Source: Myxococcales bacterium | GTDB lineage: Bacteria > Myxococcota_A > Polyangia > Polyangiales > Polyangiaceae | Length of the DNA: 64,000 bases | NCBI GenBank assembly: GCA_009692485.1 | Contig: SHZB01000001.1 | Location: 48,960 to 112,959, forward strand | Reading direction: 5' to 3' | In this document: positions 1-64,000 of the stretch, piece after piece | Layout of the letters: every line of letters begins with the position of its first letter | Numbering within the stretch: the first letter of the stretch is position 1 | Program-made: the position numbers and the translations under genes | The notes under the pieces: model-generated | What the model was told of the DNA's origin: nothing | What the model saw: the letters and a program-made list of their open reading frames with translations, nothing else | Databases searched by the model: none

Positions 1-451
1 CGTCGATGGCAGCTACGCCATAAGGCCATGGGAGTCCTTGGAAGGGCGCGCGTCCGAGCTGGCGTGGTTTCGACAAGCACCGCTCTGCATGTACGACGAA
101 GGCGTCGCGAACCCCGCGCTCGAGATGTCGAAGCTTGGCTGGGGAGCCTCGAGCGTGTCGGGCACGACCGTGATCCGGCGCTCGGCGATCGGACTCGACG
201 CGGACCGCAAGGTGTTGTTCGTGGGGATAGGCGACTTTCTCACCGGCAAGACGCTGGCGCATGCGATGCATCACGCGGGCGCGGCCTATGTGGCCCAGCT
301 CGACGTAAACTTCTCGTTTCCGAAGTTTGTGACCTACGACACGAACATGAAGGCCGTGCCACTCACCAAGCACTTCGAGTTCGACGAGGATGAATACGTG
401 GGCAAGCGGGCGGCGCGGGATTTCTTCTACCTCACGCGAACTGGCAATTAG
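1..451 (+). CDS. phosphodiester glycosidase-like protein, C-terminal fragment (5' end lies upstream of the window)
   Basis: The reading frame is open from nt 2 to TAG at 449-451. The peptide ...RRSAIGLDADRKVLFVGIGDFLTGKTLAHAMHHAGAAYVAQLDVNFSFPKF resembles the C-terminal part of NAGPA-type phosphodiester glycosidase domains. Family call from memory only. Confidence 0.45.
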   Translation, partial: VDGSYAIRPWESLEGRASELAWFRQAPLCMYDEGVANPALEMSKLGWGASSVSGTTVIRRSAIGLDADRKVLFVGIGDFLTGKTLAHAMHHAGAAYVAQLDVNFSFPKFVTYDTNMKAVPLTKHFEFDEDEYVGKRAARDFFYLTRTGN

Positions 452-558
452 CGCGTGATCGAGCCCATCCGTCGCCTCGCCCGCGTGCGCGAGGTCTTGG
501 TGCTCGGCGTCGCGGAGTAGCCCATGTATGGGGGTCTGCGCTTCGCGAGGCCCGCACG

Positions 559-1956
559 ATGAACGACTCGACGCACGCTCTCAGCGCCTATCTCGAACCC
601 GCGAGGTGCCCCGTTGCGCGCCCCGAAGTTGCGGCGATGCAAGCGCACACGCGCGCTCTTCACGATGGCGTCGACGCGCACATTCGCCGCGAAAAACAGG
701 CGTATTTGCACCCCGACAGCCGCACGGTGTTGCTCGATTTGTTCGGCTCGCGCGAGGTCATCGCGTGGCAAGAGGGCAAGGCCGCCTTCATGTTCATGGG
801 CGAGGGCTGCTGGTCGGAGCTGCCGCCGTTTTACGCGCGCTATGGCTCGGTCGAGACGCTCGCCTTGATCGCTCGCATGCGCCAGCTCGAGCAAGCGAAG
901 GCCGTGCTCTTGATGGAGAGCGGCATGCAAGCGAGCGCGCTCGTCATCGACGTCCTGATGCAGCCGGGCGCACACGCGATCGTCGGGCGGCAGATCTACA
1001 ACAAGACGCGCAGCTACCTCGAGCTGTGCGCGAAGAAGTGCGGCGGCGCGGTCACGGTCGTCGACGACGGCGACTGGGACGAGCTAGCAAGATCGATCGT
1101 GCCGGAGACGGCGCTCGTCTTGTGCGAGACCTTCACCAACCCGCTCGTACGCGCCCAAGATCCCGAGCGGCTCGGTCAGCTGGTGCTCGAGGCCAAGCGC
1201 CGCGCACGCTCGCTGAAGCTCGTCATCGACTCGACGATCGCGACCCCGTGGGGGATGAAGGTGCCGCTGCTTCGGACCCCCGGCGTCACCGCCGTCGTCG
1301 CCAGCGGTACGAAGGCGCTCGGCGGTCAGGACCGGGATGCGTGGGGATATCTCGCGACGAACGACATCGACCTGGCCAATGGCGTGATGGATTTGATGGC
1401 GATGCGCGGTGGGATCCTCGACTGGCGCCGCGCTGAGGTGATCCTCGCCGGGCTCGACGATGCGGAGCGACACCACGCGCGCCGGTGTCGATCGGCGGCG
1501 CAAATCGCGGCGTTTTTAGCGGCTCATCCGCGCGTCGAGCAGGTCAACCACCCGAGCCTCGCGGGCCATCCGGATGCCGATGTCGTGGCACGTCACTACG
1601 CGCGCCCGGGTTCGATGGTGAGCTTTCGCATTGCAGGCGCGGACGAAGAGCGCACGCGCCACTTCGCGGATGTGCTCGCGATGACCGTCGTCGTTCGCTA
1701 CGCGCCGAGCTTCGATGGGCTCACGACCAAGGTGAACCACCACAAGTCGGTGAGCGAATATTTCACGCCCCCCGAGCGGCTCGCGAAGGACGGCTTCGAC
1801 CGGCTCGTGCGGCTCGGCGTCGGAATCGAGGACGCGGGCGATCTGTGCGCGGCGCTGAATTGGATGCTGCACCACGGCGACTCGGTCACGGCGGGCGAAG
1901 TGCGCGCGTGGCAAGACCGGCGTCGCGCGGATTTGGGGCTAGCGGAGTCGGGCTAG
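559..1956 (+). CDS. Cys/Met-metabolism PLP-dependent enzyme (trans-sulfuration family, cystathionine gamma-synthase/lyase-like)
   Basis: 465-aa ORF with the PLP-lysine motif VASGTKALGG. Overall length and layout fit the family. Codon usage is coding-like. Confidence 0.8.
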   Translation: MNDSTHALSAYLEPARCPVARPEVAAMQAHTRALHDGVDAHIRREKQAYLHPDSRTVLLDLFGSREVIAWQEGKAAFMFMGEGCWSELPPFYARYGSVETLALIARMRQLEQAKAVLLMESGMQASALVIDVLMQPGAHAIVGRQIYNKTRSYLELCAKKCGGAVTVVDDGDWDELARSIVPETALVLCETFTNPLVRAQDPERLGQLVLEAKRRARSLKLVIDSTIATPWGMKVPLLRTPGVTAVVASGTKALGGQDRDAWGYLATNDIDLANGVMDLMAMRGGILDWRRAEVILAGLDDAERHHARRCRSAAQIAAFLAAHPRVEQVNHPSLAGHPDADVVARHYARPGSMVSFRIAGADEERTRHFADVLAMTVVVRYAPSFDGLTTKVNHHKSVSEYFTPPERLAKDGFDRLVRLGVGIEDAGDLCAALNWMLHHGDSVTAGEVRAWQDRRRADLGLAESG

Positions 1957-1993
1957 CGCGAAGTGTCGCGGCGCGCTTGTCGTTGACGGCGCG

Positions 1994-3169
1994 TCAATGG
2001 TCGACGGCGCGGGCGGCCTCGGTCCGTGGTGTCGTCCGCTCGCGCCAGCGAAAGCGCGGCAAAAAGCGGTTTTCTGCGCCGAGCACAGCGTCGGCGATGA
2101 GCTCTCCGAGGACCGGCGTGAACTTGAAGGCGTGGCCGCTGTCTCCCGCCGCGACGGTGACACCGGGCCGCTCGGGCACGCGCGCGATGATGAAGTCGCC
2201 GTCGAAGCTGTCGCCATAAAGGCACAGGCGGCTCGCATGCAGCGGGGCGTCCGCGAGGGCCGGGAGCGCCTCGGCGAGGAAGGACCGAAGGCGCGCCTCG
2301 AACGCGGCTGGCACGAGCCGCGGGGCGTCGAGCTCGACCGGAATTCCGGGGCCGTGGTGGGCGATCTTGACGAGGCCGTCGCGCGTGGCGGAGAAGCCGT
2401 ACCAACCGCTGCGTGCGATCTCGGCGGTGAAGGGAACGAAGTGCGGCGGACGAAATGGCGCGGGATCGGCGGGCCTCAACAAGAACACCGGCTGGCCAAT
2501 CGCGCGCACGCGGTCGGCGAGTTCGGGCAAGAGCTGACACACCCACGCACCGGTCGTGACCACGACGTGATCGGCCTCGATCGTCGTGCCGTCGGCGCAC
2601 TCGATGCCGGTGTGATCGAGGTGCGCGTGCCCTGGCAAGCGCCGCGCTCGAACACCCTCGCGTAGCTCGACGCCAAGGAGCCGGGCCTCCGCGATGAGCG
2701 CGCGCAGAACCTCGCCGCTCTCTGCCCAGCCGCCGACCGGATTGAAGTAGCCATCGAGGTAGCCACCTTCAGAAAACGCCGGAAAACGCGCCAAAATCGT
2801 GTCGCAATTGAGTCGCTCGAGGGGGTATCCGCGGGCCGATAGCAGCGTGAAGCTATCGTGCTCGAACTCGCCCGGCATCATCGCGGAGCGGGTCAGACAC
2901 ACGAGCCCGGTCTCGTGAAAGAGCGGACGCGGGCGCTCGGAAGTTTGCGCGCGCCATCGCGTGAGCGCGAGCTCCATCAGCTCGGTGTAGAGGACGTCAC
3001 CGCCGTAGTCGGCGCGGATCAATTTGCTGACGTCGTTCGAGGCGGCGTCGGCATGTGGAAGTGGCCCCGGGTCAACGAGCACCACCTCGTGACCGCGACG
3101 GCGAAGCTCGAGCGCGGCGCTCAGCCCGAACGCACCGGCGCCGACGACGAGAATGCGCGACGAGGCCAT
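1994..3169 (-). CDS. FAD-dependent oxidoreductase (DAO / sarcosine-oxidase-like)
   Basis: 391-aa ORF. N-terminal Rossmann motif ILVVGAGAFGLSAALELRRRGHEVVLVD. ATG at 3169. Confidence 0.8.
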   Translation of the reverse strand: MASSRILVVGAGAFGLSAALELRRRGHEVVLVDPGPLPHADAASNDVSKLIRADYGGDVLYTELMELALTRWRAQTSERPRPLFHETGLVCLTRSAMMPGEFEHDSFTLLSARGYPLERLNCDTILARFPAFSEGGYLDGYFNPVGGWAESGEVLRALIAEARLLGVELREGVRARRLPGHAHLDHTGIECADGTTIEADHVVVTTGAWVCQLLPELADRVRAIGQPVFLLRPADPAPFRPPHFVPFTAEIARSGWYGFSATRDGLVKIAHHGPGIPVELDAPRLVPAAFEARLRSFLAEALPALADAPLHASRLCLYGDSFDGDFIIARVPERPGVTVAAGDSGHAFKFTPVLGELIADAVLGAENRFLPRFRWRERTTPRTEAARAVDH

Positions 3170-3183
3170 ACCTACTTCTCTAG

Positions 3184-3295
3184 TGTGCCCATCACCCTGC
3201 GTCTTTCACGCTGTGCCCATCACATCGCGTCGTTCACGCAGTGCCCATCCCGCTGCGTCGTTCACGCAGTGCCCATCACATCGCGTCGTTCACAC
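3184..3295. repeat. 4 x 28-bp tandem direct repeat (consensus GTGCCCATCACATCGCGTCGTTCACGCA) in a divergent intergenic region
   Basis: Units at 3184-3211, 3212-3239, 3240-3267 and 3268-3295, read directly from the sequence. On the minus strand they parse as chained mini-ORFs (see findings). Confidence 0.95.
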
Positions 3296-3376
3296 TGCCT
3301 CTTGACGTTGGGCAATTGCCCGGAGGAGGGGCGCGCTGTAAGAGCCGACGCGAGGCTGAGGCGGACGGACGACAGC

Positions 3377-3781
3377 ATGACGAACGACAGCATGACGAAC
3401 GACACGAGCGACGGCGAAGTGCAAGAGGGCGCGACCGAGGGCGAAGTGCAAGAGGGCGCGACCGAGGGCATCAAGCCGGCGGGTCGCGAGCTGACCGGAA
3501 AACAGCGGCGGCACTTGCGCGCGCTCGGCCATCACCTCGTGCCGCTCGTGCAGGTGGGCAAGGGCGGCGTCACTTCGGGCGTGGTGGCCTCGGTGCGGGC
3601 GGCTCTCCTTACGCATGAGCTGGTGAAGGTGAAGCGTAGCGGCGAGTGTCCGGCGAAGCGGGCGGACATCGCGGTGGAGCTTGCGAGCGCGCTCGGCGCG
3701 GCGATCGCCCAGGAGCTTGGTCACACGATCTTGTTTTACAAGCGCCACCCGAAGAAACCCGTCATCGTCTTGCCGCGCTAG
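3377..3781 (+). CDS. yhbY: ribosome-assembly RNA-binding protein YhbY (CRM/CRS1-YhbY domain)
   Basis: The C-terminal ~97 aa are LTGKQRRHLRALGHHLVPLVQVGKGGVTSGVVASVRAALLTHELVKVK...GHTILFYKRHP, which is the YhbY fold. Start set at the first ATG (3377). The upstream part of the 307-aa track ORF lies in the repeat region. The N-terminus carries 15-bp x2 and 27-bp x2 in-frame repeats. Confidence 0.8.
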   Translation: MTNDSMTNDTSDGEVQEGATEGEVQEGATEGIKPAGRELTGKQRRHLRALGHHLVPLVQVGKGGVTSGVVASVRAALLTHELVKVKRSGECPAKRADIAVELASALGAAIAQELGHTILFYKRHPKKPVIVLPR

Positions 3782-3799
3782 CTCGCTGAGGTTTGCGCG

Positions 3800-6061
3800 A
3801 TGCTTCGAGCGAAACGAATCACCTGCGTCGGCGCGGGACCCGCGGGGCTGTATCTCGCGGCGCTCTTGAAGAAGCGTGCGCCCGAGCTCGACATCGAGGT
3901 GGTGGAGCGCAATCGCGCCGGCGAGACCTTCGGGTTTGGTGTCGTGTTTTCGGACGCGACGATGCACCACCTCGCGGCGGCCGATCCGGAGACGCACCAG
4001 GCGATCACGTCGTCCTTTTGGCACTGGGACGACATCGACACGTACTGGAAGGGAACGCGCCGGCGCTCTACCGGTCACGGATTTGCGGGTGTTTCGCGCA
4101 AGCGGCTGCTCGAGATCCTTGCTGGGCGTTGTCGAGAGCTTGGGGTCTCGCTCCGCTTCGGAGAAGAGGTGACCGACCTCGACGCGCTCGATGCTGAGTG
4201 TGACTTGCTGGTCGGCGCCGATGGTGCGGCGAGCCTCGTGCGCGCGCGCTGGGCCGAGGCCTTCGCGCCGACGGTGGACGAGCGGCCCAATCGCTTCGTG
4301 TGGCTCGGGACGACGTATCCCTTCGATGCGTTCACGTTCTATTTCAAAGAGAACGCGCACGGCTTGTTCCGCGTGCATGCGTACCGATACGAGCCGGGCC
4401 TCTCGACCTTCATCGTCGAGTGTACCGACGAGACCTTCGCCGCAGCGGGGCTCTCGGTCCATGACGAAGAGCGCACGGTCGCGTACATCAGCGAGCTCTT
4501 TCGTGAGGAGCTTGGCGGCCATCCGCTACAACGAAATCGCTCGATTTGGCGGCGATTTCCGACGATTTCGAACGAGCGTTGGCACGACGGCAAGCGCGTC
4601 CTCATCGGCGACGCCGTGCACACCGCGCATTTTTCGGTCGGCAGCGGCACGAAGCTCGCGATGGAGGATGCGATCGCGCTCGCGGACTGTCTGCACGAGG
4701 GCGGCACGCTCAAAGAGCAGCTCGACAGCTACGAGCAGCGGCGACGCGCGGACGTGGCGGCGGTGCAGCGGGCCGCGCAGCAGAGTCTCGAGTGGTTCGA
4801 GCACGTCGAGCGTTATCGCGAGATGGCCCCGGTGGAGTTCGAGTTCAGCATGCTGACGCGCAGCCTGCGGGTCACGCACGAGGGGCTGAAACAGCGCGAT
4901 CCGGCGCTCGTTCGCGAGCTCGACGCGTGGTTTGCGAAGCGCGCGGCCGACGCCACCGGACGCGACGTGCCGGCCGACACGCCGCCGATGTTCACGCCGC
5001 TTCGGCTGCGCGAGCTCGTCTTGGAGAACCGCGTCGTCGTGTCACCGATGTGCCAATACAGCGCGAACGACGGCCGCATCGACGACTGGCATTTGGTTCA
5101 CCTCGGGAGTCGCGCGGTCGGAGGCGCGGGCCTCATCGTCACCGAGATGACCGACGTGAGTCCCGAGGGTCGCATCACGCCGGGGTGCGCGGGCATGTAC
5201 CTCCCCGAGCACGTCACCGCTTGGCGGCGCGTCACCGAGTTCGTCCACGAGCACTCGTACGGCAAGCTCGCCATGCAGCTCGCGCACGCCGGTCGCAAAG
5301 GTGCCACCAAGCGCATGTGGGACGGTATGGACATGCCGCTCGACACCGAAGCGTGGCCGATCGCGTCGAGCTCGCCGATCCCGTATTTGCCCGTGAGCCA
5401 GGTGCCGCGTGAGCTCACGCGCGCGGACATGGTGCTCGTGCGAGACGACTTCGTGCGCGCCGCGGAGATGGCCGACGAGGCCGGGTTCGACATGCTCGAG
5501 CTCCACTTCGCGCACGGCTATCTGCTCGCGTGTTTTCTCTCGCCGCTCACGAATCGGCGCGAGGACGAGTACGGCGGCGCGGTCGAGAATCGCCTGCGAT
5601 TTCCGCTCGAGGTCTTCGATGCGGTGCGCGCTCGCTGGCCGGCGCACAAACCGATCAGCGTGCGCATCAGCGCGACGGACTGGGTCCACGGCGGCAACGA
5701 CGGGGACACGGCGGTGGTGATCGCGCGGACGCTGCATGCCCATGGCTGCGACATCCTCGACGTGTCCGCGGGCCAGACCGTGCGCGAGCAGCGGCCGAAA
5801 TATGGGCGATTGTTCCAAACGCCGTTCAGCGATCGGGTGCGTCACGAGGTCGGGATCCCGACGATGACGGTGGGCGCGATCTCGAGCTACGCGGACGTGA
5901 ACAGCATCTTGGCCGCGGGCCGCGCCGATCTCTGCATGCTCGCGCGCGCGCACCTCTTCGATCCGTACTGGACCCGCCACGCCGCGTACGAGCAGGGTCA
6001 CCGCCTGCCCTGGCCGAAGCAATACGCGAGCCTCGAGAAGTACACGCACCGCTTCAAGTGA
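3800..6061 (+). CDS. fused FAD monooxygenase / Old-Yellow-Enzyme flavin oxidoreductase (salicylyl-CoA 5-hydroxylase-type bifunctional protein)
   Basis: 753 aa. The N-half has [17 protein letters not shown] and [22 protein letters not shown] (aromatic-ring hydroxylase). The C-half has VVSPMCQY and [25 protein letters not shown] (OYE/NADH:flavin oxidoreductase). Confidence 0.75.
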
Positions 6062-6137
6062 CGGCCGCGTGCCGGTCGTCGCGGCGCGAGTTGCGCTACC
6101 CCAGAAACGCGATGGACGTGGCCTTGCGCGGGCAGTT

Positions 6138-6223
6138 GGTCCTCGATTCGCGCCGAGCGAAAAAGTAGAACCACGCGCATGGTCCTCGATTTGCGCGGCG
6201 CGAAAAAGTAGAACCACGCGCAT
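6138..6223. repeat. 2 x 43-bp tandem duplication ending on the start codon of the aldo/keto reductase gene
   Basis: Units 6138-6180 and 6181-6223 (GGTCCTCGAT(T)TCGCGC..GCGAAAAAGTAGAACCACGCGCAT). Each unit ends in ..CGCGCATG. The first ATG (6179) opens a 10-codon uORF, MVLDLRGAKK-TAG (6179-6211). Confidence 0.9.
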
Positions 6224-7067
6224 GACGGCTGCGAGCACACAGGAACACGGGCCGCTCCCGACCATGATGTACGGGACCGCGTGGAAAGAGGAGCGCACGG
6301 CGGGGCTCGTCCTTTTGGCGCTGCGCGAAGGCTTCGACGCCATCGACACCGCCAATCAGCGCAAGCACTACTTCGAGGCTGGAGTCGGGAGTGCGGTCGC
6401 GGAATACCTCGCGGAGACGGGTCGGACGCGCGGCGAGCTATTTCTCCAGAGCAAATTTACGTATGCGCGCGGACAAGGTCAGTGCCTGCCCTACGATCCG
6501 CGGGCGGAGGTCGGGGTGCAGGTTGCGCAGTCGTTCGCGAGCTCGCTCGAGCATCTCGGGACGAGCTACCTCGACTCGTTCGTGCTGCACGGGCCGGCGA
6601 CTGGCTACGGGCTCACCGACGATGACGTGGCCGTGTGGCGTGCGATGGAGGAGCTGCAGCGTGCGGGAAAGTGCCGTTTTCTCGGCGTCAGCAACGTGTC
6701 GCTCGAGCAGCTCAGGGCGCTTCTGCGCGCCTCCGAAGTGAAGCCCAGGTTCGTGCAGAATCGTTGTTTTGCGCGCAGCGGGTGGGACCGCGAGGTGCGC
6801 GCGATATGCCGAGCGCACGAGGTCGTGTACCAGGGTTTCTCGCTGCTCACGGCGAACCAGCGGGAGCTCGACAACGCGGAGATAAGGGCGCTCGCGGCAC
6901 GCCTCGGAGGCACCGTCGCGCAGCTGGTATTTCGCTTCGCCCAAGCGGTTGGGATGCTCCCGCTCACCGGCACTTCGCAGGCCGCGCACATGCGTGAAGA
7001 CCTCGCCGCGAGCGGGCTCGAGATTTCGCCGGCGGACCTGCGCATCATCGAGAGGCTCGCCGGCTGA
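6222..7067 (+). CDS. aldo/keto reductase
   Basis: 281 aa from ATG 6222. AKR-like motifs YGTAWKEE, IDTANQ, LDSFVLHGP and FSLLTANQ. The longer track ORF from 6069 runs through the repeat region. Confidence 0.8.
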   Translation: MTAASTQEHGPLPTMMYGTAWKEERTAGLVLLALREGFDAIDTANQRKHYFEAGVGSAVAEYLAETGRTRGELFLQSKFTYARGQGQCLPYDPRAEVGVQVAQSFASSLEHLGTSYLDSFVLHGPATGYGLTDDDVAVWRAMEELQRAGKCRFLGVSNVSLEQLRALLRASEVKPRFVQNRCFARSGWDREVRAICRAHEVVYQGFSLLTANQRELDNAEIRALAARLGGTVAQLVFRFAQAVGMLPLTGTSQAAHMREDLAASGLEISPADLRIIERLAG

Positions 7068-7120
7068 TCGGCACTTCGCCGCTCCTCCGGGGCCGCTCCT
7101 CCGGGGTTGTCGTCCGGCGC

Positions 7121-7198
7121 GGGCACGCTAACGTGACCTCTTTCCACCGCGTGCTCGACGGGCACGCTAACGTGACCTCTATCCACCGCGTGCTCGAC
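7121..7198. repeat. 2 x 39-bp tandem repeat upstream of the MopE-motif gene
   Basis: GGGCACGCTAACGTGACCTCT(T/A)TCCACCGCGTGCTCGAC at 7121-7159 and 7160-7198. It is preceded by a 14/15-bp x2 repeat (CCGCTCCTCCGGGG) at 7078-7106. Confidence 0.9.
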
Positions 7199-7228
7199 CC
7201 CCGCCGACCGTGCGCGCACGTCTCTCGA

Positions 7229-7744
7229 ATGGCTTTGCGGAGATTGCAAATGACGCCGAAAAAACAATTGCTGGCCGCTTTTGTGGGGTGTTTCGCGCTC
7301 ACCGGGACCGCGCATGGCTGCTACTTCAATCACCAACTGATCGGCTTCGACGCCGACGGAGACGGGTTCGACGAAGGCGCAGACTGCGATGACGAGGACG
7401 CGCGCGTGTTTCCCGGGGCAGGCGAGCAGTGCAAGGACGGCGTCGACAACGACTGTGACGGGTACCTCGATGCCGAAGATGCGGAGTGCGATCTTTCCGG
7501 CGCGGGCGGTGCTGGTTCCGGCGGCAGCGGCTCGGGCGGCAGCGGTTCGGATGGTGCGGGCTCGGGCGGCAGCGGCTCGGGCGGCAGCGGTTCCGGTGCT
7601 TCGGGCGCGGGCGGTGCGGGTGCCGGCGGCAGCGGCTCGGGCGGCAGCGGTTCCGGTGGTTCGGGCGCGGCCGGCAGCGGTTCGGGCGGCAGCGGCTCGG
7701 GTGGTTCGGGCTCGGGTGGTTCGGGCTCGGGTGGTTCGGGCTAG
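7229..7744 (+). CDS. secreted/lipoprotein with MopE-type putative metal-binding motif and Gly-Ser low-complexity tail
   Basis: N-terminus MALRRLQMTPKKQLLAAFVGCFALTGTAHGC (signal, lipobox-like). FDEGADCDDEDARVFPGAGEQCKDGVDNDCDG is the Cys/Asp motif common in myxobacteria. About 100 aa of GSGGSG repeats follow, ending at an in-frame TAG at 7742. Confidence 0.65.
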   Translation: MALRRLQMTPKKQLLAAFVGCFALTGTAHGCYFNHQLIGFDADGDGFDEGADCDDEDARVFPGAGEQCKDGVDNDCDGYLDAEDAECDLSGAGGAGSGGSGSGGSGSDGAGSGGSGSGGSGSGASGAGGAGAGGSGSGGSGSGGSGAAGSGSGGSGSGGSGSGGSGSGGSG

Positions 7745-8067
7745 GGCGGCAGCGGTTCCGGCGGCAGCGGTTCCGGCGGCAGCGGTGGAGGCTGATCCGG
7801 AAGGTCCCGAGGCGGCGCCTCGTGCGGCTGCGGCGGATTTGCGTGCTCGTGCGGCTGCAGCGAAGGTGTCGATCTTCCGTCGCAAGTCCGATGAGCTGGA
7901 GCGCTCATGGGCGCCGATTCGGGCCACCGAGTCACGCGAATCGCCTTTGAAGTTGCAATCTTTGCAAACTATGGCCCCAGCGGGCCCCGATGTTGCTATG
8001 GTCCCGCGCCCGCTCGGACTTTTATTCGGGCGGCTCAACGCAACGATCGATCAAGTAGGTGACTGGT

Positions 8068-8265
8068 ATGGCTGAAGGCACGATTAAGAAAATGACGGAC
8101 AAGGGATTCGGATTCATCACCACGGACAACGGTGCTGACATCTTTTTTCATATGTCGAATCTCGATGGGGTCCGCTTCGACGAGCTTCGTGAGGGCCAGC
8201 GAGTGACCTACACGGTTGGTCAAGGTCCGAAGGGCGCGCGCGCAGAGAACGTTCGCGTCGCTTGA
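8068..8265 (+). CDS. cold-shock protein (CspA family)
   Basis: MAEGTIKKMTDKGFGFITTDNGADIFFHMSNL... with RNP1/RNP2 motifs. ATG at 8068 is preferred over the upstream GTG at 8059. Confidence 0.95.
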   Translation: MAEGTIKKMTDKGFGFITTDNGADIFFHMSNLDGVRFDELREGQRVTYTVGQGPKGARAENVRVA

Positions 8266-8302
8266 CGACGAGAGCGCTCTAAAAGCGAAGCTCTTTTGCA
8301 GC

Positions 8303-8327
8303 GAAGCCGCCGGATTTCGGCGGCTTC
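8303..8327. terminator. GC-rich hairpin between convergent csp and ctaA genes (candidate bidirectional intrinsic terminator)
   Basis: GAAGCCGCCG-GATTT-CGGCGGCTTC forms a 10-bp perfect stem with a 5-nt loop. It is flanked by CTCTTTTGC upstream and CTGCGTTTGTGG downstream. Confidence 0.55.
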
Positions 8328-8354
8328 CTGCGTTTGTGGGCTCGAAATTCTGGG

Positions 8355-8420
8355 TGCTTCAGCTGGGAGCTCGCGATGCTTCAGCTGGGAGTTCGTGATG
8401 CTTCAGCTCGTGCTGAACTC
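8355..8420. repeat. 3 x 22-bp tandem repeat containing the ctaA stop codon
   Basis: TGCTTCAGCTGGGAG(C/T)TCG(C/T)GA units. The minus-strand TGA recurs at 8403-8405 (the real stop), 8381-8383 and 8359-8361, with a period of 22. Confidence 0.9.
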
Positions 8421-9446
8421 CGTCGCGTCGCGGTCGGGGTCGGGCTCGGCGAGCGCGGTCGCGATGAACAACACGAAGGCGATCCAGACGGCGTCGGCGA
8501 GCAAGAGGTGAACGAGCTGCATCCAGACTGGCGCGAGCATCATCATATTGAGGAAGCCGACGACGACCTGAGACACGACCGCGACCCGTAGCGTGACTCC
8601 GCGCCAGGCGACCCCGGGGGTAGGAACGCGGCTCGCGACGACATGGCGAATGAGCAGCAGCCCGAGCGCCGTGCCGATCGCCGCGAAGGGATGGATGTGG
8701 CGCATCCGGACCAACACGTGAGCCGTCGGCGAGAAATCTTCCGCGAGGGCCGCGCCGATGGTCTTGGGCGGAAATAGCGTATCTCCGAGCGCCGCGACGC
8801 CACCCGTCGCCGCCGTGAACAGAATGCCGAGCGTCCCCACGAGACCGAGGACGCTGACGACGACTCGGCCGGCAAAGCGCATCGGCCCGCGCGTCGTCGC
8901 ACAGTGCGCCGTGAGCGTCATGGCACCGACGAGCAGGAACGTGTTCACGAGGTGCACTCCCATCCAGAGCGCGCGACCCACGGACTTGTTCTCGGCGACG
9001 TACTCGAGCAGCACGATGCCGGCACCGAGGAGCACCTCGATCACCATCAGCGCCGCGCCTGCCGCTGCCCATCGTCCTGCGGGATGACCCGATGCAAATA
9101 CGCGCCGCGACCAAATAAACTGCACCAACACGGCCACCGCGGCGAGCCCGCTCGTCACGCGATGCGTGAACTCGATCATCGTCTTGAGGGCCGGAGCGCG
9201 TGGGATCACCTCGCCGTTGCACAGTGGCCAGTGACTGCCGCAGCCAGCGCCGGACCCGCTGGCGCGGACGAATGCGCCCCACAGAATGACGGCGAGCACG
9301 AACGCGAGCGCGAGCCATGAATAGCGCCGAAAGCGCGCAATTTCCGGCGTAGAAATGACAACGCCGTCATCCACCGCGGTCGGCGTTGAATTGTCAGCGC
9401 CGTCGTCCACCGCGGCCGGCGTTGAATTGTCAGCGTCGTCATTCAT
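8403..9446 (-). CDS. ctaA: heme A synthase (COX15/CtaA family)
   Basis: 347 aa, multi-pass membrane protein. Conserved His-containing helices HRVTSG, HLVNTF, HPFAAIG and HLLLAD. The N-terminus has 36-bp in-frame repeats. An alternative GTG start lies at 9374. Confidence 0.8.
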   Translation of the reverse strand: MNDDADNSTPAAVDDGADNSTPTAVDDGVVISTPEIARFRRYSWLALAFVLAVILWGAFVRASGSGAGCGSHWPLCNGEVIPRAPALKTMIEFTHRVTSGLAAVAVLVQFIWSRRVFASGHPAGRWAAAGAALMVIEVLLGAGIVLLEYVAENKSVGRALWMGVHLVNTFLLVGAMTLTAHCATTRGPMRFAGRVVVSVLGLVGTLGILFTAATGGVAALGDTLFPPKTIGAALAEDFSPTAHVLVRMRHIHPFAAIGTALGLLLIRHVVASRVPTPGVAWRGVTLRVAVVSQVVVGFLNMMMLAPVWMQLVHLLLADAVWIAFVLFIATALAEPDPDRDATEFSTS

Positions 9447-9518
9447 GGCGGGCGGGGGAGCGTTGCAGGCGGCTCATAGCGCAGGGCAGCGGAGCCTTCT
9501 AGCCTGTAGGCTTGCGCG

Positions 9519-10532
9519 ATGGTGCACGCTGAGCTGGCAGTGAGCGAACGGATCGTGTCGACCCACGACGGATGGGCGATCCATCTGCGGCGGACGGTCT
9601 CGCCAGCACACCTCGACCCTCGCGCGCGACCGCTCTTGATCGTGCCGGGCTACGGAATGAACAGCTTCATCTTCAGCTATCACCCGCGCAACACGAGCCT
9701 GGAGCGGTGGCTCGCCGAGGCCGGGTTCGAGGTGTGGGCGATGAACCTGCGCGCGCAAGGTGCATCGGTGCCGTGCAACGCCGCGCCCGGTCCGGTGACG
9801 CTCGCGAATTACGCCGGCATCGATCTGCCGCGCGCGATCGCGGGCGTGCGCGAAGGCACGACGCTGCGAGCGAAAGAGCTCACGCTGGTTGGATGCAGCC
9901 TCGGCGGCACCATCGTTTACGGCTACCTCGCGCTCCACGGTAGCGCCGGCATTGCCGACGTCGTCACGATGGGCGCGCCGCTCGTCTGGACCGAGGTGCA
10001 CCCGCTCTTGCGCGTCGCGTTCGCTTCGCCGAGGCTCGCAGGTGCGGTCGCGTTCACGGGGACGCGGGCCATGGTCGCGCGGGCATTTCCATTTTTGTCG
10101 CGCATGCCGTCGCTGCTCTCGCTCTACATGAACACGCGCACGATCGATCTCGAGCGCATCGACGAGCTCACGCGCACAGTGGAAGATCCGCACCCAGCCG
10201 TGAATCGAGACATCGCCCATTGGCTGAAACAGAAGGACCTCACCGTGCGCGGCGTGAACGTGACCCGGGCCCTCGCCGCCATCGATCTCCCGCTCCTCGT
10301 CGTCGTGTCCAACAAGGACGGCATCGTGCCCGAGTCGACGGCGACAAGCGTCGTCCGCGCGTGGGGCGGCGCCGACGTCGAGGTGCTGCGCGTCGGGACC
10401 GAAGACAACTGGTACGCGCACGCCAACCTCTTCATCGCCAACGACGCCCCGGCGCTCGTGTTCGAGCCGATGATCCGCTGGCTTTCGCGGGCAAGCGTGA
10501 CGGAATCCAACGTGACAAGGACCGGCGCCTGA
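9519..10532 (+). CDS. alpha/beta-fold hydrolase
   Basis: 337 aa with the nucleophile elbow GCSLGG. Typical alpha/beta hydrolase length. Confidence 0.7.
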   Translation: MVHAELAVSERIVSTHDGWAIHLRRTVSPAHLDPRARPLLIVPGYGMNSFIFSYHPRNTSLERWLAEAGFEVWAMNLRAQGASVPCNAAPGPVTLANYAGIDLPRAIAGVREGTTLRAKELTLVGCSLGGTIVYGYLALHGSAGIADVVTMGAPLVWTEVHPLLRVAFASPRLAGAVAFTGTRAMVARAFPFLSRMPSLLSLYMNTRTIDLERIDELTRTVEDPHPAVNRDIAHWLKQKDLTVRGVNVTRALAAIDLPLLVVVSNKDGIVPESTATSVVRAWGGADVEVLRVGTEDNWYAHANLFIANDAPALVFEPMIRWLSRASVTESNVTRTGA

Positions 10533-10547
10533 CCGACACTGCTCGGC

Positions 10548-11516
10548 ATGTTGAGCTCGCGCCTGAGCGCCTTGGCCGTCTGCGCGGTGCTCGGCCTTGC
10601 CGCTGGGCACGCGCGAGCCGGGAGCGGAACCGCCGCGGAGGACGCGGGAGCGCGCCTCGCCAACGAGGGCCTCGCGCACTTCGAGAAGGGCGAGTTCAAG
10701 GAGGCAGCGAATGCGTTCCGTCGAGCCGACGAACAACGCCATTCTCCCGTGATTTCCCTCTTTCGAGCGCGCTCGCTCGCGCAAGTGGGACAGCTGGTCG
10801 AGGCCCTGCATTTGTACGCCGTGACCGCGGCGGAGACGCCAACCCCCGACGCCTCCGACGCCGTTCGGCAGGCTGTCCTTGACGCGAAGAGCGAGCATGC
10901 GGCGCTGGTCGTGCGCGTTCCGCAAATCCGGCTCAAACTGGGCCCGCGCGTCGTGGACGTGACGATCGACGGCGTAGCGATCGCGGAGCCGAGCGCTACC
11001 GTGTTCCTCGACGCGGGCAAACACGAAGCCGCTGGAATGCAAGACGGCGCACGATTTTCGAAGCGCTTCGCGGCCGTGGTGGGTGAGCCCGCCGTGGTCG
11101 AGCTTGGAATTCCTGACGGCGCAGATGTGGCATCGACGAAGAACGCGGAAGCGGGGGGCTCGTGGCTCGGACCGGGCATCGTGCTCGGTCTCGGTGGCGC
11201 CACCGTGATTGCCAGCGTCGCGACGACGGTCGTGCTCGCGGGCAAGGCCAAGGACCTCGATGCGGCCTGCCCGGATACGCGCTGCCCGCAATCGGAGAGC
11301 GATGCGCTCGCCTCGGCCGCGACGCTGGGCGATGTCACGACCGCGCTGTGGATCATCGGCGGCGTGACGACAGCTGCCGGCCTCACATGGGGGCTCGTCC
11401 TTGGTTCCGGCAGTTCAGACTCGCACGCCTCGCCAGCCACCGACGAAGCGCCGGCTGCGTGGAGGCCCTCAATTCAAGTCGGCCTCGGCGGCGTGAAACT
11501 GAGCGCGAGATTCTAG
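10548..11516 (+). CDS. hypothetical secreted/membrane protein (TPR-like N-terminal region, C-terminal TM segments)
   Basis: Signal peptide MLSSRLSALAVCAVLGLAAGHARA. Two hydrophobic stretches near the C-terminus. No catalytic motif recognised. Confidence 0.55.
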   Translation: MLSSRLSALAVCAVLGLAAGHARAGSGTAAEDAGARLANEGLAHFEKGEFKEAANAFRRADEQRHSPVISLFRARSLAQVGQLVEALHLYAVTAAETPTPDASDAVRQAVLDAKSEHAALVVRVPQIRLKLGPRVVDVTIDGVAIAEPSATVFLDAGKHEAAGMQDGARFSKRFAAVVGEPAVVELGIPDGADVASTKNAEAGGSWLGPGIVLGLGGATVIASVATTVVLAGKAKDLDAACPDTRCPQSESDALASAATLGDVTTALWIIGGVTTAAGLTWGLVLGSGSSDSHASPATDEAPAAWRPSIQVGLGGVKLSARF

Positions 11517-11547
11517 GCGACTTCGCAGAGTGGCGCGGGCGGCAGGC

Positions 11548-13053
11548 TCAATACCACCTTGGCTTTTTCTTCGGCGATGCCTTGTCGCCGCCAGGGGAAG
11601 GCTTGGTGCCGGTTGCCTTCGACGCGCCACGCGTGCCCGCGCCGCCTGTCAATGTCGCCGGGCGATCTGGAGTTGCTGCCCGTGGCGCGACGGTCGCGAC
11701 GTCGCTGGGCACGGACCCAGTAGGCTCCGCACTCGGCACGGAAGCGGTGAATTCTGCCGGAACAGCGGCATTTCCCGGCTCGTTCGCGGATGCGGGAGGC
11801 TCGGCCATTGCCGCGGTCGTTGCGGCTTTGGACGTGTCCGGAGAGCTCGTCGGATAGGCCCAGAACGCACCGATGCCCAGCGTCGCGATGGTTGCGGCGA
11901 GAGCCAGATTTCGCAATCGCGATCGGCTCGACGGTCGGTTGTCGATCGGCGTTTGGGTGCCGGAGATCGTCGACGAAGTTGCAGCCTGGTTGAGCCTGTC
12001 GCCGCCCGGATCGGCCATCGTGTTCAGCTTGCCGATGGCCACGGACTGTGCCGGCGCCGAGCTCGAATTGCGTGCTTGTGGTGTGCTGGAAGATACGCGT
12101 GGGTCACCGATGTCGCCGGGCGTCGATTCTCGCGGCGTCGCCCAATTCACCATGCCGGGGCCGGTCCAATCTCCAAGACCCAAACCGGGCGAGGAGAGTC
12201 GCGCGGCGGCGAGGAAGGTGCCCGCGAACTGCTCGGCGGTTTGGAAGCGGTCGTCGGCGTTGCGTCCGAACGCGCGCATGAAAAAATCGTCGAGCGCTGG
12301 AGGAGCGCCGGGGAGATGTGTGCTCAGCCGCGGGAGCGCATCGCTGCAGATCTTGAGGACGAGGTCGCCCACCGTCGCGCCGCTGAAGGGGCTGACGCCG
12401 GAGAGCATTCGGAACGCGATCACGCCCGTCGCCCACAGGTCGGCGCGATGATCTACCTGACCAGCACCCCGAACCTGCTCCGGGCTCATGTACTGCGGCG
12501 TTCCGAGCAGCGTGCCCTCCGCCGTCACCTCGGACGAAAGCTCCGCGGGATCGTGTGAGTTCTTCACGATGCCAAAGTCGAGCAACTTAGCGACCTCGCC
12601 GTCGTCGCGGCGGACGAGGAAGACGTTGCCCAATTTCAAGTCGCGGTGCACGAGCCCGGCGTTGTGCGCGGCCTTCAGTCCTCGGCACATTTGCTCGAGG
12701 ATGACGGCGGTCTCGCGCAGCTCGAAGCGCTTGAGTCGCGCGAGTCGTTGATCGAGGCCCTCTCCCTCGAGCAGCTCCATCACCATGAATGGGGCGCCTT
12801 CATCGACGCCGTAGTCGTAAATTTCGACGATGTACGCGCTTCGTAGCTTCGCGGCCGCTTGTGCTTCGCGCTTGAATCGGCGCACGGCCGCGGGGCTAGC
12901 GGCGAGCGCCTCCGCGATGAGTTTCACCGCGACGAGGCGGTTGAGCTTCTGATCGCGCGCGACGCACACGCGGCCCATGCCACCGTGCCCAATCTCGCGC
13001 TCGATCCTATATCGAGCCGCGATGACGCGCGGCGTGTTGGGCTGGAGCGCCAT
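11548..13053 (-). CDS. serine/threonine protein kinase (Hanks type) with Pro/Ser/Ala-rich C-terminal region
   Basis: GHGGMGRVCVARD..VAVK, HRDLKLGNVFL, DFGI and GTPQYMSPE. Start set at ATG 13053 (MALQPNTPRVIAARYRIERE). Confidence 0.9.
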   Translation of the reverse strand: MALQPNTPRVIAARYRIEREIGHGGMGRVCVARDQKLNRLVAVKLIAEALAASPAAVRRFKREAQAAAKLRSAYIVEIYDYGVDEGAPFMVMELLEGEGLDQRLARLKRFELRETAVILEQMCRGLKAAHNAGLVHRDLKLGNVFLVRRDDGEVAKLLDFGIVKNSHDPAELSSEVTAEGTLLGTPQYMSPEQVRGAGQVDHRADLWATGVIAFRMLSGVSPFSGATVGDLVLKICSDALPRLSTHLPGAPPALDDFFMRAFGRNADDRFQTAEQFAGTFLAAARLSSPGLGLGDWTGPGMVNWATPRESTPGDIGDPRVSSSTPQARNSSSAPAQSVAIGKLNTMADPGGDRLNQAATSSTISGTQTPIDNRPSSRSRLRNLALAATIATLGIGAFWAYPTSSPDTSKAATTAAMAEPPASANEPGNAAVPAEFTASVPSAEPTGSVPSDVATVAPRAATPDRPATLTGGAGTRGASKATGTKPSPGGDKASPKKKPRWY

Positions 13054-13237
13054 CCGGAGAGTAGGGCTGGGCTTCCAGGTGGGCACTGCGAGCGATGCTA
13101 CGCAGATCGCCAAGCACACTCAACCGCACACTCCACCGCGCCGGCTCAACACTCTTCTCTTGCTGGCTCGGCACTGTTACCGACTCAACGATGTCGCGCC
13201 GGCTCAATGAACCGTACTCGTCAGGCGCGTTAGGGGC

Positions 13238-14014
13238 TTGCCGGGCGCCGCATTGTTGATGATCCTGGCTGCCATGGCGGGACGGACCTTCGCGACTGGG
13301 GACATTCACGGCGATCTCGACGCACTGCTGCGTGTCGAGGCCCTGCTGCCGCCGCTCGACTCGGGCGACACGCTCGTGTTCGTCGGGGACTACGTGGACC
13401 GGGGTCCGCACTCGGCGCAAGTCGTCGCGCACATTCGCAGCCTTTCGCGGCGCACCCCGGCGAAGGTCGTCGCGCTGCGCGGCAATCACGAGGATGCGTG
13501 GCTCTGCGCGATCGACGAGGGCTGGCCCGACTTCGTGATGCCGCCATCGCATGGCTGCATCGAGGCGATGGAGTCCTACCTCGGCAGGGTCGCCGAGCCG
13601 TACGTCGAGCCGTGGTTGACCATGCTCCTGCGGGGCAGGTTTTTTCCGTTGGATGTCGTGACGTGGTTCCGCTCCCTGCCCTTTCATTACGAGGACGAGC
13701 ACGCGATCTACGTCCACGCGGGGCTCATGTCCGACGGCGATGGCGGCTTCCTGCACCCGACAAAGACGAAAAAGAAGCAGGCCCTTTTGTGGTTGCGCGA
13801 TCAACGGTTTTTTCGGAATTACCGCGGAAAACGCGTCGTATTTGGCCACACCGTGACCGAGACGCTGCCCGCCGACCTCTCGTCGCACACGCCGGAAGAT
13901 CCCAGCGACATGTGGGCCGGACCATGCACCATCGGGCTCGATACCGGAGCGGGCAAGGCTGGGTTCTTGACCACGATCGAGCTACCGAGCCTGCGCGTCT
14001 ACGAATCTCGCTGA
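13238..14014 (+). CDS. metallophosphoesterase / PPP-family Ser/Thr phosphatase
   Basis: GDIHGD, GDYVDRG and GNHE motifs. 258 aa. Confidence 0.8.
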   Translation: MPGAALLMILAAMAGRTFATGDIHGDLDALLRVEALLPPLDSGDTLVFVGDYVDRGPHSAQVVAHIRSLSRRTPAKVVALRGNHEDAWLCAIDEGWPDFVMPPSHGCIEAMESYLGRVAEPYVEPWLTMLLRGRFFPLDVVTWFRSLPFHYEDEHAIYVHAGLMSDGDGGFLHPTKTKKKQALLWLRDQRFFRNYRGKRVVFGHTVTETLPADLSSHTPEDPSDMWAGPCTIGLDTGAGKAGFLTTIELPSLRVYESR

Positions 14015-14119
14015 TGTTCGTCGCGCGCGGTCCTGCGGCTTCACGGCGGCTGGCTCGCGGCATTCCGAGTTCGTGCCGGTCGCGGGCGAATCGAGCGGTG
14101 ACCCGTGAGCCGTGATGCC

Positions 14120-14860
14120 TCAGCCCGCTTGTTTGGCGACGGCCTCGGCCGCCTCGCGCGCGGAATTTTCGTCGCCGAGGTAGCGACTCTCGATGGGGAC
14201 GAGGTGCTCGTTCAGGCGGTAGACGCGCGGGATCCCCGTCGGAATATTCAGCGCCGGAATCGTTTCCTCCGAGACGCCGTCGAGGTGTTTCACGAGGGCG
14301 CGCAGACTGTTTCCGTGCGCTGCGACCAAGACGACGCCGCCCGCGAAGAGCTCCGGGACGATCGCATCGTACCAATAGGGCAGCATGCGAACGACGACGT
14401 CCGCGAGGCACTCGGAAGCTGGAACCGCGTCGGGTGCGAGTCCCGCGTAGCGAGCGTCGTGGCTGGGGTGCCGCTCATCGTGAGCCTCGAGCGCCGGTGG
14501 TCGTACGTCGTAACTTCGCCGCCACACGAAGACCTGCTCTTTGCCGTGCAGCTCGGCCGTCTGCTTCTTGTCGAGCCCCTGAAGCGCGCCGTAATGCCGC
14601 TCGTTCAGACGCCAGCTGCGACGCACCGGAAGCCACTCGAGGCCCATCTCTTCAAGCGCAAGATTGGCCGTCGTCACCGCGCGCTTGAGCAGCGACGTGT
14701 GTACGACGGTGGGGCGAATTCCGGCGTTTGCCATCATTCGACCTGCCTCGCGCGCCTCATCGCGGCCCTTGCTCGAGAGCGGCACATCGGTCCATCCGGT
14801 GAAGAGGTTCAGCGCGTTCCACTCGCTCTCGCCGTGCCGAAGAAGGATCAACGTGCTCAT
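14120..14860 (-). CDS. gpmA: 2,3-bisphosphoglycerate-dependent phosphoglycerate mutase
   Basis: [26 protein letters not shown] and [11 protein letters not shown]. 246 aa. Confidence 0.92.
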
Positions 14861-14890
14861 CGCGGCTTGAGAGCATGCTAGCGGTGCCTC

Positions 14891-15889
14891 GTGATCTCAA
14901 CCGCCTTCGTCTCGGCGCTGGCTCACGTTGCGGCACGGGCCCTGGTCGTGTTCGCAGCGTGCGGCGTGGCGGTGGGCTGCGGTCGCGAGCGCGATACGGC
15001 TGCAGTGCCGAGCGCGCAAAACACCGCGACCGCGCCGGCGCATGGATGGACCCATGGCGGCGTGCCGATCGCGACTCCGACGCTGCTCGCCATCGGAGCC
15101 GCGGGCGAGTCCACGTTGCGCGTCACCATGTCGAGCGGAGCGGCGGATTGCGCGAAGCTCCGCGCGACGTTTCCACACCACGAGGCTCTGAGCGGGGCGA
15201 CGGTCGTCGACTTCTGGCTGGTCGAGCCGATGCTTCCGGACGGGCGTCGCGGGCCTTACGAATTTCACAGCGCGCGCCGCATCGACGGCACTCCCGATGC
15301 AACACCGGGACGTGGTCTCGTGGCGCGAGCGGCGCTGCTCGACGAGCTGCGGCTCGAAGCGGATATTGTCGAGGTTGTCGGCCTCGAGCTCGCGCTGCAA
15401 GACCGTAGCGACCCTGAGCGGCTCATCGCACACTCGGGTGATCTGCGCGCGCAGAACTGCGGACGTGTGCCGCCGCGCCCGACCGCGACCGCGAAGCGCG
15501 AGGCCACGCTATCGCTCACCATTGCGGCAAAACGCTTCGGCGTAGAAGGCGCCACGCTCCGCAACAATCGCGGGCAAACTTACCTCCGGCTCTCGCGCGC
15601 GCCGCATCGCTGCGAGAGCGCGATGACCGAGGGCTACGACGTCTATCTCGACCTCGCGCTCGCTGGCGACCCGCCGGCTGTCACCCTGGCGACGCTGCTC
15701 GGCGACGCGATGCCGGGCGCGGCGGCCGGAGCGAAGGGCCGCGAGTCGTTCGTGATTCGCACGGTCGGAAAGCTCGCGGACGCGGGCCCGATCTCGTTCG
15801 TGTTCGATGGCAAGCTCGAGGTCGGCGGCTTCCCGATCGCGCTCGCGGGTGAGGTCGCTCCCGAGCGCTGCGTGTCGGCTTCGCCATGA
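14891..15889 (+). CDS. hypothetical lipoprotein
   Basis: GTG start. N-terminus ...[17 protein letters not shown] (lipobox-like). Coding-like composition. No recognised domain. Confidence 0.5.
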
Positions 15890-16045
15890 CCGCGCCGGTG
15901 CTTCGCGGGGACCTGCTTCGCACTCGACTGTGCAGCACCTGCTTCGCCGAGACCTGCTTCGCCGAGACCTGCTTCGCACTCGACTGCAGCACCTGCATCG
16001 CCGAGACCGCGCGCAGTGGGCCGATTGCGCCTAAGCTTCGAACGC

Positions 16046-16732
16046 ATGTGGCCATTCACGTCGACGACGCCTCGCATGCCGTCCGTGGCCGAGACGCTGA
16101 AAGGACGGACCGACGAGCTGCCGAGGCCCGAGCGGCACTTCGTCTTGGACGCGCCCCTCGCGTGCGTGAGCCGAGCGGCCGGCGAAGATCCATTCCAAGG
16201 GCTCGAGCGCGCGATGTTGGGGATCGGCTGTTTCTGGGGGGCGGAGCGAAAATTCTGGCAGCTTCCAGGCGTCGTCTCGACAGCGGTTGGTTACGCGGGC
16301 GGCTTCACCGAGAATCCGACCTACGAAGAAGTGTGTACGGGGCGGACCGGTCATAACGAGGTCGTTCTCATCGTCTTCGATCCCTCAGCGGTCGCCTACG
16401 TTGCGCTCCTCAAGGCGTTCTGGGAGTCGCATGACCCGACTCAGGGCATGCGCCAAGGCAACGACGTCGGAACCCAATATCGCTCGGGCCTCTACGTCTT
16501 CTCCGACGAGCAACGAGAGCTCGCGCTGCGGTCACTGGATGGGTACGCCGCAGCGCTCGACGCTGGCGGTTTTGGGATCATCACGACGGAGATCGTCCAA
16601 TCGCCAACGTTGTATTACGCCGAGGAGTACCACCAACAATACCTCGCGAAAAATCCCGGTGGCTACTGCGGCCTCGCGGGCACGGGCGTTCTGTGTCCAA
16701 GTGGACTTGCGGTCCTTGTGCCATCACCGTGA
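16046..16732 (+). CDS. msrA: peptide-methionine (S)-S-oxide reductase
   Basis: [28 protein letters not shown]. The N-terminal leader aligns by eye with E. coli MsrA (..[12 protein letters not shown]..). ATG 16046 chosen. Alternatives are 16016 (GTG) and 16076. Confidence 0.9.
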
Positions 16733-16793
16733 CGCGGCGGGGGCTAGCGCGCAGGGCTTGAGCAAACCGGATCGCGCTCGTAACAGCCGGCGC

Positions 16794-17645
16794 ATGGCCT
16801 TCGCGCTGGGCTTGACGCTGCTCTACATGATCGTGGAGATCGTCGGCGGCATCGCCTCGGGATCGCTCGCATTGCTCGCCGATGCTGGGCACATGCTCGC
16901 GGATGCGGGCGCGCTCGCCCTCGCGCTCTTTGCGATGTGGATCGCCCGCCGCCCCGCGACCGCACAGCGCACCTACGGGTACCTGCGCACCGAGATCCTC
17001 GCGGCGCTCGCCAACGGTGCAGCTCTCGCCGTGATCGCCGTCTCCATTTTCATCGAGGCCATCCAGCGCTTCGCCACTCCGACCGCGATCGCGGGGCCGA
17101 TGATGCTCGGCGTGGCGGCGGGCGGTCTCGTGATGAACGTCATCGCGCTCGCCATTCTCGGGCAAGGCCGCCACGAGAGCCTCAACGTGCACGGCGCATG
17201 GCTTCACGTCGTGAGCGACGCGCTCGGCAGCGTGGGCGCAATCATTTCGGGCGCGCTCGTGTGGGGATTTGGGTTCACGTGGGCCGATTCGCTCGCTTCC
17301 GTCGTCATCGCTGCCCTGGTCATTCGTTCGGCGTGGGGGCTCTTGAAAGAGGCTGTCGCAGTGCTCATGGAGAACGCGCCGGGACACCTCGACGTCGACG
17401 AGGTGCGGAAGGCGTTGGCCGCGTACCCGGAGGTCTCGGGCGTTCACGACCTTCACGTGTGGACGATCACGAGCGGGCTCGTTTGCCTGTCCGCGCACGT
17501 CGTGACGGGCTCGTCCGCCGAGACACAATCCGGCCTGCTCGCCGGGCTCACGCGGCTCTTGCGTGACCGCTTTCACATCGCCCACGTCACGCTTCAGGTC
17601 GAGCACGCGAATTTCTCCGCGGACGACTGCTCGCATTGCGAGTGA
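16794..17645 (+). CDS. cation diffusion facilitator family transporter (CzcD/ZitB-like)
   Basis: LTLLYMIVEIVGGIASGSLALLADAGHMLADAG (HxxxD), six TM segments and a C-terminal cytoplasmic domain. It is the 3' part of the long track ORF 16287-17645. A possible upstream TTG lies at 16758. Confidence 0.85.
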   Translation: MAFALGLTLLYMIVEIVGGIASGSLALLADAGHMLADAGALALALFAMWIARRPATAQRTYGYLRTEILAALANGAALAVIAVSIFIEAIQRFATPTAIAGPMMLGVAAGGLVMNVIALAILGQGRHESLNVHGAWLHVVSDALGSVGAIISGALVWGFGFTWADSLASVVIAALVIRSAWGLLKEAVAVLMENAPGHLDVDEVRKALAAYPEVSGVHDLHVWTITSGLVCLSAHVVTGSSAETQSGLLAGLTRLLRDRFHIAHVTLQVEHANFSADDCSHCE

Positions 17646-17648
17646 GTG

Positions 17649-18857
17649 TCAGGGGCAGGGGTCCGTCGGAACGCCGAGTGGGTTCGCGACGGCGCCGAAC
17701 TCGACTTCGAGAACGGTGAATCCGATGCCGATACTGATGGCGTTGCAGGTCTTGGTTGGATCTTGCGTGCCGCCGTCGAGGACGTCCGAGGTCGCGCGTA
17801 TGGAGTCGCCGAGCGGCGCCAAGAGCGTGCAGTAGTTTGGATCGATCGCCCCAGCGGCGTCGCGAACCGCCTCGACGAGCTCTTCGGTTTTTACGTAGCC
17901 ACCGAGCTGACCGAAGGCGCCGCCTTGGTGGCTCAGGTTGAGCTGGAGCGACATGCGCGCGTCGTAGACGGTGAGGGGCAGCGATTGGCCGAGGATGTTG
18001 AGCGGCAACGTGACGGTCGTCTTGCCATTCGACTGCCACACGTTCTTCACGAGGGTCGCGTCCGGAAACACGGTCTTGGCAGTCCCCGGATCTTTTGGAT
18101 CGAGGAGGTCTTCATGGGTCACGGGCCAGCAATCTTTGCCGCCCCACACGGGCGCCATGCCGAGCGGCGCGCCCCCGTAGATCTTGGTCACGACCGGCGC
18201 CTTGTCCGCCTCGGCGCCGAGTCCGTCGAAGCGCAGCATCATCGTGAAAGCGCCCGACTGGATGGACTCGTTCGCTTGCGTGTCGAGGCTCGGGATGAGC
18301 GACTCGAGCAGCGGCCGGACGTTGCGACCGAAAGAATTATCGCGTCCGAGGGTGCCGTCGGTGAACGCAGCGGTCGAGCCCCCGGGATGCGGAAGGCAGT
18401 GCGCCGAGTAGTCGCTCGTCGTCACGAGGCCGTCGATGTCGAAGCCGAAATCGGCCCACGCCGATGCGCTCTTCACACCTTGAAAACTGCGCTCACCAAG
18501 GTAGAGCCCGTCGATCGCGACGACGACGGCATCGACCGGCGCGCAAGTCGAGGCCGCCCCACCGCCTGCGCCGCCCGCACCGCCCGCACCGCCCGCGCCC
18601 CCGCTTCCGCTGGCGACGACACTCGTACCGCCGTTGCCGCCCGCGCCGCCGGCACCACCTGAGCCGCCCACGCCGCTGCTGCTTGGTGCGCCCGTGCTCG
18701 CGCTATCGGCTCCGCTTGTCGCACCGCACGCTGCACACGCGACGGCGGACACCAAGAGGGCGAGCCTATATCGTTCGGACGAGTGCTGACGTTGCGCGCG
18801 CTGCCGGCGTGTGGCGGTCTCGTGTGCTTTCACACCGCTGACCGTACCGCGCTGCAT
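17649..18857 (-). CDS. hypothetical lipoprotein with Gly/Ala/Ser linker
   Basis: Start set at ATG 18857 (MQRGTV...). Lipobox LLVSAVACAACG. The track N-terminal extension lies in the 40-bp repeat array. Confidence 0.55.
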   Translation of the reverse strand: MQRGTVSGVKAHETATRRQRAQRQHSSERYRLALLVSAVACAACGATSGADSASTGAPSSSGVGGSGGAGGAGGNGGTSVVASGSGGAGGAGGAGGAGGGAASTCAPVDAVVVAIDGLYLGERSFQGVKSASAWADFGFDIDGLVTTSDYSAHCLPHPGGSTAAFTDGTLGRDNSFGRNVRPLLESLIPSLDTQANESIQSGAFTMMLRFDGLGAEADKAPVVTKIYGGAPLGMAPVWGGKDCWPVTHEDLLDPKDPGTAKTVFPDATLVKNVWQSNGKTTVTLPLNILGQSLPLTVYDARMSLQLNLSHQGGAFGQLGGYVKTEELVEAVRDAAGAIDPNYCTLLAPLGDSIRATSDVLDGGTQDPTKTCNAISIGIGFTVLEVEFGAVANPLGVPTDPCP

Positions 18858-18960
18858 CCGTAGCTTGCCAAGCAAAAAACTTTTCGTGGCGCGTACGTAC
18901 TCACAAAACGAAAAACGCGGTCGGGTGCCGAAGCAACCCGTACCGCGCATCGAGTCATTC

Positions 18961-19092
18961 GCAGAAGCGGAGGGACCTCCAAGAAAACCGAGAGTCCTCC
19001 GCAGAAGCGGAGGGACCTCCAAGAAAACCGAGAGTCCTCCGCAGAAGCGGAGGGACCTCCAAGAAAATCGAGAGTCCTCCGCAGAAGCGGAC
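18961..19092. repeat. 3.3 x 40-bp tandem repeat; each unit junction forms a 7-bp hairpin
   Basis: GCAGAAGCGGAGGGACCTCCAAGAAAACCGAGAGTCCTCC at 18961, 19001 and 19041, plus a partial unit at 19081. The inverted repeat is CCTCCGC-AGAA-GCGGAGG. The array starts 4 nt after the stop of the Lys-rich mini-gene. Confidence 0.9.
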
Positions 19093-19096
19093 GAGC

Positions 19097-19201
19097 TCAG
19101 CTCTTCTTCGCAGCAGCCTTCTTGGCGACCTTCTTGGCAGGCGCCTTCTTTGCCTTGGGCTTTGCGGTTTCTTTCTTCGCTGCTTTTTTTGCCTTAGCCA
19201 T
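19097..19201 (-). CDS. 34-aa Lys/Ala-rich histone-H1-like basic mini-protein
   Basis: MAKAKKAAKKETAKPKAKKAPAKKVAKKAAAKKS. The ATG is preceded by AAAGAGGAACTC (SD-like AGAGGA at about -5). An alternative ATG at 19222 would add MRDKEEL. Confidence 0.6.
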   Translation of the reverse strand: MAKAKKAAKKETAKPKAKKAPAKKVAKKAAAKKS

Positions 19202-19586
19202 GAGTTCCTCTTTGTCGCGCATTGGCGCGAGGTGTTGGCGCCACAGTCGGCGCGGGTTGTGCGGGCCCTTCTTCAAGTCGCGTGCCAATTGTGAAACGCA
19301 CACGCGCGCGCTGCGTCTCGACGTGCGCGCCGTGTCACTCGAGTTGCTCGAAAGTGTGCAACGAAGCCGGCAGACCCGGGCGATTCGCACACGCACGATG
19401 ACGCGATCATTCGATCTCGCACGCGCGCGACGTCGCCGCTGCTCGGGTGCGACAGAGCGCATGCGTGCAAAGTGCGCGCACCGATGCGTGCAAGTCGTGC
19501 ACATCGTGCCGCGCGCGGATGACGTGTACGAGCCTCGCTGTCGATCGCTAGACGCGACGTGCCGTCTCGACCATGAGTAGAAATTC

Positions 19587-20150
19587 ATGGGGGACATCAG
19601 CGCACGCGATCTCTTGCTGCCGCCGTGCATCATGAGTTTGTTGCGGCTTCCACTCGCGGTCGTGTTCGTGACGTGTGCACGCGAACCGCAGATCGCATTT
19701 CTCGTGATGCTCGCGGCAGGGCTCTCGGACATCCTCGATGGTTGGCTCGCTCGCCGCTTCGACATGGCGACACCGACCGGCGCGCTCATCGACCCCATCG
19801 CTGACAAGCTCTTCATCGCGACGGTGCTCGTCACACTCGTCCTGCACGGAAAGGTCTCGCTGGCTGAAGCGCTGCTGCTCAGCACACGGGAGCTCGGTGA
19901 ACTTCCGCTCGTCCTCTGGATTGCCGTGAAGCGGCGCGTGCGGCCCGAGCCAGCGGTCATGCCGCGAGCCAACGTCGTCGGAAAAGTTGCGACGATCTTG
20001 CAGTTCGGCACCGTCGCCGTCGCGGTCTTCGGCGTCTCTGGGTTCTCGATGATGGTCTACGTGACGGCCCTCGGCGGTACAGTCGCGGCGCTGAGCTACT
20101 GGCTTCGTACGCTCCGCAATGCGGGCACTCGTAGTACGATGATCGCGTGA
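19587..20150 (+). CDS. CDP-alcohol phosphatidyltransferase family protein (PgsA-like)
   Basis: DILDGWLARRFDMATPTGALIDPIADK matches D-x2-DG-x2-AR-x8-G-x3-D-x3-D. Multi-TM. Confidence 0.85.
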   Translation: MGDISARDLLLPPCIMSLLRLPLAVVFVTCAREPQIAFLVMLAAGLSDILDGWLARRFDMATPTGALIDPIADKLFIATVLVTLVLHGKVSLAEALLLSTRELGELPLVLWIAVKRRVRPEPAVMPRANVVGKVATILQFGTVAVAVFGVSGFSMMVYVTALGGTVAALSYWLRTLRNAGTRSTMIA

Positions 20151-21001
20151 CGCGCGGCGATTCGGATCGTGGAGACCGACCAAAAACGGGGCCGAAATCC
20201 GGCCTCGACATGGAGCTCGAGCTCGGCAGAGCGAGCTCGCCGGTCTCGCGTGTTCGTCCGACGCCTGCCTCGGATCAACTGGGCGCGGGCGGCGACTTTG
20301 GCGGCGGGACCGGCGACACCGGCCTCGAGCTCGCCACCGATCAGCTGGACATCGAGCAACGCTACTCCGGACGGCGGTCGCGGGCGGCGCAAGGCCCACC
20401 GTCCGAGCGCACAAGCTCTCGCATCGTCGTGCGTCGCCACGATTCGGAGCGCCCGCCGTTCGCGGCGAATCTCAGTTTCGGCATCTTGCTCGTCATCCTC
20501 CTCGTGCTCGCGACGCCGTATTTCTCGGACCGCGGAGTCGCTCGCGTCGTAGAAATCCTCCGGGGCACGGCGCCGGCAGCGTTCGCCGCGCTCGGGGTGA
20601 CGCTCTTCGGGGCGTGGGCGTACATCTTTGGTCGCGCCTTCGCATTCGGCTCGAGTGCGCTCCACCTGGTGAGCCTCGCCATCGTGGTCGAAATGGCGGC
20701 GAGCGCGATTGTCGTCGGTGGGCTCTTGAGCAAATCGGTGGCAGCTCGCGTCCTGCAAAGCGTGATGCCGCTCTTCGTGCCGATCGCGAGCGCGGCGGTG
20801 ACGCTCGGGCTCGCCGTGTTCCTGCTCCGTTGCGCCAGGGTCGAGCTACGAAGCCAAGACCGCCGCGTTGGACTCGCCGTGCTCTTCATTTTCCTCGGGG
20901 TGCTCGCGCTGCCGATTGGCATCCGCGTCGCGCGCGTCGATCTGGCGCTACCTCTGCATGGAGACTCGCTCGACGTCCCGCTTTGGACGCCGCTGTTCTA
21001 G
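20147..21001 (+). CDS. hypothetical integral membrane protein
   Basis: The GTG start overlaps the upstream TGA (GTGA). Four to five hydrophobic segments in the C-terminal two thirds. An alternative ATG lies near 20210. Confidence 0.5.
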   Translation: MTRGDSDRGDRPKTGPKSGLDMELELGRASSPVSRVRPTPASDQLGAGGDFGGGTGDTGLELATDQLDIEQRYSGRRSRAAQGPPSERTSSRIVVRRHDSERPPFAANLSFGILLVILLVLATPYFSDRGVARVVEILRGTAPAAFAALGVTLFGAWAYIFGRAFAFGSSALHLVSLAIVVEMAASAIVVGGLLSKSVAARVLQSVMPLFVPIASAAVTLGLAVFLLRCARVELRSQDRRVGLAVLFIFLGVLALPIGIRVARVDLALPLHGDSLDVPLWTPLF

Positions 21002-21046
21002 CTGCGCGCCGCTTCTCGCACCTGCCAAGACCCGCGCGCCGCTAGC

Positions 21047-22135
21047 ATGCGAGCGATGCGCATCCTGTACGGCGTCGTCGGCGAAGGCATGGGGCACGCG
21101 ATTCGCTCGCGCGTCGTGCTCGAGCACCTCGTGCGGCAGAAACACGAGCTGCAGGTCGTCGCGTCCGCTCGCGCCGCGGATTTTCTGGCCAAGCACTTCG
21201 AGCGGGTGAAGCGCATTCGGGGCTTTCACATCATCTATGAGGACAACGCCGTCAGCCGGAACAAGACGCTCTGGTCGAACGTGGTCCACACCGCGCTCCG
21301 CGGCGTCCCGGCGAACGTGGCCGCATACTTCGAGCTGATCGAGACGTTTCGCCCCGACCTCGTCATCAGCGATTTCGAGTCGTGGACCTATCTCTATGCG
21401 CGCGCGCATCGCATTCCGGTGATCTCGATCGACAACATGCAGATCATCAACCGATGCGTGCATTCGGCGTCGATCAAGCGAGGCCACGAGACCGCGTTCG
21501 CCCTCACGCGCGCGTTCGTGAAGGGCAAGCTGCCCGGCTGCCGCCATTACCTGATCGCGACGTTTTTCAGGCCGGAGCTACGAAAGAAGCGGACGACGCT
21601 GGTGCCGCCGATCTTGCGTTCGGAGGTGCTCCTTACCAAGTCATCGCCGGGCGAGCACATCCTCGTCTACCAGACCGGTACGAGCAACGAGCCGCTCCTC
21701 GCCGCGCTCGCAAACAGCGGGCTACCGTGTCACGTCTACGGCATCCGTCGCGATCTCGAAGAGGACGTCGTTGAAGGCAATCTTCGGTTTCGGCCATTTT
21801 CGGAGGCCGGCTTCGTCGCCGATCTCGCGTCGTCGCGCGCCGTCATCGCCGGCGGCGGCTTCACGCTCATGGGAGAGGCCGTCTACTTGAAGAAGCCGAT
21901 GCTGAGCGTGCCGGTCGCGCGCCAATTCGAGCAGGTGATGAACGGCCGCTACTTGGCGAAGGCCGGCTTTGGGATGAGCGTCGATTCGCTCGACGACCCG
22001 GCGGCGGTCCACGCTTTCTTGAGGGGACTGCCCGCCTTCGAGTCGGCGCTCTCGCACTACGAACAGGACGGCAACACCGACCTCTACGCCGCGCTCGATG
22101 GACTCATGGACCGCGCGGAGGCCGGCGTTCTCTAG
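21047..22135 (+). CDS. glycosyltransferase (MJ1255/VC-type, GT-B fold)
   Basis: MRILYGVVGEGMGHAIRSRVVLEHL N-terminus, with GGGFTLMGEAVYLKKPMLSVP near the C-terminus. Confidence 0.65.
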   Translation: MRAMRILYGVVGEGMGHAIRSRVVLEHLVRQKHELQVVASARAADFLAKHFERVKRIRGFHIIYEDNAVSRNKTLWSNVVHTALRGVPANVAAYFELIETFRPDLVISDFESWTYLYARAHRIPVISIDNMQIINRCVHSASIKRGHETAFALTRAFVKGKLPGCRHYLIATFFRPELRKKRTTLVPPILRSEVLLTKSSPGEHILVYQTGTSNEPLLAALANSGLPCHVYGIRRDLEEDVVEGNLRFRPFSEAGFVADLASSRAVIAGGGFTLMGEAVYLKKPMLSVPVARQFEQVMNGRYLAKAGFGMSVDSLDDPAAVHAFLRGLPAFESALSHYEQDGNTDLYAALDGLMDRAEAGVL

Positions 22136-22150
22136 CTCGGCATCACGCAC

Positions 22151-23404
22151 ATGCAACGGCGCGCAGATCGCATTTTGATCGTCATGGTCGGGCTCCCCGC
22201 GCGGGGAAAATCGTTCCTTGCGCGCAAAATCTGCCGGTATTTGCGCTGGCTCGGGCACGCGGCCCGCATTTTCAACGTCGGCAGCTACCGTCGCGAACGA
22301 CTCGGCGATCACAAGCCCGCGGCGTTCTTCGATCCGAACAACCCTGAGGGCTCGGAGGCCCGGCAGCTGGTCGCGGATGCCGCGCTCGATGACGCCCTTC
22401 GGTGGCTCAAGACCGAGGGCACGGTCGCTCTCTACGACGCGACCAACTCGACGCGGGCGCGGCGCGCGCATCTCTTGGAGCAGGCCACGCGCGTGGACGT
22501 TCGTGTCCTCTTCGTGGAGAGCATTTGCCACGATGAGGGGATCGTCGAAGCGAACATCTCCGAGACGAAGCTGCGCTCCCCCGACTACGTGGGCGTGCCG
22601 GCAGACATCGCCCTCGCGGACTTTCGCAGACGCATCGAGCTGTATGAGCAGGCGTACGAGTCCGTGAGCGATCCGCTCCTCAGCTTCGTGCAAGTGATCG
22701 ACGCCGGCAGGCAGGTCGTGGTCAATCGCGTGGAGGGACCGCTGCTCGCGCGCATTGTGGCGCTGCTCCTCAACTCGCGGCTCACGCGTCGCACGATCTG
22801 GCTCACGCGGCACGGCGAGAGCGTGTTCAACATGCGTGGGCGCATCGGCGGTAATTCGGTCTTGAGTCCGCGCGGCGAAGACTATGCGCTCGCCCTGGGC
22901 CGACACTTCGAGCCTCCACCGGCAGGACTCGTCGTGTGGACGAGTACCCTCGCGCGCGCGATGGCGACGGCGCGCCATTTCCTCGTCCCGCGGACCGAAT
23001 GGCGGCAGCTCGACGAGATCGATGCGGGCGTCTGCGACGGCATGACCTACGAAGAGATCGCCCGCAATTCGCCTGAGCTCGCGTCCGCTCGTGCTGCCGA
23101 CAAGCTGCGCTTTCGGTATCCGCAGGGCGAGTCTTACCTCGACGTCGTGCGCCGGCTCGAGCCGCTGATCCTCGAGCTAGAACGGCAGACGACGCCGACC
23201 TTGATCGTGTCGCACCAAGCCGTGTTGCGCGCGCTCTACGCCTATCTCGTGGGCGAGCCCGTGGAGCATTGTCCGCACGTGGCGATGCCGCTCCACACCT
23301 TGCTCGAGCTCGTACCGAACGCCTACGGCTCCGACGAGCGGCGCACCCTGCTCACCTCGCGCATCGAAGAGCGTCCCAGCATGATGCCCCCTTCGGGCGC
23401 GTGA
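22151..23404 (+). CDS. bifunctional 6-phosphofructo-2-kinase / fructose-2,6-bisphosphatase (eukaryote-type)
   Basis: ILIVMVGLPARGKSFLARKICRYLRWLGHAARIFNVGSYRR (6PF2K Walker A region). IWLTRHGESVFNMRGRIGGNSVLSPRG and VSHQAVLRALYAY (His-phosphatase domain). Confidence 0.85.
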   Translation: MQRRADRILIVMVGLPARGKSFLARKICRYLRWLGHAARIFNVGSYRRERLGDHKPAAFFDPNNPEGSEARQLVADAALDDALRWLKTEGTVALYDATNSTRARRAHLLEQATRVDVRVLFVESICHDEGIVEANISETKLRSPDYVGVPADIALADFRRRIELYEQAYESVSDPLLSFVQVIDAGRQVVVNRVEGPLLARIVALLLNSRLTRRTIWLTRHGESVFNMRGRIGGNSVLSPRGEDYALALGRHFEPPPAGLVVWTSTLARAMATARHFLVPRTEWRQLDEIDAGVCDGMTYEEIARNSPELASARAADKLRFRYPQGESYLDVVRRLEPLILELERQTTPTLIVSHQAVLRALYAYLVGEPVEHCPHVAMPLHTLLELVPNAYGSDERRTLLTSRIEERPSMMPPSGA

Positions 23405-23490
23405 AGCCGTCGCCGATTGCAGAAGCCGTGACCGCGGCAAACGCCGGAGGCCGACGGACTTGAATGGCAGCCTCATCGCGTTACACCGCG

Positions 23491-24477
23491 TCACGCGTCG
23501 AGGCCGAGGTCGTGCGCCGTCCGGTCGTCGATGAGCCCCTGTCGCCGGGCACGTGCGAGCACCACGCGATCGACGCGGTCGGTCGCGCGGTCGGCCATCC
23601 GCCCGTGGATCATCAGCGCGCCCACGCCCCGCTGCTCGGCATCGCGGTAGGCACGCACGCGCACGAGCGCCGCGTCGAGCTGCTCTTTCACGGGCGAGAA
23701 GACGCTGTTGGTCACCGCAAGCTGCGCCGGAATTCCGCACCATTTGCCTGCGAAGCCCAGCTCGAGCGCATGCACGGCGTCGCGTCGACACTCGACGAGG
23801 GCCGCTTCACGGTCCGACTCTGTCTTTTCTTTGGTGGGGTAATTGAGCGTCATTTCCGCGATGGCTGGCACGTTCACGGAGGCCGCGGCCTTGGCGATGC
23901 GGATGCGGGCATGGTCGACGAGCGGGTGATCGAAACGATACGGAACCTGCGCGCCGAGGCTGCTCCAGTAATCGAAGGCCCCAAAGACCAGCGCGAAGAG
24001 CCTGGTCCCGGCGGCGGCGATCGCGAAGGCACGCTCTTCGGCGAGCACGCTCTCGATGAGGACGGCGACGCGGATCTGGCCCGCGGGCAATCCAAGCGTC
24101 CGTTCGAGCGCCGTGAGCTGAAGGTCGAGCCGAATGACCTCGTCTTCGTGCTCGACCTTCGGATAGACGAGACCCTCGAGCTGGGCACCCGCCGCCGTGA
24201 CGACTGCGCGCACGTCCTCGAGCTCGGGATCGAGCGCATGGCCACGAGGCCGGAAGCAGCGCTTTCGTGTTCCCCAGTCGAGGGTCGTGAGCGCCTTCGC
24301 GATGTTGTCACGAGCGCAATCGAGCAGCGCTCCGTCGTCCTTCGGGATCGAGTCCTCGAGATCGAGCATCACGAGGTCGGCCTCGCTCTCTTGGCACGCG
24401 CCGACGACGTATTTCCAATTCGTCGCGGGGCACGTGAGATGCGTGCGCTGCAATTGCCATCGCTCTAAAAGGCCCAT
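23491..24477 (-). CDS. HpcH/HpaI aldolase / citrate-lyase beta (CitE)-like protein
   Basis: DLVMLDLEDSIP motif. Start set at ATG 24477 (MGLLERWQ...). The upstream track extension looks non-coding. Confidence 0.7.
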   Translation of the reverse strand: MGLLERWQLQRTHLTCPATNWKYVVGACQESEADLVMLDLEDSIPKDDGALLDCARDNIAKALTTLDWGTRKRCFRPRGHALDPELEDVRAVVTAAGAQLEGLVYPKVEHEDEVIRLDLQLTALERTLGLPAGQIRVAVLIESVLAEERAFAIAAAGTRLFALVFGAFDYWSSLGAQVPYRFDHPLVDHARIRIAKAAASVNVPAIAEMTLNYPTKEKTESDREAALVECRRDAVHALELGFAGKWCGIPAQLAVTNSVFSPVKEQLDAALVRVRAYRDAEQRGVGALMIHGRMADRATDRVDRVVLARARRQGLIDDRTAHDLGLDA

Positions 24478-24541
24478 GTCACACTCCACGACCGGCGTTG
24501 TCGTCGTCCACGATGGCAAGGATTCGAGGCGCAGGCAGCAC

Positions 24542-24868
24542 TCACGCGCTCGCGGCCGGAGCCTCTTTGACGATGTGAATGCCGACCTTCTTGAGCCACC
24601 AGATCGCACCGACCACGAGCTGGCGCCGGTCCTCGACGAAGCTTGGCTTTTTTCCCTCGAACGCGTGTCCGACGAACTGAAATGTCCAACCAACCGTGAA
24701 CATCGCCGCTGCGAGCGGCAGCCCGACGATGGTCGCGCCGACCGGCAACGAGCCTGCAATAAGCGGAATGCCGACCGCATGGCACGCCTGGTTTCTCGGG
24801 TCTTGGTGATCGGCGCGGTACTTCTCGAGGAGGTCCGTCCACTCTTGATTCAATTGAATGAGGCTCAT
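24542..24868 (-). CDS. DUF962 (Mpo1/YGL010w-like) small membrane protein
   Basis: MSLIQLNQEWTDLLEKYRADHQDPRNQACHAVGIPL...GWTFQFVGHAFEGKKPSF. The ATG overlaps the TetR stop as ATGA. Confidence 0.7.
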   Translation of the reverse strand: MSLIQLNQEWTDLLEKYRADHQDPRNQACHAVGIPLIAGSLPVGATIVGLPLAAAMFTVGWTFQFVGHAFEGKKPSFVEDRRQLVVGAIWWLKKVGIHIVKEAPAASA

Positions 24869-25716
24869 TTTCGTTCCTTTGGCTGCTTGAGGGGCTTTGC
24901 GTTTTTGCCGGCTCGCGGCTGTTTGAGGGTCATTGGGTTCTTGGCGGCCTTCGACCGCTTGAGGGTCGTCGCGCCTCCGGCGGTCTTCTCGTGTCTTGGG
25001 GCGCCCTTCCGCTTGATGACTGCCAGTTCGGGGCGCTCTCTGTCCGAGAGGACGATGCGAACGAGCACCCGAATGAGCGTCTCGCGCAAGCATGCGTCCG
25101 TGAGGATGGGCCGACCGAGCACGTGCGCGTGCACCGAGCCCTCGACCATCCCGAACAGCACGAAGGCTGTACCTTCAAGCGCGTCCCGTTGTCCAAGCTC
25201 AGCGAGCAGGCCGGCGATCTGCGTGACGAGCGCGCGCTCTGCGTGGGACGTCAGCTCGTCGAGTTGGGGGTCGGCGTGGCGACGCTCGGTCAGGACCGCG
25301 TGGAGACCGGGGTCGTCGCGATGCGCCGCGAGCACGACGTCGACGACGTGCCCCATGAGCTGCTCGACGACCTCGCGTCGTGCTCGCGCGGCTGGCAGAA
25401 CCGCGAGGCGCACCGAGCGAAGCGCAGCGGCTCGTGGAACGGCTACGCGTGGCGCGGATGCGCTCAAGCTGCCGAACGCGTCCTTGGCGAGCTGTGAGAG
25501 GCGAGCCGCGGCGAGCTCCCGCAAGAGCGCGTCCTTGTCGGCGAAGTACTGGTAGAAGCTGCCGGTCGCGACGCCCGCGCGGGTGGCGATCGATTTGCTT
25601 GTCGTGGTTGCGTAGCCGGAGCGCGAAAACTCGATCGCACCAGCGAGCAGCAGCCCCTCGCGCGTGCGAACGGCCCGGCTCTGCGAGGGCGTTCTGAGAG
25701 CGGTCGGGTCAGGCAC
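24865..25716 (-). CDS. TetR/AcrR family transcriptional regulator with Lys-rich C-terminal tail
   Basis: HTH region GYATTTSKSIATRAGVATGSFYQYFADKDALL. The tail is KRKGAPRHEKT...KQPKERK. Confidence 0.85.
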   Translation of the reverse strand: MPDPTALRTPSQSRAVRTREGLLLAGAIEFSRSGYATTTSKSIATRAGVATGSFYQYFADKDALLRELAAARLSQLAKDAFGSLSASAPRVAVPRAAALRSVRLAVLPAARARREVVEQLMGHVVDVVLAAHRDDPGLHAVLTERRHADPQLDELTSHAERALVTQIAGLLAELGQRDALEGTAFVLFGMVEGSVHAHVLGRPILTDACLRETLIRVLVRIVLSDRERPELAVIKRKGAPRHEKTAGGATTLKRSKAAKNPMTLKQPRAGKNAKPLKQPKERK

Positions 25717-25773
25717 GGGCAGAGGCTCTCAAAAACTGAACTCGACGTCAAGTTCAGAATCTCTGACGCCTCG

Positions 25774-28389
25774 TCATCGCGCTCTTTCCGCGCTGAAGTC
25801 GCGCGCGACGCCACCCGGCTCGGCGGGAAGGCCGAAGAGAGCCGTGTCGTAATACTCGGTGCGTGGCGGCGTCTCGCTCCCCGCGCGGTGGAGAAATCCG
25901 GGCGCGTCGTCGCCGCGGTCGAGCGAAACGACCCGCGTGCAACCGGCACCGACGAGCTCGAGCGCGAGCGGCTCCGAGTTGTCGAGATAGCCTTCCGCGA
26001 CGAGCAGCGTGTCATCGCGCATCAAGCACGCCGCCATGCGAACGCGCGGTGCGCCAAGCTCGCGGGCTTCACGACGCACCTTCCCATCTGCGACGAGCAG
26101 GACGAGCTCCGTCTGGTCGCCGCGCGGAACATGGTGTTCGGCCGCGACCTCGAGCGTGAGCGCGCCTTCGCGTGGACTCGCCGAAACGACCCCGAGATCC
26201 GCGCGAATCGGCCACAGCACCGCTCCGTCTTTCACGAGACCGCGGCGATTTTCGAGGCGCGACGTGCCGAGGCCGATCGCCACCAGCGCGCGCTGCTGCT
26301 CGCTTCCATCTCGCGCGCCTCCGGTCGTGCGGCCTGCGGACTCGCGCGTTCCAGGCCGGATTTCCCACGCGTAGCGACCGCTCGTGAAGCTCCAGAGCGT
26401 GATGGGTTCTCCATGCCGTTCGCGAACGACGCGATGGAGGGCAGGGAGCGACAGCGGGTCGGGTGCGCCCTCGCCGACCGGGCTCCACGAGCTTGGAGCT
26501 TGCGTGCGTGGGGCTCCGGTTTTCGCGAGAAGAAAAAAACGCTCCTCGCGCGAGCCTTCGAGGATGGAGTGCGCTCGGCCCGACATGCGAGCGTCGAGGA
26601 GGCCGCCGCGCTCGGAGCCATCGTGCGCCGGAGCGAGCGCGAAGCTGATTCCATCCGCGGCATCGAGTCGCACGGCGGCATCGCAATCCGCCAAGCCAAG
26701 CGCGCGCGTGAGGGTGGCCTCGACCGCGCGGTGACTCCACGCGAAGACGAGCTGCCCGCGCTTCGTGCGGCACAGCGCGGCCCGCTCCTCGAGCGCGTTC
26801 GACCGAGGCGCGAGCAGGTCTGATGCGAGCAGGTCCGACGCGAGGCTCGGCAGCGGTGACGCTCCGGCGGCGAGCAGTGGCACGAACCCCTGGCGAATTG
26901 AGCGGAAGTGTTCGGGCGTGCGCGTGCCATACGGCCATGCTCCGAGCCACGTTCGTCCGCTTCGATCGAGCGCGATGGTCGTCCTTGCTGCGATCGGAGG
27001 CGCGAGCACGCGGTCTTCGTCGAGCACTCCTGCGTTCGGAATGGCGACACGCGCGCCCGTGAAGGACGCAACGACGCGCGCCTGCTCCGAAGCCGGGAGC
27101 ATGCCGCTGCCTCCGGGTCCAGTGAGCGCATGCGGCGAGTCATACCCGGGCACGTAGCGGAGCTCGAGCTGACGCGTATCGAGCGCGACCAGTCGCACGC
27201 TCTCGTGGGCACGGTCGGCATCGGGTCGCAGCGAAGTCTCGAACATCGCGGCCGGACGCGGCGAAGTCTCGAACATCGCGGCCGGACGCGGCGAAGTCTC
27301 GAACATCGCGGCCGGACGCGGCGATTCCGTCTCGCCGAGCGCCCGCCATTGCCCTTCACCGGGAAGGGACTTGCGGCACGCCGTCGCGAGTGCGCCTGGC
27401 CAAACGCGCGGCACGGACACCTCCGCATCGGTGCCGCGCCCGTAGTCCGACGGAGCGGCTGCGCCGATGTTGGGCGCGCAGCGGCTGCCCGCGAGTGCGT
27501 CGACACATGCGTCTCGGGCGACGCGAAAAACTGCGGCGACGCGTGAGACTGCGACGGCTCTGATGCTCGAGCTGCGTACGCGCACGACGTCTCCGAACAG
27601 CTCCGTCCACGATCGCTGCGACGCCAAGCGCCACGCAGCTGCGTTGTGCCCGGCCGACGGCGTGTGAACGAGCCGCGTGGGCTCGAGCTCGACCGCGAGC
27701 GAATGGGAACGTGACGCGATCTCGAGCCTGCCGTCCTTGAGCGACAACCGCGCATCGACCCACCCCGCTCCGAGGGCGACGACCGTGCGAACGAGAGTCG
27801 CCGAGTCCGCGCGGCAAGCTGCAACTTCGAACATGCGGCGTGCAGCGCTCGAGGCATTGTCCGCGCGACCAACGGGACCACCGAATGCGAGCACCGTCGC
27901 CCCGGTCGCCTCGTCGCCGCGCCGCGACAGAACCGCGAGCGTGAAGCCCCGCGTCGTGAGCGGTCCTTCGTCTGCGAGCGGCGTCTCCGTCAGGTTTTCG
28001 ACCGCGAGCACCCGCGCCGCACGGCCCTCAGCCGAGACGCGAACGCACGCGCGGAAGACGTCGCGCATCCCCGGCTCCCCTCGCCCTCCCGCGCCGCTCG
28101 CATCTTCCGCAGCGATCGCGCCGAGGAACACGACTCCACGGCCGAGCGTCGCATCGATGAGCGCGCCGTGGCTCGGCTCCCAGACGACGTCCTCGGGTAG
28201 GACGGTGCTGCGCGTGGCGTGGCCGAGCAGGTCCGCGACTTCAGCGAGCGATGCGCCCCCTCTTCGCGCGCTTGGCTCAAGCCAGGATGTGCCGGAAATA
28301 CCGGCAAATAACGCAACCATGCCGATCCACGGCGCGCGTGCCAGCGAGGCCTTCACGATTCGGACGAGCAACGGCGTTCGCGCGAACAA
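25774..28389 (-). CDS. large hypothetical membrane-anchored protein (possible tandem phosphodiester-glycosidase-like regions)
   Basis: 871 aa. TTG start with an N-terminal hydrophobic segment (WIGMVALFAGISGTSW). Internal 30-bp x3 repeat (PRPAAMFETS x3, 27231-27320). Segments such as RGQLVFAWSHRAVEATLTRALGLADCDAAVRLDAADGISF loosely resemble the partial gene at 1-451. Confidence 0.45.
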   Translation of the reverse strand: MFARTPLLVRIVKASLARAPWIGMVALFAGISGTSWLEPSARRGGASLAEVADLLGHATRSTVLPEDVVWEPSHGALIDATLGRGVVFLGAIAAEDASGAGGRGEPGMRDVFRACVRVSAEGRAARVLAVENLTETPLADEGPLTTRGFTLAVLSRRGDEATGATVLAFGGPVGRADNASSAARRMFEVAACRADSATLVRTVVALGAGWVDARLSLKDGRLEIASRSHSLAVELEPTRLVHTPSAGHNAAAWRLASQRSWTELFGDVVRVRSSSIRAVAVSRVAAVFRVARDACVDALAGSRCAPNIGAAAPSDYGRGTDAEVSVPRVWPGALATACRKSLPGEGQWRALGETESPRPAAMFETSPRPAAMFETSPRPAAMFETSLRPDADRAHESVRLVALDTRQLELRYVPGYDSPHALTGPGGSGMLPASEQARVVASFTGARVAIPNAGVLDEDRVLAPPIAARTTIALDRSGRTWLGAWPYGTRTPEHFRSIRQGFVPLLAAGASPLPSLASDLLASDLLAPRSNALEERAALCRTKRGQLVFAWSHRAVEATLTRALGLADCDAAVRLDAADGISFALAPAHDGSERGGLLDARMSGRAHSILEGSREERFFLLAKTGAPRTQAPSSWSPVGEGAPDPLSLPALHRVVRERHGEPITLWSFTSGRYAWEIRPGTRESAGRTTGGARDGSEQQRALVAIGLGTSRLENRRGLVKDGAVLWPIRADLGVVSASPREGALTLEVAAEHHVPRGDQTELVLLVADGKVRREARELGAPRVRMAACLMRDDTLLVAEGYLDNSEPLALELVGAGCTRVVSLDRGDDAPGFLHRAGSETPPRTEYYDTALFGLPAEPGGVARDFSAERAR

Positions 28390-28416
28390 GACCGTAGGCC
28401 CCCAGTCACGTCAACC

Positions 28417-28461
28417 CGCGTTGATTTCGGCCGCGTTGATTTCGGCCGCGTTGATTTCGGA
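28417..28461. repeat. 3 x 15-bp tandem repeat (GCGTTGATTTCGGCC) in a divergent intergenic region
   Basis: Units 28417-28431, 28432-28446 and 28447-28461. Located between the 871-aa gene start and uppS. Confidence 0.9.
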
Positions 28462-28493
28462 GTCCGGCTCGGGGATAAGACTGGCCGAGAGCC

Positions 28494-29219
28494 GTGCCGC
28501 TGATCGAAGCCAGAAATCTGCCGCGCCACGTCGGCATCATCATGGACGGAAACGGCCGTTGGGCCGAGCGCCGCCGCGAGGATCGAAGCGCGGGTCACCG
28601 GGCGGGCAGCAGCTCCGTGCGTCGCATCGTGCGCGTCTCGCGTCGCATCGGGATCGAGGCGTTGACCCTCTACGCCTTCAGCTTTCAAAACTGGGCACGC
28701 CCCGGCGAGGAGGTCGACTCGCTCATGGCGCTCTTGCACGACTACCTCCTCAGCGAACGCGCCGAGATCCTCGAACAGGGGATCCGGCTCGCTGCCGTGG
28801 GGGAGCTCGATAGCCTCCCCGAACCGGTTCGCATGCTGCTCGACGCGTTGTGCGCGGCGTCGGCACACAACTCCCGTATGACCCTCACTCTCGCGCTCTC
28901 TTACGGCGGCCAAGAAGAGATCGCCTGCGTTGCGCGCCAGTTCGCACGCGAAGCACGGGCCGGGACGCTCGATCCGGAGCACATCGACGCCCACCTCTTT
29001 GCATCACGCCTCCCGAGCCAGCGAGTTGGCGCGCCCGACCTCATCATTCGCACCGGCGGCGAGACGCGGCTGAGCAACTTCTTGCTTTTTGGCAGTGCCT
29101 ATGCAGAGCTGTTTTTCAGTGATCGGCTGTGGCCCGAGTTCAGCGAGGCCGACCTCTTCGAGGCGATCGCAAGCTACCAAGGTCGGCAGCGTCGCTTCGG
29201 CCAAGTCGTCGAGTACTGA
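28494..29219 (+). CDS. uppS: isoprenyl transferase (undecaprenyl-diphosphate synthase)
   Basis: HVGIIMDGNGRWA, LTLYAFSFQNWARP and DLIIRTGGETRLSNFLL. Confidence 0.93.
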   Translation: MPLIEARNLPRHVGIIMDGNGRWAERRREDRSAGHRAGSSSVRRIVRVSRRIGIEALTLYAFSFQNWARPGEEVDSLMALLHDYLLSERAEILEQGIRLAAVGELDSLPEPVRMLLDALCAASAHNSRMTLTLALSYGGQEEIACVARQFAREARAGTLDPEHIDAHLFASRLPSQRVGAPDLIIRTGGETRLSNFLLFGSAYAELFFSDRLWPEFSEADLFEAIASYQGRQRRFGQVVEY

Positions 29220-29231
29220 GCCTTCATTCGC

Positions 29232-30053
29232 ATGGCCGCATCGAACCTGACGCTCCGCTTCTTGACCGCCGTGGTCGCGGTTCCGCCGCTCCTTGGGCTC
29301 TTGTTTTTCGGTCCCGACTGGGCGTGGCTCATCTTCTTGACGGTCGCCGGCGCGGTGCCCAGCGCGCTCGAGATCTTCGGCATGGCGTTCCCCGGAGATC
29401 GCCGCGCCAAGCTCGTCGGCGTCGCCTTTACCTGCGCCGTGGTTCTCTCGATCTATGCGTGGCCATCGAGTCCGCGCGTGCTCGTCACGACGCTGCTCGT
29501 GCTGCCCTTCGCGTCGATCGTCTTTGCCCTGTGGCGACTGCGCGACATTCAGGCGTCGGCCGTTCAACTCGCGCTCACGACCTTCGGCCCCTTGTGGATC
29601 GGCACGGGTGTCGGCTCCGTCGCGCTCATCCGCGTGGTCGGCGGGACCGACGGTCCGGCCTACGCGCTGGTGAGTCTCGTGCTCGCGTGGCTCGGCGACA
29701 CGGGCGGCTATTTCGCGGGGCGATTTTTCGGCAAGCACAAACTCTTCGAGCGCGTGAGTCCGAAGAAGACCGTTGAGGGCGCGATCGGCGGGATGGTAGC
29801 GGTGGTCCTCGGTGTGCTCGGCTTGCGCGCGTGGCTCTTGCCCTCGATGCCGGTGCGCGACGCCGTCGTCCTCGCCGTGCTCGGCAGCGTGCTCGGCACC
29901 CTCGGCGATCTCGGCGAGTCCCTTCTCAAGCGCTCGGTCGGTGTCAAGGACTCGGGCGGGATCGTCCCTGGCCATGGCGGGATGCTCGACCGCATCGACG
30001 CCGTTCTACTGACCGGGCCGCTCACGCTCTTGTACCTCGTTTGGAACCGTTGA
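29232..30053 (+). CDS. cdsA: phosphatidate cytidylyltransferase
   Basis: SLLKRSVGVKDSGGIVPGHGGMLDRIDA signature. Multi-TM. Confidence 0.9.
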   Translation: MAASNLTLRFLTAVVAVPPLLGLLFFGPDWAWLIFLTVAGAVPSALEIFGMAFPGDRRAKLVGVAFTCAVVLSIYAWPSSPRVLVTTLLVLPFASIVFALWRLRDIQASAVQLALTTFGPLWIGTGVGSVALIRVVGGTDGPAYALVSLVLAWLGDTGGYFAGRFFGKHKLFERVSPKKTVEGAIGGMVAVVLGVLGLRAWLLPSMPVRDAVVLAVLGSVLGTLGDLGESLLKRSVGVKDSGGIVPGHGGMLDRIDAVLLTGPLTLLYLVWNR

Positions 30054-30080
30054 AGACTGGCGCAAACCCCCGGAGTCCGC

Positions 30081-31403
30081 ATGAACGATTCGCTAGTCCC
30101 CAGGCAGTCTTCGCCCAATTTGTCTTCGACCGGAGCGCCGGCAGCCGAACGCTACGATTTTTTCGGCGTGGTCCAGGGCTACCTTCGCGAAGCGGCGGCG
30201 CTCGTCGAGATGCCGGCAGAGACCCTCGCGATTCTGAGCCAGCCGAAGCAAGAGATCATCATCCACTTTCCGGTGCGGCTCGATGACGGAACGGTGAGCA
30301 TGTTCAAGGGCTACCGCATCCAACACAACAACATCCTCGGGCCCTACAAGGGCGGTCTTCGTTACCACGCGGCCGTGACCCTCGACGACTGCAAGGCGCT
30401 CGCGTCGATGATGACGTGGAAGTGCGCGCTCATGAATTTGCCCCTCGGCGGTGGCAAGGGCGGCATCAAATTCGACCCGCGCAAATTTTCGCAGAACGAG
30501 CTCGAGCGCATCACGCGCCGCTTCATCCACGCGCTCGGCTCGAACATCGGCCCATGGCACGACATCCCGGCGCCGGACGTCGGCACCAACGCGCAGACGA
30601 TGGCGTGGGCCATGGACACCTACGTCAATACCGTCGGCTACCTCGCGCACACGAGCGCGAAGGGCGTCGTCACCGGCAAGCCGCTCGCATCCGGCGGCAC
30701 CCTCGGTCGTCCGAAGGCCACCGGCCAGGGGCTCGTCCACTGCATCCGCTATTGGGCCGAAGAAAAGGGCTTTGCGCTCGAAGGCGCGACCGTGGCCATT
30801 CAGGGCTACGGCAACGTCGGGTCCTACTCTGCCGCGCTCTTGTCGAAGCTAGGCGTGTCGATGATCGCGGTCGGCGATCACGGTGGGTATCTCCACAGTC
30901 CCGAGGGTTTCAACCCACACAAGCTGCACGAGCACGTTCGCAAGAACGGCAGCGTCTTGGGCTATCCATCGGGCGAGCCGATCACGCGGGAGCAGTTCTT
31001 TCGCATCAAGTGCGACATCTTCGTTCCAGCTGCGCTCGAGAATCAGATCGGTGTTGCCGAGGCGCGCGCGCTCGACACGAAGCTCGTGGCCGAAGGTGCG
31101 AACGGTCCCTGCAGCCCCGACGGCGAGCGCATCCTGCTCGAGCGCGGCATCGACATTTTGCCCGACGTGCTCGCCAACAGCGGCGGCGTGACCGTCAGCT
31201 ATTACGAGTGGGTGCAGAACAACCGCTCGGAGTCGTGGACGCTCGAAGAGGTGGACGAGCGGCTCGAGGTGGCGATGAAGCGCGCCTACCGCAAGACGAT
31301 GGAGATGGCGCGGCAGAAGAACACGACCGCGCGCATCGGCGCTTATTGCGTCGCGCTGCAGCTGCTCATGACCGTGTACGCCGAGCGGCAAATCTGGCCG
31401 TAG
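30081..31403 (+). CDS. gdhA: Glu/Leu/Phe/Val-family dehydrogenase (glutamate dehydrogenase)
   Basis: MTWKCALMNLPLGGGKGGIKFDP and IQGYGNVGSYSA (NAD(P) binding). 440 aa. Confidence 0.9.
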   Translation: MNDSLVPRQSSPNLSSTGAPAAERYDFFGVVQGYLREAAALVEMPAETLAILSQPKQEIIIHFPVRLDDGTVSMFKGYRIQHNNILGPYKGGLRYHAAVTLDDCKALASMMTWKCALMNLPLGGGKGGIKFDPRKFSQNELERITRRFIHALGSNIGPWHDIPAPDVGTNAQTMAWAMDTYVNTVGYLAHTSAKGVVTGKPLASGGTLGRPKATGQGLVHCIRYWAEEKGFALEGATVAIQGYGNVGSYSAALLSKLGVSMIAVGDHGGYLHSPEGFNPHKLHEHVRKNGSVLGYPSGEPITREQFFRIKCDIFVPAALENQIGVAEARALDTKLVAEGANGPCSPDGERILLERGIDILPDVLANSGGVTVSYYEWVQNNRSESWTLEEVDERLEVAMKRAYRKTMEMARQKNTTARIGAYCVALQLLMTVYAERQIWP

Positions 31404-31491
31404 CGGCCCAAGCTCGAGCAGGCCAAGGGGCCTTCGACGCGCGGTTGTGCGTGGGCGCGCGGGCGGGCCGCGAGCTGGCGGGCCGCGAGCG

Positions 31492-31515
31492 AATTGTAGT
31501 CAATCGACTACAGTT
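31492..31515. other. AT-rich 10-bp-stem palindrome between convergent gdhA and ygfZ
   Basis: AATTGTAGTC-AATC-GACTACAGTT. It is preceded by a GGCGGGCCGCGAGC x2 direct repeat (31462-31490). Confidence 0.5.
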
Positions 31516-31521
31516 GAGGCG

Positions 31522-32499
31522 TCACTCCGCGTGGGCGTCCAGGCAGCTGACGACGAAGGGTGCGCCTTCGATGAGAAGCTCGGTGCCGCTCAGGGTTTGC
31601 TTGTAGCGCACCATGCCGATGGCGAGGACGCGCTCGCCGTCCGTGACGACGCTCGTGACCTTACCGACGGACTCCCCAGAGCTCGTCGTGATCTCGCTGC
31701 CGGCGCGCGGAGGCGTCGCGCTCGCGGAGCCGATCAGTCGCACCAGGCGCTTCTGCACGTGACCACGCTTCTCGAGCATGAACACCGCCTCTTGCCCGAC
31801 GTAGCAGCCCTTCTCGAAGGACACCGCCAAGGACTCGAGCGTCGCCTCTTGCGGAAAGCAGCCAACCTCGAAATCGACACCGAAGCGCGGCAGCATCCGC
31901 TCGATTCGGATTCGGTCCCAGCCCATCGGCGTGGCGAGCACGACGCCCGGCGCACGGCACAAACTATCGGCAAGACTCGGCGCCGCATGTCGCGGGAGCA
32001 CCATCAACGCCGTAGTCAGCTCGCCGAGCACGCCCATCGTGCCGACCCCTCCGAGAGCGCGCGCAGCGGCTGCGACGGCTTCGGACTCAGGGCCGTGTGC
32101 GAGCCACCATACGAGCGAGTCGTCGACCGAAAACTCCGCGTCTTCCATCACGAGATAAAACTCGAGATGTTCCCGCACCTTGGCCAAGAGATCGCGTCGT
32201 ACCCCAACGAGCGCGCGGGTCTCGTCGAGCGCGATCCACGCTTCGGCCTGGATTCGGCCGGTCTTCGAGGTCATCAACGCGTAGGCGCCATTTCCAGGTC
32301 CGAGCGGCGCGAGATTGCAGGTCACCAGGCCCCCGAGCCAGCTCTGCCGATCGCTTCCGGTGACTTCAATCGTGGCAAGCTCGGGCATCGGACGGACGAG
32401 CGCGCCACGCTCGATCGCGCCCAGCTCGGCGGCGTACTTCGAGGTTTGGTTGTGCTCGCTCATGTCTCGCCTCCGGGCGGCGTGTCGAGCTTCATCCAC
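31522..32499 (-). CDS. ygfZ: folate-binding YgfZ/GcvT-like protein
   Basis: FEKGCYVGQEAV (K-G-C-Y-x-G-Q-E motif). Aminomethyltransferase-like fold length. Confidence 0.75.
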   Translation of the reverse strand: MDEARHAARRRDMSEHNQTSKYAAELGAIERGALVRPMPELATIEVTGSDRQSWLGGLVTCNLAPLGPGNGAYALMTSKTGRIQAEAWIALDETRALVGVRRDLLAKVREHLEFYLVMEDAEFSVDDSLVWWLAHGPESEAVAAAARALGGVGTMGVLGELTTALMVLPRHAAPSLADSLCRAPGVVLATPMGWDRIRIERMLPRFGVDFEVGCFPQEATLESLAVSFEKGCYVGQEAVFMLEKRGHVQKRLVRLIGSASATPPRAGSEITTSSGESVGKVTSVVTDGERVLAIGMVRYKQTLSGTELLIEGAPFVVSCLDAHAE

Positions 32500-32966
32500 A
32501 CGGCGGTCTGCTCACCCTCGTAGCAGACCTCTCCTTCGTGTTTGAATTCAAACTCGTAGCGCACGAACTTGCGGCCCTTCAAGACGCGCGTGCGTGCCGC
32601 GCGGGCGACGCACTCGATCGGCGTGCCCGGCGTGACGAGCTTGCGAAATACGACGCGATGGATGTGCGTGCCATAGCCAACCCAGCCCTCGGAGTGCCGC
32701 AAGCCGAAGATGTAATACGCGTGCACGAAGCCGAGCATTCCCGTTGCGTGGACCATCAACCCGCCTGCCACGTGGCGCGGGTGCCGGATCGGGTGCGTTC
32801 GTTGCGATCGCGTCAGCGGCATCTCGTCCGTCGTCGGCCAGCTGCAGCGCACCAAGCTTTTGTCGTGATCGATCTCGAGGAGGCGGTCGAGGAGCAGTGC
32901 CTCCGGGTGATACGGGCAGTCGTCGCGGAACGCCTGCTCGAAGGGGCGTGGCAAAGGAGCGTCCAT
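32460..32966 (-). CDS. hotdog-fold (FabA/FabZ-like dehydratase) protein
   Basis: IRHPRHVAGGLMVHATGMLGF resembles the His-containing dehydratase motif. Start set at ATG 32966. Low-specificity call. Confidence 0.45.
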   Translation of the reverse strand: MDAPLPRPFEQAFRDDCPYHPEALLLDRLLEIDHDKSLVRCSWPTTDEMPLTRSQRTHPIRHPRHVAGGLMVHATGMLGFVHAYYIFGLRHSEGWVGYGTHIHRVVFRKLVTPGTPIECVARAARTRVLKGRKFVRYEFEFKHEGEVCYEGEQTAVWMKLDTPPGGET

Positions 32967-33099
32967 CGCGTGCACGCATAGCTTGGCCGGTCCGCCGCTC
33001 GCCACCGAAATGAACACCGCCAGCTCAACGCTTCCACTTCCGTCGGCGAAGGCCTCGCTGCGCCTGGCCCAGTTCGCCGAAAGTTACGCTCTTCTCGCC

Positions 33100-34305
33100 T
33101 CAGTCGGCGAAGAGCTGCGTGACCCAGAGGGTCCCGTCGTGGTCGCGGGCAGTGCCGATGCCGATGCGCCGAAAGCCAGCGAATACGAGGTTTTCGCGAT
33201 GCGACGGGCTCAGCGAGAGTGCGCGGTGCGCGGCTGCGGGGTCGGCTGCGTGCGCGACGTTTTCACCTACCTGCGTGTGCACGACCCCCGCCTCGCGGAC
33301 GCGATCTCGAGGGGAGCCGTCGCCGGTATCGTGTGCCACCTGGCGACGCTGTCGCATCGCGCGCGCGTGGGTGAGGGCGAGGACGTCGAGCGCGGGATCG
33401 CGGCGAAGCGCTGGGACTTTCGCGCCGGAGCGCGACCTTGCCACGAGGCGAGCGAGAGCGTCTGCATCGCCGTGATCGCCGGCGGATCGGGGCGCAGCCG
33501 GGGCGGACTGCGGGGGCGAGTCGGATGGCTCGACGCCCGCGAAAATCCGCGCTTCGAGCACCGGAAGCGGACCCGAGTCGAGGGTCGCCAGCACTTGGAT
33601 CGTCCACGCCCCCGCGCGATCGAGGTTGAAGCGCGAGCGCACGCGGCCGCGCGAGAGACTGGTCGGGACACGCTTCGGAGACCCGGTCGGATCGAGTAGG
33701 ACGACCTTCGCATCGCTCGCATCGGCATGGATGAGCGCCGAGAGATCGACCCATCCATATTGGCGAACCGTGCGCGGCAAGGGCGAGAGCTCGGCGAGCA
33801 CATCGACCGTCGCTGCCGTGATCATCGTGCGGCCGGCGGCGTCGATTTCCTCGGCGAGGCCGCAGCGTCTCAGGTTCACGCCCGGCGGCGGTGCCTTCGT
33901 CCCGCGCTCGAGCCATGCATCGAATTTCTCTTCGAGCACACGCGGGCTCTCGGATGCGAGTGACCACACGCGTGGCCACGGTTGCGCGACGCCTCGAGCT
34001 TGGGCAAGCTCGGCGATGGCGGCGGCGGCGGGCCGAGCCTCGCCTCGGGCGCGCGCAGTCGCAAGCGCGAGCGCGACCCCATCGAGCGCGAGCGACCGAG
34101 AGCCGCAGCGTGCGTAGAGTTTTCCGAGGAGTCCGTCTTTCGGAGGCAGCGCAAGGTCGGCCCCACCAACTTCATGCGACCACCGCAACGGAGCGCTCGG
34201 CGACCCTGCGTCCGCCGTCCCCGAAGCGAGCACGGGTGCCAGCGTCAATGCCAGCGTCCATGCGAGCGGCCACGCACGAATTGCTGCGACGCGACGCACG
34301 GGCAC
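33100..34305 (-). CDS. secreted CAP/SCP (PR-1-like) domain protein
   Basis: Signal peptide. The C-terminal region HARAMRQRRQVAHD...ENVAHAADPAAAHRALSLSPSHRENL..RIGIGTARDHDGTLWVTQLF is typical of bacterial CAP domains. GTG start. Confidence 0.65.
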   Translation of the reverse strand: MPVRRVAAIRAWPLAWTLALTLAPVLASGTADAGSPSAPLRWSHEVGGADLALPPKDGLLGKLYARCGSRSLALDGVALALATARARGEARPAAAAIAELAQARGVAQPWPRVWSLASESPRVLEEKFDAWLERGTKAPPPGVNLRRCGLAEEIDAAGRTMITAATVDVLAELSPLPRTVRQYGWVDLSALIHADASDAKVVLLDPTGSPKRVPTSLSRGRVRSRFNLDRAGAWTIQVLATLDSGPLPVLEARIFAGVEPSDSPPQSAPAAPRSAGDHGDADALARLVARSRSGAKVPALRRDPALDVLALTHARAMRQRRQVAHDTGDGSPRDRVREAGVVHTQVGENVAHAADPAAAHRALSLSPSHRENLVFAGFRRIGIGTARDHDGTLWVTQLFAD

Positions 34306-34311
34306 AACCTA

Positions 34312-34377
34312 GCTCCCGTGCCCCGGCGGGTACAAGAAACCGTGGCTCCCGTGCCCCGGCGGGTACAAGAAACCGTG
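34312..34377. repeat. 2 x 33-bp perfect tandem repeat in a divergent promoter region
   Basis: GCTCCCGTGCCCCGGCGGGTACAAGAAACCGTG at 34312-34344 and 34345-34377. Confidence 0.95.
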
Positions 34378-34396
34378 GTAGCTTCCGCCGCGGGCG

Positions 34397-35872
34397 ATGG
34401 CGGAAGTCGGCGACGCAGCGAAGGTGGGTGCGATGACCGTCGGCCTTTGTGCCGCGCTTTTCGCAGGCTACCGCTTCGTGTCGCGCGCCTCCGACACCGG
34501 CAGCGGTTACACCGTGTGGGCCCACCTCCCGGACGTCACCGGCGTCGCGCCGCGCTCGCGCGTGATGGTGTCCGGAGTGCAGGTCGGCGTCGTGGATGAC
34601 ATCGCGCTCGCGGACGGAAAGCCGCGTGTCGACATCCGCATGCGGCCCGAATATCCGCTCTACGCCGACGCGGCGATCGGCAAGCGGGCGACGAGCCTGA
34701 TCGGCGAATACTTCATCGTGCTCACGCCGGGTACGCGCGGACTCGAGCGCATCCCGGACGGCGGTGAGGTCACGCACCTGATGCAGGACGCCACCTTCGA
34801 GAGCTTGCAAAATCAGCTCAAGGACATCCTCCTCGACGTCAAGGGGATCACCAAAAGCCTGCACGACACGGTGGGCAGCGACACCGGGCAGAAGAAGCTC
34901 GAGTCGGTCCTCGATCATCTCGCGTCCATGACCGAGCAGCTCGACAAGACCGTCACCGAGAATCGCGAAAACGTGCGTGCGACCTTGGAGAGTATGCGCG
35001 GCATCTCCGCGGACACGCGCCCCGAGCTTGCGGCCATCCTCGCCAACATCCGCGATGTCACCGCCTTCGTGAAGGCGACGACGCAGCCGTCCGACCCCGG
35101 AAAACCTGGCGGCGAGCTGCGACGTTCGATCGAGCGCGTGGACCGTGCGAGCGCCAGCCTCGAGTCCGTGCTCGGGCATGCCAACAGCGTGGCCGAGCGC
35201 ATCGACAAAGGTCAAGGCACGCTCGGAAGACTCTCCAAGGACGAGGCGCTCATCGACGAGGTAGAAGAGGTCGTCGAGGGCGTGGGCGATCTCGTCGGTG
35301 GCCTCAAGCGCACGCAGACGATCGTCGGGCTGCGCAGTGACTACAACTTCCTTGCCAACACGCTCAAGGCCTACGTCGCGTTGCGGCTGCAGCCGACCGA
35401 GGACAAGTACTACCTCATCGAACTCGTCAACGATCCGCGCGGCAAGCTCAGCATCGAGCAGATCGACGTCGACACCACGAATCCCAATGATCCGCCGCAT
35501 TATCGTGAGATCCGCACGGTCACGACGAATGCCTTTCGCTTCAGCTTTCAGTTCGCGAAGAGGCTCGGTCCCGTTACCGGTCGCTTCGGCGTGAAGGAGT
35601 CGACCGGTGGCCTCGGCATCGACTTGCACCTGCTCGGAGACCGGCTCGAGCTGAGCCAAGATCTCTTCGGCTTCGGCGAGCAAGTCACGCCTCGATGGCG
35701 CGTCGCGCTCGGTTACGAGTTCGTGCGATCGCTCTGGCTGCTCGGCGGCGTCGACAACCTCTTGAACGCAGATCGGCGCGACTATTTTTTCGGGTTGCAG
35801 CTGCGTTTCAACGACGAAGATCTCAAGACCGTGCTGCCGTTTTCGGGCAACGCGTTCGGCGCTGGCCACTGA
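34397..35872 (+). CDS. MlaD/MCE-domain protein
   Basis: N-terminal TM segment. GYTVWAHLPDVTGVAPRSRVMVSGVQVGVVDDIAL is the MCE core. Long helical and C-terminal region. No adjacent mlaE/mlaF. Confidence 0.75.
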   Translation: MAEVGDAAKVGAMTVGLCAALFAGYRFVSRASDTGSGYTVWAHLPDVTGVAPRSRVMVSGVQVGVVDDIALADGKPRVDIRMRPEYPLYADAAIGKRATSLIGEYFIVLTPGTRGLERIPDGGEVTHLMQDATFESLQNQLKDILLDVKGITKSLHDTVGSDTGQKKLESVLDHLASMTEQLDKTVTENRENVRATLESMRGISADTRPELAAILANIRDVTAFVKATTQPSDPGKPGGELRRSIERVDRASASLESVLGHANSVAERIDKGQGTLGRLSKDEALIDEVEEVVEGVGDLVGGLKRTQTIVGLRSDYNFLANTLKAYVALRLQPTEDKYYLIELVNDPRGKLSIEQIDVDTTNPNDPPHYREIRTVTTNAFRFSFQFAKRLGPVTGRFGVKESTGGLGIDLHLLGDRLELSQDLFGFGEQVTPRWRVALGYEFVRSLWLLGGVDNLLNADRRDYFFGLQLRFNDEDLKTVLPFSGNAFGAGH

Positions 35873-35983
35873 GCTCGCCGCCTCGCGCCGCAGTTTGCAT
35901 CATGAGCACCCGAGCGCTCTGTTAGCTTCAGCGCCGTACGCCAACACCACGCAGCGCGGCGATTGAGCGCCCACTGGAGTTTC

Positions 35984-37267
35984 ATGAAGCATCCCTCGAA
36001 GGTCCCGGCCGGGGCCGTGTCGCTCGCGCTCGTTCTCGTCGGTTGCGGCGATGGCCAGGGTGGCTCCCCGAGCCAGCCCGACGTCACGGGAACTACCTAT
36101 TACCAAGCGGCGAAGCCCATCCTCGATGGCCGCTGCGGCAAGTGCCATCACGAAGGCGGCATTGGCCCCTTCACGCTCGACTCCTTCGCCGGTGCCAAAG
36201 AGGTCGCCCTCGCGGTCAAGAGCGCCGTCGAGCAGCGCACGATGCCGCCGTGGTTGGCGAGCGATGGCTGTGCCGAATACGTCGGCGATCCCTCGCTCTC
36301 CGACGAGCAAATCGCGACGATCTCCGCCTGGGTTGACGAGGGCGCGCGCGAGGGCGATCCGCTCACCGAGGCCGCGAAGCTAGCGCCGGTCGTGAACACC
36401 GGGCTGAGCCGCACGGACCGCACGCTCGAGATGCCGGTCGACTACGTCGCGCAGGTCGAGCCCGACGACTACCGCTGTTTCGTCATCGATTGGCCTGAGA
36501 CCGAGACGACGTACGTCACCGGATTCCGCGCAAATCCGGGCACGTCCGAGGTCGTGCACCACGTGATCGCGTTCCTCATCGAGCCTGCGGATGTCGCCGC
36601 GATCGAGAAGCTTGACGCCGGCGAAGAGGGCGCTGGGTATACCTGTTACGGGGGCCCGGGGAACAACGAGGCACGCTGGATCGGCTCGTGGGCTCCTGGC
36701 GGACTCGGCTACGACTTCGTCCCCGGCACCGGCATCGAGATCGTGGCTGGCGCGAAGGTCGTCTTGCAGGTTCACTACAACACGCTGAATTCTGGCGCGC
36801 TGCCGGACCGCACCTCAATCGAGTTGAAGCTCGATGCGACCGTCGAGCGAAAGGCCTGGGTGCAGCCATGGGCGAATCCAAGTTGGCTCGACGGCGGCAA
36901 GATGATCATCCCGGCCATGACGGATGGCGTCGGCCACGAATTCGGCTTCGATCCGACGCCGTTCTTATCGGATGGCAAGCCGCTGCGGCTCTACTCGGCG
37001 GCGCTCCACATGCATGTCCTCGGACAGACCGCGCGCACCGAGATCCGACGCGCCGACGGCTCTACCGAGTGCCTGCTCGACATTCCGCGCTGGGACTTTC
37101 ATTGGCAGGGCGCCTACCGGTTCGCCGAGTCGAAGCTGCTCTCGCCGGGCGATGAACTGCACCTCCAGTGCACGTGGGACAACCCCACGAACAAGGACGT
37201 CGACTGGGGCGAGGGAACGACCGACGAGATGTGTCTCGGTGCGTACTACCTCGCGATCGACGAGTAG
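35984..37267 (+). CDS. lipoprotein with N-terminal cytochrome-c (PSCyt1-like CxxCH) module and PHM/DBH-like copper type II monooxygenase domain
   Basis: MKHPSKVPAGAVSLALVLVGCG lipobox. PILDGRCGKCHHEGG...MPPW. His/Met ligand pattern EVVHHV, LQVHYN, LHMHVL and TTDEMC, with spacings of about 71, 78 and 72 aa. Confidence 0.7.
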   Translation: MKHPSKVPAGAVSLALVLVGCGDGQGGSPSQPDVTGTTYYQAAKPILDGRCGKCHHEGGIGPFTLDSFAGAKEVALAVKSAVEQRTMPPWLASDGCAEYVGDPSLSDEQIATISAWVDEGAREGDPLTEAAKLAPVVNTGLSRTDRTLEMPVDYVAQVEPDDYRCFVIDWPETETTYVTGFRANPGTSEVVHHVIAFLIEPADVAAIEKLDAGEEGAGYTCYGGPGNNEARWIGSWAPGGLGYDFVPGTGIEIVAGAKVVLQVHYNTLNSGALPDRTSIELKLDATVERKAWVQPWANPSWLDGGKMIIPAMTDGVGHEFGFDPTPFLSDGKPLRLYSAALHMHVLGQTARTEIRRADGSTECLLDIPRWDFHWQGAYRFAESKLLSPGDELHLQCTWDNPTNKDVDWGEGTTDEMCLGAYYLAIDE

Positions 37268-37299
37268 CGCGGAGTCAGCGTCAGCGGCCAAACGCGCTC

Positions 37300-39087
37300 T
37301 TATTTCGCGATCGACGGATAGCGCGGAGATAGCGGCCAAACGACCTTGCCGCCCTCGACGACCGCCGGCCATGCATCGACGTAGCGCGAGGGATGGCCGG
37401 GCGCGGAGTCGTCGACCCATACGGCGCTTCCGGTGCTGCGCGGGCGCACGTCGATGTGCACGAATTTACTGTTCGGGTAATAGCCGCAACCCGTGTCCGA
37501 CAATGCCCAGCATGCCGCCAAGAGATCTTCGTTCGTGACACCCTCGATCGCGATGTCGAGCGCACGACCGCTCGCGTGCAGGCTCTGATGCCCTCGCGCG
37601 GAGCCTCGGATCGCGGGTCGGTAGCCGCTGTAGAGATAAACGGGGCGCGCATGGAATCTGCGCGAAAGCTGGCTCAATACCCACACGAGCCTCGGCTCCA
37701 AGAGACGCACGCCTGGCACCCACTCGCCGCGCTCCGTATGCGGCGCCGGCTCATCGGGAAGCTTCGACACCGCCGCGGCGTCGACGGGGCGCGCGAGGAT
37801 GCTGAGCTCTGCGAGGGCGTCGTCGGCGAGTGATCCGTCGCAACGCACGAGCAAGATCTCGCGCTGTTCTTGCCCAAGTCTTCGTACGATCGTGGCGCGC
37901 TCACGGCACTGCCACGCTGGGATTGGATAGGCCAGCGGCGCGAGCGCAGTCCACAACGATTCGAACGCGAACGATGGAAACGAGGCCCCCAGCGTGCACC
38001 CACCGACTCTGCAGCCCGTGAGCCTCAGGACCGACTCGGCCCAGCTCGGCTCGAGTCTTCGAAGCCAGGGCGGCACCAACGCATCATCGACGCGGAGCGC
38101 TTCTTCGCGCGCGCTTCGCACGAACCAGTGCCGTTCATCGCCCAGCAGCGGGAACCCTCGCGGCTCGTCGAGCTGCCGCGAAAGCCAGGCATCTTCGCTC
38201 GGCATTTGTGACGAAACGCCCGTATTTTCCGCCCAATCGAGCGTACTCAAGAGGCGGAAGCGCCAGCGACCGTAGTCGCCGTGACGGTAAGTCGCGTAGA
38301 AAGTATCGGGCCTTCCCTCCGGACGCCGAGAAGGCTCGAGCAGCGCGAGGCCGGGTGCTTCGTCGAGCCGCAGTGGCAACGCCCGCTTCTCCGGCGGCGG
38401 CCATGCCCACGCAGAGGAAGTCACCATCGACGGCGCGAGCGCAAACGCGAGCCCGACCATCGCGAGGCGAATGAATCGTGCGAGCTCATCGCGGCGAACG
38501 GCTCCCTCGCGCAGCACCCGCGCCGGCCCTCGGGGAGCCGTCAAATCCACAATCGTCGAGGGCGATGCGGCTCCCGTGACTCCGCCATCCACGACGTAAG
38601 CCAAGCGTCCGTCGAGCCCGAGCAGCACCTCATCGGCTGAGCGCGCTGGCGGCTCGCCCGAGAGGTTGGCGCTGGGCGCGGCGATCGCGAACGGGCAGAG
38701 CGCGAGCAGCCGCATCGCGACCGGATGCGAAGGCGCACGCACCGCCACGCTGCTCCCTCCGGCGGCGACGGATTCGAGGACATGCGCCGCCTTCGGCAAG
38801 ACCAGCGTGAGCGGACCTGGCCAGAACGCCTCCGCGAGACGCGCGGCCTCATCGGGCCAGTGAGCGACGAACCCTCGCGCCTGCGCCACGTCTCGCACGT
38901 GCACGATGAGCGGCTTGGTCTCCGGTCGCCCCTTCGCGCTGAAGATCGCGCGGACCGCGGCATCGTCATCCGCGCGCGCGCCGAGGCCGTAAACCGTCTC
39001 GGTCGGAAACGCTACGAGCTTGCCCTCCGCGAGCGCCGACGCCGCAAGCCCGAGCGACGCGTCACTGTCGTCGAGCCGAACGGTCAA
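37300..39087 (-). CDS. tsaC: continuous ORF: L-threonylcarbamoyladenylate synthase (TsaC/YrdC) domain, then a signal-peptide-like segment and a DUF882/peptidase M15A-like domain
   Basis: The N-terminal 200 aa include GKLVAFPTETVYGLGARADDD..KGRPETKPLIVHV..GPLTLVL. Residues 210-230 are MVGLAFALAPSMVTSSAWA. The C-terminus is VYLYSGYRP..GHQSLHASGRALDIAI..KFVHIDVR. The TTG start overlaps the dnaB stop (TTGA). An internal ATG lies at 38460. Confidence 0.7.
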   Translation of the reverse strand: MTVRLDDSDASLGLAASALAEGKLVAFPTETVYGLGARADDDAAVRAIFSAKGRPETKPLIVHVRDVAQARGFVAHWPDEAARLAEAFWPGPLTLVLPKAAHVLESVAAGGSSVAVRAPSHPVAMRLLALCPFAIAAPSANLSGEPPARSADEVLLGLDGRLAYVVDGGVTGAASPSTIVDLTAPRGPARVLREGAVRRDELARFIRLAMVGLAFALAPSMVTSSAWAWPPPEKRALPLRLDEAPGLALLEPSRRPEGRPDTFYATYRHGDYGRWRFRLLSTLDWAENTGVSSQMPSEDAWLSRQLDEPRGFPLLGDERHWFVRSAREEALRVDDALVPPWLRRLEPSWAESVLRLTGCRVGGCTLGASFPSFAFESLWTALAPLAYPIPAWQCRERATIVRRLGQEQREILLVRCDGSLADDALAELSILARPVDAAAVSKLPDEPAPHTERGEWVPGVRLLEPRLVWVLSQLSRRFHARPVYLYSGYRPAIRGSARGHQSLHASGRALDIAIEGVTNEDLLAACWALSDTGCGYYPNSKFVHIDVRPRSTGSAVWVDDSAPGHPSRYVDAWPAVVEGGKVVWPLSPRYPSIAK

Positions 39088-40574
39088 TTCCGGTCCTCTT
39101 CGTATTCACCCGGCGCAAGGTTTTCGAAGCGCGTGTAGCTGTTGAAGAAGCGCACCTTCACGGTCCCGGTCGGCCCGTTGCGCTGCTTGCCGACGATGAG
39201 CTCGGTGATCGACGAATCGCCCGCATTTTCCGCGTAATAATCATCGCGGTAGATGAACACGATCGCGTCCGCATCTTGTTCGATCGCGCCCGACTCGCGC
39301 AGATCGCTGAGCATCGGCCGCTTGTCGGTGCGGCTCTCGACGCCGCGATTGAGCTGCGACAGCGCGATCACCGGCACGCTCAGCTCCTTGGAGATCTCTT
39401 TGAGCCCGCGCGATATTTCGCTGATCTCTTGCTCGCGGCTCTGCGCGCCGGCCCGTCCGCGCATGAGCTGCAGGTAGTCCACGATGACGAGCCCCAGCCC
39501 TGCTGCGTTCGCGTCCTCGGCTTGGCGCTTGCGACGCTCCGCCTGAAGACGGCGCACCTTCGCCCTGACCTCGAGGATGGTCACGCCGGGTGAGTCGTCG
39601 ATCCAGATTGGCAGGTTCGACAAGAGCGCCGCCGCGCCGGTGAGCTTGCTCCAGTCTTGCGGCGTCGTGAACGCTCCGCGCACCTTGCCCACGTCGACTC
39701 TCGCCTCCGCGCACAACAAGCGCAACGCCACCTGATCTTTGGGCATCTCGAGCGAGAAGATCACCACGCCGTGTCCCGGATGCTCGGTGATGGTCTCGCC
39801 GTAGCCGTCCTCGCCGGGGCCCGGAGCCGCGGTTCGTGTCGACTGCGCGACGTTGGCCGCGACATTCAAGACGAAGCTGGTCTTGCCCATGCCCGGCCGC
39901 GCCGCCACGATGATGAGCTCGCCCTCGTGCAAGCCCGAGGTCTTTCGGTCCAGATCGTAGAAGCCGGTCGGTACGCCCGTGATGCCATCGCCCCGTGACT
40001 TGGCGCGCACGAGCTTGTCGAAGGTGTCGGTGAGCACGTCGCGAACGTGCAACACGGTCGAGGTCTCGGGCGTCCTCGCGATGTCGTAGATCGCCTGTTC
40101 GGCCGCATCGATATAGTCCTGCGCCTCGCCGACGTCGCCGTAGCCCTGCGCAGAATATTGCTGGCACACGGCGATCACGCGACGAAGGCGCCACTTCTCT
40201 TTCACGGTGCGCGCGTGGTGCTCCACGTTGAACACCGCCGGCGTCGCGTCGGTGAGCTGCGCCAAATATGCCACACCGCCGACTCGCTGGAGCAGCTCGC
40301 GATCGCGCAGCCAGCTCGCCACCGCCACCGGCTCGACCTGCGTCTTCCGCGAGACTTCGAGGCAGCCGCGAAAAATGATCCCGTTCGCCTCGCTATAGAA
40401 ATGATCCGGATCGAGCAGCTCCGTGACGCGGTCGAGCGCCTCGCGGTCGAGCATGCACGCGGACAGGACGGTGGCCTCCGCATCGAGATTGTGCGGCGGC
40501 GTGCGGCCTGCCACGACCGGCGGCTCCGGCGGCTTTTCGTCGCTCCAGCGCTTGCGCTTGCTCGGCGTGCTCAC
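39084..40574 (-). CDS. dnaB: replicative DNA helicase
   Basis: PPHNLDAEATVLSACML, ARPGMGKTSFVLNVA (Walker A), IVDYLQLM and SQLNRGVESRTDKRP. Confidence 0.95.
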   Translation of the reverse strand: MSTPSKRKRWSDEKPPEPPVVAGRTPPHNLDAEATVLSACMLDREALDRVTELLDPDHFYSEANGIIFRGCLEVSRKTQVEPVAVASWLRDRELLQRVGGVAYLAQLTDATPAVFNVEHHARTVKEKWRLRRVIAVCQQYSAQGYGDVGEAQDYIDAAEQAIYDIARTPETSTVLHVRDVLTDTFDKLVRAKSRGDGITGVPTGFYDLDRKTSGLHEGELIIVAARPGMGKTSFVLNVAANVAQSTRTAAPGPGEDGYGETITEHPGHGVVIFSLEMPKDQVALRLLCAEARVDVGKVRGAFTTPQDWSKLTGAAALLSNLPIWIDDSPGVTILEVRAKVRRLQAERRKRQAEDANAAGLGLVIVDYLQLMRGRAGAQSREQEISEISRGLKEISKELSVPVIALSQLNRGVESRTDKRPMLSDLRESGAIEQDADAIVFIYRDDYYAENAGDSSITELIVGKQRNGPTGTVKVRFFNSYTRFENLAPGEYEEDRN

Positions 40575-40596
40575 GCTGGATTCTCGACCGAAGTGC

Positions 40597-41052
40597 TCAG
40601 GCGCGCGGGACGACCTCGACCTCTACCGTGGCATCGACGCCGGCAGCGATCTTGATGGGAACCTGATGCGTGCCGAGCTCTTTGATCGCGTCCATGATGA
40701 TCTTGCGACGATCGACCACGTGCCCCAGCAACGCCAGCGCCTGCTCTACGTCGCGCGAGGTGATCGAGCCATAGAGCTTGCTCCCTTCACCGACCTGCGC
40801 CTGGATGCTCACCTTCACGCCGGCTAGCTTCTGCGCGACGGCTTGCGCCTCGGCACGCTGCTTTTGGGTACGCGCCACGGCGACGCGCTTCTCGTGCTCG
40901 ACGCGGCGGACATTTTCTTTCGACGCCATCGACGCGAGCCCGCGCGGGAGCAGGAAGTTGCGGGCGTAACCAGGCTTGACCTTCACCAGCTCACCGCTGG
41001 CGCCCACGTTGGAAAGGTCTTCGCTAAGGATGACTTGCAAGTTGCGAGGCAT
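40597..41052 (-). CDS. rplI: 50S ribosomal protein L9
   Basis: LQVILSEDLSNVGASGELVKVKPGYARNFLLPRGLA. Confidence 0.95.
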   Translation of the reverse strand: MPRNLQVILSEDLSNVGASGELVKVKPGYARNFLLPRGLASMASKENVRRVEHEKRVAVARTQKQRAEAQAVAQKLAGVKVSIQAQVGEGSKLYGSITSRDVEQALALLGHVVDRRKIIMDAIKELGTHQVPIKIAAGVDATVEVEVVPRA

Positions 41053-41062
41053 GGAGTCTCCG

Positions 41063-41332
41063 TCAGTCCGTCATGGTGAAGGGCAAGAGCGCGATGATGC
41101 GCGCCCGCTTGATCGCGATGGCAAGCTCCCGCTGGTGGAGGCTGCAAGCTCCGCTCACGCGCCGCGGAACGATCTTGCCGCGCTCCGTGATGAAGTATGC
41201 GAGCGCCTGCGGATCTTTGTAGTCGATCAGCATGGCCTTGTCCGAGCAGTAGCGGCAGATCCGTTTGCGGCCGCGCCGGCGTAGCCCGTCGCCCTTGTCA
41301 TCGCCACGATCGAAGTCGTCGTTCGTTTCCAC
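41063..41332 (-). CDS. rpsR: 30S ribosomal protein S18
   Basis: [57 protein letters not shown]. The GTG start is 3 nt after the rpsF stop. Confidence 0.95.
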
Positions 41333-41335
41333 GGC

Positions 41336-41881
41336 TCAGTTCTCCTCCCAGCGGTTGCGTGCGCCGGCGGCCGCGCCTTCTTCGTCATTCAGTCCGTCGA
41401 ATTCTTCGGGATCGGTATCGCGGTCGCGGCGGCGACGCTCGGCGGCCTGGGCGTCGAGGCCAAGCTCTCGCTCGACCGTGAACTCTGGCTCGTCGGGTTC
41501 GAACGCGACCTCGAAGCTGACGCTCGCGAGGTCCGCCCGCTCAGTCACGGTCTCGAGCAGAACGTTGTTGCGGAGCTGGATCGTCTGATAGCGCAGCACG
41601 CTGTCCGACAAGCGCAGCTGCCGCTCGATCTCGGCCACGGTGTCACCCTTGCCGAGGTACTTCATGAACACGTAGACGCCGCGGTGATGCTTCGCGATGG
41701 GATACGCGAGACGCCGCTGCCCCCACAGCTCGACCGTCGTCAAGACGCCCTTCGTGGTGGTGATCGCGTCGTTGAGCTTGCCGGCAACGTCGGTTGCCTT
41801 TTCACGCTCGATGTTGGGCCTGAGAATGTAGATCGTCTCGAACTCTCGGGCGTGGCCCTGCGCCAATGCTACTCGGCTCAT
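41336..41881 (-). CDS. rpsF: 30S ribosomal protein S6 with acidic C-terminal extension
   Basis: EFETIYILRPNIEREK...WGQRRLAYPIAKHHRGVYVF. ATG 41881 is preceded by CCAGGAGGATTC (SD). Confidence 0.92.
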   Translation of the reverse strand: MSRVALAQGHAREFETIYILRPNIEREKATDVAGKLNDAITTTKGVLTTVELWGQRRLAYPIAKHHRGVYVFMKYLGKGDTVAEIERQLRLSDSVLRYQTIQLRNNVLLETVTERADLASVSFEVAFEPDEPEFTVERELGLDAQAAERRRRDRDTDPEEFDGLNDEEGAAAGARNRWEEN

Positions 41882-41986
41882 GAATCCTCCTGGACTAACG
41901 GCCCCGTGGCTTCCGTCATGAGGCGCAGCGGCCTCGTGATTGCCATGGAGCGAGGGATCGAAAAAGTCCGTCAACCCTGTTGCTCT

Positions 41987-42025
41987 GCGCGTTCGCTCAG
42001 CGCGTTCGCTCAGCGCGTTCGCTCA
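41987..42025. repeat. 3 x 13-bp tandem repeat starting on the pth stop codon
   Basis: GCGCGTTCGCTCA x3. The minus-strand TGA is at 42023-42025 (the real stop), 42010-42012 and 41997-41999. Confidence 0.9.
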
Positions 42026-42661
42026 ACCAGTCGGCGGGGCTTCGGGGGGGCGGCTCTTTTTCGGTCGAGTGTTGCTTGTTTTCATTGCGGCTTCGGGGCC
42101 GCGGGCGGCGATGTCTAGCACACTCTTCATCGCAGATTGCAAGCAATGATCGAGCTCGGCGCACTCTCCTGCGCTGAAGTCCGAGAGCACCCAATCGGCG
42201 ACGTCCCCGCGGAAATCTGCGGCGGGCCGTCCGATGCCAATCCGCACGCGGAGGAAGTCTCCGGTGCCGAGGCGCTGCATGATCGACCGCAAACCGTTGT
42301 GCCCCGCGTGCCCGCCGCCAAGCTTGAGCCGCACCTCGCCGAACGGCACATCGAGCTCGTCGTGCACCACGATGATCGAGCCGGGCTCGATCTTGTGAAA
42401 CACCGCGCACGGCTGCACTGCGTCACCCGACAGGTTCATGTACGTCTGCGGCTTGAACAGCCACGCCTCTTCTTTGCCGAGCGACGCGCGTGCAAGCTCA
42501 CCGGAAAATTTGCCGCGAAACGCCTCCGCGCGGGCGCCCCGGGCGAGCTCGTCCACCACCATGAAACCGACGTTGTGCCGGTTGGCCGCGTACTTCTTCC
42601 CGGGGTTGCCGAGGCCGACGACGAGCAGCATGAGCGTGAAGCCGAGGGGCCTTGCCGTCAC
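42023..42661 (-). CDS. pth: peptidyl-tRNA hydrolase
   Basis: LLVVGLGNPGKKYAANRHNVGFMVVDELA and GHNGLRSI. An alternative start lies at 42631. Confidence 0.92.
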   Translation of the reverse strand: MTARPLGFTLMLLVVGLGNPGKKYAANRHNVGFMVVDELARGARAEAFRGKFSGELARASLGKEEAWLFKPQTYMNLSGDAVQPCAVFHKIEPGSIIVVHDELDVPFGEVRLKLGGGHAGHNGLRSIMQRLGTGDFLRVRIGIGRPAADFRGDVADWVLSDFSAGECAELDHCLQSAMKSVLDIAARGPEAAMKTSNTRPKKSRPPEAPPTG

Positions 42662-42702
42662 GCGAGCTCAGCGAGTCAGCGGACCAGATTGGCCCGCGCG
42701 GC

Positions 42703-43449
42703 TCACTTCTTCTTGTCGCCCTTCGCCGGTGCCGCTGCCGCGCCCTTCGCGGGAGCTGCTGCCGCGCCCTTCGCAGGTGCCGCTGCCGCGCCCTTCGCAG
42801 GTGCTGCTGCCGCGCCCTTTCCGGCCACAGCGGGTGGTGCCCCGGCGGCGGGAGCTACGGCCGCGGCCGTCTCCGCGACGGCTGCTTCTTCCGCGGCGCG
42901 CGGTGCCTTCACGGACACGATGCGTTGCTCTGCCGGAAGGAGCACCACGACCCCAGCGGGGAGCATGAGATCCTTGACGCGGAACGAGTCCCCCATTTCA
43001 AGCGGAGTGACGTCGAGCTCGAAACCAGCCGGGATGAGCGGCGGAAGACAGCGCACATGAAGCGTGCGTGAGGCCACGAGCACCACGCCGCCGTCGGCTT
43101 CGCCCTTGGCCTTGCCGATCGCACGGAACGGGACCTCGACCTCGATCGGCGCGTTCACATCGACCGTGATGAAGTCGGCGTGCAGCAGCTTTCGCGTGAT
43201 GGGGTGCACGCTGAAGTCGCGCACCATGACGGGGAGCGAGCCGCTGTCAAGCTGGAGATGCACGAGCGCGTTACGGCCTTTCGGCGAGCCGAGCGCCTTA
43301 CGCAGCTCGTTGTGGCCGACCATCAGCGCGAGATTCTTCTCTCCCTTGCCGTAGGCGATCGCGGGGACCTGACCGGTGATGCGAAGTCGGCGCGAGCCGG
43401 CCGAACCGAGCACCGTGCGGGGAGTGGCTTTGAGCGTGATCTGTTCCAT
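42703..43449 (-). CDS. rplY: 50S ribosomal protein L25 / general stress protein Ctc
   Basis: GQVPAIAYGKGEKNLALMV...HPITRKLLHADF. The C-terminal tail has 21-bp in-frame repeats encoding (KGAAAAPA) x4. Confidence 0.9.
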   Translation of the reverse strand: MEQITLKATPRTVLGSAGSRRLRITGQVPAIAYGKGEKNLALMVGHNELRKALGSPKGRNALVHLQLDSGSLPVMVRDFSVHPITRKLLHADFITVDVNAPIEVEVPFRAIGKAKGEADGGVVLVASRTLHVRCLPPLIPAGFELDVTPLEMGDSFRVKDLMLPAGVVVLLPAEQRIVSVKAPRAAEEAAVAETAAAVAPAAGAPPAVAGKGAAAAPAKGAAAAPAKGAAAAPAKGAAAAPAKGDKKK

Positions 43450-43474
43450 GACGTGTCCTCGGGTGCGGTGCGAC

Positions 43475-44404
43475 TCACACGAATAGCGAGCTGACCGAGT
43501 CGGAGTGATGAATGCGGCGAATAGCTTCGGCCAAGAGCGGGGCGACGCTCACGACTTTGATTTTTTTGCAGGCCTTGCCGGCTTCCGACAACGGCACCGT
43601 GTTGCTGACGATGACCTCTTCGAGCGGTGACTCTTCGATGCGGGCGATCGCCGGTCCGGAGAGCACCGGATGGGTCACGCTCGCCGAGACGCTGGCCGCG
43701 CCTGCTGCGATGAGCGCGCGCGCCGCATTGCACATCGTTCCGGCGGTGTCGAGGATGTCATCGACCACGACGCAGCGCTTGCCGGCCACGTCGCCGATGA
43801 TGTTCATCACCTCGGACTCGTTGGCGCGCTCGCGGCGCTTGTCGATGATCGCGAGGGTCCCGTTGAGGCGCTTGCTGTAGGCGCGCGCGCGCTCCACACC
43901 GCCAGCGTCCGGCGAGACGACCACCGCACCTTTGTAGTGCTCCATCAAGTGGCTCTGCAGCATCGCCGGCATGGCGAAGAGATGATCGAATGGAATGTCG
44001 AAAAACCCCTGGATTTGCCCCGCGTGGAGATCGACCGAGAGCACGCGGTCTACCCCCGATGCCTCGAGCAGGGACGCGACCAGCTTCGCGCTGATCGGTG
44101 TGCGGGGCGCGACCTTTCGGTCCTGGCGCGCGTAGCCGTAATACGGAATGACGGCCGTGATGGAGCTTGCCGAGGCGCGGCGCAACGCGTCCACCATGAT
44201 CAATAGTTCCATCACCCGGTCGTTCACCGGAGCGCAGGTCGGTTGCACGACGAACGCGTCCACGCCGCGCACGTTCTCTTCGATGACCGCGAAGGTCTCG
44301 AAATCCGAGAACTGCGTCACCCTCGAACGGCCAAGTGGACAGTCCAAGTACTTGCAAATCTCAACGGCCAACGCGGGGTTCGCGTTGCCTGTGAAGATGC
44401 TCAT
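43475..44404 (-). CDS. prs: ribose-phosphate pyrophosphokinase
   Basis: [33 protein letters not shown] and [15 protein letters not shown] at 44404. Confidence 0.93.
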
Positions 44405-44497
44405 GCTCTTACCGAACACGACTGCGACTGCGTCCTCTCGGAAATGGGGCGTGTGGACCAGGGCGTGCGGAGCCGCCCCGAGGGGAAAGGGGCCGCG

Positions 44498-44527
44498 CTT
44501 ATAGTTGCAGCCCCCAAGCCACGTCAA
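44498..44527 (-). promoter_or_regulatory. candidate sigma70-type promoter for prs-rplY-pth
   Basis: Minus strand TTGACG (44527-44522), an 18-nt spacer, then TATAAG (44503-44498). About 90 nt upstream of the prs ATG. Sequence-pattern call only. Confidence 0.35.
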
Positions 44528-44649
44528 CGAACTCGTGGCGTGCCCTTTCGTTAGGGCCTCCGCTCACCGTGGCCCTATAGTGCCGGGCCCCGTCACTCTG
44601 GCACGGTCGCGCGAACCACGATGCACGCTGACACGCGATCGATTCGTCC

Positions 44650-45564
44650 ATGAACACGTTGTTCGCCGCGCTCAGCGACGTGGGGATGGTCCGCGAGCGC
44701 AACGAGGACTCGTTCGTCATCTACCCGCGCCACCGCGTCGCGGTCGTGGCGGACGGCATGGGCGGCCATAGCGCTGGCGATCTCGCAAGCGCGCTGGCTG
44801 TCACCGCGTTCGAGGGTTTTTTTCGCCAGTCCGCGAGCGGCGGACGAGCCCGGCCGATGCCCTACGATCACGAGCTCTCGGAGGAGGAGAACTTGATCGT
44901 CACGGGGGTCCGGCTCGCCAATCATCGCGTGTTCGAGCGCGCGCGCGAGATCGCTTCGGACACCGGAATGGGTACCACCATCGTCGTCCTTGTGTTCACG
45001 CCCGACGGTCGCCAGGTCGTGATCGGGCACGTAGGCGATAGCCGCTGTTATCGGCTGCGCGAGGGCCAGCTCACACAGCTGACCGCCGACCATTCGCTTG
45101 CAAACGACATGAGTGAGGTCGCGCCGTGGATGAGCGCGGAGCAAGTTCGCGAGCTGCCTTCGAACTACATCACGCGGGCGCTCGGCGTCGGGCCGGATGT
45201 TCTCGTCGACATCCTGACCCTTGAAACCGAGCCTGAAGATCTCTACCTGCTGTGCTCGGATGGCTTGTCGGGAATGCTCAGCGATGAGGCGATCCAGGTC
45301 ATCCTGGAAGGTCACACGGATCTCGAAGGCTGCTGCGACCAGCTCGTCGCCGGCGCCAATCAGGCTGGCGGTACGGACAACATCACCGTGGCCATCGCCC
45401 GCGTCGAGTCGGCGGCAAGCCGCGAAGAACGCGATCTCCTCGGCGAGGACGAGATCGTTCCCGTCAGCCAGCGCGATGGGCTCGGTGCCGTAGAGGGCGG
45501 GGCCGTCCTTTGCTTGCGCAAAACCGCGAGCGGCAAATCAAGGCTCGGCGACTTCGACGACTGA
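44650..45564 (+). CDS. PP2C-family Ser/Thr protein phosphatase
   Basis: LSDVGMVRERNEDSF, VADGMGGHSAGDLAS, LLCSDGLS and GGTDNITVAIA. Confidence 0.9.
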   Translation: MNTLFAALSDVGMVRERNEDSFVIYPRHRVAVVADGMGGHSAGDLASALAVTAFEGFFRQSASGGRARPMPYDHELSEEENLIVTGVRLANHRVFERAREIASDTGMGTTIVVLVFTPDGRQVVIGHVGDSRCYRLREGQLTQLTADHSLANDMSEVAPWMSAEQVRELPSNYITRALGVGPDVLVDILTLETEPEDLYLLCSDGLSGMLSDEAIQVILEGHTDLEGCCDQLVAGANQAGGTDNITVAIARVESAASREERDLLGEDEIVPVSQRDGLGAVEGGAVLCLRKTASGKSRLGDFDD

Positions 45565-45565
45565 T

Positions 45566-45621
45566 TTCAGAAAACGAAGTTCAGAAAACGAAGTTCAGAA
45601 AACGAAGTTCAGAAAACGAAG
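45566..45621. repeat. 4 x 14-bp tandem repeat (TTCAGAAAACGAAG) between convergent genes, containing the stop and last codons of the minus-strand gene
   Basis: Units at 45566, 45580, 45594 and 45608. The minus-strand TGA is at 45609-11 (the real stop), 45595-97, 45581-83 and 45567-69. The array begins 2 nt after the PP2C TGA. Confidence 0.95.
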
Positions 45622-46376
45622 CGATCGTCGAGGGCAAGCACGTGGAAATTCGAGCGCGCTAGCTTCGCGCATTCGCGCTCGATCTCGGCCTGACACGGTG
45701 GCTTCATGTGATAGAGCATCGTCGGCAAATCCGCTGGCGCGTTGAGCTTGCGGAGGTCCGCGGCGAGCGTCTGCGGCGTGTGATGGCCGCTCGCGCTGGC
45801 GAGGTGTTGCTGCCCGTTCGGAAAGCTCACCTCGATGAGCAGGGCGCGCAGATTTGCCGTTTGGTTCAGGACCTCGAAGAGCCGGTCCGTCGGGCCGGTG
45901 TCACCGCTCACCGCGATCACGCTCTTGCCGTCATCGACGAGGAAGCCGCAGGTATCGACCGTGTGGCTCACCGCGACGGCCGTCACCTGATGGCGCCCAA
46001 TGAGCGTCGGCGCCTCGAGCGCCAGCTCGCGGTAAACGATCGTCGGCTCAGTCGGCGAAGGAATGCGCGTGAAGTCGGGCCACAGCCGGTCATTGAAGAA
46101 GTGTCGGCGCAGGCTGTCGAGCGTCTCGCGCGTGCCGCAAACCGAGAGCGGCGGATGGCCAAGCTGGCAGCGATTGTCCGCAAGCGTCGCGAGATCTCGC
46201 ACGTGATCGAGGTGCGAATGGGTGACGAGCACAAACTCAAGACGCCCCTGCTCGGCGAGCTCGAGGCGGCTCGTGAGCGCGCCAGCATCGAGCGCGAGGC
46301 GTTCGTCGATGAGGAACGAGGTTGTGCGGTGCCGCGGCGACTCACCGCCGTGACAGCCGAGAACCCTAAGCTCCAT
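45609..46376 (-). CDS. MBL-fold class II 3',5'-cyclic-nucleotide phosphodiesterase-like protein
   Basis: MELRVLGCHGGES... and THSHLDHVRDLATL, matching the class II PDE signature H-x-H-L-D-H-[LIVM]. Start ATG 46376, alternative 46412. Confidence 0.65.
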   Translation of the reverse strand: MELRVLGCHGGESPRHRTTSFLIDERLALDAGALTSRLELAEQGRLEFVLVTHSHLDHVRDLATLADNRCQLGHPPLSVCGTRETLDSLRRHFFNDRLWPDFTRIPSPTEPTIVYRELALEAPTLIGRHQVTAVAVSHTVDTCGFLVDDGKSVIAVSGDTGPTDRLFEVLNQTANLRALLIEVSFPNGQQHLASASGHHTPQTLAADLRKLNAPADLPTMLYHMKPPCQAEIERECAKLARSNFHVLALDDRFVF

Positions 46377-47064
46377 GCCTGCTCGATTCCATGCTCGCGT
46401 CGTGACCGTCACCGCCGCCCGAAGCGCGCGCGGAACGGGACTTCACCCACTCATATATCCGCGCGACCTCGGGCACCAGTAGCCCATTGTTGCGGATGCG
46501 AATGAGCCGCGCCCGCACGAGCTCCGTGCCAACCGCCGCGAGCGCGCTGACCTCGACGCCAGCGAGCGCCCCAAGCTCGCCGAGCCGCCGCGTGATGAGC
46601 CGTCCCTCCGGCGTCTGCGTTGCGCTTTCGGCATGCCCCGCGATCAACAGCGCGACCCGTGTGACGTCCTCGCGCACGGCTCTCGCCACGACGCGCTCAT
46701 GACCGCGAGCTACGTGTACGGCCAGCGTCTGCACGAGGCGGACGGTGAGCTCCATGTCGCCCGCGAGCATGGCCTCGAGCGTGCCGCCGTCGACTGCGAG
46801 GCACCGGGTCGCGCACGTCGCCGTCGCGGTCGTGGCATGCGGCTGGTTGCAGAGGACGCCGACCTCGCCGACGAGCTCACCCGGCCCGAACTCTGCCACG
46901 ATCACCTCGGCCGAACCGGCGCGCTTCGACAGCTTCACCGCGCCATCCTCGATGAAGAACACCGTCTCGCCCGCGTCCCCCTCGCGAAAAAGCACGGCTC
47001 CGATCTCGACCGTGACTTCGCGCGCGCCCTGGGCGTCCGCTCTGCGTTGCGGGGGCGACGGCAT
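46366..47064 (-). CDS. cyclic-nucleotide-binding domain protein (Crp/Fnr-like)
   Basis: FREGDAGETVFFIEDGAVKL...FGPGELVGEVGVL is a cNMP-binding beta-roll. The C-terminal region may be an HTH. Confidence 0.7.
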   Translation of the reverse strand: MPSPPQRRADAQGAREVTVEIGAVLFREGDAGETVFFIEDGAVKLSKRAGSAEVIVAEFGPGELVGEVGVLCNQPHATTATATCATRCLAVDGGTLEAMLAGDMELTVRLVQTLAVHVARGHERVVARAVREDVTRVALLIAGHAESATQTPEGRLITRRLGELGALAGVEVSALAAVGTELVRARLIRIRNNGLLVPEVARIYEWVKSRSARASGGGDGHDASMESSRHGA

Positions 47065-47155
47065 CCGCGCTGAGTGTAGCCGCGCAAGTGAATGCAGGTC
47101 AAAACTGGCGCGCGCCGTACCTTCCGCGCCCCTTCCGCGCGCCCCTTCCGCGCGC

Positions 47156-47183
47156 TTGACTTGCCGTCATCGTCGATTAGATT
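47156..47183 (+). promoter_or_regulatory. candidate sigma70-type promoter upstream of the tRNA pair
   Basis: TTGACT (47156-61), a 16-nt spacer, then TAGATT (47178-83). About 75 nt upstream of tRNA-Gln. It is preceded by a CCTTCCGCGCGC x3 repeat (47120-47155). Confidence 0.35.
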
Positions 47184-47258
47184 CCACCGCCGTTCGTGGC
47201 CAAGGCGCCATGAACGCTCTTTCGCGCGTCGCTCGGGGGGCGTCGCTTGACAGCCCGC

Positions 47259-47329
47259 TGGGGAATCGTCTAACGGCAGGACACAGGTCTCTGGATCCTG
47301 TTATCTAGGTTCGAATCCTAGTTCCCCAA
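47259..47329 (+). tRNA. tRNA-Gln (anticodon CTG)
   Basis: Manual cloverleaf. Acceptor TGGGGAA/TTCCCCA. Anticodon stem CAGGT/TCCTG with loop CTCTGGA. T-arm CTAGG-TTCGAATC-CTAG. Close to E. coli tRNA-Gln by eye. CCA is not encoded. Confidence 0.85.
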
Positions 47330-47336
47330 CCCTGAA

Positions 47337-47411
47337 GGTCCCATCGTCTAGCGGTTAGGACACCGGCCTCTCACGTCGGTAACGCGGGTTCAATTCCCGC
47401 TGGGATCGCCA
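47337..47411 (+). tRNA. tRNA-Glu (anticodon CTC), CCA encoded
   Basis: Acceptor GGTCCCA/TGGGATC. Anticodon stem CCGGC/GTCGG with loop CTCTCAC. T-arm GCGGG-TTCAATT-CCCGC. Ends in GCCA. Confidence 0.85.
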
Positions 47412-47526
47412 TCTTTCCCCGGGTTTTCCGGCGTTTCACGAAGCAGCTCTGTTCGTGAGAGAAGCAGCGCTCTGTTCCTCAGGAACGCTTCGCTTCCGCG
47501 AAGTGCGTGCGTGCTACCGTTCGGGC

Positions 47527-48915
47527 ATGCGGCTCGGGCGTCGCTTCTCGGAACTCGCGCTCTTGGGGCTCGTTAGCTGTATCGAGCCGGGCTTGCATGC
47601 ACGAAGCTCGCTCACAGAAGCGCCGCTTCAGATCCCGTATGACCACGAGGACGCACTGGCTCCCGCGTTGGAACGCGAACTTGGCAAAGACCAACTGCGA
47701 ACGGGTCACGCGAGTCGACTGAGAAGCGAGGGCTCCGCGAGCGTTGGTGATGTTCGCTTGACCCGCGCCCGGTCGCTCCTGGGCGAGCGCATCGAGCTTG
47801 GGCTTGAGCAGGACTCGCTCACGTTGCTACCCGGCCGCTGGACCGTGCACGTCGCCGTCCCGGCGCGGCACCATGTGACCATCGGCGTTCGCGGGCCGGC
47901 TGGGGCGCTCCGCAAGCTCACGATCATCGGCGGGCCTGGGCTCACGCGGCTGCGCTCCGGCGCACTCGCGGACGACGGCCGCTTGCCCGCATTCGTGTCG
48001 TTCGAGACGCCGCGCCGGACCGCGGAAGTCCTCGTCGTCATCGACGTCGACCATTCCGTGCAAGTGCTGCGCGCCGTCGCGGAACGCTTTCCATCGATCG
48101 ACGGAGCTGCCGCCGAAGCGCTTCCGCTCGTGGGCTTTCCATCGCCGACCGAGGGGCGTGCCGGCTATCAGCTCGAGACGCCGCCGCGGTACTCGTTCGT
48201 GCGTGCCGACGTGGCTGCCGCGCTCAAGCGTGCGTTCAAGCGAACGAAGCGGCGCTTTCGGCGCAACGCGATCACCATCGGGGACGCCAGCCAGTGGAAC
48301 GGCGGACGGCCGGCGACCGACCTCGGCCATCGCCGCCACATCAGCCACGAAGGCGGGCGCGACGTGGATCTCGGCCTGCCGTCGATGCAAGGCAGCTCGC
48401 GGATCTGGACGCGCTGCCGCGTCGTCCGCACGCCGCCGGATCGCGCGGAGTGCGCCGAGGACAGCGTCGTGGCTTTCGATGCCGAGCGGATGGCGTATTT
48501 TCTCGCGACGCTCATCGACGGGCCGCGGCGCGCTGAAGACGACGCGAGCCGGCATCGGCCGAAGGCGGTGAGCCCGAGCGGCCACGGGCCAAGGCCCCAC
48601 GCGGAAATCGAGGCAATCCTGCTCGATCGGGCGTACATCGCCGAAGTGCGGGAGGCATTGGCCAAGCTCTACGAGCGGGGTCTCGTGGGCGCCGCGACGT
48701 TTGCGCAGCTCTCCGAGGGTCGCCTCTTGCGTCACTCGCCGTGGCACGTCGATCACGTGCACCTGCGCTTCGCCGGCGCTTCCGCGGTCACACCCGAGGC
48801 GCTCGACTTCGAGGTGCTCCCATCGAACACGGGCATGGTGGCCGCCGACGATCCGAGCGATGCCCGCAGCGGCCCAAGAGGGAGCACTCCCGCTGGCTCT
48901 GCTGCGCCCGATTGA
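47527..48915 (+). CDS. LAS-family metallopeptidase (penicillin-insensitive murein endopeptidase MepA/M74-like)
   Basis: Signal-like N-terminus MRLGRRFSELALLGLVSC. HRRHISHEGGRDVDLGL and WHVDHVHLRF (H-x-x-x-D and H-x-H zinc motifs). Confidence 0.55.
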   Translation: MRLGRRFSELALLGLVSCIEPGLHARSSLTEAPLQIPYDHEDALAPALERELGKDQLRTGHASRLRSEGSASVGDVRLTRARSLLGERIELGLEQDSLTLLPGRWTVHVAVPARHHVTIGVRGPAGALRKLTIIGGPGLTRLRSGALADDGRLPAFVSFETPRRTAEVLVVIDVDHSVQVLRAVAERFPSIDGAAAEALPLVGFPSPTEGRAGYQLETPPRYSFVRADVAAALKRAFKRTKRRFRRNAITIGDASQWNGGRPATDLGHRRHISHEGGRDVDLGLPSMQGSSRIWTRCRVVRTPPDRAECAEDSVVAFDAERMAYFLATLIDGPRRAEDDASRHRPKAVSPSGHGPRPHAEIEAILLDRAYIAEVREALAKLYERGLVGAATFAQLSEGRLLRHSPWHVDHVHLRFAGASAVTPEALDFEVLPSNTGMVAADDPSDARSGPRGSTPAGSAAPD

Positions 48916-48974
48916 TTGCGCGACGACGATCGAACTGAGATCGAGAGGACACCATGAAGAAGCTGTTTCGACAA

Positions 48975-49094
48975 ATCGGCAATCGTGAACTTGCCAATCT
49001 CTCCATGAGCAATCGCGAAGTTGGTGATCGGCAAATGGGCAATCGTGAACTTGCCAATCAGCCAATGAGCCGTCGCGAAGTTGCCGTTCGCGAA
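48975..49094. repeat. 4 x 30-bp imperfect tandem repeat; three units begin with ATG, immediately upstream of the lipoprotein start
   Basis: Units 48975, 49005, 49035 and 49065, of the form AT(C/G)(G/A)GC(A/C)(A/G)TCG(T/C)GAA(C/G)TTG(C/G).... In frame with the downstream CDS they read IGNRELANLS / MSNREVGDRQ / MGNRELANQP / MSRREVAVRE. Confidence 0.8.
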
Positions 49095-49169
49095 CTTGCT
49101 CATGGACAAGTGACCAGTCGGCTCATTGGCAATCAAGGCAAGCGCAATCCCGCCGCGAGCAGTCGGATC

Positions 49170-49748
49170 ATGGCTAGTGCCATGGGCTCATTCGTCGTCG
49201 CTGCGGGACTCGCCCTCGTCGGGGGTTGCAAAGATCCCGAGCCATCTTGCTACTTCGATGGACGCAAGTACGGCCCCGGCGATAGCTACGAAAATGGCTC
49301 TACCGAGTGCATCTGCAACGAGGACGGCTCGATCACGTGCAGCGAGAAACCCGCGTGCGCGACCGGCGCTTGTTGCTCCGGCGGCAAGAGCTACCAAGTG
49401 GGTGAAGATTGGCCGAACAACGACGCCGGAACTTGCGGCACTTGCGCCTGCATCGCCGCGGGCGCAATTCAGTGCTTCTCTCAAAGTTGCGCGACCAGCT
49501 GTCTCTACGGCGGCGTGAAGTACCCAATCGGCGAGTCGTTCCCGACCAGCGACGGCTGCAACACCTGCACCTGCGCCGGCACGAACGCGGGCGCGCAGGT
49601 CGTATGCACCGAGCTACCTTGCTTCGGCTGTACCTACGCGGGCAAGAGCTACAACACCGGCGATTCGTTTCCTGCGACGGACGGCTGCAACACCTGCACC
49701 TGCAATGAAGACGGAGTCGTCTCCTGCACCGAGATCGCCTGCCCGTGA
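49170..49748 (+). CDS. lipoprotein composed of four VWC/chordin-like (pacifastin-like) cysteine-rich repeats
   Basis: MASAMGSFVVAAGLALVGGC lipobox. Four repeats of about 40 aa, e.g. CTYAGKSYNTGDSFPATDGCNTCTCNEDGVVSCTEIACP. Confidence 0.7.
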   Translation: MASAMGSFVVAAGLALVGGCKDPEPSCYFDGRKYGPGDSYENGSTECICNEDGSITCSEKPACATGACCSGGKSYQVGEDWPNNDAGTCGTCACIAAGAIQCFSQSCATSCLYGGVKYPIGESFPTSDGCNTCTCAGTNAGAQVVCTELPCFGCTYAGKSYNTGDSFPATDGCNTCTCNEDGVVSCTEIACP

Positions 49749-49764
49749 GCGTGTGACGTAGCCG

Positions 49765-50412
49765 TTATTCGAACAGAAGGCGCACGAGCCACGGCGAGGC
49801 GAGCAGTCGCTCGAGCAGCAGCGTGACGACCGCCATCGGCACGATGAGCCCGAGGGCGGAGCCGATCGCGAAGTCGACGTAGCGCACGCGGCTCATCGCC
49901 AGCGCGGTATTGAGCGGCGGCGAAACGAACGCGATGGTTCTGAGCGCAAGGACGGCGAGGATGGGCCGCTCATCGACGTAGCGAAGCAACCTTTGCAGGC
50001 GCGGGCTCTTGATCGCAGAGAGCTGTTGCCCAGCGACGAGTCGCGTCGTAAAAAAATTGGCCGACACGCCGATGAGCGCGCCGATCAGGCTCAATACGAA
50101 GCCAAGCTCTGGCCCATACGCCAGCACGCCGGCACTCACGAAGATCGCGCCGGGCACGTGAAGCGTCACGCCGAGGCCGAACGCGCCGATGAATCCGAGC
50201 GCGCCCCAAGCCCCCGCTCCCTGTGCCTTCGCGCGAAGGACCGCGGCATCGAGCCCCTGTGTCTTGATGAGGTATCGGCCAAGGAGGATGAGCCCGACAA
50301 TCACGCACACGAGCGCGACCAGCCGCGCGACGTTGAGCCGCGGGGGTTCGTCCGAAACGTGCGACGCCTCGCTGCTCATGGGGCCGCCGCGGTGCTCACG
50401 GCAGAGGCTCAT
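49765..50412 (-). CDS. TVP38/TMEM64 (DedA-related) family membrane protein
   Basis: VTLHVPGAIFVSAGVLAYGPELGFVLSLIGALIGVSANFFTTRLV. Multi-TM. 215 aa. Confidence 0.7.
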   Translation of the reverse strand: MSLCREHRGGPMSSEASHVSDEPPRLNVARLVALVCVIVGLILLGRYLIKTQGLDAAVLRAKAQGAGAWGALGFIGAFGLGVTLHVPGAIFVSAGVLAYGPELGFVLSLIGALIGVSANFFTTRLVAGQQLSAIKSPRLQRLLRYVDERPILAVLALRTIAFVSPPLNTALAMSRVRYVDFAIGSALGLIVPMAVVTLLLERLLASPWLVRLLFE

Positions 50413-50436
50413 AGCTCATGGCAATACCGCCGCCGC

Positions 50437-51465
50437 TCAGGGCTTCGGGTGCGCGAGGAAGAAGTCGAACAAGGCAGCCTTGAACTCACCCTTGAAGCCC
50501 GGCAAATGCTGGCTTCCGACGAGCTTCCACTGCTCGACGAGGCTCGCGCCCTCGCAGCCGATGTCCCAGCGCGTCACCTTCGTCTCGCTGCCCACGATGA
50601 CCGTGAGATCTTTGTCCGCGGGCGTCTCGTCGGCCGTGAGCGAGCAGCCGTTCAGCATGGCCCAGGTCTCCGAAGTCTCGAGCGCGCCCGGGTACTCCCC
50701 GCCGAAGAGCTTGCCGCCTCCATAGAGGATCGTCGGATCGAGCGAGCCATGGACGACGAGGGCAGTGACCGGCTCGCTGGGCTTGCATTGCGTCTCGTCT
50801 TTGTACGTCGCGCCCGCGAGCGAGCCGAAGGCGGCGATGGCGTCGGCATGTTCACACGCCATGCGATGGGACATGAAGCCGCCGTTCGAGTGGCCGAAGA
50901 AATAGACGCGCTTGGCATCGACCGTGTACGCCTGCTTGATCTCGTCGATGACCTGACGCAGGTAGCCGGAGTCGTCCACGTCACTGCCGTTGAAGTTGCA
51001 GCATGCGTCGGTGGCATTCCAGAATCGCTGTCCGCGCTTGTCGAAGGTGCCATCGGGATACGCGTACAAAAAGCCGTGTTTGTCGGCCATTTCGGTGAAG
51101 CCGAGGTAAATCTCCTGCACCTTGCCGCTGGCCGTGTAGCCGTGCAGCAAGATCAACAGCGGCGCGGGCTCGGCTGGATCGTAGCCGGGCGGAACGTGCA
51201 CCGTGACCGGCCGGTCGCCGCCGATCACGCCGTCGAAGCCGCTGCCCGAGCTCGGATTCGAGGCACCCGCGCCGCCAGTGCCCGTGCCGTTCGCATTCGT
51301 GCCGTTCGTGCCCGAGCTTGCCCCTTGCCCAGCGCTGCCGCCGCCCGCGCCGCCCGCACTCGTGTGCGTCTCGAACCCGGTCGTCGTGTCCGTCCCGCAG
51401 CCGAGAATGCCGGCCGCCAGAAGTGCGGCCGCGAGTGTCTGAAATGCCAGTCTCGGTAATGCCAT
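50437..51465 (-). CDS. secreted esterase, PHB-depolymerase/LpqC-like alpha/beta hydrolase (lipoprotein)
   Basis: MALPRLAFQTLAAALLAAGILGCG lipobox. PLLILLHGYTASG and VYFFGHSNGGFMSHRMA (GxSxG). The track ORF extends in frame to ATG 51609 through 15-bp repeats. Confidence 0.7.
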   Translation of the reverse strand: MALPRLAFQTLAAALLAAGILGCGTDTTTGFETHTSAGGAGGGSAGQGASSGTNGTNANGTGTGGAGASNPSSGSGFDGVIGGDRPVTVHVPPGYDPAEPAPLLILLHGYTASGKVQEIYLGFTEMADKHGFLYAYPDGTFDKRGQRFWNATDACCNFNGSDVDDSGYLRQVIDEIKQAYTVDAKRVYFFGHSNGGFMSHRMACEHADAIAAFGSLAGATYKDETQCKPSEPVTALVVHGSLDPTILYGGGKLFGGEYPGALETSETWAMLNGCSLTADETPADKDLTVIVGSETKVTRWDIGCEGASLVEQWKLVGSQHLPGFKGEFKAALFDFFLAHPKP

Positions 51466-51589
51466 TGTTGGAATTGCCCTAATAGGTAATGCCCTAATCG
51501 GGAATGCCATAGTCGGGAATGCCATAGTCGGGAATGCCATAGTCGGGAATGCCATTGGCGGTAATCCGAGCCTCGGTATTGCCACCTTC
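51455..51589. repeat. about 9 x 15-bp tandem repeat (GG(G/T)AATGCCATAGTC) covering the start-codon neighbourhood of the esterase gene
   Basis: Units every 15 bp from 51455 to 51589. Three are perfect copies (51500-51544). On the minus strand in frame they read PTMAF repeats with ATGs at protein positions 19, 24, 29, 34 and 49 of the long ORF. Confidence 0.9.
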
Positions 51590-51617
51590 GTCGGTCGCGT
51601 ACGGGACATGGGCCGAG

Positions 51618-52901
51618 CTACATATCAGACTTCGCGGACGGCGCGGCTCGGCGTTCGGCGGCGCGGGCGTGGGCTTCGAGCCCTTCGAGGCGGGCCAGAA
51701 TAGCGGCGTCGCGTGCGAGTTCGCGATCATTGCCAGTACCGTCGAGACGCAAGAAGGTGCGGACACGAAGAAAGGTCATCACCGAGAGTCCGCCGGTGTA
51801 GCGCGCCGTTCCGCCCGTGGGCAGCACGTGATTGGGACCGGCACCGTAGTCTCCGAAGACCTCCGCGGAGCCCGGGCCGATGAAGATGGCGCCGTAATGA
51901 GAGAGCCGCTTCGAGCGCTCGTGTGCGTCGGCGGTCATGACCTCGAGGTGCTCGGGCGCGAGCTTGTCCGACGCGGCGATGCCTTCATCGGGCGTGCACA
52001 CCAACGCGAAGCCGTTTTCGAGCGCGCGGGCCGCGAGTTCCCGAGTCGAGAGCCCTTCGAGCTGAGTCGCGAGCGCACGATTGACCGCTTCGGCATGCGC
52101 CCGCGTGGTCGTGATCACGATCGGCAAGGCGTCGCTCGCATGCTCGGCTTGCGCCAGCAGATCGGCGGCGATCAGCTCGGGATCAGCGGCCTCGTCCGCG
52201 AGCACGACCAGCTCGCTTGGACCGGCGAGCATATCGATCGCGACGCGGCCATGGACGAGCTTCTTGGCGGCGGTGACCCAGCGATTTCCGGGGCCGACGA
52301 TGATGTCGACGGCCGGGATCGAGGCCGTGCCGTAAGCCAGCGCGGAGATGGCGTGGGCACCACCTGCGGCGAGCAAACTATCGGCGCCCGCGAGCGCGGC
52401 GGCGGCCATCGTGACTTGTGTAGGCCGGGGGCTCGCGACCCACACCGACCGAACGCCGGCGACGCGCGCGGTGATCGCGGTCATGAGCACGCTCGAGGGC
52501 AGGGGATAGCCGCCGCCGGGCGCATAACATCCCGCGCGCTCGACCGGGGCTATCGTGTGGCCCGCGCTGCCACCCGCGACGGCGAGCTCGAGTGGGGCGA
52601 GCGACGCGCGTTGGGCCTCGGCAAATCGCGTGATTCGCGCTGCTGTACGCTCGAGCACGCCGCGCGCATCGGAGCCGAGTGACGCGAGCGCATAGATGAG
52701 CTGTGCTCGCGGAATGACGAGCGCATCGGTGTCGCCGAGGCCGTCGTGCTGGCATGCGTAGCGACGAAGCGCGGCATCACCCCCGGCGTGAACGTCGTTC
52801 ACGATTTGGCTAGCAGCCGCGAGCGTGTCGGTGTCGATGGCCGCGCGCCGCTCGACGAATCGCTCGAGCTCCGCAAGCGCGATGAGCTTCAAGCCACTCA
52901 C
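51618..52901 (-). CDS. hisD: histidinol dehydrogenase
   Basis: GCYAPGGGYPLPSSVLM, IIVGPGNRWVTAAKK, LLAQAEHASDA and GDYGAGPNHVLPTGGTARY. The GTG start at 52901 overlaps an upstream TGA. The rest of the 725-aa track ORF is an upstream shadow. Confidence 0.92.
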   Translation of the reverse strand: MSGLKLIALAELERFVERRAAIDTDTLAAASQIVNDVHAGGDAALRRYACQHDGLGDTDALVIPRAQLIYALASLGSDARGVLERTAARITRFAEAQRASLAPLELAVAGGSAGHTIAPVERAGCYAPGGGYPLPSSVLMTAITARVAGVRSVWVASPRPTQVTMAAAALAGADSLLAAGGAHAISALAYGTASIPAVDIIVGPGNRWVTAAKKLVHGRVAIDMLAGPSELVVLADEAADPELIAADLLAQAEHASDALPIVITTTRAHAEAVNRALATQLEGLSTRELAARALENGFALVCTPDEGIAASDKLAPEHLEVMTADAHERSKRLSHYGAIFIGPGSAEVFGDYGAGPNHVLPTGGTARYTGGLSVMTFLRVRTFLRLDGTGNDRELARDAAILARLEGLEAHARAAERRAAPSAKSDM

Positions 52902-52972
52902 TTCGCGTCTCCCTCGCGCCGCTCGACGAATCGCTCGAGCTTCGCGATCGCGATGAGCTTCAAGCTGCTCAC
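52827..52972 (-). repeat. 71-bp tandem duplication of the hisIE-stop/hisD-start junction, creating a 24-codon chimeric mini-ORF
   Basis: TCACTTCGCGTC occurs at 52898 and 52969. CGCGCCGCTCGACGAATCGCTCGAGCT.CGC...CGCGATGAGCTTCAAGC is present twice. The mini-ORF 52898-52972 reads VSSLKLIAIAKLERFVERREGDAK. Confidence 0.9.
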
Positions 52973-54222
52973 TTCGCGTCCCCGGGCCGGCGCGTGATCT
53001 TGCGTGCGCGTGCCTCGAGGATCTGCTCGACCTCGGTGAGCGAGACGCCGGCCTTCGCCATCCGGACGAGCGTGAAATAGAGGACATCGGCCGCCTCGTG
53101 CGCGACCTCGTCGTGACTCGCCGCAAGACCAAGCTCGCCCGCCTCTTCGATGAGCTTCTTGCGGAGCAGCTCGGGCTCGTGGAGGAGCCGCGCGGTGTAC
53201 GAGCCCGCTGGTGCGTCGGTGGCGCGGCCGCGCAGCACCTCAGCGAGCGCGGGCATGCCGCCGAGCGCACCCCAACAGCTCGTTGTGCCGGTGTGGCAAA
53301 AGCCCGGGCCTGCCTGCACGACGGTGAAGCGCAGCGCGTCTCTGTCGCAGTCGAGGTCCACGCGCACGAGCCGTTGTGTGGCGCCGCTCGATGCGCCCTT
53401 GTGCCAGAGGCCGCGTTGGCGCGAATGGTAGATTCCGGTGCGGGTCGCGATCGCAGCACGCAGACTCTCGCGACTCGACCAGCATTGTCCGAGCGCGCGC
53501 CCGTGCTCATCGACGACGACCGTCGCAAAGAGGCCGTCCGCGCGATCGCTGACGAGCGGTGCCGCGAACGCATCGCCGAGCTCCATGTGGCCTTGGTAGA
53601 GCGCCATGCCGACTTGCGCGTCGATGCCGAGTTTGTCGAGCGCAGCGACTTCCGCGACCGTGGTGACGCCTCCGGCGATCGTGAGCGAAGCGTCTCCGGC
53701 GGCGTCGCGCAGCTCTCTTGCGCGCTCGAGATCGGTGCCTCCGAGCCGGCCCTCGCGCTCGACGAAGGTGACGAGAAACCCGCCGACGACATCACGCAAT
53801 TCGCGCATCCGCTCGGGCACGCTCGCGCCGGTCTTGGTGCGCCAGCCCTCGACGACGACCTCTCCGTCGAGCGCGTCGAGCGCCGCGATCAGCCGTGATT
53901 TCGGCAATTGACGCAGCAGCTCCGGAGTTGCGGCGGTGCCGAGGATGAGCTTCTCCGCGCCGGCATCGAGCGCTTCGACAGCACGCGCGACGCTGCGGAT
54001 CCCGCCTCCGACGCGGCAGCGTGCGACCCGGCACACTCGCTCGACCAGCGCGCGGTTGTCACCCGTGCCGAGCGCCGCATCGAGATCGATCAACGCCAGC
54101 TCGCCGATGACCCCGAAGCGCTCCGCGATCGGCAGCGGGCAGCCGGCCTCGAGCGCCAAGTCGCGCCCCCCGACGAGCTGCACGGTCTGGCCGCCCATCA
54201 AATCGATTGAAGGAATAATCAC
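52969..54222 (-). CDS. hisA-hisIE: trifunctional fusion HisA (ProFAR isomerase) - HisI (PR-AMP cyclohydrolase) - HisE (PR-ATP diphosphatase)
   Basis: N-terminal IIPSIDLMGGQTVQLVGG...GGGIRS...TIAGGV (HisA barrel). Middle YHSRQRGLWHKGASSGATQRLVRVDLDCDRDALRFTV..CHTG (HisI). C-terminal SYTARLL..KKLIEEAGE...EAADVLYF (HisE). The GTG start overlaps an upstream TGA. Confidence 0.85.
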   Translation of the reverse strand: MIIPSIDLMGGQTVQLVGGRDLALEAGCPLPIAERFGVIGELALIDLDAALGTGDNRALVERVCRVARCRVGGGIRSVARAVEALDAGAEKLILGTAATPELLRQLPKSRLIAALDALDGEVVVEGWRTKTGASVPERMRELRDVVGGFLVTFVEREGRLGGTDLERARELRDAAGDASLTIAGGVTTVAEVAALDKLGIDAQVGMALYQGHMELGDAFAAPLVSDRADGLFATVVVDEHGRALGQCWSSRESLRAAIATRTGIYHSRQRGLWHKGASSGATQRLVRVDLDCDRDALRFTVVQAGPGFCHTGTTSCWGALGGMPALAEVLRGRATDAPAGSYTARLLHEPELLRKKLIEEAGELGLAASHDEVAHEAADVLYFTLVRMAKAGVSLTEVEQILEARARKITRRPGDAK

Positions 54223-54288
54223 ATTCGCACCGGGCTCTGTTCCGGCGTCGAGTACGGCGCCGCAAGGATCACATTCGCACCGGGATTT
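54219..54288 (-). repeat. 50-bp-spaced duplication of the hisF-stop/hisA-start junction (CCCGGTGCGAATGTGAT x2), creating a 17-codon mini-ORF
   Basis: TCACATTCGCACCGGG occurs at 54219 and 54269. The mini-ORF 54219-54272 reads VILAAPYSTPEQSPVRM. Confidence 0.9.
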
Positions 54289-55027
54289 CCGCGGCGGCGA
54301 GCGCGCGCTTCAGATCGCCGACGGTGACTTCGCCGTCGTGAAGGATCGATGCCGCGAGCACTGCGCTTGCCCCCGCGCGCACGGCCTCGAGCATGTGCTG
54401 TGCGTGTGCGGCGCCGCCCGACGCGACCACCGGGATGCGTACCGCGCTCGTGACAGCCCCGATCAACTCGATGTCGTAACCGGCGCGCGTGCCGTCGCGA
54501 TCCCAGCTCGTCAGCACGATCTCTCCGGCGCCGCGTGACGCCGCCTCTCGTGCCCACGCGACCGCGCAGCGCGAGGTTCGCTCTTTGCCAGAGCGCACGA
54601 CCAGCTCCCAGCCCGCGCCATCTTGGCGGCGCGCGGCATCGAGCGCGAGCACCGTGCATTGACTGCCGAAGGTCCTGGCGAGTCGGTCGAGCAGCGACGG
54701 CTCGAGCGCCGCTGCCGTGTTGCTCGCGACCTTGTCGGCCCCCGCCTCGAGCAGAGCGCGCGCATCTTCGATGGTGCGCACGCCGCCGCCCACCGTGAGC
54801 GGAATTCCGAGGACCGCGCGCACCCGACGCACCGTCTCGGTGGCATTGCCGCGCCCTTCCGGCGTCGCCGAGACATCGAGCATCACGAGTTCGTCGGCAC
54901 CTTGCGCCTCGTACGCGAGGGCACGCTCGGTCGGATCACCCGCATCGCGCATCCCGCTGAAGCGCACGCCCTTCACGACGCGACCGGCGTCGATGTCGAG
55001 GCACGGGACGACGCGAATCGTCAGCAC
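54269..55027 (-). CDS. hisF: imidazole glycerol phosphate synthase cyclase subunit
   Basis: VLTIRVVPCLDIDAGRVVKGVRF, GADELVMLD, IPLTVGGGVRT and IPVVASGGA. The GTG at 55027 overlaps the hisH stop (GTGCTGA). Confidence 0.93.
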   Translation of the reverse strand: MLTIRVVPCLDIDAGRVVKGVRFSGMRDAGDPTERALAYEAQGADELVMLDVSATPEGRGNATETVRRVRAVLGIPLTVGGGVRTIEDARALLEAGADKVASNTAAALEPSLLDRLARTFGSQCTVLALDAARRQDGAGWELVVRSGKERTSRCAVAWAREAASRGAGEIVLTSWDRDGTRAGYDIELIGAVTSAVRIPVVASGGAAHAQHMLEAVRAGASAVLAASILHDGEVTVGDLKRALAAAEIPVRM

Positions 55028-55632
55028 GCGCGCACCTTCGCGAGCCAGCGCCCGAGCAGCGCGTGTCCCCATGCGCCGCTCAGCTCGGGATGAAATTGAC
55101 ACGCGAGCAACGCCCCCTTTTCGAGCGCGGCGACGAAGGGACTTCCGTGCACGGCGAGCGCCCCCGAGTAGCCAGCGGGGAGCGCATCGAGCCGATACGA
55201 GTTCGCGAAATAGGCATGCCCGCTCGCGAGCAGCGTCGAGTCCAGGGCGGGCTCGACCAGGTTCCAGCCGAGCTGCGGCACGACCAGCCCCGCGCGATCT
55301 TCAAATCGTCGCACCGCCGCGTCGATCACGCCGAGGCCGGAAATTCCGGGACTTTCTTCGCTTTCGCGACACAAGAGCTGAAGGCCGAGACACACGCACA
55401 ACAGGGCTCGGCCCTCACGCGCGCGCTTCGTGAGCGCCACGGCGAGCCCCGTCGCCTCGAGCCGCGCCATGCCCGCACCGAACGCGCCGACCCCCGGCAA
55501 CACCACGCGCTCGGCGGCGGCGACGACGCTCGCATCGGTCGACAGCCGGGGCGCGGCACCGACGCGAACGAGGGCGGCGCACACCGAGGCGAGGTTCGCC
55601 GTGCCGGTATCGACGACGATGACCTCGCTCAC
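55021..55632 (-). CDS. hisH: imidazole glycerol phosphate synthase glutamine amidotransferase subunit
   Basis: VIVVDTGTANLASV, LPGVGAFG, LCVCLGLQLL and FHPELS. The GTG at 55632 overlaps the stop of the last mini-ORF. Confidence 0.9.
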   Translation of the reverse strand: MSEVIVVDTGTANLASVCAALVRVGAAPRLSTDASVVAAAERVVLPGVGAFGAGMARLEATGLAVALTKRAREGRALLCVCLGLQLLCRESEESPGISGLGVIDAAVRRFEDRAGLVVPQLGWNLVEPALDSTLLASGHAYFANSYRLDALPAGYSGALAVHGSPFVAALEKGALLACQFHPELSGAWGHALLGRWLAKVRAC

Positions 55633-55775
55633 GAGAGCGCCTCGCCGCTCGGAGCGAACGCGCATGTCTTCATCGCAAGCACCGCGTCATCGAAGGCACC
55701 GCGTCATTGCAAGCACCGCGTCATCGCAAGCACCGCGTCATCGAAAGCACCGCGTCATCGAGAGCACCGCGTCAC
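55629..55775 (-). repeat. six 17-bp tandem units plus one 45-nt ORF forming seven chained mini-ORFs between hisB and hisH
   Basis: Plus-strand CATCG(C/A)A(A/G)GCACCGCGT units. The minus-strand stops at 55772, 55755, 55738, 55721, 55704, 55687, 55670 and 55629 each overlap the next GTG/ATG by 4 nt. Confidence 0.95.
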
Positions 55776-56371
55776 AAGACGCCCTTCGTGCTGGCGATGT
55801 CCGTGCCGGTGATCGCCACGGCTTGCCGCAGCGCGACTGCCAACGCTTTGAACGCGGCCTCGGCCCGGTGATGATCGTGCTCGCCCTTGAGGACCTCGAC
55901 GTGCAGCGCCGAGCGCGACGCCATCGCGAGCGACTGCATGACGTGGGTCACACACTCGCACGAGAGGTTGCCGAGCTTCTCGCGACGCAGCCCGAGATTG
56001 ATCGCCGGCCACGGGCGCCCCGACAGATCGATCACCGCGCGGGCCAGCGCCTCGTCGAGCGGCGCATACCCATGACCGAAGCGCGCGATCCCGACCCGCT
56101 CGCCCAGCGCTTGATCGAGCGCCTTTCCGAGCGCGATCCCGCAGTCTTCGCTCGTGTGGTGATCGTCCACCTCGAGATCCCCCTGGCAGCTCAGCTCGAG
56201 ATCGAAGCGCGCGTGTTTGACGAGGGTCGTGAGCATGTGATCGAGAAACCCAATCCCGGTCGCGATGCGGCTCACGCCGGTGCCGTCGAGGTTCAGCGAC
56301 AAGGCCACGCTCGTCTCGTTGGTCTTGCGCGCGATCGTGGCCTGTCGTGGCGGGGTGGCGATGGCGTTCAT
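55772..56371 (-). CDS. hisB: imidazoleglycerol-phosphate dehydratase (monofunctional)
   Basis: ARKTNETSVALSLNLDG, GIGFLDHML, DDHHTSEDCGIALG and GEHDHHRAEAAFKA. ATG 56371 overlaps the mini-ORF stop as ATGA. The upstream TTG at 56392 is less likely. Confidence 0.93.
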   Translation of the reverse strand: MNAIATPPRQATIARKTNETSVALSLNLDGTGVSRIATGIGFLDHMLTTLVKHARFDLELSCQGDLEVDDHHTSEDCGIALGKALDQALGERVGIARFGHGYAPLDEALARAVIDLSGRPWPAINLGLRREKLGNLSCECVTHVMQSLAMASRSALHVEVLKGEHDHHRAEAAFKALAVALRQAVAITGTDIASTKGVL

Positions 56372-56430
56372 GATTCGTCGATGGTGCTCCAAAAACTGAA
56401 GTCGAGCGCTCGGTGTGCGATGGCGTTCAT
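56368..56430 (-). repeat. 59-bp-spaced duplication of the hisC-stop/hisB-start junction (ATGAACGCCATCGC x2), giving a 20-codon mini-ORF
   Basis: The mini-ORF MNAIAHRALDFSFWSTIDES starts on the ATGA overlapping the hisC-HAD stop (56427-29). It ends on the ATGA overlapping the hisB start (56368-71). Confidence 0.9.
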
Positions 56431-58133
56431 AGCCTCGTCGAGCCCGCTCCGCGAAGGGAAGTCAGCCGCTCTAGCTCATCGAGCGTGGACAAGAGTCGTC
56501 CCGCGCCGGCCGCGACGAGTCCATCGCCGTTGTAGCCGAGCGGCACGACCCCGGCCGCGCGGGCTGCGAGCACGTCATCGCGGGTGTCGCCCACCAGCCA
56601 CGCAGAGCTCACGTTGAGCAGGGCGAGCGCGCGCAGCACCGGCTCGGGGCTTGGCTTCAGCGGCGCGTCCTCCATGCACACCAGCGTCTTGAACAAGGGC
56701 GCGAGCTCGAAGCGCGCGAGGAAGCGTTCGGCGTCGGCGCGCGGTCGGCCGGTGACGATGCCAAGCGGCAGACGGGCGGCGAGGCGCTCGAGCAATTCAC
56801 GCGCACACAAGAGCGTCTCTTGTTCGTGAAGTCCCGCAATTCCCTGCGTTTCGTCGCCTTGGTAGAGCAACTCGAAGCGCGCCTTCACGTCCGCGAACGC
56901 CGCTGTGACCCCGTGCTCAAGGAGCAGCGCGTGGGTCAGGTGCCAGTCGTTGTTCGCGTCGCCCGCGGCCTTTTTTCGCGCCACGTCTTCGTGTGTCACG
57001 ACTGCGCCGAAGCTCGCTGCGGTCGCAATGATCGCCTCCCGATACGACCCGCGCACGTCGGCGAGCACACCGTCCATATCGAAGAGCAGCGCCTCGGGGG
57101 CGAGCACCGCATCGAGCGCCGCCGAGAGCCGCGCGAAGGCTGGTTCATCCGACGGACACGTGATGCGCGCCATGCCGTCGAGCTTGCCGTGGCCCGGCCA
57201 GATGCGCACGGCGATCCCAAGTCCCGCGAGCCCGTCGCAGAACCACTCGGCGTCCCTCGGCCGCGCGAGGACGAAGTTTGCCTGCGACGGGTGCGCCACG
57301 CATCCGAGCCTCTCGAGTCGCTCGCCGAGCCGCGTTCGCTCGATCTTTACCTGCGCGACATGGCGGCGCATGTGCGGCTCACCCTCGTCGAGCCATCGCA
57401 TCGCGAGCGCCACCGCCGGCGAGCTGACGGCATACGGTTGCCCCGTCCCACGCAGCCAGTCGATGACCAAGGGCTGCGCGATGACGTAGCCGACCCGCAG
57501 TCCGGCGAGGCCCCACGCTTTCGACAGCGTGCGAAACACGAGCGCGTTTTCGTATGCGAGCGCCGTGTGCGTGAGGTCTTCGTCGGCGAACTCGGCATAC
57601 GCGAGATCGACGAACAGCGCCGCATCGCCCGCGGCCTCGGCCACGCGCCGAAGCTCGCCCGCGGTGATCGCCGCGCCGGTAGGATTGTTCGGCGTGACGA
57701 GCGCGACCGCCCCCGTGTTTGCGTTCAGCTCGCGCAGGACCGCATCCACGGGATACGCGCCCGTTGGCCACGGCACCTCGCGCACCGTCGCGCCCGCGAG
57801 CGCCGCGTAGCGCGGAAGCATCTCGAAGGTGGGCACCGGCAACACGAGCTCGCGACCCGGCCACAACAGCGCTTGGCATGCCCGCGCGAGCGCATCGTCG
57901 GCGCCGCAGGTCGTCAAGACGCAGTCGGGCCCGACTCCGAGGCGAGCCGCGAGCTTGCGTTCGAGCGCGCGCGCGTCGGGATAGCGCCGCAACAGCTCTG
58001 CTGACTCCAGCGCAGCGAGCAAGCCCACGGGTGGCAGCGGCCCCTCGTTGCTGTCGAGCTTCAAGTCGATGGGCGCACCGTGCCGCGGCACGTGATAGCT
58101 GCCCTGGCGCGCGATGACGGGATTCGGCTTCAT
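56427..58133 (-). CDS. hisC: histidinol-phosphate aminotransferase fused to a C-terminal HAD-superfamily phosphatase domain
   Basis: The N-terminal ~355 aa have DLKLDSNEGP, NPNNPTG and FRTLSKAWGLAGLRVGY (PLP Lys). The C-terminal ~210 aa have LLFDMDGVLADV, GIVTGRPR and LVGDTRDDVLAARAAG (HAD motifs I-IV). An alternative GTG start at 58154 overlaps the hisG stop. Confidence 0.88.
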   Translation of the reverse strand: MKPNPVIARQGSYHVPRHGAPIDLKLDSNEGPLPPVGLLAALESAELLRRYPDARALERKLAARLGVGPDCVLTTCGADDALARACQALLWPGRELVLPVPTFEMLPRYAALAGATVREVPWPTGAYPVDAVLRELNANTGAVALVTPNNPTGAAITAGELRRVAEAAGDAALFVDLAYAEFADEDLTHTALAYENALVFRTLSKAWGLAGLRVGYVIAQPLVIDWLRGTGQPYAVSSPAVALAMRWLDEGEPHMRRHVAQVKIERTRLGERLERLGCVAHPSQANFVLARPRDAEWFCDGLAGLGIAVRIWPGHGKLDGMARITCPSDEPAFARLSAALDAVLAPEALLFDMDGVLADVRGSYREAIIATAASFGAVVTHEDVARKKAAGDANNDWHLTHALLLEHGVTAAFADVKARFELLYQGDETQGIAGLHEQETLLCARELLERLAARLPLGIVTGRPRADAERFLARFELAPLFKTLVCMEDAPLKPSPEPVLRALALLNVSSAWLVGDTRDDVLAARAAGVVPLGYNGDGLVAAGAGRLLSTLDELERLTSLRGAGSTRL

Positions 58134-58150
58134 GGCAGCGCGCTGCCCGC

Positions 58151-59023
58151 TCACGGCACGATCTGCATCAGGCGCGACACCACGATATCGGTGCCGCCGC
58201 GGGCCTTGAGCTCGGGGATGAGCCGCGGGAGCAACTCGCGTGGAACCGCGGCTTTTACGGCAAATGCGTCCGAACCGGCGAGCGGCGACACGGTCGGCTG
58301 GCGCATGCAAGGCAAGGCCGCAATCACGCTCGCGAGCGCGCTCGCCGCCACGTTCACTTCGAGCATGACGCGCTTCCTTGCGTCGAGCACCGACCGCAAG
58401 ACCAGCACCAGCTCTTCCAGCGCGGCGCGTTTGTGCGGCACCTCGAGCGCCCGGCGACTGGCATAGAGGCGCGTGGAAGAACGCAGCAGCTCATCGATGA
58501 TCGCCAGCCCGTTCTGCGCCAGCGTCGCGCCCGTGGCGGTGTTGTCGACGATGCAGTCGGCGTCCTCCGGCGGAAACACCTCGGTCGCGCCATACGAGCG
58601 CACGAAGGTCGCATCGAGCCCGCGCCGCGCGATCCATCCGCGCGCGAGCCGTTCGTACTCGGAGGCGACGACGACCCGGCGGGTCGGCAGCGCGCCATCG
58701 ACGAGCAGCTCTTCGGGTGCTGCCGCCACGATCCGCACCGGATCGAGCTCGGTGTCGAGCAGCTCCACGACGTCGGCCTCCAGCTCTTCTACCCAGTCGG
58801 CCCCGCCAAACCCGACATCGCGCGTGCCGATATGCAGCATCTCGATGATGTTCTGCGGCTTCAGCACCTTGGTGACCGTGTCCGGCAGCGACACCACCGG
58901 TCGATAGCCGCGCTCCGCGAGCCGCACGCCGATCCCCGCGTCCTCGAGCAGCGTGACGACGCCGCGTTGCATATGCCCCTTCGGCAGGGCGAGCTTGAGA
59001 GTGGGATCGAATGAACTAGGCAT
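58151..59023 (-). CDS. hisG: ATP phosphoribosyltransferase (long form)
   Basis: LKLALPKGHMQ, DVGFGGADWV and a C-terminal regulatory domain. ATG at 59023. Confidence 0.9.
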   Translation of the reverse strand: MPSSFDPTLKLALPKGHMQRGVVTLLEDAGIGVRLAERGYRPVVSLPDTVTKVLKPQNIIEMLHIGTRDVGFGGADWVEELEADVVELLDTELDPVRIVAAAPEELLVDGALPTRRVVVASEYERLARGWIARRGLDATFVRSYGATEVFPPEDADCIVDNTATGATLAQNGLAIIDELLRSSTRLYASRRALEVPHKRAALEELVLVLRSVLDARKRVMLEVNVAASALASVIAALPCMRQPTVSPLAGSDAFAVKAAVPRELLPRLIPELKARGGTDIVVSRLMQIVP

Positions 59024-59163
59024 GAACGCGGGGACCCTAATCGCGCGATCTGCCCGAATCGAGGACCAATTGAACCGCGTGATCACGTGTCGCAGAATCA
59101 CGGTGCCGTGCGCCGGGCAGGGGAGGCAGTCGTGCTTGCCTGGCGTGCTACCGTTCGGCACCT

Positions 59164-60846
59164 ATGAGCCTTACCAAGAAAGTTGCGCGCGCTCCTTTCG
59201 GCCTACCTCGCCCCGGCGCTTCCCGTCTCGCGTGCACACGGACATTGGCATTGGCCACTACCGCCCTCGCGGTGCTCGCGTGCTCATTGTCCGACACGAT
59301 GCCAGTGGGCGCGGGCGGCGCGGGCCCAGGTGGCAGCGGCGGCGCTGTAGCCAGCGGCGGTAGCGGTGGTCAGCCGATCGTAAAGCTCGAGAGCGTCGCG
59401 TTTGCCCAGGCCATCGACGGCGCGATGTTCGCGAGCCGCAGCGTCTATGCGGAAGTGCCCATTCACCTCGCGGTCACGGGCATCGCCGAGAAGGTGACGC
59501 TCGTCAGCGGCGGCACGGAATTCGCGGCCAGCGACGCGGACGGCGACGGCACCTGGACGGCGGCGTTGCCGATCGCGGCCCTCCCCGACGGCGCGCTCGA
59601 GCTCTTGGTAAAGGCCGACGGCGACGGCATCAACGTCCAGAGCTCGGCGGCGCTCGTCGTTGGCGAGGCCGGCATTCGCTTCACCGATTTCGATAAGGTC
59701 GGCTATGGCGGTTCGCCGCTGCTCCACCGGGATGGCGACAAACTTTATGTCACCTGGCATGACCGCTCTCTGCCGCTCGCCGAGGTTTATCTGCAACGGC
59801 TCGACGGCGCGTTTCGCCCGGTGGAAGACCGCGTCAAGCTCGTCGGCTCCGACGTAGAGACGCTGCATTCTCGGATTGCCATTCACGGCGGCGTGCTCGG
59901 CATCCTCTATCAACAGCTCGGCGTTCCTTATAAGAACTACTTCAAGGTCACGGACCTCGCCGGCAAAGAGCTCGTCGCACCCATCGCGCTCGATCCGGCC
60001 GGCACCAATGGCGCTCCGGGTGGCGCGGTCGCCTTCGACGGAACCGGCTTCGTGTTCAGCTGGCGCAGCCGCGACGGTGGCCTCCCCAGCCACATCCACT
60101 GGGGCCGCGTCGTCCTCGAGACTGGCAAGTTCACGGGGCCCATCACCGTCGCGACCGCCGGCGCCGGCGACGCGGTGGATCCCATCGGACCCTTTCAATC
60201 GTTCACGTCGCTCTCGATAGCTCCGCTCGCGGACAGGTCCGCTGTCAGCTTCGTGCGGGACCTCTATTTGCCATTGCTCGAGACCACGATCCCGAAGGCC
60301 CAATTGGCCATTATCGGCACCGACGGCGAGCTCCTCAGTGAGGAGTACGCGGGCACCAAGACGGATTTTCTCTTTCACTGGGACTCGCGTGTCTACCCGC
60401 ACGGGGACACCTTCTTATCGGTCTATCCCGCCGTCGATCTGAACTCCGATCTCATCCCGCCGTGGACCGTGTTTCATGGCAAGACCGCCGACGCCGCGGG
60501 CCTGACCGCTGGGACGAAGGGCGCCGGCGTGAAGATGGTAAACGCCGTCGACGATCGCGGCTTCGGCTTCTACTTGCCACACCCCAAGCACCACGCCGTG
60601 ATGGGCTGGCTCGATCACCGAACCTATGTCGACATCTCTACCGGTCGCATCGAGCTCTACGTAGCCCCGGTCGGCGCGGATCTCGTCGCGTCCAATTCCG
60701 CCACGGTCTTCGAGCACGCCAAATTGAGCACGCTCTCGCAGCTCACCGGAGTGCTCGCCGGCACCAACGTCCCGATGGTGTGGCGCGACGCGCGAATAAA
60801 CGGCTACGACAAACTCGAGCTTTGGTTCGACACCGCCTGGTATTGA
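59164..60846 (+). CDS. hypothetical secreted lipoprotein
   Basis: 560 aa. LAVLACSLSD lipobox followed by a Gly-rich linker. No recognised domain. Coding-like composition. Confidence 0.55.
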   Translation: MSLTKKVARAPFGLPRPGASRLACTRTLALATTALAVLACSLSDTMPVGAGGAGPGGSGGAVASGGSGGQPIVKLESVAFAQAIDGAMFASRSVYAEVPIHLAVTGIAEKVTLVSGGTEFAASDADGDGTWTAALPIAALPDGALELLVKADGDGINVQSSAALVVGEAGIRFTDFDKVGYGGSPLLHRDGDKLYVTWHDRSLPLAEVYLQRLDGAFRPVEDRVKLVGSDVETLHSRIAIHGGVLGILYQQLGVPYKNYFKVTDLAGKELVAPIALDPAGTNGAPGGAVAFDGTGFVFSWRSRDGGLPSHIHWGRVVLETGKFTGPITVATAGAGDAVDPIGPFQSFTSLSIAPLADRSAVSFVRDLYLPLLETTIPKAQLAIIGTDGELLSEEYAGTKTDFLFHWDSRVYPHGDTFLSVYPAVDLNSDLIPPWTVFHGKTADAAGLTAGTKGAGVKMVNAVDDRGFGFYLPHPKHHAVMGWLDHRTYVDISTGRIELYVAPVGADLVASNSATVFEHAKLSTLSQLTGVLAGTNVPMVWRDARINGYDKLELWFDTAWY

Positions 60847-60982
60847 GGCGGCCCAGCTTGGAGAGCCTATCGGGCGTTCATGAGCGCGGCCTATTTCAGC
60901 TCTTGGAGGCGGCCTCCGCGCTTCGCGTCCGCAAAGAAGGTTCGAGGGGCGTTGAAGCCGCGCTCGGCCGCGAGGAAGCGCG

Positions 60983-62302
60983 CTACTCGTACTCGACGAA
61001 GAGCCCGTACTCGAAGCGGCAGGTCGCGCAGTACTTCGAGTTTGCTCTCACTCGAAGCAGGTGTTTGCCCGGAGTCAGGTCGATTGGCCGGAGTGCGTCG
61101 CAGCCGTCGAACAGCGAAGTCGACTTGATGACAGTCGTCCCATCTGCAGCGAAGAGAGTCAGCTCCGAGTTGACGGCAGCCAGCTCAGTGCTGCTCGTCT
61201 TGGTGAAATTGCAGTTTCCGCCGAAGACTGGGTAGGCAATAGCTGTCAGCTTTGTCTTACCGGCCGGCACGGTGAGTACGAAGTAGTCGGCATCCCCGCT
61301 TGGATCGACCGTTGCGAGCGTGTCGTGCACGTAGAGGCTGGCCGTCTTGGCTGTATCGTTGGGCTCTTGCTCGACGGCGATGAGCTCGGGAATGCACTGC
61401 GAGCTGCAGCCGTCGCCATCCGCGTCGTTGCCGTCGTCGCAGAGCTCTCCAAAAGGATGAGCCACCACCCCATCTCCGCAGGCGGCATGTTGGGTCACGC
61501 GAAGCTCGTAGGTTCCCGCGCCGACACCGGACACGACGAGGTACAGCGTCGAATTCTTGGGCACGTGGGCGTTGAAGCCCGAGATCGAGTTGATCAAATC
61601 CAGATCGTCGGAGCATACGAAGGGGGTCGCAGGAGCGAGGCAGTCCAAGTAGGCGCGCAGGACGGTATCGCTCAAGGTGCCGGAGGGGACCGTCTCGAAT
61701 GTGTAGGCACCCGACGCCGGTGCCGTGAAGCGATGAAGTCGCGCCGGGCCGAGGGTCTTGGCCGTGCACGCTGCGGTACCGAAGGCTTTGAGCGACGAGC
61801 CTACGGTCGTGGATTTGAACGAAGTCACGCCTTTCACCTGTGTGACCACCTTCGGATCGTTCAGATCGACGGCTCCGGCACAAATGCCACCCGGCGGAAA
61901 CGTACATTGCGCCGTGCACAGGGCGCCGTTCTTGTCGTCGCACAGCTCCCCCGGCTCGATCTTCGAGTTGCCGCACACGGGCTCGACGAGCGTGCAGTTC
62001 GACTCGCAGCCATCGCCGGCCGTGACGTTCTTGTCGTCGCACTTCTCGGGTATCTCGATGACGCCGTTGCCGCACACCGCGTTGGAAGCCGCGCCGCCGG
62101 TGCCTCCGTCACCGCCTTGGCCGGTGCCTCCGTCAGCGCCTTGGCCGTCGCCGCCCTGCGCCGCCCCACCGCCCTGAGCCGCACCGCCCTGCCCCGTGGT
62201 GGATGCTGCGGGGGCCGGCACCTCGTCGTCGCCGCAACTAGCCAGCGCCGCAATGAGTGCGACTAAGGTCCCGAGAGCCCCGCGTGAATTGCCTGTTGCC
62301 AT
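60983..62302 (-). CDS. secreted lipoprotein with Myxococcus-type cysteine-rich repeats and a pre-peptidase C-terminal (PPC)-like domain
   Basis: LIAALASCGDD lipobox. CGNGVIEIPEKCDDKNVTAGDGCESNC, CGNSKIEPGELCDDKN and CGDGVVAHPFGELCDDGNDADGDGCSSQC. C-terminal ...DPSGDADYFVLTVPAGK.... Confidence 0.7.
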   Translation of the reverse strand: MATGNSRGALGTLVALIAALASCGDDEVPAPAASTTGQGGAAQGGGAAQGGDGQGADGGTGQGGDGGTGGAASNAVCGNGVIEIPEKCDDKNVTAGDGCESNCTLVEPVCGNSKIEPGELCDDKNGALCTAQCTFPPGGICAGAVDLNDPKVVTQVKGVTSFKSTTVGSSLKAFGTAACTAKTLGPARLHRFTAPASGAYTFETVPSGTLSDTVLRAYLDCLAPATPFVCSDDLDLINSISGFNAHVPKNSTLYLVVSGVGAGTYELRVTQHAACGDGVVAHPFGELCDDGNDADGDGCSSQCIPELIAVEQEPNDTAKTASLYVHDTLATVDPSGDADYFVLTVPAGKTKLTAIAYPVFGGNCNFTKTSSTELAAVNSELTLFAADGTTVIKSTSLFDGCDALRPIDLTPGKHLLRVRANSKYCATCRFEYGLFVEYE

Positions 62303-62320
62303 GAGAGTTCGACTTGCAGC

Positions 62321-62746
62321 TCAGCCCGGCGCAACGCAGGACGACCCGCAACCACTCCCCAGAGTCCTGAACTCAACTGCGCCGTAGCACGCGAGGCAAC
62401 AAGCTTGGCATGCGAGTACGCCGTTGCCGCCGCCTATATCGTTGCCCAACTGGTTGCAATCGCCCTCATCGGGTCCGTTGCCGTTTTGATCGTACATGGA
62501 ACACGCAATGGTATTGGCGAACGGCGCAGGCGGCTTTCCGTACACTTCACAAAGGATCATCCCCCGCCCTTTGTTCGGGCACCAGTAGCCAACTGCCTCT
62601 TCCGCGCCCATCACGACGGGCGTATTGTCGCGTTCCAACGCGCTGTCCGGCTCACCCTCATCGAGCTCGGGGTCGTACTCGACCGCGCAACCGACGCCGA
62701 AGGCCAACCCGAGTGACGCCACCGCGACTACCCATGCGAGCTTCAT
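62321..62746 (-). CDS. small cysteine-rich lipoprotein, hypothetical
   Basis: MKLAWVVAVASLGLAFGVGC lipobox. 141 aa with 11 Cys including the lipobox Cys and a terminal CQACCLACYG cluster. Confidence 0.5.
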   Translation of the reverse strand: MKLAWVVAVASLGLAFGVGCAVEYDPELDEGEPDSALERDNTPVVMGAEEAVGYWCPNKGRGMILCEVYGKPPAPFANTIACSMYDQNGNGPDEGDCNQLGNDIGGGNGVLACQACCLACYGAVEFRTLGSGCGSSCVAPG

Positions 62747-62925
62747 GCGGCGTAGCTCATCATGACGTCGGCGTCGGTGTCAACGCACGGTGACACTTTT
62801 TTCGCACCGGCCTTTCAGCTCTTCGCGTGTGCCGCATTCATCGACGCGATTCGACGTCGACGCGATTCGATATCGCCGCGATTCGCAATTGACCTGTTTC
62901 GGTCCCGCCTGTAACAGCGGTCGCC

Positions 62926-64000
62926 ATGCGTCACCTCATGCGCTTGGGCCTGCTCGGCATTGTTGCGGGATGTGGCGGTATTTCCGCCGATCCCGGCACC
63001 GGCACAGGCTCCGTCACTGGCACGGGCACGGGCACTGGCAGCGGCGGCGGGGTGCCCTTGGGTGGCGTAACCGTGGAGCTTGTTGCGAGCGCCGATGGCA
63101 CGCGGTTTTCGAGCACGGCGGTCAAGGTCAGCTGGCCCGCGAGCGAAGGCGCCGACCATTCACGCGTGACCGCGACCGAGTCGGTCGGAGGGACCTCGGT
63201 GGTCGCAGATACCAAGACAGCGGAGGTCAAGCTTGCGGGCTTGAAGAGCAGCACGGCCTATTCCGTATCGGTGGAGACGTGCTTCGACGCCGGCTGCTCG
63301 GCGCCGGTCGCGCTCGGAAGTGCCAATACGACGACGCCCGAAGAGGTTTGGCACTTGCAGGGGACGGGCGCCGGCATATCCCAGCTTGCCAACGTCGTAT
63401 CCGACGGCAACGCAAAGATCTGGGGAATTTGGTACGGCCCGGATGCCCCTCCTTCGCTCGCGGGGCGCGTGCAGCTCTATTACGGAATGCTGCAGAGCAT
63501 GTCCGTCATGGGTCAAAACCTCGGCGTGGGATTGGCCAGTTCAGCCGCGGACGCAAAGGACTTATCGACCCTCATCCCGCTCACCGGCACCGCCGGAAAG
63601 GCCGGGCTCATCTCTCCGACGGCAGCGGGCGCGCTCATCGGCAGCATCATGACCGGGCAGGCGGTGCCGCTCGCGAGCGGGAAAATGCGCCTCTATTTCG
63701 AGACGAATGGCAGCGACTCCCATGCGCGCATCGCATCGATCGACTCGGTCGATGGCCTGGTGGGTCAGGACTTCAATGCTGGCGCCTCGACGATCTGCAA
63801 AGAGACTGCCGATTACGCACCCGCTGGCGGATGCGCCCCGACGGTGGTGCTCGGGGTAGACGGCGATGCGGTGCAGCCCGTGGCCCGCGTGGCCAATGTT
63901 CGGCAATTCAAGATTGCCTATCCCACGCTCGATTCCTGGGCCTGGGATGAGGCCCCCGGCACGTTCATGTTCTTCACGATCGATAAGGGCGGCCAATGCG
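62926..64000 (+). CDS. lipoprotein with fibronectin type III-like domain, N-terminal fragment (continues past the window end)
   Basis: Not in the ORF track because it has no stop. I translated the frame of ATG 62926 by hand and it stays open to nt 64000. N-terminus MRHLMRLGLLGIVAGCGG (lipobox), then a GTG linker. VKVSWPASEGADHSRVTATE...LKSSTAYSVSVETC is FN3-like. Confidence 0.65.
   Translation, partial: MRHLMRLGLLGIVAGCGGISADPGTGTGSVTGTGTGTGSGGGVPLGGVTVELVASADGTRFSSTAVKVSWPASEGADHSRVTATESVGGTSVVADTKTAEVKLAGLKSSTAYSVSVETCFDAGCSAPVALGSANTTTPEEVWHLQGTGAGISQLANVVSDGNAKIWGIWYGPDAPPSLAGRVQLYYGMLQSMSVMGQNLGVGLASSAADAKDLSTLIPLTGTAGKAGLISPTAAGALIGSIMTGQAVPLASGKMRLYFETNGSDSHARIASIDSVDGLVGQDFNAGASTICKETADYAPAGGCAPTVVLGVDGDAVQPVARVANVRQFKIAYPTLDSWAWDEAPGTFMFFTIDKGGQC

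Follow-up and report, generated by a model that had tools for sequence, protein, structure and literature searches.

A duplicated hisF/hisA junction in an uncultured member of the Myxococcota and a putative ribosome relay through a 17-codon open reading frame

How would ribosomes that have just terminated on hisF reach the start codon of hisA, when two genes that overlap by four nucleotides in most of the related operons are held apart by a 50-nt insert? The question is raised by the histidine operon of a Myxococcota MAG, of which a stretch of 64 kb (64,000 nucleotides; hereafter the window) was analysed. Coupling of translation through termination and reinitiation is known to need -4/-1 overlaps, and spacers of approximately 20 nt almost abolish it (PMC10666635). 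The insert is itself an open reading frame (ORF) of 17 codons, tied by four-nucleotide overlaps to the gene before it and to the gene after it, and we propose, at a probability of roughly 0.55, that the duplication of the junction has been kept because this mini-ORF would preserve termination-reinitiation coupling to a hisA gene with a poor Shine-Dalgarno (SD) sequence. Taken alone, the hisF/hisA unit is modest and lineage-specific, with a single extra copy, and is a curiosity that holds no new principle. Its interest is as part of a chain of relay ORFs that runs through the whole operon, with a sister lineage demonstrating how the links of such a chain form.

Anatomy of the hisF/hisA junction

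The operon is read from the minus strand, in the order hisG, hisC fused to a gene for a HAD hydrolase, hisB, hisH, hisF, hisA-hisI-hisE, and hisD, and the features discussed here are collected in Table 1. In addition to hisF (TIGR00735), NCBIfam models identify hisH, hisB, and the HisA and HisIE parts of the fusion protein (HisA-IE), which possesses the Pfam domains PF00977, PF01502 and PF01503 and is 100% identical to the NCBI entry MSP23647.1, whose annotated start is also the GTG at 54222. The likely start of hisF is the GTG at 55027, which overlaps the stop codon of hisH as GTGCTGA.

On the minus strand hisF ends with GAA ATC CCG GTG CGA ATG TGA, translated as EIPVRM-stop (...AAAEIPVRM-TGA), with the stop codon at 54271-54269. 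A GTG at 54272-54270 overlaps this stop codon and opens the mini-ORF, GTG-VILAAPYSTPEQSPVRM-TGA, whose own stop codon, at 54221-54219, overlaps in turn the GTG at 54222-54220 with which the HisA+HisI+HisE fusion starts, both ends of the mini-ORF being -4 overlaps of the NTGA type (GTGA at 54272-54269 and GTGA at 54222-54219). The string CCCGGTGCGAATGTGAT, 17 nt in length, is found exactly twice in the window, on the minus strand, at 54284-54268 and at 54234-54218, with the copies 50 nt apart, and this period equals 3 x 16 + 2, placing it in the 3n+2 class. The unit is situated between two co-directional genes inside the hisG-hisD operon, and its ORF has the orientation of the operon. A preliminary description of this DNA had already reported the 17-nt string occurring twice, the reuse of the PVRM-stop sequence, the 17-codon ORF with a GTGA overlap at each end, and a spacing of 2 mod 3; exact sequence search, along with tracing of the chain of overlaps, found the duplicated junction to be correct in every element described.

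Table 1. Features of the his operon discussed in the text, with positions counted from the first letter of the window
Feature	Position	Strand	Evidence
hisF (imidazole glycerol phosphate synthase cyclase subunit)	54269..55027	-	TIGR00735, 294.7 bits; tblastn to 80 relatives, residues 1-251/252
Core copy 1, CCCGGTGCGAATGTGAT: hisF PVRM codons, TGA and overlapping mini-ORF GTG	54268..54284	-	Exact match
17-codon putative relay mini-ORF, GTG-VILAAPYSTPEQSPVRM-TGA, with GTGA overlaps with the hisF stop (5') and the hisA start (3')	54219..54272	-	Chain tracing
Interior of the unit, 33 nt, CCTTGCGGCGCCGTACTCGACGCCGGAACAGAG, origin uncertain	54235..54267	-	Without significant similarity to the flanks
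Core copy 2, CCCGGTGCGAATGTGAT: mini-ORF end PVRM-TGA and hisA-hisIE GTG with 13 nt of upstream context	54218..54234	-	Exact match; weak SD
hisA-hisI-hisE fusion, 417 aa	52969..54222	-	NCBIfam HisA/HisIE; Pfam; homologous start codon in 76/76 relatives scored
hisC/hisB: 20-codon ORF MNAIAHRALDFSFWSTIDES with ATGA overlaps at both ends; 14-nt core ATGAACGCCATCGC repeated 59 nt apart	56368..56430	-	
hisB/hisH: six 6-codon ORFs (17-nt tandem unit) and one 14-codon ORF, NTGA-linked, ending on the hisH GTG at 55632	55629..55775	-	
hisIE/hisD: 24-codon ORF VSSLKLIAIAKLERFVERREGDAK, HisD head plus HisIE tail; 71-nt tandem duplication, 90% identity	52898..52972	-	

The position of the hisA start matters here, and the preliminary description had named initiation elsewhere, from an SD sequence of its own, as an observation that would speak against it. 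In all 76 of the related operons scored at this junction, HisA starts at the homologous codon of the motif M-I-[IV]-P-S-I-D, and GTG 54222 is therefore the start of hisA; no other in-frame ATG, GTG or TTG is present between the upstream stop codon (at approximately 54310) and the N-terminal IIPSID motif. An alternative start is ruled out by this homology, along with the lack of any other in-frame start codon. Nor is the SD sequence at the conserved start a strong one: the predicted pairing amounts to -3.0 kcal/mol, versus a median of -7.2 in the relatives, 92% of which have a stronger one. The usual hisF tail in the relatives is ...GTGGAGGTGCGnnn-ATGA, so that a GGAGG SD sequence is located within the VEVR codons of hisF, and the window carries CCCGGTGCGAAT at the same place. 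The weak SD sequence lends indirect support to a possible dependence of hisA on translation arriving from upstream.

As to other roles that such an insert might have, a role of RNA structure is rejected, as the predicted folding of the 106-nt junction RNA is not more stable than that of shuffled sequences (z = -0.27). No Rfam match was obtained across positions 51000-60000 at E up to 1, and no promoter-like or terminator-like site was found in or near the insert. Leader-peptide attenuation of the his type is rejected likewise: VILAAPYSTPEQSPVRM has no His codon, no terminator-like site is present, and the folding score is the one just given.

Related operons and the origin of the unit

Among the GTDB species representatives, a scan identified 80 loci, each from an uncultured Myxococcota-like MAG, at 59-80% identity, and all with the same order of genes in the operon. 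The geometry of the junction was scored in 76 of these, in which both hisF and hisA could be placed. The overlap between hisF and hisA is exactly 4 nt (ATGA, GTGA or TTGA) in 67 of the 76 loci and 7 nt in two more, while 74 of the 76 have no unit at this junction. Because the exact 4-nt overlap is so prevalent, the 50-nt unit is, on this comparison, derived: it was inserted into an ancestral overlap of 4 nt, ahead of a start codon with a poor SD sequence. The preliminary description had also counted against itself a duplication that would be absent or variable without consequences for expression; leaving the matter of expression aside, absence is what is seen in these 74 relatives, and variability is what is seen in the sister lineage, with copies numbering three in some assemblies and two in another.

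True spacers between hisF and hisA are present in a few of the relatives, of 16 nt in L010, 29 nt in L002, 215 nt in L044 and 224 nt in L017. In L002, the second-closest relative (72%), the spacer is untranslated, with neither a relay ORF nor an obvious SD sequence. Since spacers of 16 to 224 nt exist in the clade, hisA evidently can be initiated de novo in it, and, judging from L002, the mini-ORF in the window may be dispensable. These loci bear on a different reading of the unit, as a neutral scar that is simply tolerated, in which free 30S subunits would start hisA de novo at GTG 54222, through a weak GGUG element or without an SD sequence, and translation of the mini-ORF would be irrelevant. 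All four of these relatives lack both an overlap and a relay ORF, several of them have no obvious SD sequence, and they must still express hisA. The absence of the unit from most relatives, the variable copy number of its counterpart in the sister lineage, and a genome full of small repeats are all in line with this reading as well; the observations that speak against it are taken up with the other junctions of the operon, below.

The most informative of the relatives is the closest one (L001 type, 80% amino acid identity), whose hisF/hisA junction possesses a 65-nt unit, also of the 3n+2 class, in three copies. In this lineage hisF, ending with ...LAAAELPVRT-stop, is followed by MIIPAIDRMGGLAAAAELPVRT-stop, then by MIIPAINRMDGLAAAAELPVRT-stop, and then by hisA, starting with MIIPSIDLMGGQT, all of them ATGA-linked. 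The mini-ORFs, of the form MIIPAIDRMGG-LAAAAELPVRT, are made of the first 11 codons of hisA and the last 11 codons of hisF, and, as each of them combines a HisA head with a HisF tail, these sequences provide direct evidence that the junction has undergone a clean tandem duplication. Three copies are present in several assemblies (L001, L081, L082/L087, L084), and L083, originating from a different sample, has two copies along with an identical HisA-IE protein, so that the copy number in the sister lineage is polymorphic, or at least unstable. The mini-ORF copies show four differences from the real hisA head, and every one of them changes an amino acid, as expected if there is no constraint on the peptide. 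This last observation also bears on the possibility that the 17-residue peptide of the window is itself functional, for which its open frame and its coding-like third-position GC (14 of the 17 codons) might be cited. We find such a function hardly credible, considering that the sister counterpart shares just the PVR tail with it, that no other copy of the unit is present in our data, and that the differences in the sister mini-ORFs are all amino-acid-changing; the peptide is most likely a functionless by-product.

As to the window itself, the 17-nt repeat is not a product of chance. When the 64-kb window was shuffled 100 times with its dinucleotide counts kept, exact direct repeats of at least 17 nt lying within 100 nt of each other were never seen, and the repeat is therefore descended from a genuine duplication, in a genome with an unusual tendency towards small local duplications. 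The real window has 21 loci with such short local repeats in 64 kb, or 0.33 per kb, compared with 0.029 per kb in the relatives (81 loci, pooled), which makes them approximately 11 times denser. Identity between the two junction copies does not extend beyond the 17 nt of the core, a limit that the preliminary description had not noted. When the 33-nt interior (54267-54235) was compared with its flanks, similarity was not significant either for the tail of hisF (p = 0.2) or for the head of hisA (p = 0.7), and no further copy of the 50-nt unit or of its interior was found by blastn-short in the 64-kb window and the 87 related loci. At the hisA head just GTGAT is shared with the unit, and the tail portion, PVRM-stop, matches hisF. 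In a MAFFT alignment between the interior and the mini-ORF of the sister lineage, gaps of 13 and 2 nt are introduced, with no statistical support, and a global alignment to the 65-nt sister unit is suggestive only. The interior may be a decayed duplicate of a HisA head and a HisF tail. With respect to the origin that the preliminary description implied, the core is exactly duplicated and the interior is not recognisably repeated, while the chimeric mini-ORFs of the sister lineage, each a HisA head joined to a HisF tail, support duplication of the junction. As the interior is without significant similarity to the flanks, it is by analogy with the sister unit that we infer a tandem junction duplication as the probable origin of the 50-nt unit.

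The window organism is known as an uncultured MAG, in a single assembly. No protein with 80-100% identity to HisA-IE was found in a collection of 5.8 billion proteins, an exact 23-mer search of metagenome contigs returned no second assembly of this organism, and a degenerate search of contigs returned contigs of the sister lineage and two chance matches, and nothing else. With one MAG contig as the source, and no second assembly found, it could be argued that the repeat was made during contig building, for example by joining strain variants wrongly. This we hold to be very improbable: an artefact of this kind would not single out four gene junctions and give every one of them a 3n+2 period and an open frame; an exact 17-nt core along with a diverged interior is unlike what is produced by k-mer overlap joins; and the equivalent repeat of the sister lineage is present in several assemblies from different samples.

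Relay ORFs along the operon and their candidate role

The hisF/hisA unit is one of several. Relay ORFs are a feature of most his junctions in the window, four out of six, with 1, 1, 1 and 7 relay steps, and from hisG to hisD the operon can be followed as a single chain of NTGA overlaps, which includes 10 relay ORFs and is broken solely at the 7-nt overlap between hisH and hisF. At hisB/hisH, each of the six 17-nt units ends in ATGA. At hisIE/hisD the origin of the unit by duplication can be read directly from the chimeric ORF (Table 1). In terms of sequence, the units at the four junctions are unrelated to each other, as judged by blastn-short. An unbiased scan for NTGA junctions that are repeated and bordered by ORFs of at least 100 codons, covering 1.0 Mb (the window and 87 loci), matched the 59-, 50- and 71-nt units of the window and the 65-nt unit of the sister lineage, and nothing else.

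All five junction repeats, of 17, 50, 59, 65 and 71 nt, have 3n+2 periods and open frames. This is the sole class of periods in which an ORF opened at the upstream stop codon ends on the downstream start codon, and, if the periods were unconstrained, five of this class would be expected with a probability of (1/3)^5 = 0.004, the five events coming from two related lineages. Such uniformity would be unexpected if the frame were irrelevant, as the reading of the unit as a neutral scar requires. The same reading is also at odds with the identity of the 13 nt in front of both restart codons, preserved even though the interior has diverged beyond recognition, and with a hisA SD sequence that is among the weakest 8% of those in the relatives. 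Weighing these observations against the relatives that possess plain spacers, we consider a neutral scar less likely than retained coupling.

Within the window, the junction repeats are all in the his operon. No duplication was found at the other candidate NTGA junctions of the 64 kb, a list that is approximate, being derived from crude GC3-based gene calling, and because of these crude gene calls the restriction of the repeats to the his operon should not be read as statistically firm. The absence of repeats from the other junctions may point to a peculiarity of this operon, and the restriction, which pure neutral slippage does not explain, counts against the reading preferred below. Another proposal is that of an adaptive attenuator, with relay ORFs selected for reducing or tuning the output of downstream genes, each step passing on a fraction of the ribosomes, and with the number of repeats serving as an evolvable dial, as in VNTRs. 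Relay ORFs at four of the six his junctions, and at none of the other candidate junctions listed, would fit such a device, and so would the differing copy number in the sister lineage, which parallels the 77-bp MIRU unit at senX3-regX3, whose copies number 2 or 3 depending on the BCG strain (PMC9392950). We nevertheless judge this proposal improbable, as 74 of the 76 relatives manage without any unit at hisF/hisA, and as a series of seven relays before hisH would upset the 1:1 stoichiometry of the HisH-HisF complex. A link to the supply of histidine is not apparent either, the mini-ORFs having no enrichment in His codons and the one at hisF/hisA having none at all.

The reading that we prefer, that of retained coupling, can be formulated as a series of steps. 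In the ancestral state, hisF and hisA would have been joined by a plain 4-nt NTGA overlap, and hisA would have been translated by ribosomes that had just terminated on hisF. In this myxobacterial lineage, prone to repeats as it is, strand slippage would then have produced a small duplication at the junction, by which the 50-nt unit was inserted. With this duplication the hisF tail, the stop codon and the restart codon would all have been doubled, and, given a period of 3n+2 and a new frame free of internal stop codons, the insert forms an ORF of 17 codons. Ribosomes ending hisF would reinitiate at this mini-ORF and read it through to its stop codon, in the GTGA of hisA, where a second reinitiation would follow. 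The relay would carry coupling over what would otherwise be an untranslated gap of 46 nt before an SD-poor start, and a gap of this length should uncouple hisA, given that published spacers of less than half this length, approximately 20 nt, nearly abolish coupling. The last 15 nt of the upstream gene are enough for reinitiation in Escherichia coli (PMC10666635), and the conserved 17-nt core is similar in extent to a 15-nt reinitiation element along with a restart codon. The unit would persist since it belongs to what is probably the sole class of junction duplications that leaves downstream expression intact. On this reading, the mini-ORF would be translated and hisA would depend on it; judging from the sequences, a relay function is plausible.

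If the relay works, these ORFs would represent natural, non-mycobacterial examples of short ORFs that have no other task than handing ribosomes on to the following gene, and they would suggest that such elements can arise by local duplication of a 4-nt overlap, with the 3n+2 class alone surviving. With 1, 1, 1 and 7 relay steps at its four junctions, the operon also provides a naturally graded series on which the efficiency of reinitiation and its dependence on distance could be assessed. For genome annotation it carries a warning that what looks like an intergenic spacer, in an operon with tight coupling, may in fact be translated. A broader proposal can be put forward, in which self-templated duplication of stop/start overlaps is, in this myxobacterial lineage, recurrent and selectively filtered, building MIRU-like relay ORFs de novo at many junctions, with the his operon functioning as a serial reinitiation ladder in which the 3n+2 period and a restart element of approximately 15 nt are under selection. 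We consider this broader proposal unlikely. Were it true, it would offer a route to the origin of elements of the MIRU type and to the separation of overlapping genes, and a system for measuring reinitiation per step.

Comparison with known systems

Translation of phage T4 gene 60 includes a bypass, a 50-nt hop between matched codons, after which the coding frame resumes. The hisF/hisA junction is similar in that 50 nt separate identical sequences and in that a stop codon is found right behind the first copy. A hop of this type is nevertheless rejected, because the landing copy is positioned before the same TGA and the product would be the same HisF; a take-off hairpin is not present.

A closer parallel is with termination-reinitiation at ATGA and GTGA (Huber et al. 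2019, PMC6728339; Huber et al. 2023, PMC10666635), as the mini-ORF is joined to its neighbours, on either side, by an overlap of the standard -4 type. The difference is that here two reinitiations would take place in series, through a 17-codon ORF that has no homologues, and serial relays were not measured in those studies. Likewise, short upstream ORFs that deliver ribosomes, and synthetic bicistronic designs, employ a short ORF to bring a terminating ribosome to an overlapping start codon (PMC12548453). Those are located at the 5' end of the transcript and have an SD sequence of their own, whereas the mini-ORF is internal and would be fed by reinitiation from the preceding gene.

The closest resemblance in architecture, not noticed in the preliminary description, is to the mycobacterial MIRU/VNTR elements. 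According to a 2025 review, MIRUs are short repeats at start codons, with an internal ORF that is -4-coupled to the gene, minimising the effect on expression (PMC12548453), and the lengths of their units are mostly of the 3n+2 class: of the 12 classical loci, 8 have units of 53 bp and 2 have units of 77 bp (PMC3558156). In both cases units of tens of nucleotides, with an internal -4-coupled ORF, are placed within operons between co-directional genes, and the variation of MIRU copy number among strains is paralleled by the 65-nt unit of the sister lineage (3 versus 2 copies). However, MIRUs form a dispersed family of related sequences that is thought to be mobile, while here each his junction has a unit of its own, derived from its own flanks where the origin is traceable. 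MIRUs belong to the Actinomycetota and the present unit to a Myxococcota MAG, and at hisF/hisA there is a single extra copy rather than an array. No second 50-nt unit, as a dispersed family would have provided, was found in the 64-kb window or the 87 loci, and, given the local origin, homology to the mycobacterial MIRU consensus is not expected. Overall, with units specific to their junctions and no dispersed family found, the hisF/hisA unit would work like a MIRU without being a member of the MIRU family, and its architecture is of a type already described (PMC12548453).

Overlap coupling along the his operon

The genes from hisG to hisD form a single chain of NTGA stop/start overlaps, within which 10 putative relay mini-ORFs (short intergenic ORFs with such overlaps at both ends, proposed from the sequence to hand ribosomes over) are found, one each at the hisC/hisB, hisF/hisA and hisIE/hisD junctions and seven at hisB/hisH. 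The sole exception to the NTGA overlaps is the hisH/hisF junction, where the genes overlap by 7 nt (GTGCTGA). Between hisB and hisH, every unit of a 17-nt array closes with ATGA, producing six successive 6-codon ORFs (V/MTRCxR), and these are followed by a 14-codon ORF ending on the GTG at 55632. An alternative in-frame start for hisH is the ATG at 55665, 4 nt past the stop codon of the last 6-codon ORF.

Coordinates of the his operon features and local repeats
Feature	Position	Strand	Remarks
NTGA overlap chain, hisG to hisD	window 58154-51618	minus	
hisC (aminotransferase)-HAD-type hydrolase fusion	window 56427-58154		also in L081 (sister lineage)
hisA-hisI-hisE fusion	window 52969-54222		also in L081
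17-nt tandem unit CGCGGTGCTTGCGATGA	window 55670-55775	minus	between hisB and hisH; six copies, 88-92% identity
15-nt repeat	window 51428-51592		nine copies; encodes (MAFPT/MAFPI)n
ORF with (MAFPT/MAFPI)n N-terminus	window 50437-51609	minus	immediately downstream of hisD
13-nt unit TGAGCGAACGCGC	window 41987-42025	minus	three copies; located right where the upstream gene terminates
(PAPDTS)n ORF after hisC	L081:2938-3085; L083:2929-3025		sister lineage
HisIE C-terminal extension	L001:3511-3600		sister lineage

Junctions in related loci

In the sister lineage, the closest relative (80% amino acid identity), an ORF whose start overlaps the hisC stop as TGATG carries (PAPDTS)n, an 18-nt repeat present in five copies in L081 and two in L083; as this ORF ends approximately 60 nt short of hisB, only its 5' end is coupled. 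The sister-lineage HisIE carries a 28-residue C-terminal extension ending on a GTGA overlap with hisD, at the position occupied in the window by a 71-nt duplication instead. In the related locus L038, the IE reading frame remains open beyond the GDAK motif at which the window HisIE ends, suggesting a possible HisIE-HisD fusion.

Local repeats elsewhere in the window

Short direct repeats (exact, at least 17 nt, within 100 nt) occur at 0.33 per kb in the window versus 0.029 per kb in 81 related loci, an approximately 11-fold difference, with periods that are mostly multiples of 3 (15, 24, 30, 33, 36, 39, 45, 48, and 60), the other periods observed being 13, 14, 28, 40, 43, and 56. The gene found in the sister lineage (L081) at the position of the (MAFPT/MAFPI)n ORF has weak matches to esterase Pfam families. 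The 13-nt array presents TGA in all three frames; a relay chain is ruled out here, because the next overlap is CTGA.

Gene fusions and gene order

Two his gene fusions are maintained throughout the 80 relatives, and the HAD-type hydrolase joined to hisC is possibly a histidinol-phosphate phosphatase. In both the window operon and its relatives hisF precedes hisA, unlike in the classical order, hisH-A-F-I.

Follow-up and report, generated by a model that had tools for sequence, protein, structure and literature searches.

The junction between hisB and hisH, a direct stop/start overlap in relatives, is occupied in a Myxococcota MAG (Myxococcales bacterium) by six tandem 17-nt units and a unique 41-nt stretch. 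We consider it probable that this is a lineage-specific, minisatellite-like insertion that split an ancestral GTGA, and that it owes its persistence to a phase which translation can accommodate, each link being 2 mod 3 in length and carrying one NTGA. Bridges of this phase also span three further junctions of the operon. The analysis covers a 64-kb stretch of DNA (the window), on which all positions are counted.

Anatomy of the hisB-hisH junction

All seven his products have Pfam matches, and relatives show identical gene order (Table 1). The hisB product ends in STKGVL, and its stop codon (55774-55772) lies inside a GTGA. From there each 17-nt unit reads (G/A)TG ACG CGG TGC nnn CnA TGA – a six-codon ORF with the product (V/M)TRC(S/F/L)(R/Q) – and has an NTGA overlap at both ends. 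The last link, a unique stretch of 41 nt (again 2 mod 3), closes with a TGA (55631-55629) that overlaps the GTG of hisH, the product of which begins VSEVIVVDTG. Between the hisB stop and the hisH start there are eight NTGA overlaps, and the total insert amounts to 6 × 17 nt + 41 nt = 143 nt. The positions and sequences given in the preliminary description for the end of hisB, the six units, the last link and the start of hisH all hold on the minus strand; the eight stop-start overlaps were recovered by frame analysis and by a relay scan. Its statement that the relay is independent of copy number follows arithmetically from a period of 2 mod 3 with one NTGA per unit.

Table 1. Features of the his operon and of its junctions
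Feature	Position	Strand	Description
his operon	51618..58972	-	hisG, hisC-HAD fusion, hisB, hisH, hisF, hisA-hisI-hisE fusion, hisD
hisC-hisB bridge	56368..56430	-	20-codon decoy ORF MNAIAHRALDFSFWSTIDES, spacing 59 nt
hisB (imidazoleglycerol-phosphate dehydratase)	55772..56371	-	199 aa from ATG 56371; Pfam PF00475, E=5e-59
Tandem array	55670..55775	-	six full 17-nt units and a partial seventh
Full 17-nt units	55775-55759, 55758-55742, 55741-55725, 55724-55708, 55707-55691, 55690-55674	-	unit starts 55775, 55758, 55741, 55724, 55707, 55690
Last link	55629..55673	-	14-codon ORF MKTCAFAPSGEALS, from ATG 55673
SD-like motif GCGAGG	55640..55645	-	7 nt upstream of hisH GTG 55632
hisH (glutamine amidotransferase subunit)	55021..55632	-	203 aa from GTG 55632; Pfam PF00117
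hisH-hisF overlap	55021..55027	-	7 nt, GTGCTGA; intact as in relatives
hisF-hisA bridge	54219..54272	-	17-codon decoy ORF VILAAPYSTPEQSPVRM, spacing 50 nt
hisIE-hisD bridge	52841..52982	-	71-nt tandem duplication of a GTGA junction, copies 90-92% identical

The array was found by TRF (period 17, 6.2 copies, 90% matches, no indels, score 168) and by a second repeat search that is independent of TRF. With up to three mismatches allowed, the 17-mer unit matches the 64-kb window six times against 0.88 matches expected by chance, a count reached by 0 of 100 shuffles; all six matches lie at 55674-55775 and none elsewhere in the window. Arrays of the minisatellite or VNTR type consist of two or more units of 10-100 nt, repeated head to tail more often than chance allows, and the present array belongs to this type. 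Five distinct variants occur among the six units, and the six substitutions that separate them all spare the ATGA, a pattern that is not significant (~0.2-0.4 by our own estimate).

The repeat is far beyond chance; the run of NTGA overlaps taken alone is not. Once a single 17-nt unit holds an NTGA the chain is automatic, and in Markov-random sequence of the same composition, with ATG, GTG and TTG as starts, the longest NTGA chain averages 5.5 links and reaches up to 10. Elsewhere in the window the array at 3185-3293 also forms a four-link chain, without a target gene, and other arrays, such as the one of period 13 at 41971-42022, begin on a stop codon yet give rise to no relay. The informative feature is where the chain lies: it begins exactly on the hisB stop and ends exactly on the hisH start.

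Public annotation places the start of hisH at an in-frame ATG (55665), 4 nt past the stop of the sixth unit, which gives a product of 214 aa; this form is recorded in a protein search (P0001) and in Logan. HisH homologues measure 197-207 aa and cover 96-100% of the 203-aa form that starts at the end of the relay.

Presence of the array in reads

The source DNA being a MAG, and the short-read contigs of two runs both breaking at the array, the repeat or its copy number might have been created by the assembler. We regard this as scarcely credible. In the Logan assembly of SRR8561391, which also records the exact 199-aa HisB product, the tail of hisB and the first 2.6 units are base-for-base identical to the window before the contig breaks; a contig of SRR8561390 resumes at 55667, 3 nt after the last TGA of the array. 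The repeat itself is therefore present in the reads of an independent assembly; the Logan contigs attest it over 2.6 of the six units and do not establish the copy number. The units are, moreover, mutually distinguishable: no 31-mer of the array is repeated, and internal repeats are no longer than 25 nt, which makes the copy number of the MAG assemblable and credible. Nor can the diverged duplications at three other his junctions, described below, be products of an assembler.

The ancestral junction

Among prokaryotic genes no intergenic distance is more common than a -4 overlap. At 30 of 53 scorable junctions in relatives, hisB and hisH overlap or abut, with GTGAGC in L011 and L013, and when the insert is removed from the window in silico the resulting sequence, GGGCGTCTTGTGAGCGAGGTC, is close to the junction of L013. 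Given the direct stop/start overlap of the two genes in relatives, the 143 nt in the window represent an insertion into a GTGA that was ancestral. The links of the array are themselves 4-nt stop/start overlaps; across the junctions of this operon relatives carry unsplit overlaps of -4, -1 and -7. Relatives likewise keep the -4 overlap at hisC-hisB, at hisF-hisA (8/9) and at several hisIE-hisD junctions, and at hisH-hisF they have ATGCTGA or ATGTTGA at -7 (L001, L025, L026 and L005).

The searches yielded no close relative and no second genome of the species. The nearest HisH in a search of 5.8 billion proteins is 72% identical, with none between 72% and 100%; the best HisB match to genome contigs is 70% identical among the matches listed, and the nearest loci among the matches listed belong to Polyangia and Myxococcota MAGs. 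A 20-mer joining the hisB tail to the first unit has one match in metagenomes, a chance hit in an unrelated coaD-like gene. Exact-protein look-ups returned only the two short Logan contigs that break at the array, and no variant copy number was seen in them.

Origin of the array

Tandem repeats are frequent in this DNA. The window holds ~43 tandem arrays, mostly in non-coding DNA and placed in every kind of intergenic region; strong arrays number 20 per 64 kb against 7 per 260 kb in related loci of high GC (~11 times denser). As one of ~43, the hisB-hisH array is best attributed to a generic mutational process. The units do not form a family: an all-against-all comparison within the window detected no repeat family shared among array units and junction inserts, each unit being locus-specific.

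The insert shows no significant similarity to its flanks (p=0.09-0.66 against the hisB tail and the hisH head), nor is the 41-nt stretch significantly similar to either of these or to the repeat unit. The comparison of unit 1 with the end of the spacer gave an unconvincing p of ~0.03, with a score equalled by 3.5% of random 41-mers from the window. Derivation of the 17-mer or of the 41-nt stretch from the hisB tail or hisH head accordingly has no significant support, and because flank homology is not significant here, unlike at the other three junctions, an origin by junction duplication is unproven for this insert.

The lack of detectable flank homology, set against its presence in the other three inserts, is what would be expected had the 143 nt been copied from a dispersed element that targets start codons, as MIRUs do, instead of arising by local duplication; a 13-nt identity between the 41-nt stretch and a period-13 array (41982-42025) points the same way. 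That match is weak, however, and its orientation with respect to the genes is reversed; neither the unit nor the unique stretch is found anywhere else in the 64-kb window. The arrays of the window have no family in common, and the only metagenome match to the junction 20-mer is the chance hit noted above. A mobile element of this kind is thus very improbable.

Other junctions of the his operon

Three other junctions of the operon contain inserts that are demonstrably duplications of the junction itself. Between hisC and hisB, the ATG of the decoy ORF overlaps the hisC stop as ATGA and its TGA overlaps the hisB ATG (56371); a 14-nt exact repeat lies at 56358-56371 and 56417-56430, and the insert resembles both the tail of hisC and the head of hisB (p<=0.001 each). 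The hisF-hisA decoy opens on a GTG that overlaps the hisF stop and closes on a TGA that overlaps the hisA GTG (54222); 54218-54234 and 54268-54284 are identical over 17 nt, and the insert resembles the tail of hisF (p<=0.001). The hisIE-hisD duplication was recovered by TRF (period 71, 1.9 copies, score 239) and by the second repeat search. Its 24-codon decoy ORF (52972-52898) encodes VSSLKLIAIAKLERFVERR followed by EGDAK, that is, the N-terminus of HisD and then the C-terminus of HisIE, and its TGA overlaps the hisD GTG (52901). Flank homology (p<=0.001) holds for the inserts of 59, 50 and 71 nt, which are local duplications of a -4 junction; those of 59 and 50 nt have since accumulated indels and nevertheless remain 2 mod 3 in length.

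Phase and chance

Link lengths of 17, 41, 50, 59 and 71 nt are all 2 mod 3, and each decoy ORF consequently ends at an NTGA that overlaps the next start. In simulated random duplications of junctions the relay is kept in 33% of cases: periods of 2 mod 3 keep it in 99.7%, other periods never. Where the period is 1 mod 3, the decoy reads 10 codons or more past the true start in 79%. Given that one third of random duplications keep the relay, the all-in-phase pattern has a probability of (1/3)^4 to (1/3)^5, or p 0.012 to 0.004, a post hoc value drawn from four or five events, all in a single MAG. The relay scan found bridged relays at all four spaced junctions of the his operon (4/4) and flagged 1 of 21 other spaced junctions. 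That one, an apparent relay from 16729 to 16758, was dismissed as coincidence, the real start most likely being ATG 16794. The in-phase pattern suggests, and does not prove, a selective filter for termination-reinitiation.

On a purely neutral account the array is slippage junk: its 2-mod-3 phase is coincidental, hisH is initiated only de novo from its own SD, and the mini-ORFs are irrelevant. Much is consistent with it. Duplication here is a generic process, random sequence often contains NTGA chains, the chain-forming array elsewhere in the window has no target, and hisH is preceded by the SD-like GCGAGG, which is among the top 10% of random positions. The probability of the pattern under neutrality (~0.004-0.012) is post hoc, and spaced hisB-hisH junctions without an intervening gene in relatives are bridged in only ~2/7, with no enrichment. 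Against it stands the contrast between four bridged junctions out of four and a single coincidental flag among 21 others, as does the phase that the older 50- and 59-nt duplications have retained despite indels. Furthermore, overlapping gene pairs were strictly coupled in 13/14 tested cases (Huber et al. 2019, PMC6728339), and termination-reinitiation coupling collapses beyond ~20-38 nt of untranslated spacer (PMC10666635). If coupling at overlaps is usually strict and lost with distance, four splits without compensation should be costly. We therefore judge the neutral account rather unlikely, although it is the alternative that deserves most attention here.

The proposal that the array forms a termination-reinitiation relay was made from the hisB-hisH junction; the three other his junctions, bridged alike, lend it independent support, as does the collapse of coupling across untranslated spacers (PMC10666635). 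That ribosomes use the relay, and that selection and not chance lies behind its phase, would fit these observations. A more far-reaching version, which we offer tentatively and would not rely on, holds that hyperactive tandem duplication repeatedly hits coupled overlaps, that only lengths of 2 mod 3 survive, and that ribosomes pass up to seven mini-ORFs on their way to hisH.

Initiation signals and regulation

Under the favoured reading – an insertion tolerated by virtue of its phase – short tandem duplication of the generic kind that is rife in the non-coding DNA of this genome would have placed the 143-nt insert in the 4-nt hisB-hisH overlap. A ribosome reinitiating at the codon that overlaps the hisB stop would translate a six-codon ORF and terminate on the next start, and this cycle would repeat along the units until the GTG of hisH; no decoy frame would run across the hisH start. 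Probably hisH is also initiated de novo, through the modest SD that precedes it. A series of seven reinitiations is unlikely to run efficiently, and the relay is for this reason best seen as making the insertion tolerable, not as an evolved regulator.

The predicted energy of pairing with the anti-SD is -6.5 kcal/mol for GCGAGG, and -5.3 kcal/mol for the GGUG of the unit (top 23% of random positions). A strong SD inside each unit was dropped as a candidate, the GGUG being unremarkable. At predicted starts in this genome SD pairing is no better than at random positions. Folding of the array is no better than that of shuffles (z=+0.37), Rfam has no match at the array, and neither a promoter nor a terminator was found on the minus strand there. 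A riboswitch or other RNA structure was rejected on the folding score and the Rfam result; a his leader-peptide attenuator, for which a His-rich leader ORF and alternative terminator and antiterminator hairpins would be expected ahead of the first gene, was rejected on the folding score, the Rfam result, the position of the array between the third and fourth genes, the missing terminator and the mini-ORFs, which lack His codons.

These results leave unsupported the earlier suggestion that the array attenuates or tunes HisH relative to HisB: with no RNA structure, promoter, terminator, Rfam match or His codons, no dedicated role emerges. An adaptive tuner or contingency locus, in which a varying number of 17-mers sets the HisH:HisB ratio through inefficient reinitiation, would profit from a relay that survives any copy number, and the copy number of MIRU arrays is indeed variable. 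The breaks of both Logan contigs at the array, despite its unique 31-mers, could reflect heterogeneity in the population; low coverage explains them equally well, and no variant copy number was observed anywhere in the searches made. Divergence among the units (90% identity, five variants among six) speaks against a rapid turnover; the partner that HisH has to match is HisF, with which the -7 overlap still couples it, and not HisB; and arrays occupy every type of intergenic region in the same genome. A tuning function is accordingly quite improbable.

Comparison with known systems

The preliminary description knew of no tandem repeats that act as coupling spacers, and here it requires correction: MIRUs carry an internal ORF coupled at -4 nt. 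The ORFs of MIRUs reportedly overlap the upstream stop as well as the downstream start. Coupling of the internal ORF to the downstream gene at -4 nt, with 'minimal impact on expression', is described in a review (PMC12548453, citing Supply 1997). In the senX3-regX3 operon of M. tuberculosis there are two to three tandem MIRU copies of 77 or 53 bp, in a number that varies, and promoter activity is reported for the region (PMC4213456, PMC9392950). The likeness to the present array is considerable. Both are tandem repeats between two co-transcribed genes, and in both each unit has a small ORF, oriented as the flanking genes are, that is coupled to the next start at -4 nt. The MIRU lengths of 77 and 53 bp fall in the same class, 2 mod 3, as the five link lengths found here, so that in either system any copy number keeps the relay, and the proposed outcome is an insertion with minimal effect on downstream expression.

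There are also differences. A unit of 17 nt (six codons), against 46-101 bp in MIRUs, is by its length alone enough to show that the array is not a MIRU. MIRU units are dispersed, whereas the unit here is locus-specific within the 64-kb window searched, and the other his junctions are local duplications, not insertions of a mobile unit. The host is a member of the Myxococcota and not a Mycobacterium, copy-number polymorphism is documented for MIRUs only, and at the array no promoter-like site was found, in contrast to the activity reported for senX3-regX3. The principle of a relay repeat is thus already known from MIRUs; the array is another case of it, with another unit, a probably different origin and in another phylum.

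Three further comparisons place the array. All eight links are canonical -4 overlaps like the TeRe-coupled ATGA/TGATG overlaps on record (PMC6728339, PMC10666635); those cases involve two real genes and a single reinitiation, whereas here there would be up to seven in series through non-functional ORFs of 6-14 codons. Delivery of ribosomes by uORFs, as discussed in PMC12548453 (with Shell et al. 2015 cited there for mycobacterial small ORFs), resembles the relay in that passing the ribosome to a start at -4 is the one plausible role of a short, non-functional ORF; the uORFs in question belong to 5' leaders, where initiation is de novo, whereas the mini-ORFs here are intercistronic and would be fed by reinitiation after hisB. 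With bacterial VNTRs or minisatellites, which arise by replication slippage, the array shares head-to-tail units of 10-100 nt in non-coding DNA, of which the window has many. Most of these have no defined relation to the frames of their neighbors, whereas the array starts on the hisB stop and its 41-nt link ends on the hisH start.

Implications

If the phase is due to chance, the array is a minisatellite of the ordinary kind, in a MAG with unusually many repeats. If the phase is kept by selection, the junctions provide evidence, from sequence alone, that stop/start coupling limits which insertions are tolerable, and the principle seen in MIRUs – that operons tolerate repeats with a relay ORF without harm – reaches a distant phylum and extends to six-codon units and to locally duplicated, non-mobile repeats. 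Were the 2-mod-3 filter real, the his operon would amount to a natural selection experiment in which four overlaps have been split and five link lengths, two of them even after later indels, are in phase, and termination-reinitiation coupling would be under strong purifying selection.

Duplications at overlapping junctions offer, through their period mod 3, a simple, falsifiable criterion that can be applied genome-wide, and a series of 0 to 6 units is a ready set of constructs for the efficiency of each reinitiation event, which is still debated. Should the more far-reaching version be correct, minisatellites of 2 mod 3 would form a general, convergent class of translation-neutral intercistronic DNA, represented by MIRUs in Actinobacteria and by the present array in Myxococcota.

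Anatomy of the hisB–hisH array

On the minus strand hisB ends in GTC TTG TGA (stop at 55774-55772), and the G just before the TGA makes a GTGA from which six 17-nt units and a partial seventh extend toward hisH; hisH, read from its GTG, begins VSEVIVVDTG. The minus-strand sequence and coordinates of the preliminary description all match the window, and the tandem array reported there is genuine: TRF gives a period of 17, 6.2 copies, 90% matches, no indels and a score of 168, while the hisB tail plus the first 2.6 units recur, identical to the window, in a Logan contig from run SRR8561391, which ends at that point. A second Logan contig (run SRR8561390) begins at 55667, 3 nt past the last TGA of the array. 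A pattern search of the window with the 17-nt unit gave six matches, all at the hisB–hisH locus (0.88 expected). Each 31-mer of the array is unique and the longest repeat inside it is 25 nt, so the copy number is assemblable; together with the Logan match this shows that the repeat exists in the genome, the Logan contigs covering only the first 2.6 units. That these contigs break inside the array (L081, end at 1071) and directly past it (L082, start at 1) despite the unique 31-mers reflects either low coverage or a heterogeneous population.

The tandem repeat itself is far above chance level. The eight consecutive stop–start overlaps noticed earlier are present but are not independent evidence, because a period of 17 (2 mod 3), with one NTGA overlap (ATGA, GTGA or TTGA) per unit and its ATG 18 nt (six codons) ahead of the next TGA, makes the chain automatic. 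Any TGA after A, G or T scores as an overlap, and in Markov-random sequence of matching composition the longest NTGA chain has a mean of 5.5 links and a maximum of 10. The informative part is that the chain starts on the hisB stop and finishes on the hisH start. A 28-nt array upstream of gene 1994-3169 (minus strand) carries GTGATG in each unit, giving a 4-link NTGA chain that reaches neither ATG 3169 nor any other start codon; this shows that chain-forming arrays can appear by chance.

Features of the his operon and tandem arrays of the window (window coordinates)
Feature	Position (strand)	Unit or spacing	Remarks
17-nt units	starts 55775, 55758, 55741, 55724, 55707, 55690 (-)	17 nt	each (G/A)TG ACG CGG TGC nnn CnA TGA
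Last mini-ORF	ATG 55673 to TGA 55631-55629 (-)		MKTCAFAPSGEALS; TGA overlaps hisH GTG 55632
hisC–hisB junction		59 nt	decoy MNAIAHRALDFSFWSTIDES
hisB–hisH junction		143 nt	seven mini-ORFs
hisF–hisA junction		50 nt	decoy VILAAPYSTPEQSPVRM
hisIE–hisD junction		71 nt	decoy VSSLKLIAIAKLERFVERR+EGDAK
HisA-HisI-HisE fusion	52969-54222		His_biosynth + PRA-CH + PRA-PH
HisC-HAD fusion	56427-58133		aminotransferase + HAD phosphatase
Divergent intergenic array	3185-3293	28 nt, sub-period 14 nt	~4 copies
Palindromic array	18952-19091	40 nt	3.5 copies, 97% identity; core CCTCCGCAGAAGCGGAGG; larger non-coding gap
Perfect duplication	34312-34378	33 nt	larger non-coding gap; ends 19 nt 5' of gene 34397-35872 (+)
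Direct repeat	37251-37334	30 nt, spacing 54	87% identical; across the ends of two convergent genes: one copy holds the TAG stop of 35963-37267 (+), the other lies within the 3' end of 37300-39087 (-)
Period-13 array	41971-42025	13 nt	GCGAACGCGCTGA; ~3.4 copies
Convergent-gene array	45552-45621	14 nt	TTCAGAAAACGAAG; four perfect copies
Coding array	51428-51592	15 nt	(MAFPT)n, ~seven pentapeptide repeats; N-terminus of esterase/PHB-depolymerase-like protein

An insertion into an ancestral overlap

Pfam identifies HisB (IGPD), HisH (GATase), HisG, a HisC-HAD fusion, HisF, a HisA-HisI-HisE fusion and HisD; the gene order is common to Polyangia, Myxococcota, Bradymonadales and other MAGs. Both fusions are kept in related MAGs (loci L001-L026), those sharing the two belonging to Myxococcota, Polyangia, Bradymonadales and Planctomycetota; the HAD part of HisC-HAD is presumably the histidinol-phosphatase. 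In a search of 5.8 billion proteins the closest other protein to HisH was 72% identical.

At 30 of 53 scorable related loci hisB and hisH overlap directly or abut. Two of these relatives (L011 and L013) read CTG TGA GC at the junction, giving GTG AGC, which are the first two hisH codons of the window too, and removal from the window of the 143 nt between its two GTGAs yields GGGCGTCTTGTGAGCGAGGTC, near the L013 junction. The direct junction of the relatives and this resemblance indicate that the hisB–hisH spacer is an insertion splitting an ancestral GTGA overlap. None of the related loci examined carries the array; the sole metagenome match found to the hisB–unit junction was rejected as chance. 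In relatives, about two of seven spaced hisB–hisH junctions that have no gene in between are bridged, near the neutral one third. The junction of L024 (3591-3655) is spaced by 59 nt and bridged by a 20-codon mini-ORF with NTGA overlaps at both ends; bridges of the same kind are formed at spaced junctions by mini-ORFs of 36 and 9 codons in L068 and by one of 4 codons in L059, and none of the three contains a tandem repeat.

Other split overlaps in the his operon

A relay scan covered all 34 co-directional junctions of the window. Within the his operon no spaced junction lacks a bridging ORF with an NTGA overlap at both ends; these ORFs are decoys that link two real genes. A repeat finder, independent of the scan, returned a 14-nt exact repeat 59 nt apart at hisC–hisB, a 17-nt exact repeat 50 nt apart at hisF–hisA and a 71-nt tandem pair (90% identity) at hisIE–hisD. 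The 59-nt insert has significant similarity to the hisC tail and hisB head alike, and the 50-nt insert resembles the hisF tail, with small indels in both inserts. The 71-nt insert is a clean copy in which the HisIE C-terminus comes after the HisD N-terminus. Unlike these three, the hisB–hisH insert is not significantly similar to either flank. Relatives have a -4 overlap at hisC–hisB, at hisF–hisA (8/9) and at several hisIE–hisD junctions, and the -7 overlap of hisH–hisF, intact in the window, is present in relatives too.

Tandem duplication of an NTGA segment would create a decoy start from which reading passes through the opening codons of the downstream gene into the copied upstream tail. 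With a period of 2 mod 3 this tail would be in its own frame, so that the decoy would stop on the copied stop overlapping the true start. In simulations on the four reconstructed junctions the relay was kept in 33% of random duplications (99.7% at periods of 2 mod 3, 0 at other periods), and 79% of the decoys at periods of 1 mod 3 ran 10 or more codons beyond the true start. The earlier arithmetic, that 17 = 2 mod 3 with one NTGA per unit keeps the chain, is right. The link lengths are 59, 50, 71, 41 and 17, every one 2 mod 3; the probability that all links are in phase is (1/3)^4 to (1/3)^5 (0.012 to 0.004), a post hoc figure from a small sample. Spaced junctions are bridged in 4/4 cases within the operon, while the scan flagged 1/21 elsewhere, a relay from 16729 to 16758 that was rejected as coincidence. 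The hypergeometric estimate of ~4e-4 counts the latter as a relay, and many of the other junctions may be outside operons.

Translation of hisH

The proposal that the array attenuates or tunes HisH is unsupported: folding of the region is no better than in shuffled controls (z=+0.37), the array has no promoter, minus-strand terminator or Rfam match, and the mini-ORFs contain no His codons. Strict coupling was found for 13/14 overlapping gene pairs tested (PMC6728339); at a distance of +14 nt coupling is 40-80% lower, and by ~20-38 nt it is nearly gone (PMC10666635), so an untranslated 139-nt gap would abolish hisB–hisH coupling. The chain of -4 overlaps could give ribosomes a route over the spacer. 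Efficient passage through seven reinitiations in series is unlikely; we therefore infer that the relay would act mainly by preventing harm, with no decoy frame running over the hisH start and ribosomes remaining on the spacer. De novo initiation probably adds to HisH synthesis: GCGAGG, 7 nt upstream of the hisH GTG, pairs with the anti-Shine-Dalgarno (anti-SD) at -6.5 kcal/mol (top 10% of random positions), the GGUG of the units reaching an unremarkable -5.3 kcal/mol. Overall, predicted starts of this genome show no SD enrichment. Public annotation starts hisH at the in-frame ATG 55665, 4 nt past the sixth unit's stop; judging from homologues of 197-207 aa, we favour GTG 55632.

Tandem repeats across the window

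TRF finds 43 distinct arrays in the 64-kb window, and almost all intergenic gaps contain one, whether the genes are divergent, convergent or co-directional. Strong arrays (score of 80 or more) number 20 per 64 kb, against 7 per 260 kb in a comparison set of 260 kb of high-GC related loci (~11x denser); those within genes have a period that is a multiple of three, as in the 15-nt coding array at 51428-51592. Comparison of all arrays in the window revealed no dispersed family, every array having its own unit. These data suggest a lineage-wide propensity to short tandem duplication, and since the many arrays are unrelated, with locus-specific units and in some cases no relay, the 17-mer array is taken to have arisen by a generic process.

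The stop codon of gene 42023-42661 (minus strand) is also where the period-13 array starts. Its units end in CTGA, and 41971-42022 forms no relay because CTGA yields no start and 13 is 1 mod 3; AGGAGGA forms a strong SD for the gene 3' of it, which starts at 41866. This array and the unique 41-nt stretch of the hisB–hisH spacer share 13 identical nt in opposite orientation, a match that is probably chance. The 14-nt array begins directly past the TGA of gene 44650-45564 on the plus strand. Read on the minus strand, every unit has a TGA of its own, and the array provides the stop and last codons of gene 45609-46376, whose C-terminus would be altered by a change in copy number (14 = 2 mod 3). 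The esterase-like gene starts (ATG 51609) only 8 nt past the hisD stop and may be co-transcribed with the his operon.

Comparison with mycobacterial interspersed repetitive units

The preliminary description knew of no precedent for such a spacer; mycobacterial interspersed repetitive units (MIRUs) provide one. They insert at start codons and carry an ORF coupled to the gene at -4 nt, which likely keeps any effect on its expression small (2025 review PMC12548453, citing Supply et al. 1997). The senX3–regX3 spacer holds three 77-bp MIRUs, or two of 77 bp and one of 53 bp, and copy number varies among BCG strains (PMC4213456, PMC9392950). Both 77 and 53 are also 2 mod 3, and the array shares this relay logic; however, it has a 17-nt unit, belongs to no dispersed family and lies in a Myxococcota MAG, while the other split his junctions differ from MIRUs in being local junction duplications. 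MIRU ORFs reportedly overlap both flanking codons. The array is not a MIRU, though the logic is the same.

The array is best read as a MIRU-like minisatellite that is tolerated within a split overlap, made by generic duplication, with the phase that preserves the stop/start hand-over probably kept by a selective filter; a dedicated tuning function is unsupported. What is most interesting is the operon-wide pattern rather than the array: selection on termination-reinitiation is testable by a genome-wide census.

Follow-up and report, generated by a model that had tools for sequence, protein, structure and literature searches.

Introduction

Judged by its architecture, the closest known analogue of the junction repeats described here is the mycobacterial MIRU. 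MIRUs occupy operon intergenic regions as units of 40–100 bp, each with an internal ORF that is coupled to the adjacent gene at −4 nt (PMC12548453 and PMC2734929, summarising Supply et al. 1997), and units of 77 and 53 bp lie between senX3 and regX3 (PMC4213456). They form one dispersed mycobacterial family, with a consensus shared at 41 loci, which is thought to be mobile and has been proposed to permit or modulate translation of the cistron that follows (PMC12548453, PMC2734929). Coupled gene pairs that overlap as ATGA or TGATG have been described by Huber et al. 2019 and 2023 (PMC6728339, PMC10666635), and a spacer of about 20 nt is enough almost to abolish termination-reinitiation coupling in E. 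coli and Haloferax volcanii (PMC10666635). Ribosome-delivering short upstream ORFs have also been reviewed (PMC12548453).

The histidine operon analysed here, from a metagenome-assembled genome (MAG), can be set beside each of these systems. As in MIRUs, short tandem units lie between co-oriented operon genes and hold a small ORF with −4 overlaps; strain-variable copy number, a further MIRU trait, was observed here in the 65-nt hisF/hisA unit of the closest relative. In contrast to MIRUs, the units are local self-copies of each junction and are unrelated to one another, with no dispersed family in the 64 kb searched, and the host is a Myxococcales MAG rather than Mycobacterium. The likeness to coupled gene pairs lies in the −4 overlaps at the mini-ORF ends and in an ancestral junction that appears to have been a plain −4 overlap; the difference is that two, and up to eight, overlaps are chained here through ORFs presumed to be non-functional, with reinitiation inferred from sequence. 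A related arrangement is the synthetic bicistronic design, reportedly that of Mutalik et al. 2013, in which the stop of a leader cistron likewise overlaps the start of the next gene and translation of that gene is independent of its own Shine-Dalgarno (SD) sequence or local structure. Here, in contrast, the leader would be fed by coupling to an upstream enzyme gene, and would have arisen by duplication rather than by design or de novo. With the his leader peptide and attenuator the locus shares a small ORF in a his operon; the mini-ORF differs in being internal rather than 5' and in having no run of His codons, terminator or antiterminator, which sets it outside the attenuator class. In the open-access literature we came across no account of relays of this kind arising from self-duplication of a junction.

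Results

A short ORF between hisC-HAD and hisB

The window, by which we mean the whole 64 kb stretch of DNA that was analysed (66% G+C), contains a minus-strand histidine operon whose genes were assigned from Pfam and NCBIfam matches:

59161-58151, minus strand: hisG (Pfam/NCBIfam)
56427-58154, minus strand: hisC-HAD fusion, histidinol-phosphate aminotransferase plus TIGR01548-type HAD hydrolase (Pfam Aminotran_1_2 and HAD; NCBIfam hisC and TIGR01548)
55772-56371, minus strand: hisB, imidazoleglycerol-phosphate dehydratase of 199 aa (Pfam IGPD; start ATG 56371)
55632-55021, minus strand: hisH (Pfam/NCBIfam; probable start GTG 55632)
about 55027-54269, minus strand: hisF (Pfam/NCBIfam)
54222-52969, minus strand: hisA-hisIE fusion (Pfam/NCBIfam)
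52901-51618, minus strand: hisD (Pfam/NCBIfam)

The hisC-HAD gene starts at GTG 58154, overlapping the hisG stop (GTGA), and ends at TGA 56429-56427; its product scores 147 bits against TIGR01548 (NCBIfam cutoff 140.2). The fusions of hisC with a TIGR01548-type HAD (56427-58154) and of hisA with hisIE (52969-54222), both on the minus strand, are unusual, and both are common to the closest relative (L082). Since hisB here encodes IGPD only, the HAD part is possibly the missing histidinol-phosphate phosphatase.

Between hisC-HAD and hisB lies a short ORF, flanked and overlapped by two related stretches of sequence:

56368-56430, minus strand: mini-ORF MNAIAHRALDFSFWSTIDES, 20 codons; its ATG overlaps the HAD stop (ATGA 56430-56427) and its TGA overlaps the hisB ATG (ATGA 56371-56368)
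56412-56471, minus strand: copy U1, 60 nt; the last 41 nt of hisC-HAD (GAGCGGCTGACTTCCCTTCGCGGAGCGGGCTCGACGAGGCT), then ATGAACGCCATCGC and ACACC
56354-56411, minus strand: copy U2, 58 nt; the HAD 3' end in decayed form (GAGCGCTCGACTTCAGTTTTTGGAGCACCATCGACGAATC), then the working hisB start ATGAACGCCATCGC and CACC

Both ends of the mini-ORF are canonical co-directional NTGA overlaps of −4 nt, the geometry seen at coupled gene pairs, and the encoded peptide is a chimera that joins the first five HisB codons to what is left of the HAD tail, read in a shifted frame. A sequence-only reading of this DNA had described the GAGSTRL-TGA end with its ATGA overlap, the ATG at 56430, the 20-codon ORF and the TGA (56370-56368) lying over the hisB ATG 56371 (MNAIATPP...), and each of these elements is present as it had been reported.

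The assignment of the hisB start matters for this arrangement. The window HisB is 100% identical to a 199-aa NCBI-annotated protein of a Myxococcales MAG, which corresponds to the version starting at ATG 56371, and the nearest HisB homologues begin MNA, one of them VNA. A TTG at 56392 in the hisB frame, which the same reading had named as a start that would make the mini-ORF irrelevant, was rejected: it has no SD, and both the NCBI product and the homologue N-termini support the ATG. No properly spaced SD was found for either hisB or hisA, while hisH and hisD have good SDs of their own, with GAGG placed 7 nt before the hisH GTG 55632.

The RNA of the junction is less structured than shuffled sequences (z = +1.81), and the junction region has no Rfam match, no promoter and, on the minus strand, no terminator. 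An RNA element at the junction was ruled out on these grounds.

Evidence for an old tandem duplication

The 14-mer ATGAACGCCATCGC is present in exactly two exact copies, 59 nt apart, as the sequence-only reading had noted, and with up to one mismatch it has three matches in the window against 0.09 expected. The duplication is larger than the shared string to which that reading had pointed. Global alignment of U1 with U2 gives 46 of 61 identical columns, and the 45-nt flanks upstream of the 14-mer, scored with the 14-mer excluded, outscore 19924 of 20000 dinucleotide shuffles (p ~0.004) and 97.4% of random genomic 45-mers. Upstream of the 14-mer an ungapped 32-nt block matches at 20 of 32 positions at lag 60 (binomial p about 2e-4), a level reached by 1140 of 200000 random lag-60 32-mer pairs (0.57%) in this repeat-rich window. 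The offset between this block (lag 60) and the 14-mer (lag 59) calls for at least one 1-nt indel between the copies, the candidates being an extra A after the 14-mer in U1 and the loss of a base ahead of ATGA in U2. The idea that two indels compensate each other in the 59-nt unit was considered and dropped, as the second lag shift depends on just 4–6 matching bases; one indel is secure.

The two copies are adjacent and collinear, with above-chance similarity along the whole unit, as is required of a tandem duplication. The data strongly support an old and decayed duplication of about 59 nt that would have taken in the last ~41 nt of hisC-HAD and the first ~18 nt of hisB. TRF reported no repeat at this junction because the copies are too diverged. 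By eye, a possible still older repeat can be seen in the HAD tail (CTCGATGAGCTA / CTCGACGAGGCTA, lag 41).

Other junctions of the operon

Three further junctions of the operon carry repeats, and two are single overlaps that serve as internal controls:

55629-55775, minus strand: hisB/hisH junction, 17-nt tandem array (TRF: period 17, 6.2 copies, 90% matches)
54219-54272, minus strand: hisF/hisA junction duplication, exact 17-mer CCCGGTGCGAATGTGAT twice, 50 nt apart
52844-52985, minus strand: hisIE/hisD junction duplication (TRF: period 71, 92% identity)
58151-58154, minus strand: hisG/hisC junction, single GTGA overlap, unduplicated (internal control)
55021-55027, minus strand: hisH/hisF junction, single 7-nt overlap GTGCTGA, unduplicated (internal control)

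The hisB/hisH array opens with GTGA at 55775, followed by ATGA at 55758, 55741, 55724, 55707, 55690 and 55673, and forms a chain of seven mini-ORFs. Six of these have six codons (VTRCSR, MTRCFR, MTRCLR, MTRCLQ, MTRCLR and MTRCLR) and the last has 14, ending on a TGA that overlaps GTG 55632. Copy numbers in this array are less certain, as the contig of a separate Logan assembly breaks inside it. At hisF/hisA a 17-codon mini-ORF, VILAAPYSTPEQSPVRM, connects GTGA 54272 with the GTGA of the hisA start (54222), and at hisIE/hisD a 24-codon mini-ORF, VSSLKLIAIAKLERFVERREGDAK (52972-52898), joins the N-terminus of HisD to the C-terminus of HisIE ahead of the real hisD start, GTG 52901.

GTG 55632 is the probable start of hisH and would give the N-terminus VSEVIVVDTGTANL. 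The region (55632-55673, minus strand) is ambiguous in that the longest ORF opens at a competing ATG, 55665, which automatic annotation may pick; GTG 55632 has the well-placed GAGG, would give HisH a normally sized N-terminus and overlaps the stop codon that closes the mini-ORF chain.

No similarity links the units of the four repeat-bearing junctions, and the window contains no other copies of them (blastn, 64 kb; chance matches of at most 14 nt). The peptides of the other mini-ORFs are likewise chimeras, unrelated to this one. From their sequences, the units are taken to be local duplications of the flanking genes' own sequence, with no dispersed element in the 64 kb window.

Tandem repeats elsewhere in the window

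Using TRF, 36 tandem-repeat loci with a period of at least 7 were found in the window, or 5.6 per 10 kb, against 0.97 in 80 other bacterial his loci. This richness implies that a high rate of short tandem duplication in the lineage supplies the raw material for such events. Many of the repeats occupy spacers or the ends of genes, for instance 18952-19091 (40 nt x 3.5, 97%), 27227-27324 (30 nt x 3.3), 34312-34378 (33 nt x 2, 100%) and 45566-45621 (14 nt x 4, 100%), the last between convergent genes. On the plus strand, repeats of 30/60 nt at 48968-49085 occupy the N-terminus of the ORF 48954-49748 (MKKLFRQIGNRELANLSMSNREVGDRQMGNRELAN) and contain start-codon-like ATGs.

Just downstream of hisD (51453-51555, minus strand), about seven in-frame copies of ATGGCATTCCCGACT (MAFPT MAFPT ...) lie at the 5' end of the next gene, which encodes a lipoprotein-like esterase with the signal sequence ...LAAGILGC. 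These units resemble the surroundings of a downstream in-frame ATG (ATGGCATTACCGAG, MALPRL), and the array looks like a duplication of the start-codon region with a period of 15 (0 mod 3), at a junction that is not overlapped. Upstream of rpsF, a 13-nt unit, TGAGCGAACGCGC, is repeated 3.4 times (41982-42025, minus strand) and opens with the stop of pth (peptidyl-tRNA hydrolase); with a period of 1 mod 3, it stands before a gene that is neither overlapped nor coupled. This would fit a frame requirement that holds at coupled junctions only.

The junction in relatives

The sequence-only reading had suggested looking in relatives for an ancestor with a single overlap, and this was found: three relatives (L091, L086 and L001) have a single NTGA overlap upstream of hisB. 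In L091 (HisB 74% identical) the junction is GAGACGCTCTTGCC-ATGA-ACGCCCCC, that is CC-ATGA-ACGCC, with ATGAACGCC conserved. In L086 (HisB 71%) it is CTTCC-GTGA-ACGCACCC, and the upstream hisC has the aminotransferase domain alone on record. In L001 (Polyangia, HisB 70%) it is ATGCT-GTGA-CGAAC; the upstream ORF there was called a hisC-HAD fusion from a C-terminal tail that matches hisC-HAD and a similar length (565 aa). A single −4 overlap, as seen in these relatives, thus appears to be the ancestral state of the junction. The HAD domain model ends about 40 residues before the stop codon of the window's protein, and the protein encoded ahead of hisB stops about 10 residues sooner in L001, L082 and L091 than it does in the window, so that the HAD tail is free to vary.

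In the closest relative (L082-L085 and L092; HisB 78% identical), the hisB/hisH and hisIE/hisD junctions are single overlaps, and hisF/hisA carries a 65-nt unit encoding the peptide MIIPAI(D/N)RM(G/D)GLAAAAELPVRT, with two versus three junction copies among strains that are 99.7–99.98% identical. Its hisB lies 150–255 nt from HAD, and no relay ORF reaches the hisB start; coupling at this junction is therefore dispensable there. The spacer between the two genes (L082 2938-3195, L084 2929-3081) contains a 21-nt VNTR with the core CGACACTTCGCCTGCGCC, in seven versus two copies in strains more than 99.7% identical. An ORF in the same relative, MLRLQAETPATDTSPAP, opens on a TGATG overlap with the HAD stop and ends 57 nt before hisB, and the HAD frame stays open past its TGA, with no start codon, up to a TGA that overlaps the hisB ATG.

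The 20-aa peptide is absent from the relatives examined. A HisB scan of genome contigs returned no close relative (best match 70% identical), and a metagenome scan with a degenerate hisB 5' pattern returned the known relatives alone and no second strain of the window's organism.

Chained short ORFs were also seen farther afield. In an alphaproteobacterial MAG (L040), the hisG-hisB spacer (2912-2995) holds four mini-ORFs, MA / MMGAAYESGMMGLAS / VSAVP / VSAVP, each ending on the NTGA that opens the next and the last ending on the hisB ATG; the chain includes a 14-nt tandem unit, GTGAGCGCCGTGCC x 2, and its first ATG lies 2 nt after the hisG stop, with no overlap. The relay architecture is thus not confined to the Myxococcales lineage. 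Other alphaproteobacterial his operons (L064, L066, L068, L070, L077, L079 and others) have one bridging short ORF each, which begins over the stop of the preceding gene and ends over the start codon of hisA, hisF or hisH, with spacings of 11–197 nt. Some of these are probably chance, and the hydrophobic 66-aa product in L064 may be a genuine small membrane protein.

Spacing of the duplicated starts

All of the spacings between successive starts are 2 mod 3, namely 59, 17 (six times), 50 and 71 in the window, 65 in the closest relative and 14 in L040, and all of the ORFs are open; the MIRU unit lengths of 77 and 53 bp fall in the same class. This is the sole class in which an ORF from the first start codon ends on the next NTGA. 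The share expected from mutation was estimated with 178 NTGA junctions in GC-rich loci, by collecting the microhomologies able to give junction-spanning duplications. Between 50% (5-mers) and about 60% (7–10-mers) of these would yield a duplication whose length is 2 mod 3: matches are commoner between sequences of equal codon phase, and sites of equal phase on the two sides of a −4 overlap lie 2 mod 3 apart. Under this null, six of six at 2 mod 3 has a p of roughly 0.02–0.05, not 0.001, and a (1/3)^n reading of the spacings as evidence for selection was dropped.

In the two old duplications (59 and 50 nt), lag shifts record indels between the copies, yet start-to-start spacing is still 2 mod 3. 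Their junction cores are exact (14/14 in the 59-nt case, 17/17 in the 50-nt case), whereas the remainder has decayed, to 20/32 and to near random respectively. The core is intact even in the copy that is free of constraint from a needed protein (14/14 at the mini-ORF start, 12/12 upstream of hisA in copy 2), while the duplicated sequence adjoining the cores is about 62% identical or worse. On this sequence evidence, frame-2 spacing that has survived indels, together with exact cores in unconstrained copies, appears unexplained by mutational bias.

We estimate the chance of a 20-codon ORF staying open in 66% GC DNA at about 0.6, which is not unlikely in itself, and a generic search for relay chains returned many hits in other his loci, some on antisense strands. 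Some bridging ORFs therefore arise by chance, and such a search alone cannot demonstrate function.

Discussion

On strong evidence, a tandem duplication of ~59 nt copied the ATGA stop/start overlap of hisC-HAD and hisB. A duplication that spans a junction in this way keeps the first gene whole in copy 1 and the second in copy 2, and creates between them a chimeric ORF that opens on the copy-1 start. As the two starts are 59 nt apart (2 mod 3), the mini-ORF terminates on the TGA that overlaps the real hisB ATG. In the relay that we propose, ribosomes finishing hisC-HAD would reinitiate at ATG 56430, translate 20 codons, terminate at 56370-56368 and reinitiate on the hisB ATG 56371. A termination-reinitiation relay of this kind would replace the lost direct −4 coupling, and the peptide would have no function of its own. 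This would be one event among several, in a lineage prone to short tandem duplication. At coupled junctions, duplications in frame 2 would persist because neither protein changes and ribosome delivery is kept, while other frames would lengthen HisB or carry ribosomes out of frame over its start.

We hold with moderate confidence that relaying ribosomes to hisB is the best explanation of the mini-ORF. Four junctions of the operon and one in the relative have the frame-2 geometry, and hisB has no usable SD. Because spacers of ~20 nt nearly abolish coupling, a 56-nt untranslated gap would uncouple hisB unless something carried the ribosome across. Against this, the seven-link chain at hisB/hisH would transmit few ribosomes, and hisH and hisD have SDs of their own. 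The sequence-only reading had proposed both that the junction was duplicated and that the copy was kept as a coupling mini-ORF; the first part is borne out by the 59-nt repeat and the single overlap in relatives, and the second is plausible.

It is possible, though we think it rather doubtful, that the mini-ORF is a neutral scar of a real duplication, irrelevant to hisB, which would initiate independently at ATG 56371. The frame-2 spacing would then come from slippage between same-codon-phase microhomologies in a repeat-making genome, as the 50–60% null and the excess of tandem-repeat loci (5.6 against 0.97 per 10 kb) would allow; the uncoupled hisB of the closest relative, the rarity of stops in GC-rich DNA and the chance bridging ORFs elsewhere point the same way. 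What this account leaves unexplained is how hisB would initiate with no usable SD, why both old duplications carry indels and stay 2 mod 3, and why the unconstrained copy-1 start region is 14/14 identical when neighbouring duplicated sequence is at about 62%, with the 12 nt upstream of hisA in copy 2 of hisF/hisA likewise intact.

A functional small protein, or a histidine-sensing leader peptide of a his attenuator, is very improbable. Beyond its position in a his operon and its having a start and a stop, nothing speaks for this role: the ORF has a single His codon in 20, lies inside the operon between the second and third genes, and is accompanied by no terminator, stable structure or Rfam match, while its chimeric peptide is absent from relatives and the peptides of the other junctions are unrelated. 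The insertion of a dispersed, mobile MIRU-like element bearing its own coupled ORF would account for the MIRU-like layout, in which a unit set between operon genes has a −4 overlap on either side, and is extremely improbable given that the units are built from the flanking genes, are mutually dissimilar and have no other copies in the 64 kb window. Equally far-fetched is an assembly or sequencing artefact, or a hisB start at TTG 56392: the source is a MAG and the Logan contig breaks inside the 17-nt array, but a second assembly, built by Logan from run SRR8561391, matches the window at 100% identity for 1071 nt through the whole HAD/hisB junction, which makes a single-assembler error unlikely (though both assemblies may derive from one set of reads), a 25% divergence of the copies is not something that assemblers generate, and the TTG lacks an SD where the NCBI product and the nearest homologues begin at the ATG.

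A relay through the mini-ORF, if that is what it is, bears on annotation as well as on mechanism. Gene callers will miss such mini-ORFs and may misplace starts, as with ATG 55665 versus GTG 55632 in hisH. A local-duplication origin can also be offered for intergenic repeats of the MIRU type; where these come from in mycobacteria, and what they do there, is a matter of debate.

More speculatively, and in our view unlikely, junction-spanning duplications might serve as an evolvable dial that sets translational coupling. With every frame-2 unit gained, one more termination-reinitiation step would cut the ratio of downstream to upstream enzyme by a fixed factor; slippage would reversibly add and remove units, as between the strains of the closest relative, and selection would hold the units in frame 2 with their junction cores intact. 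The Myxococcales his operon would in that case tune subunit and enzyme stoichiometry by self-made MIRU-like VNTRs, and the frame-2 rule would be a purely genomic signature of termination-reinitiation in an uncultured phylum.

The ribosome relay itself, if correct, would make this operon a natural experiment on coupling, with four independent duplications of different ages all in one frame. It would provide sequence-only evidence for reinitiation at −4 overlaps in an uncultured Myxococcales lineage, and would show how operons absorb insertions yet stay coupled.
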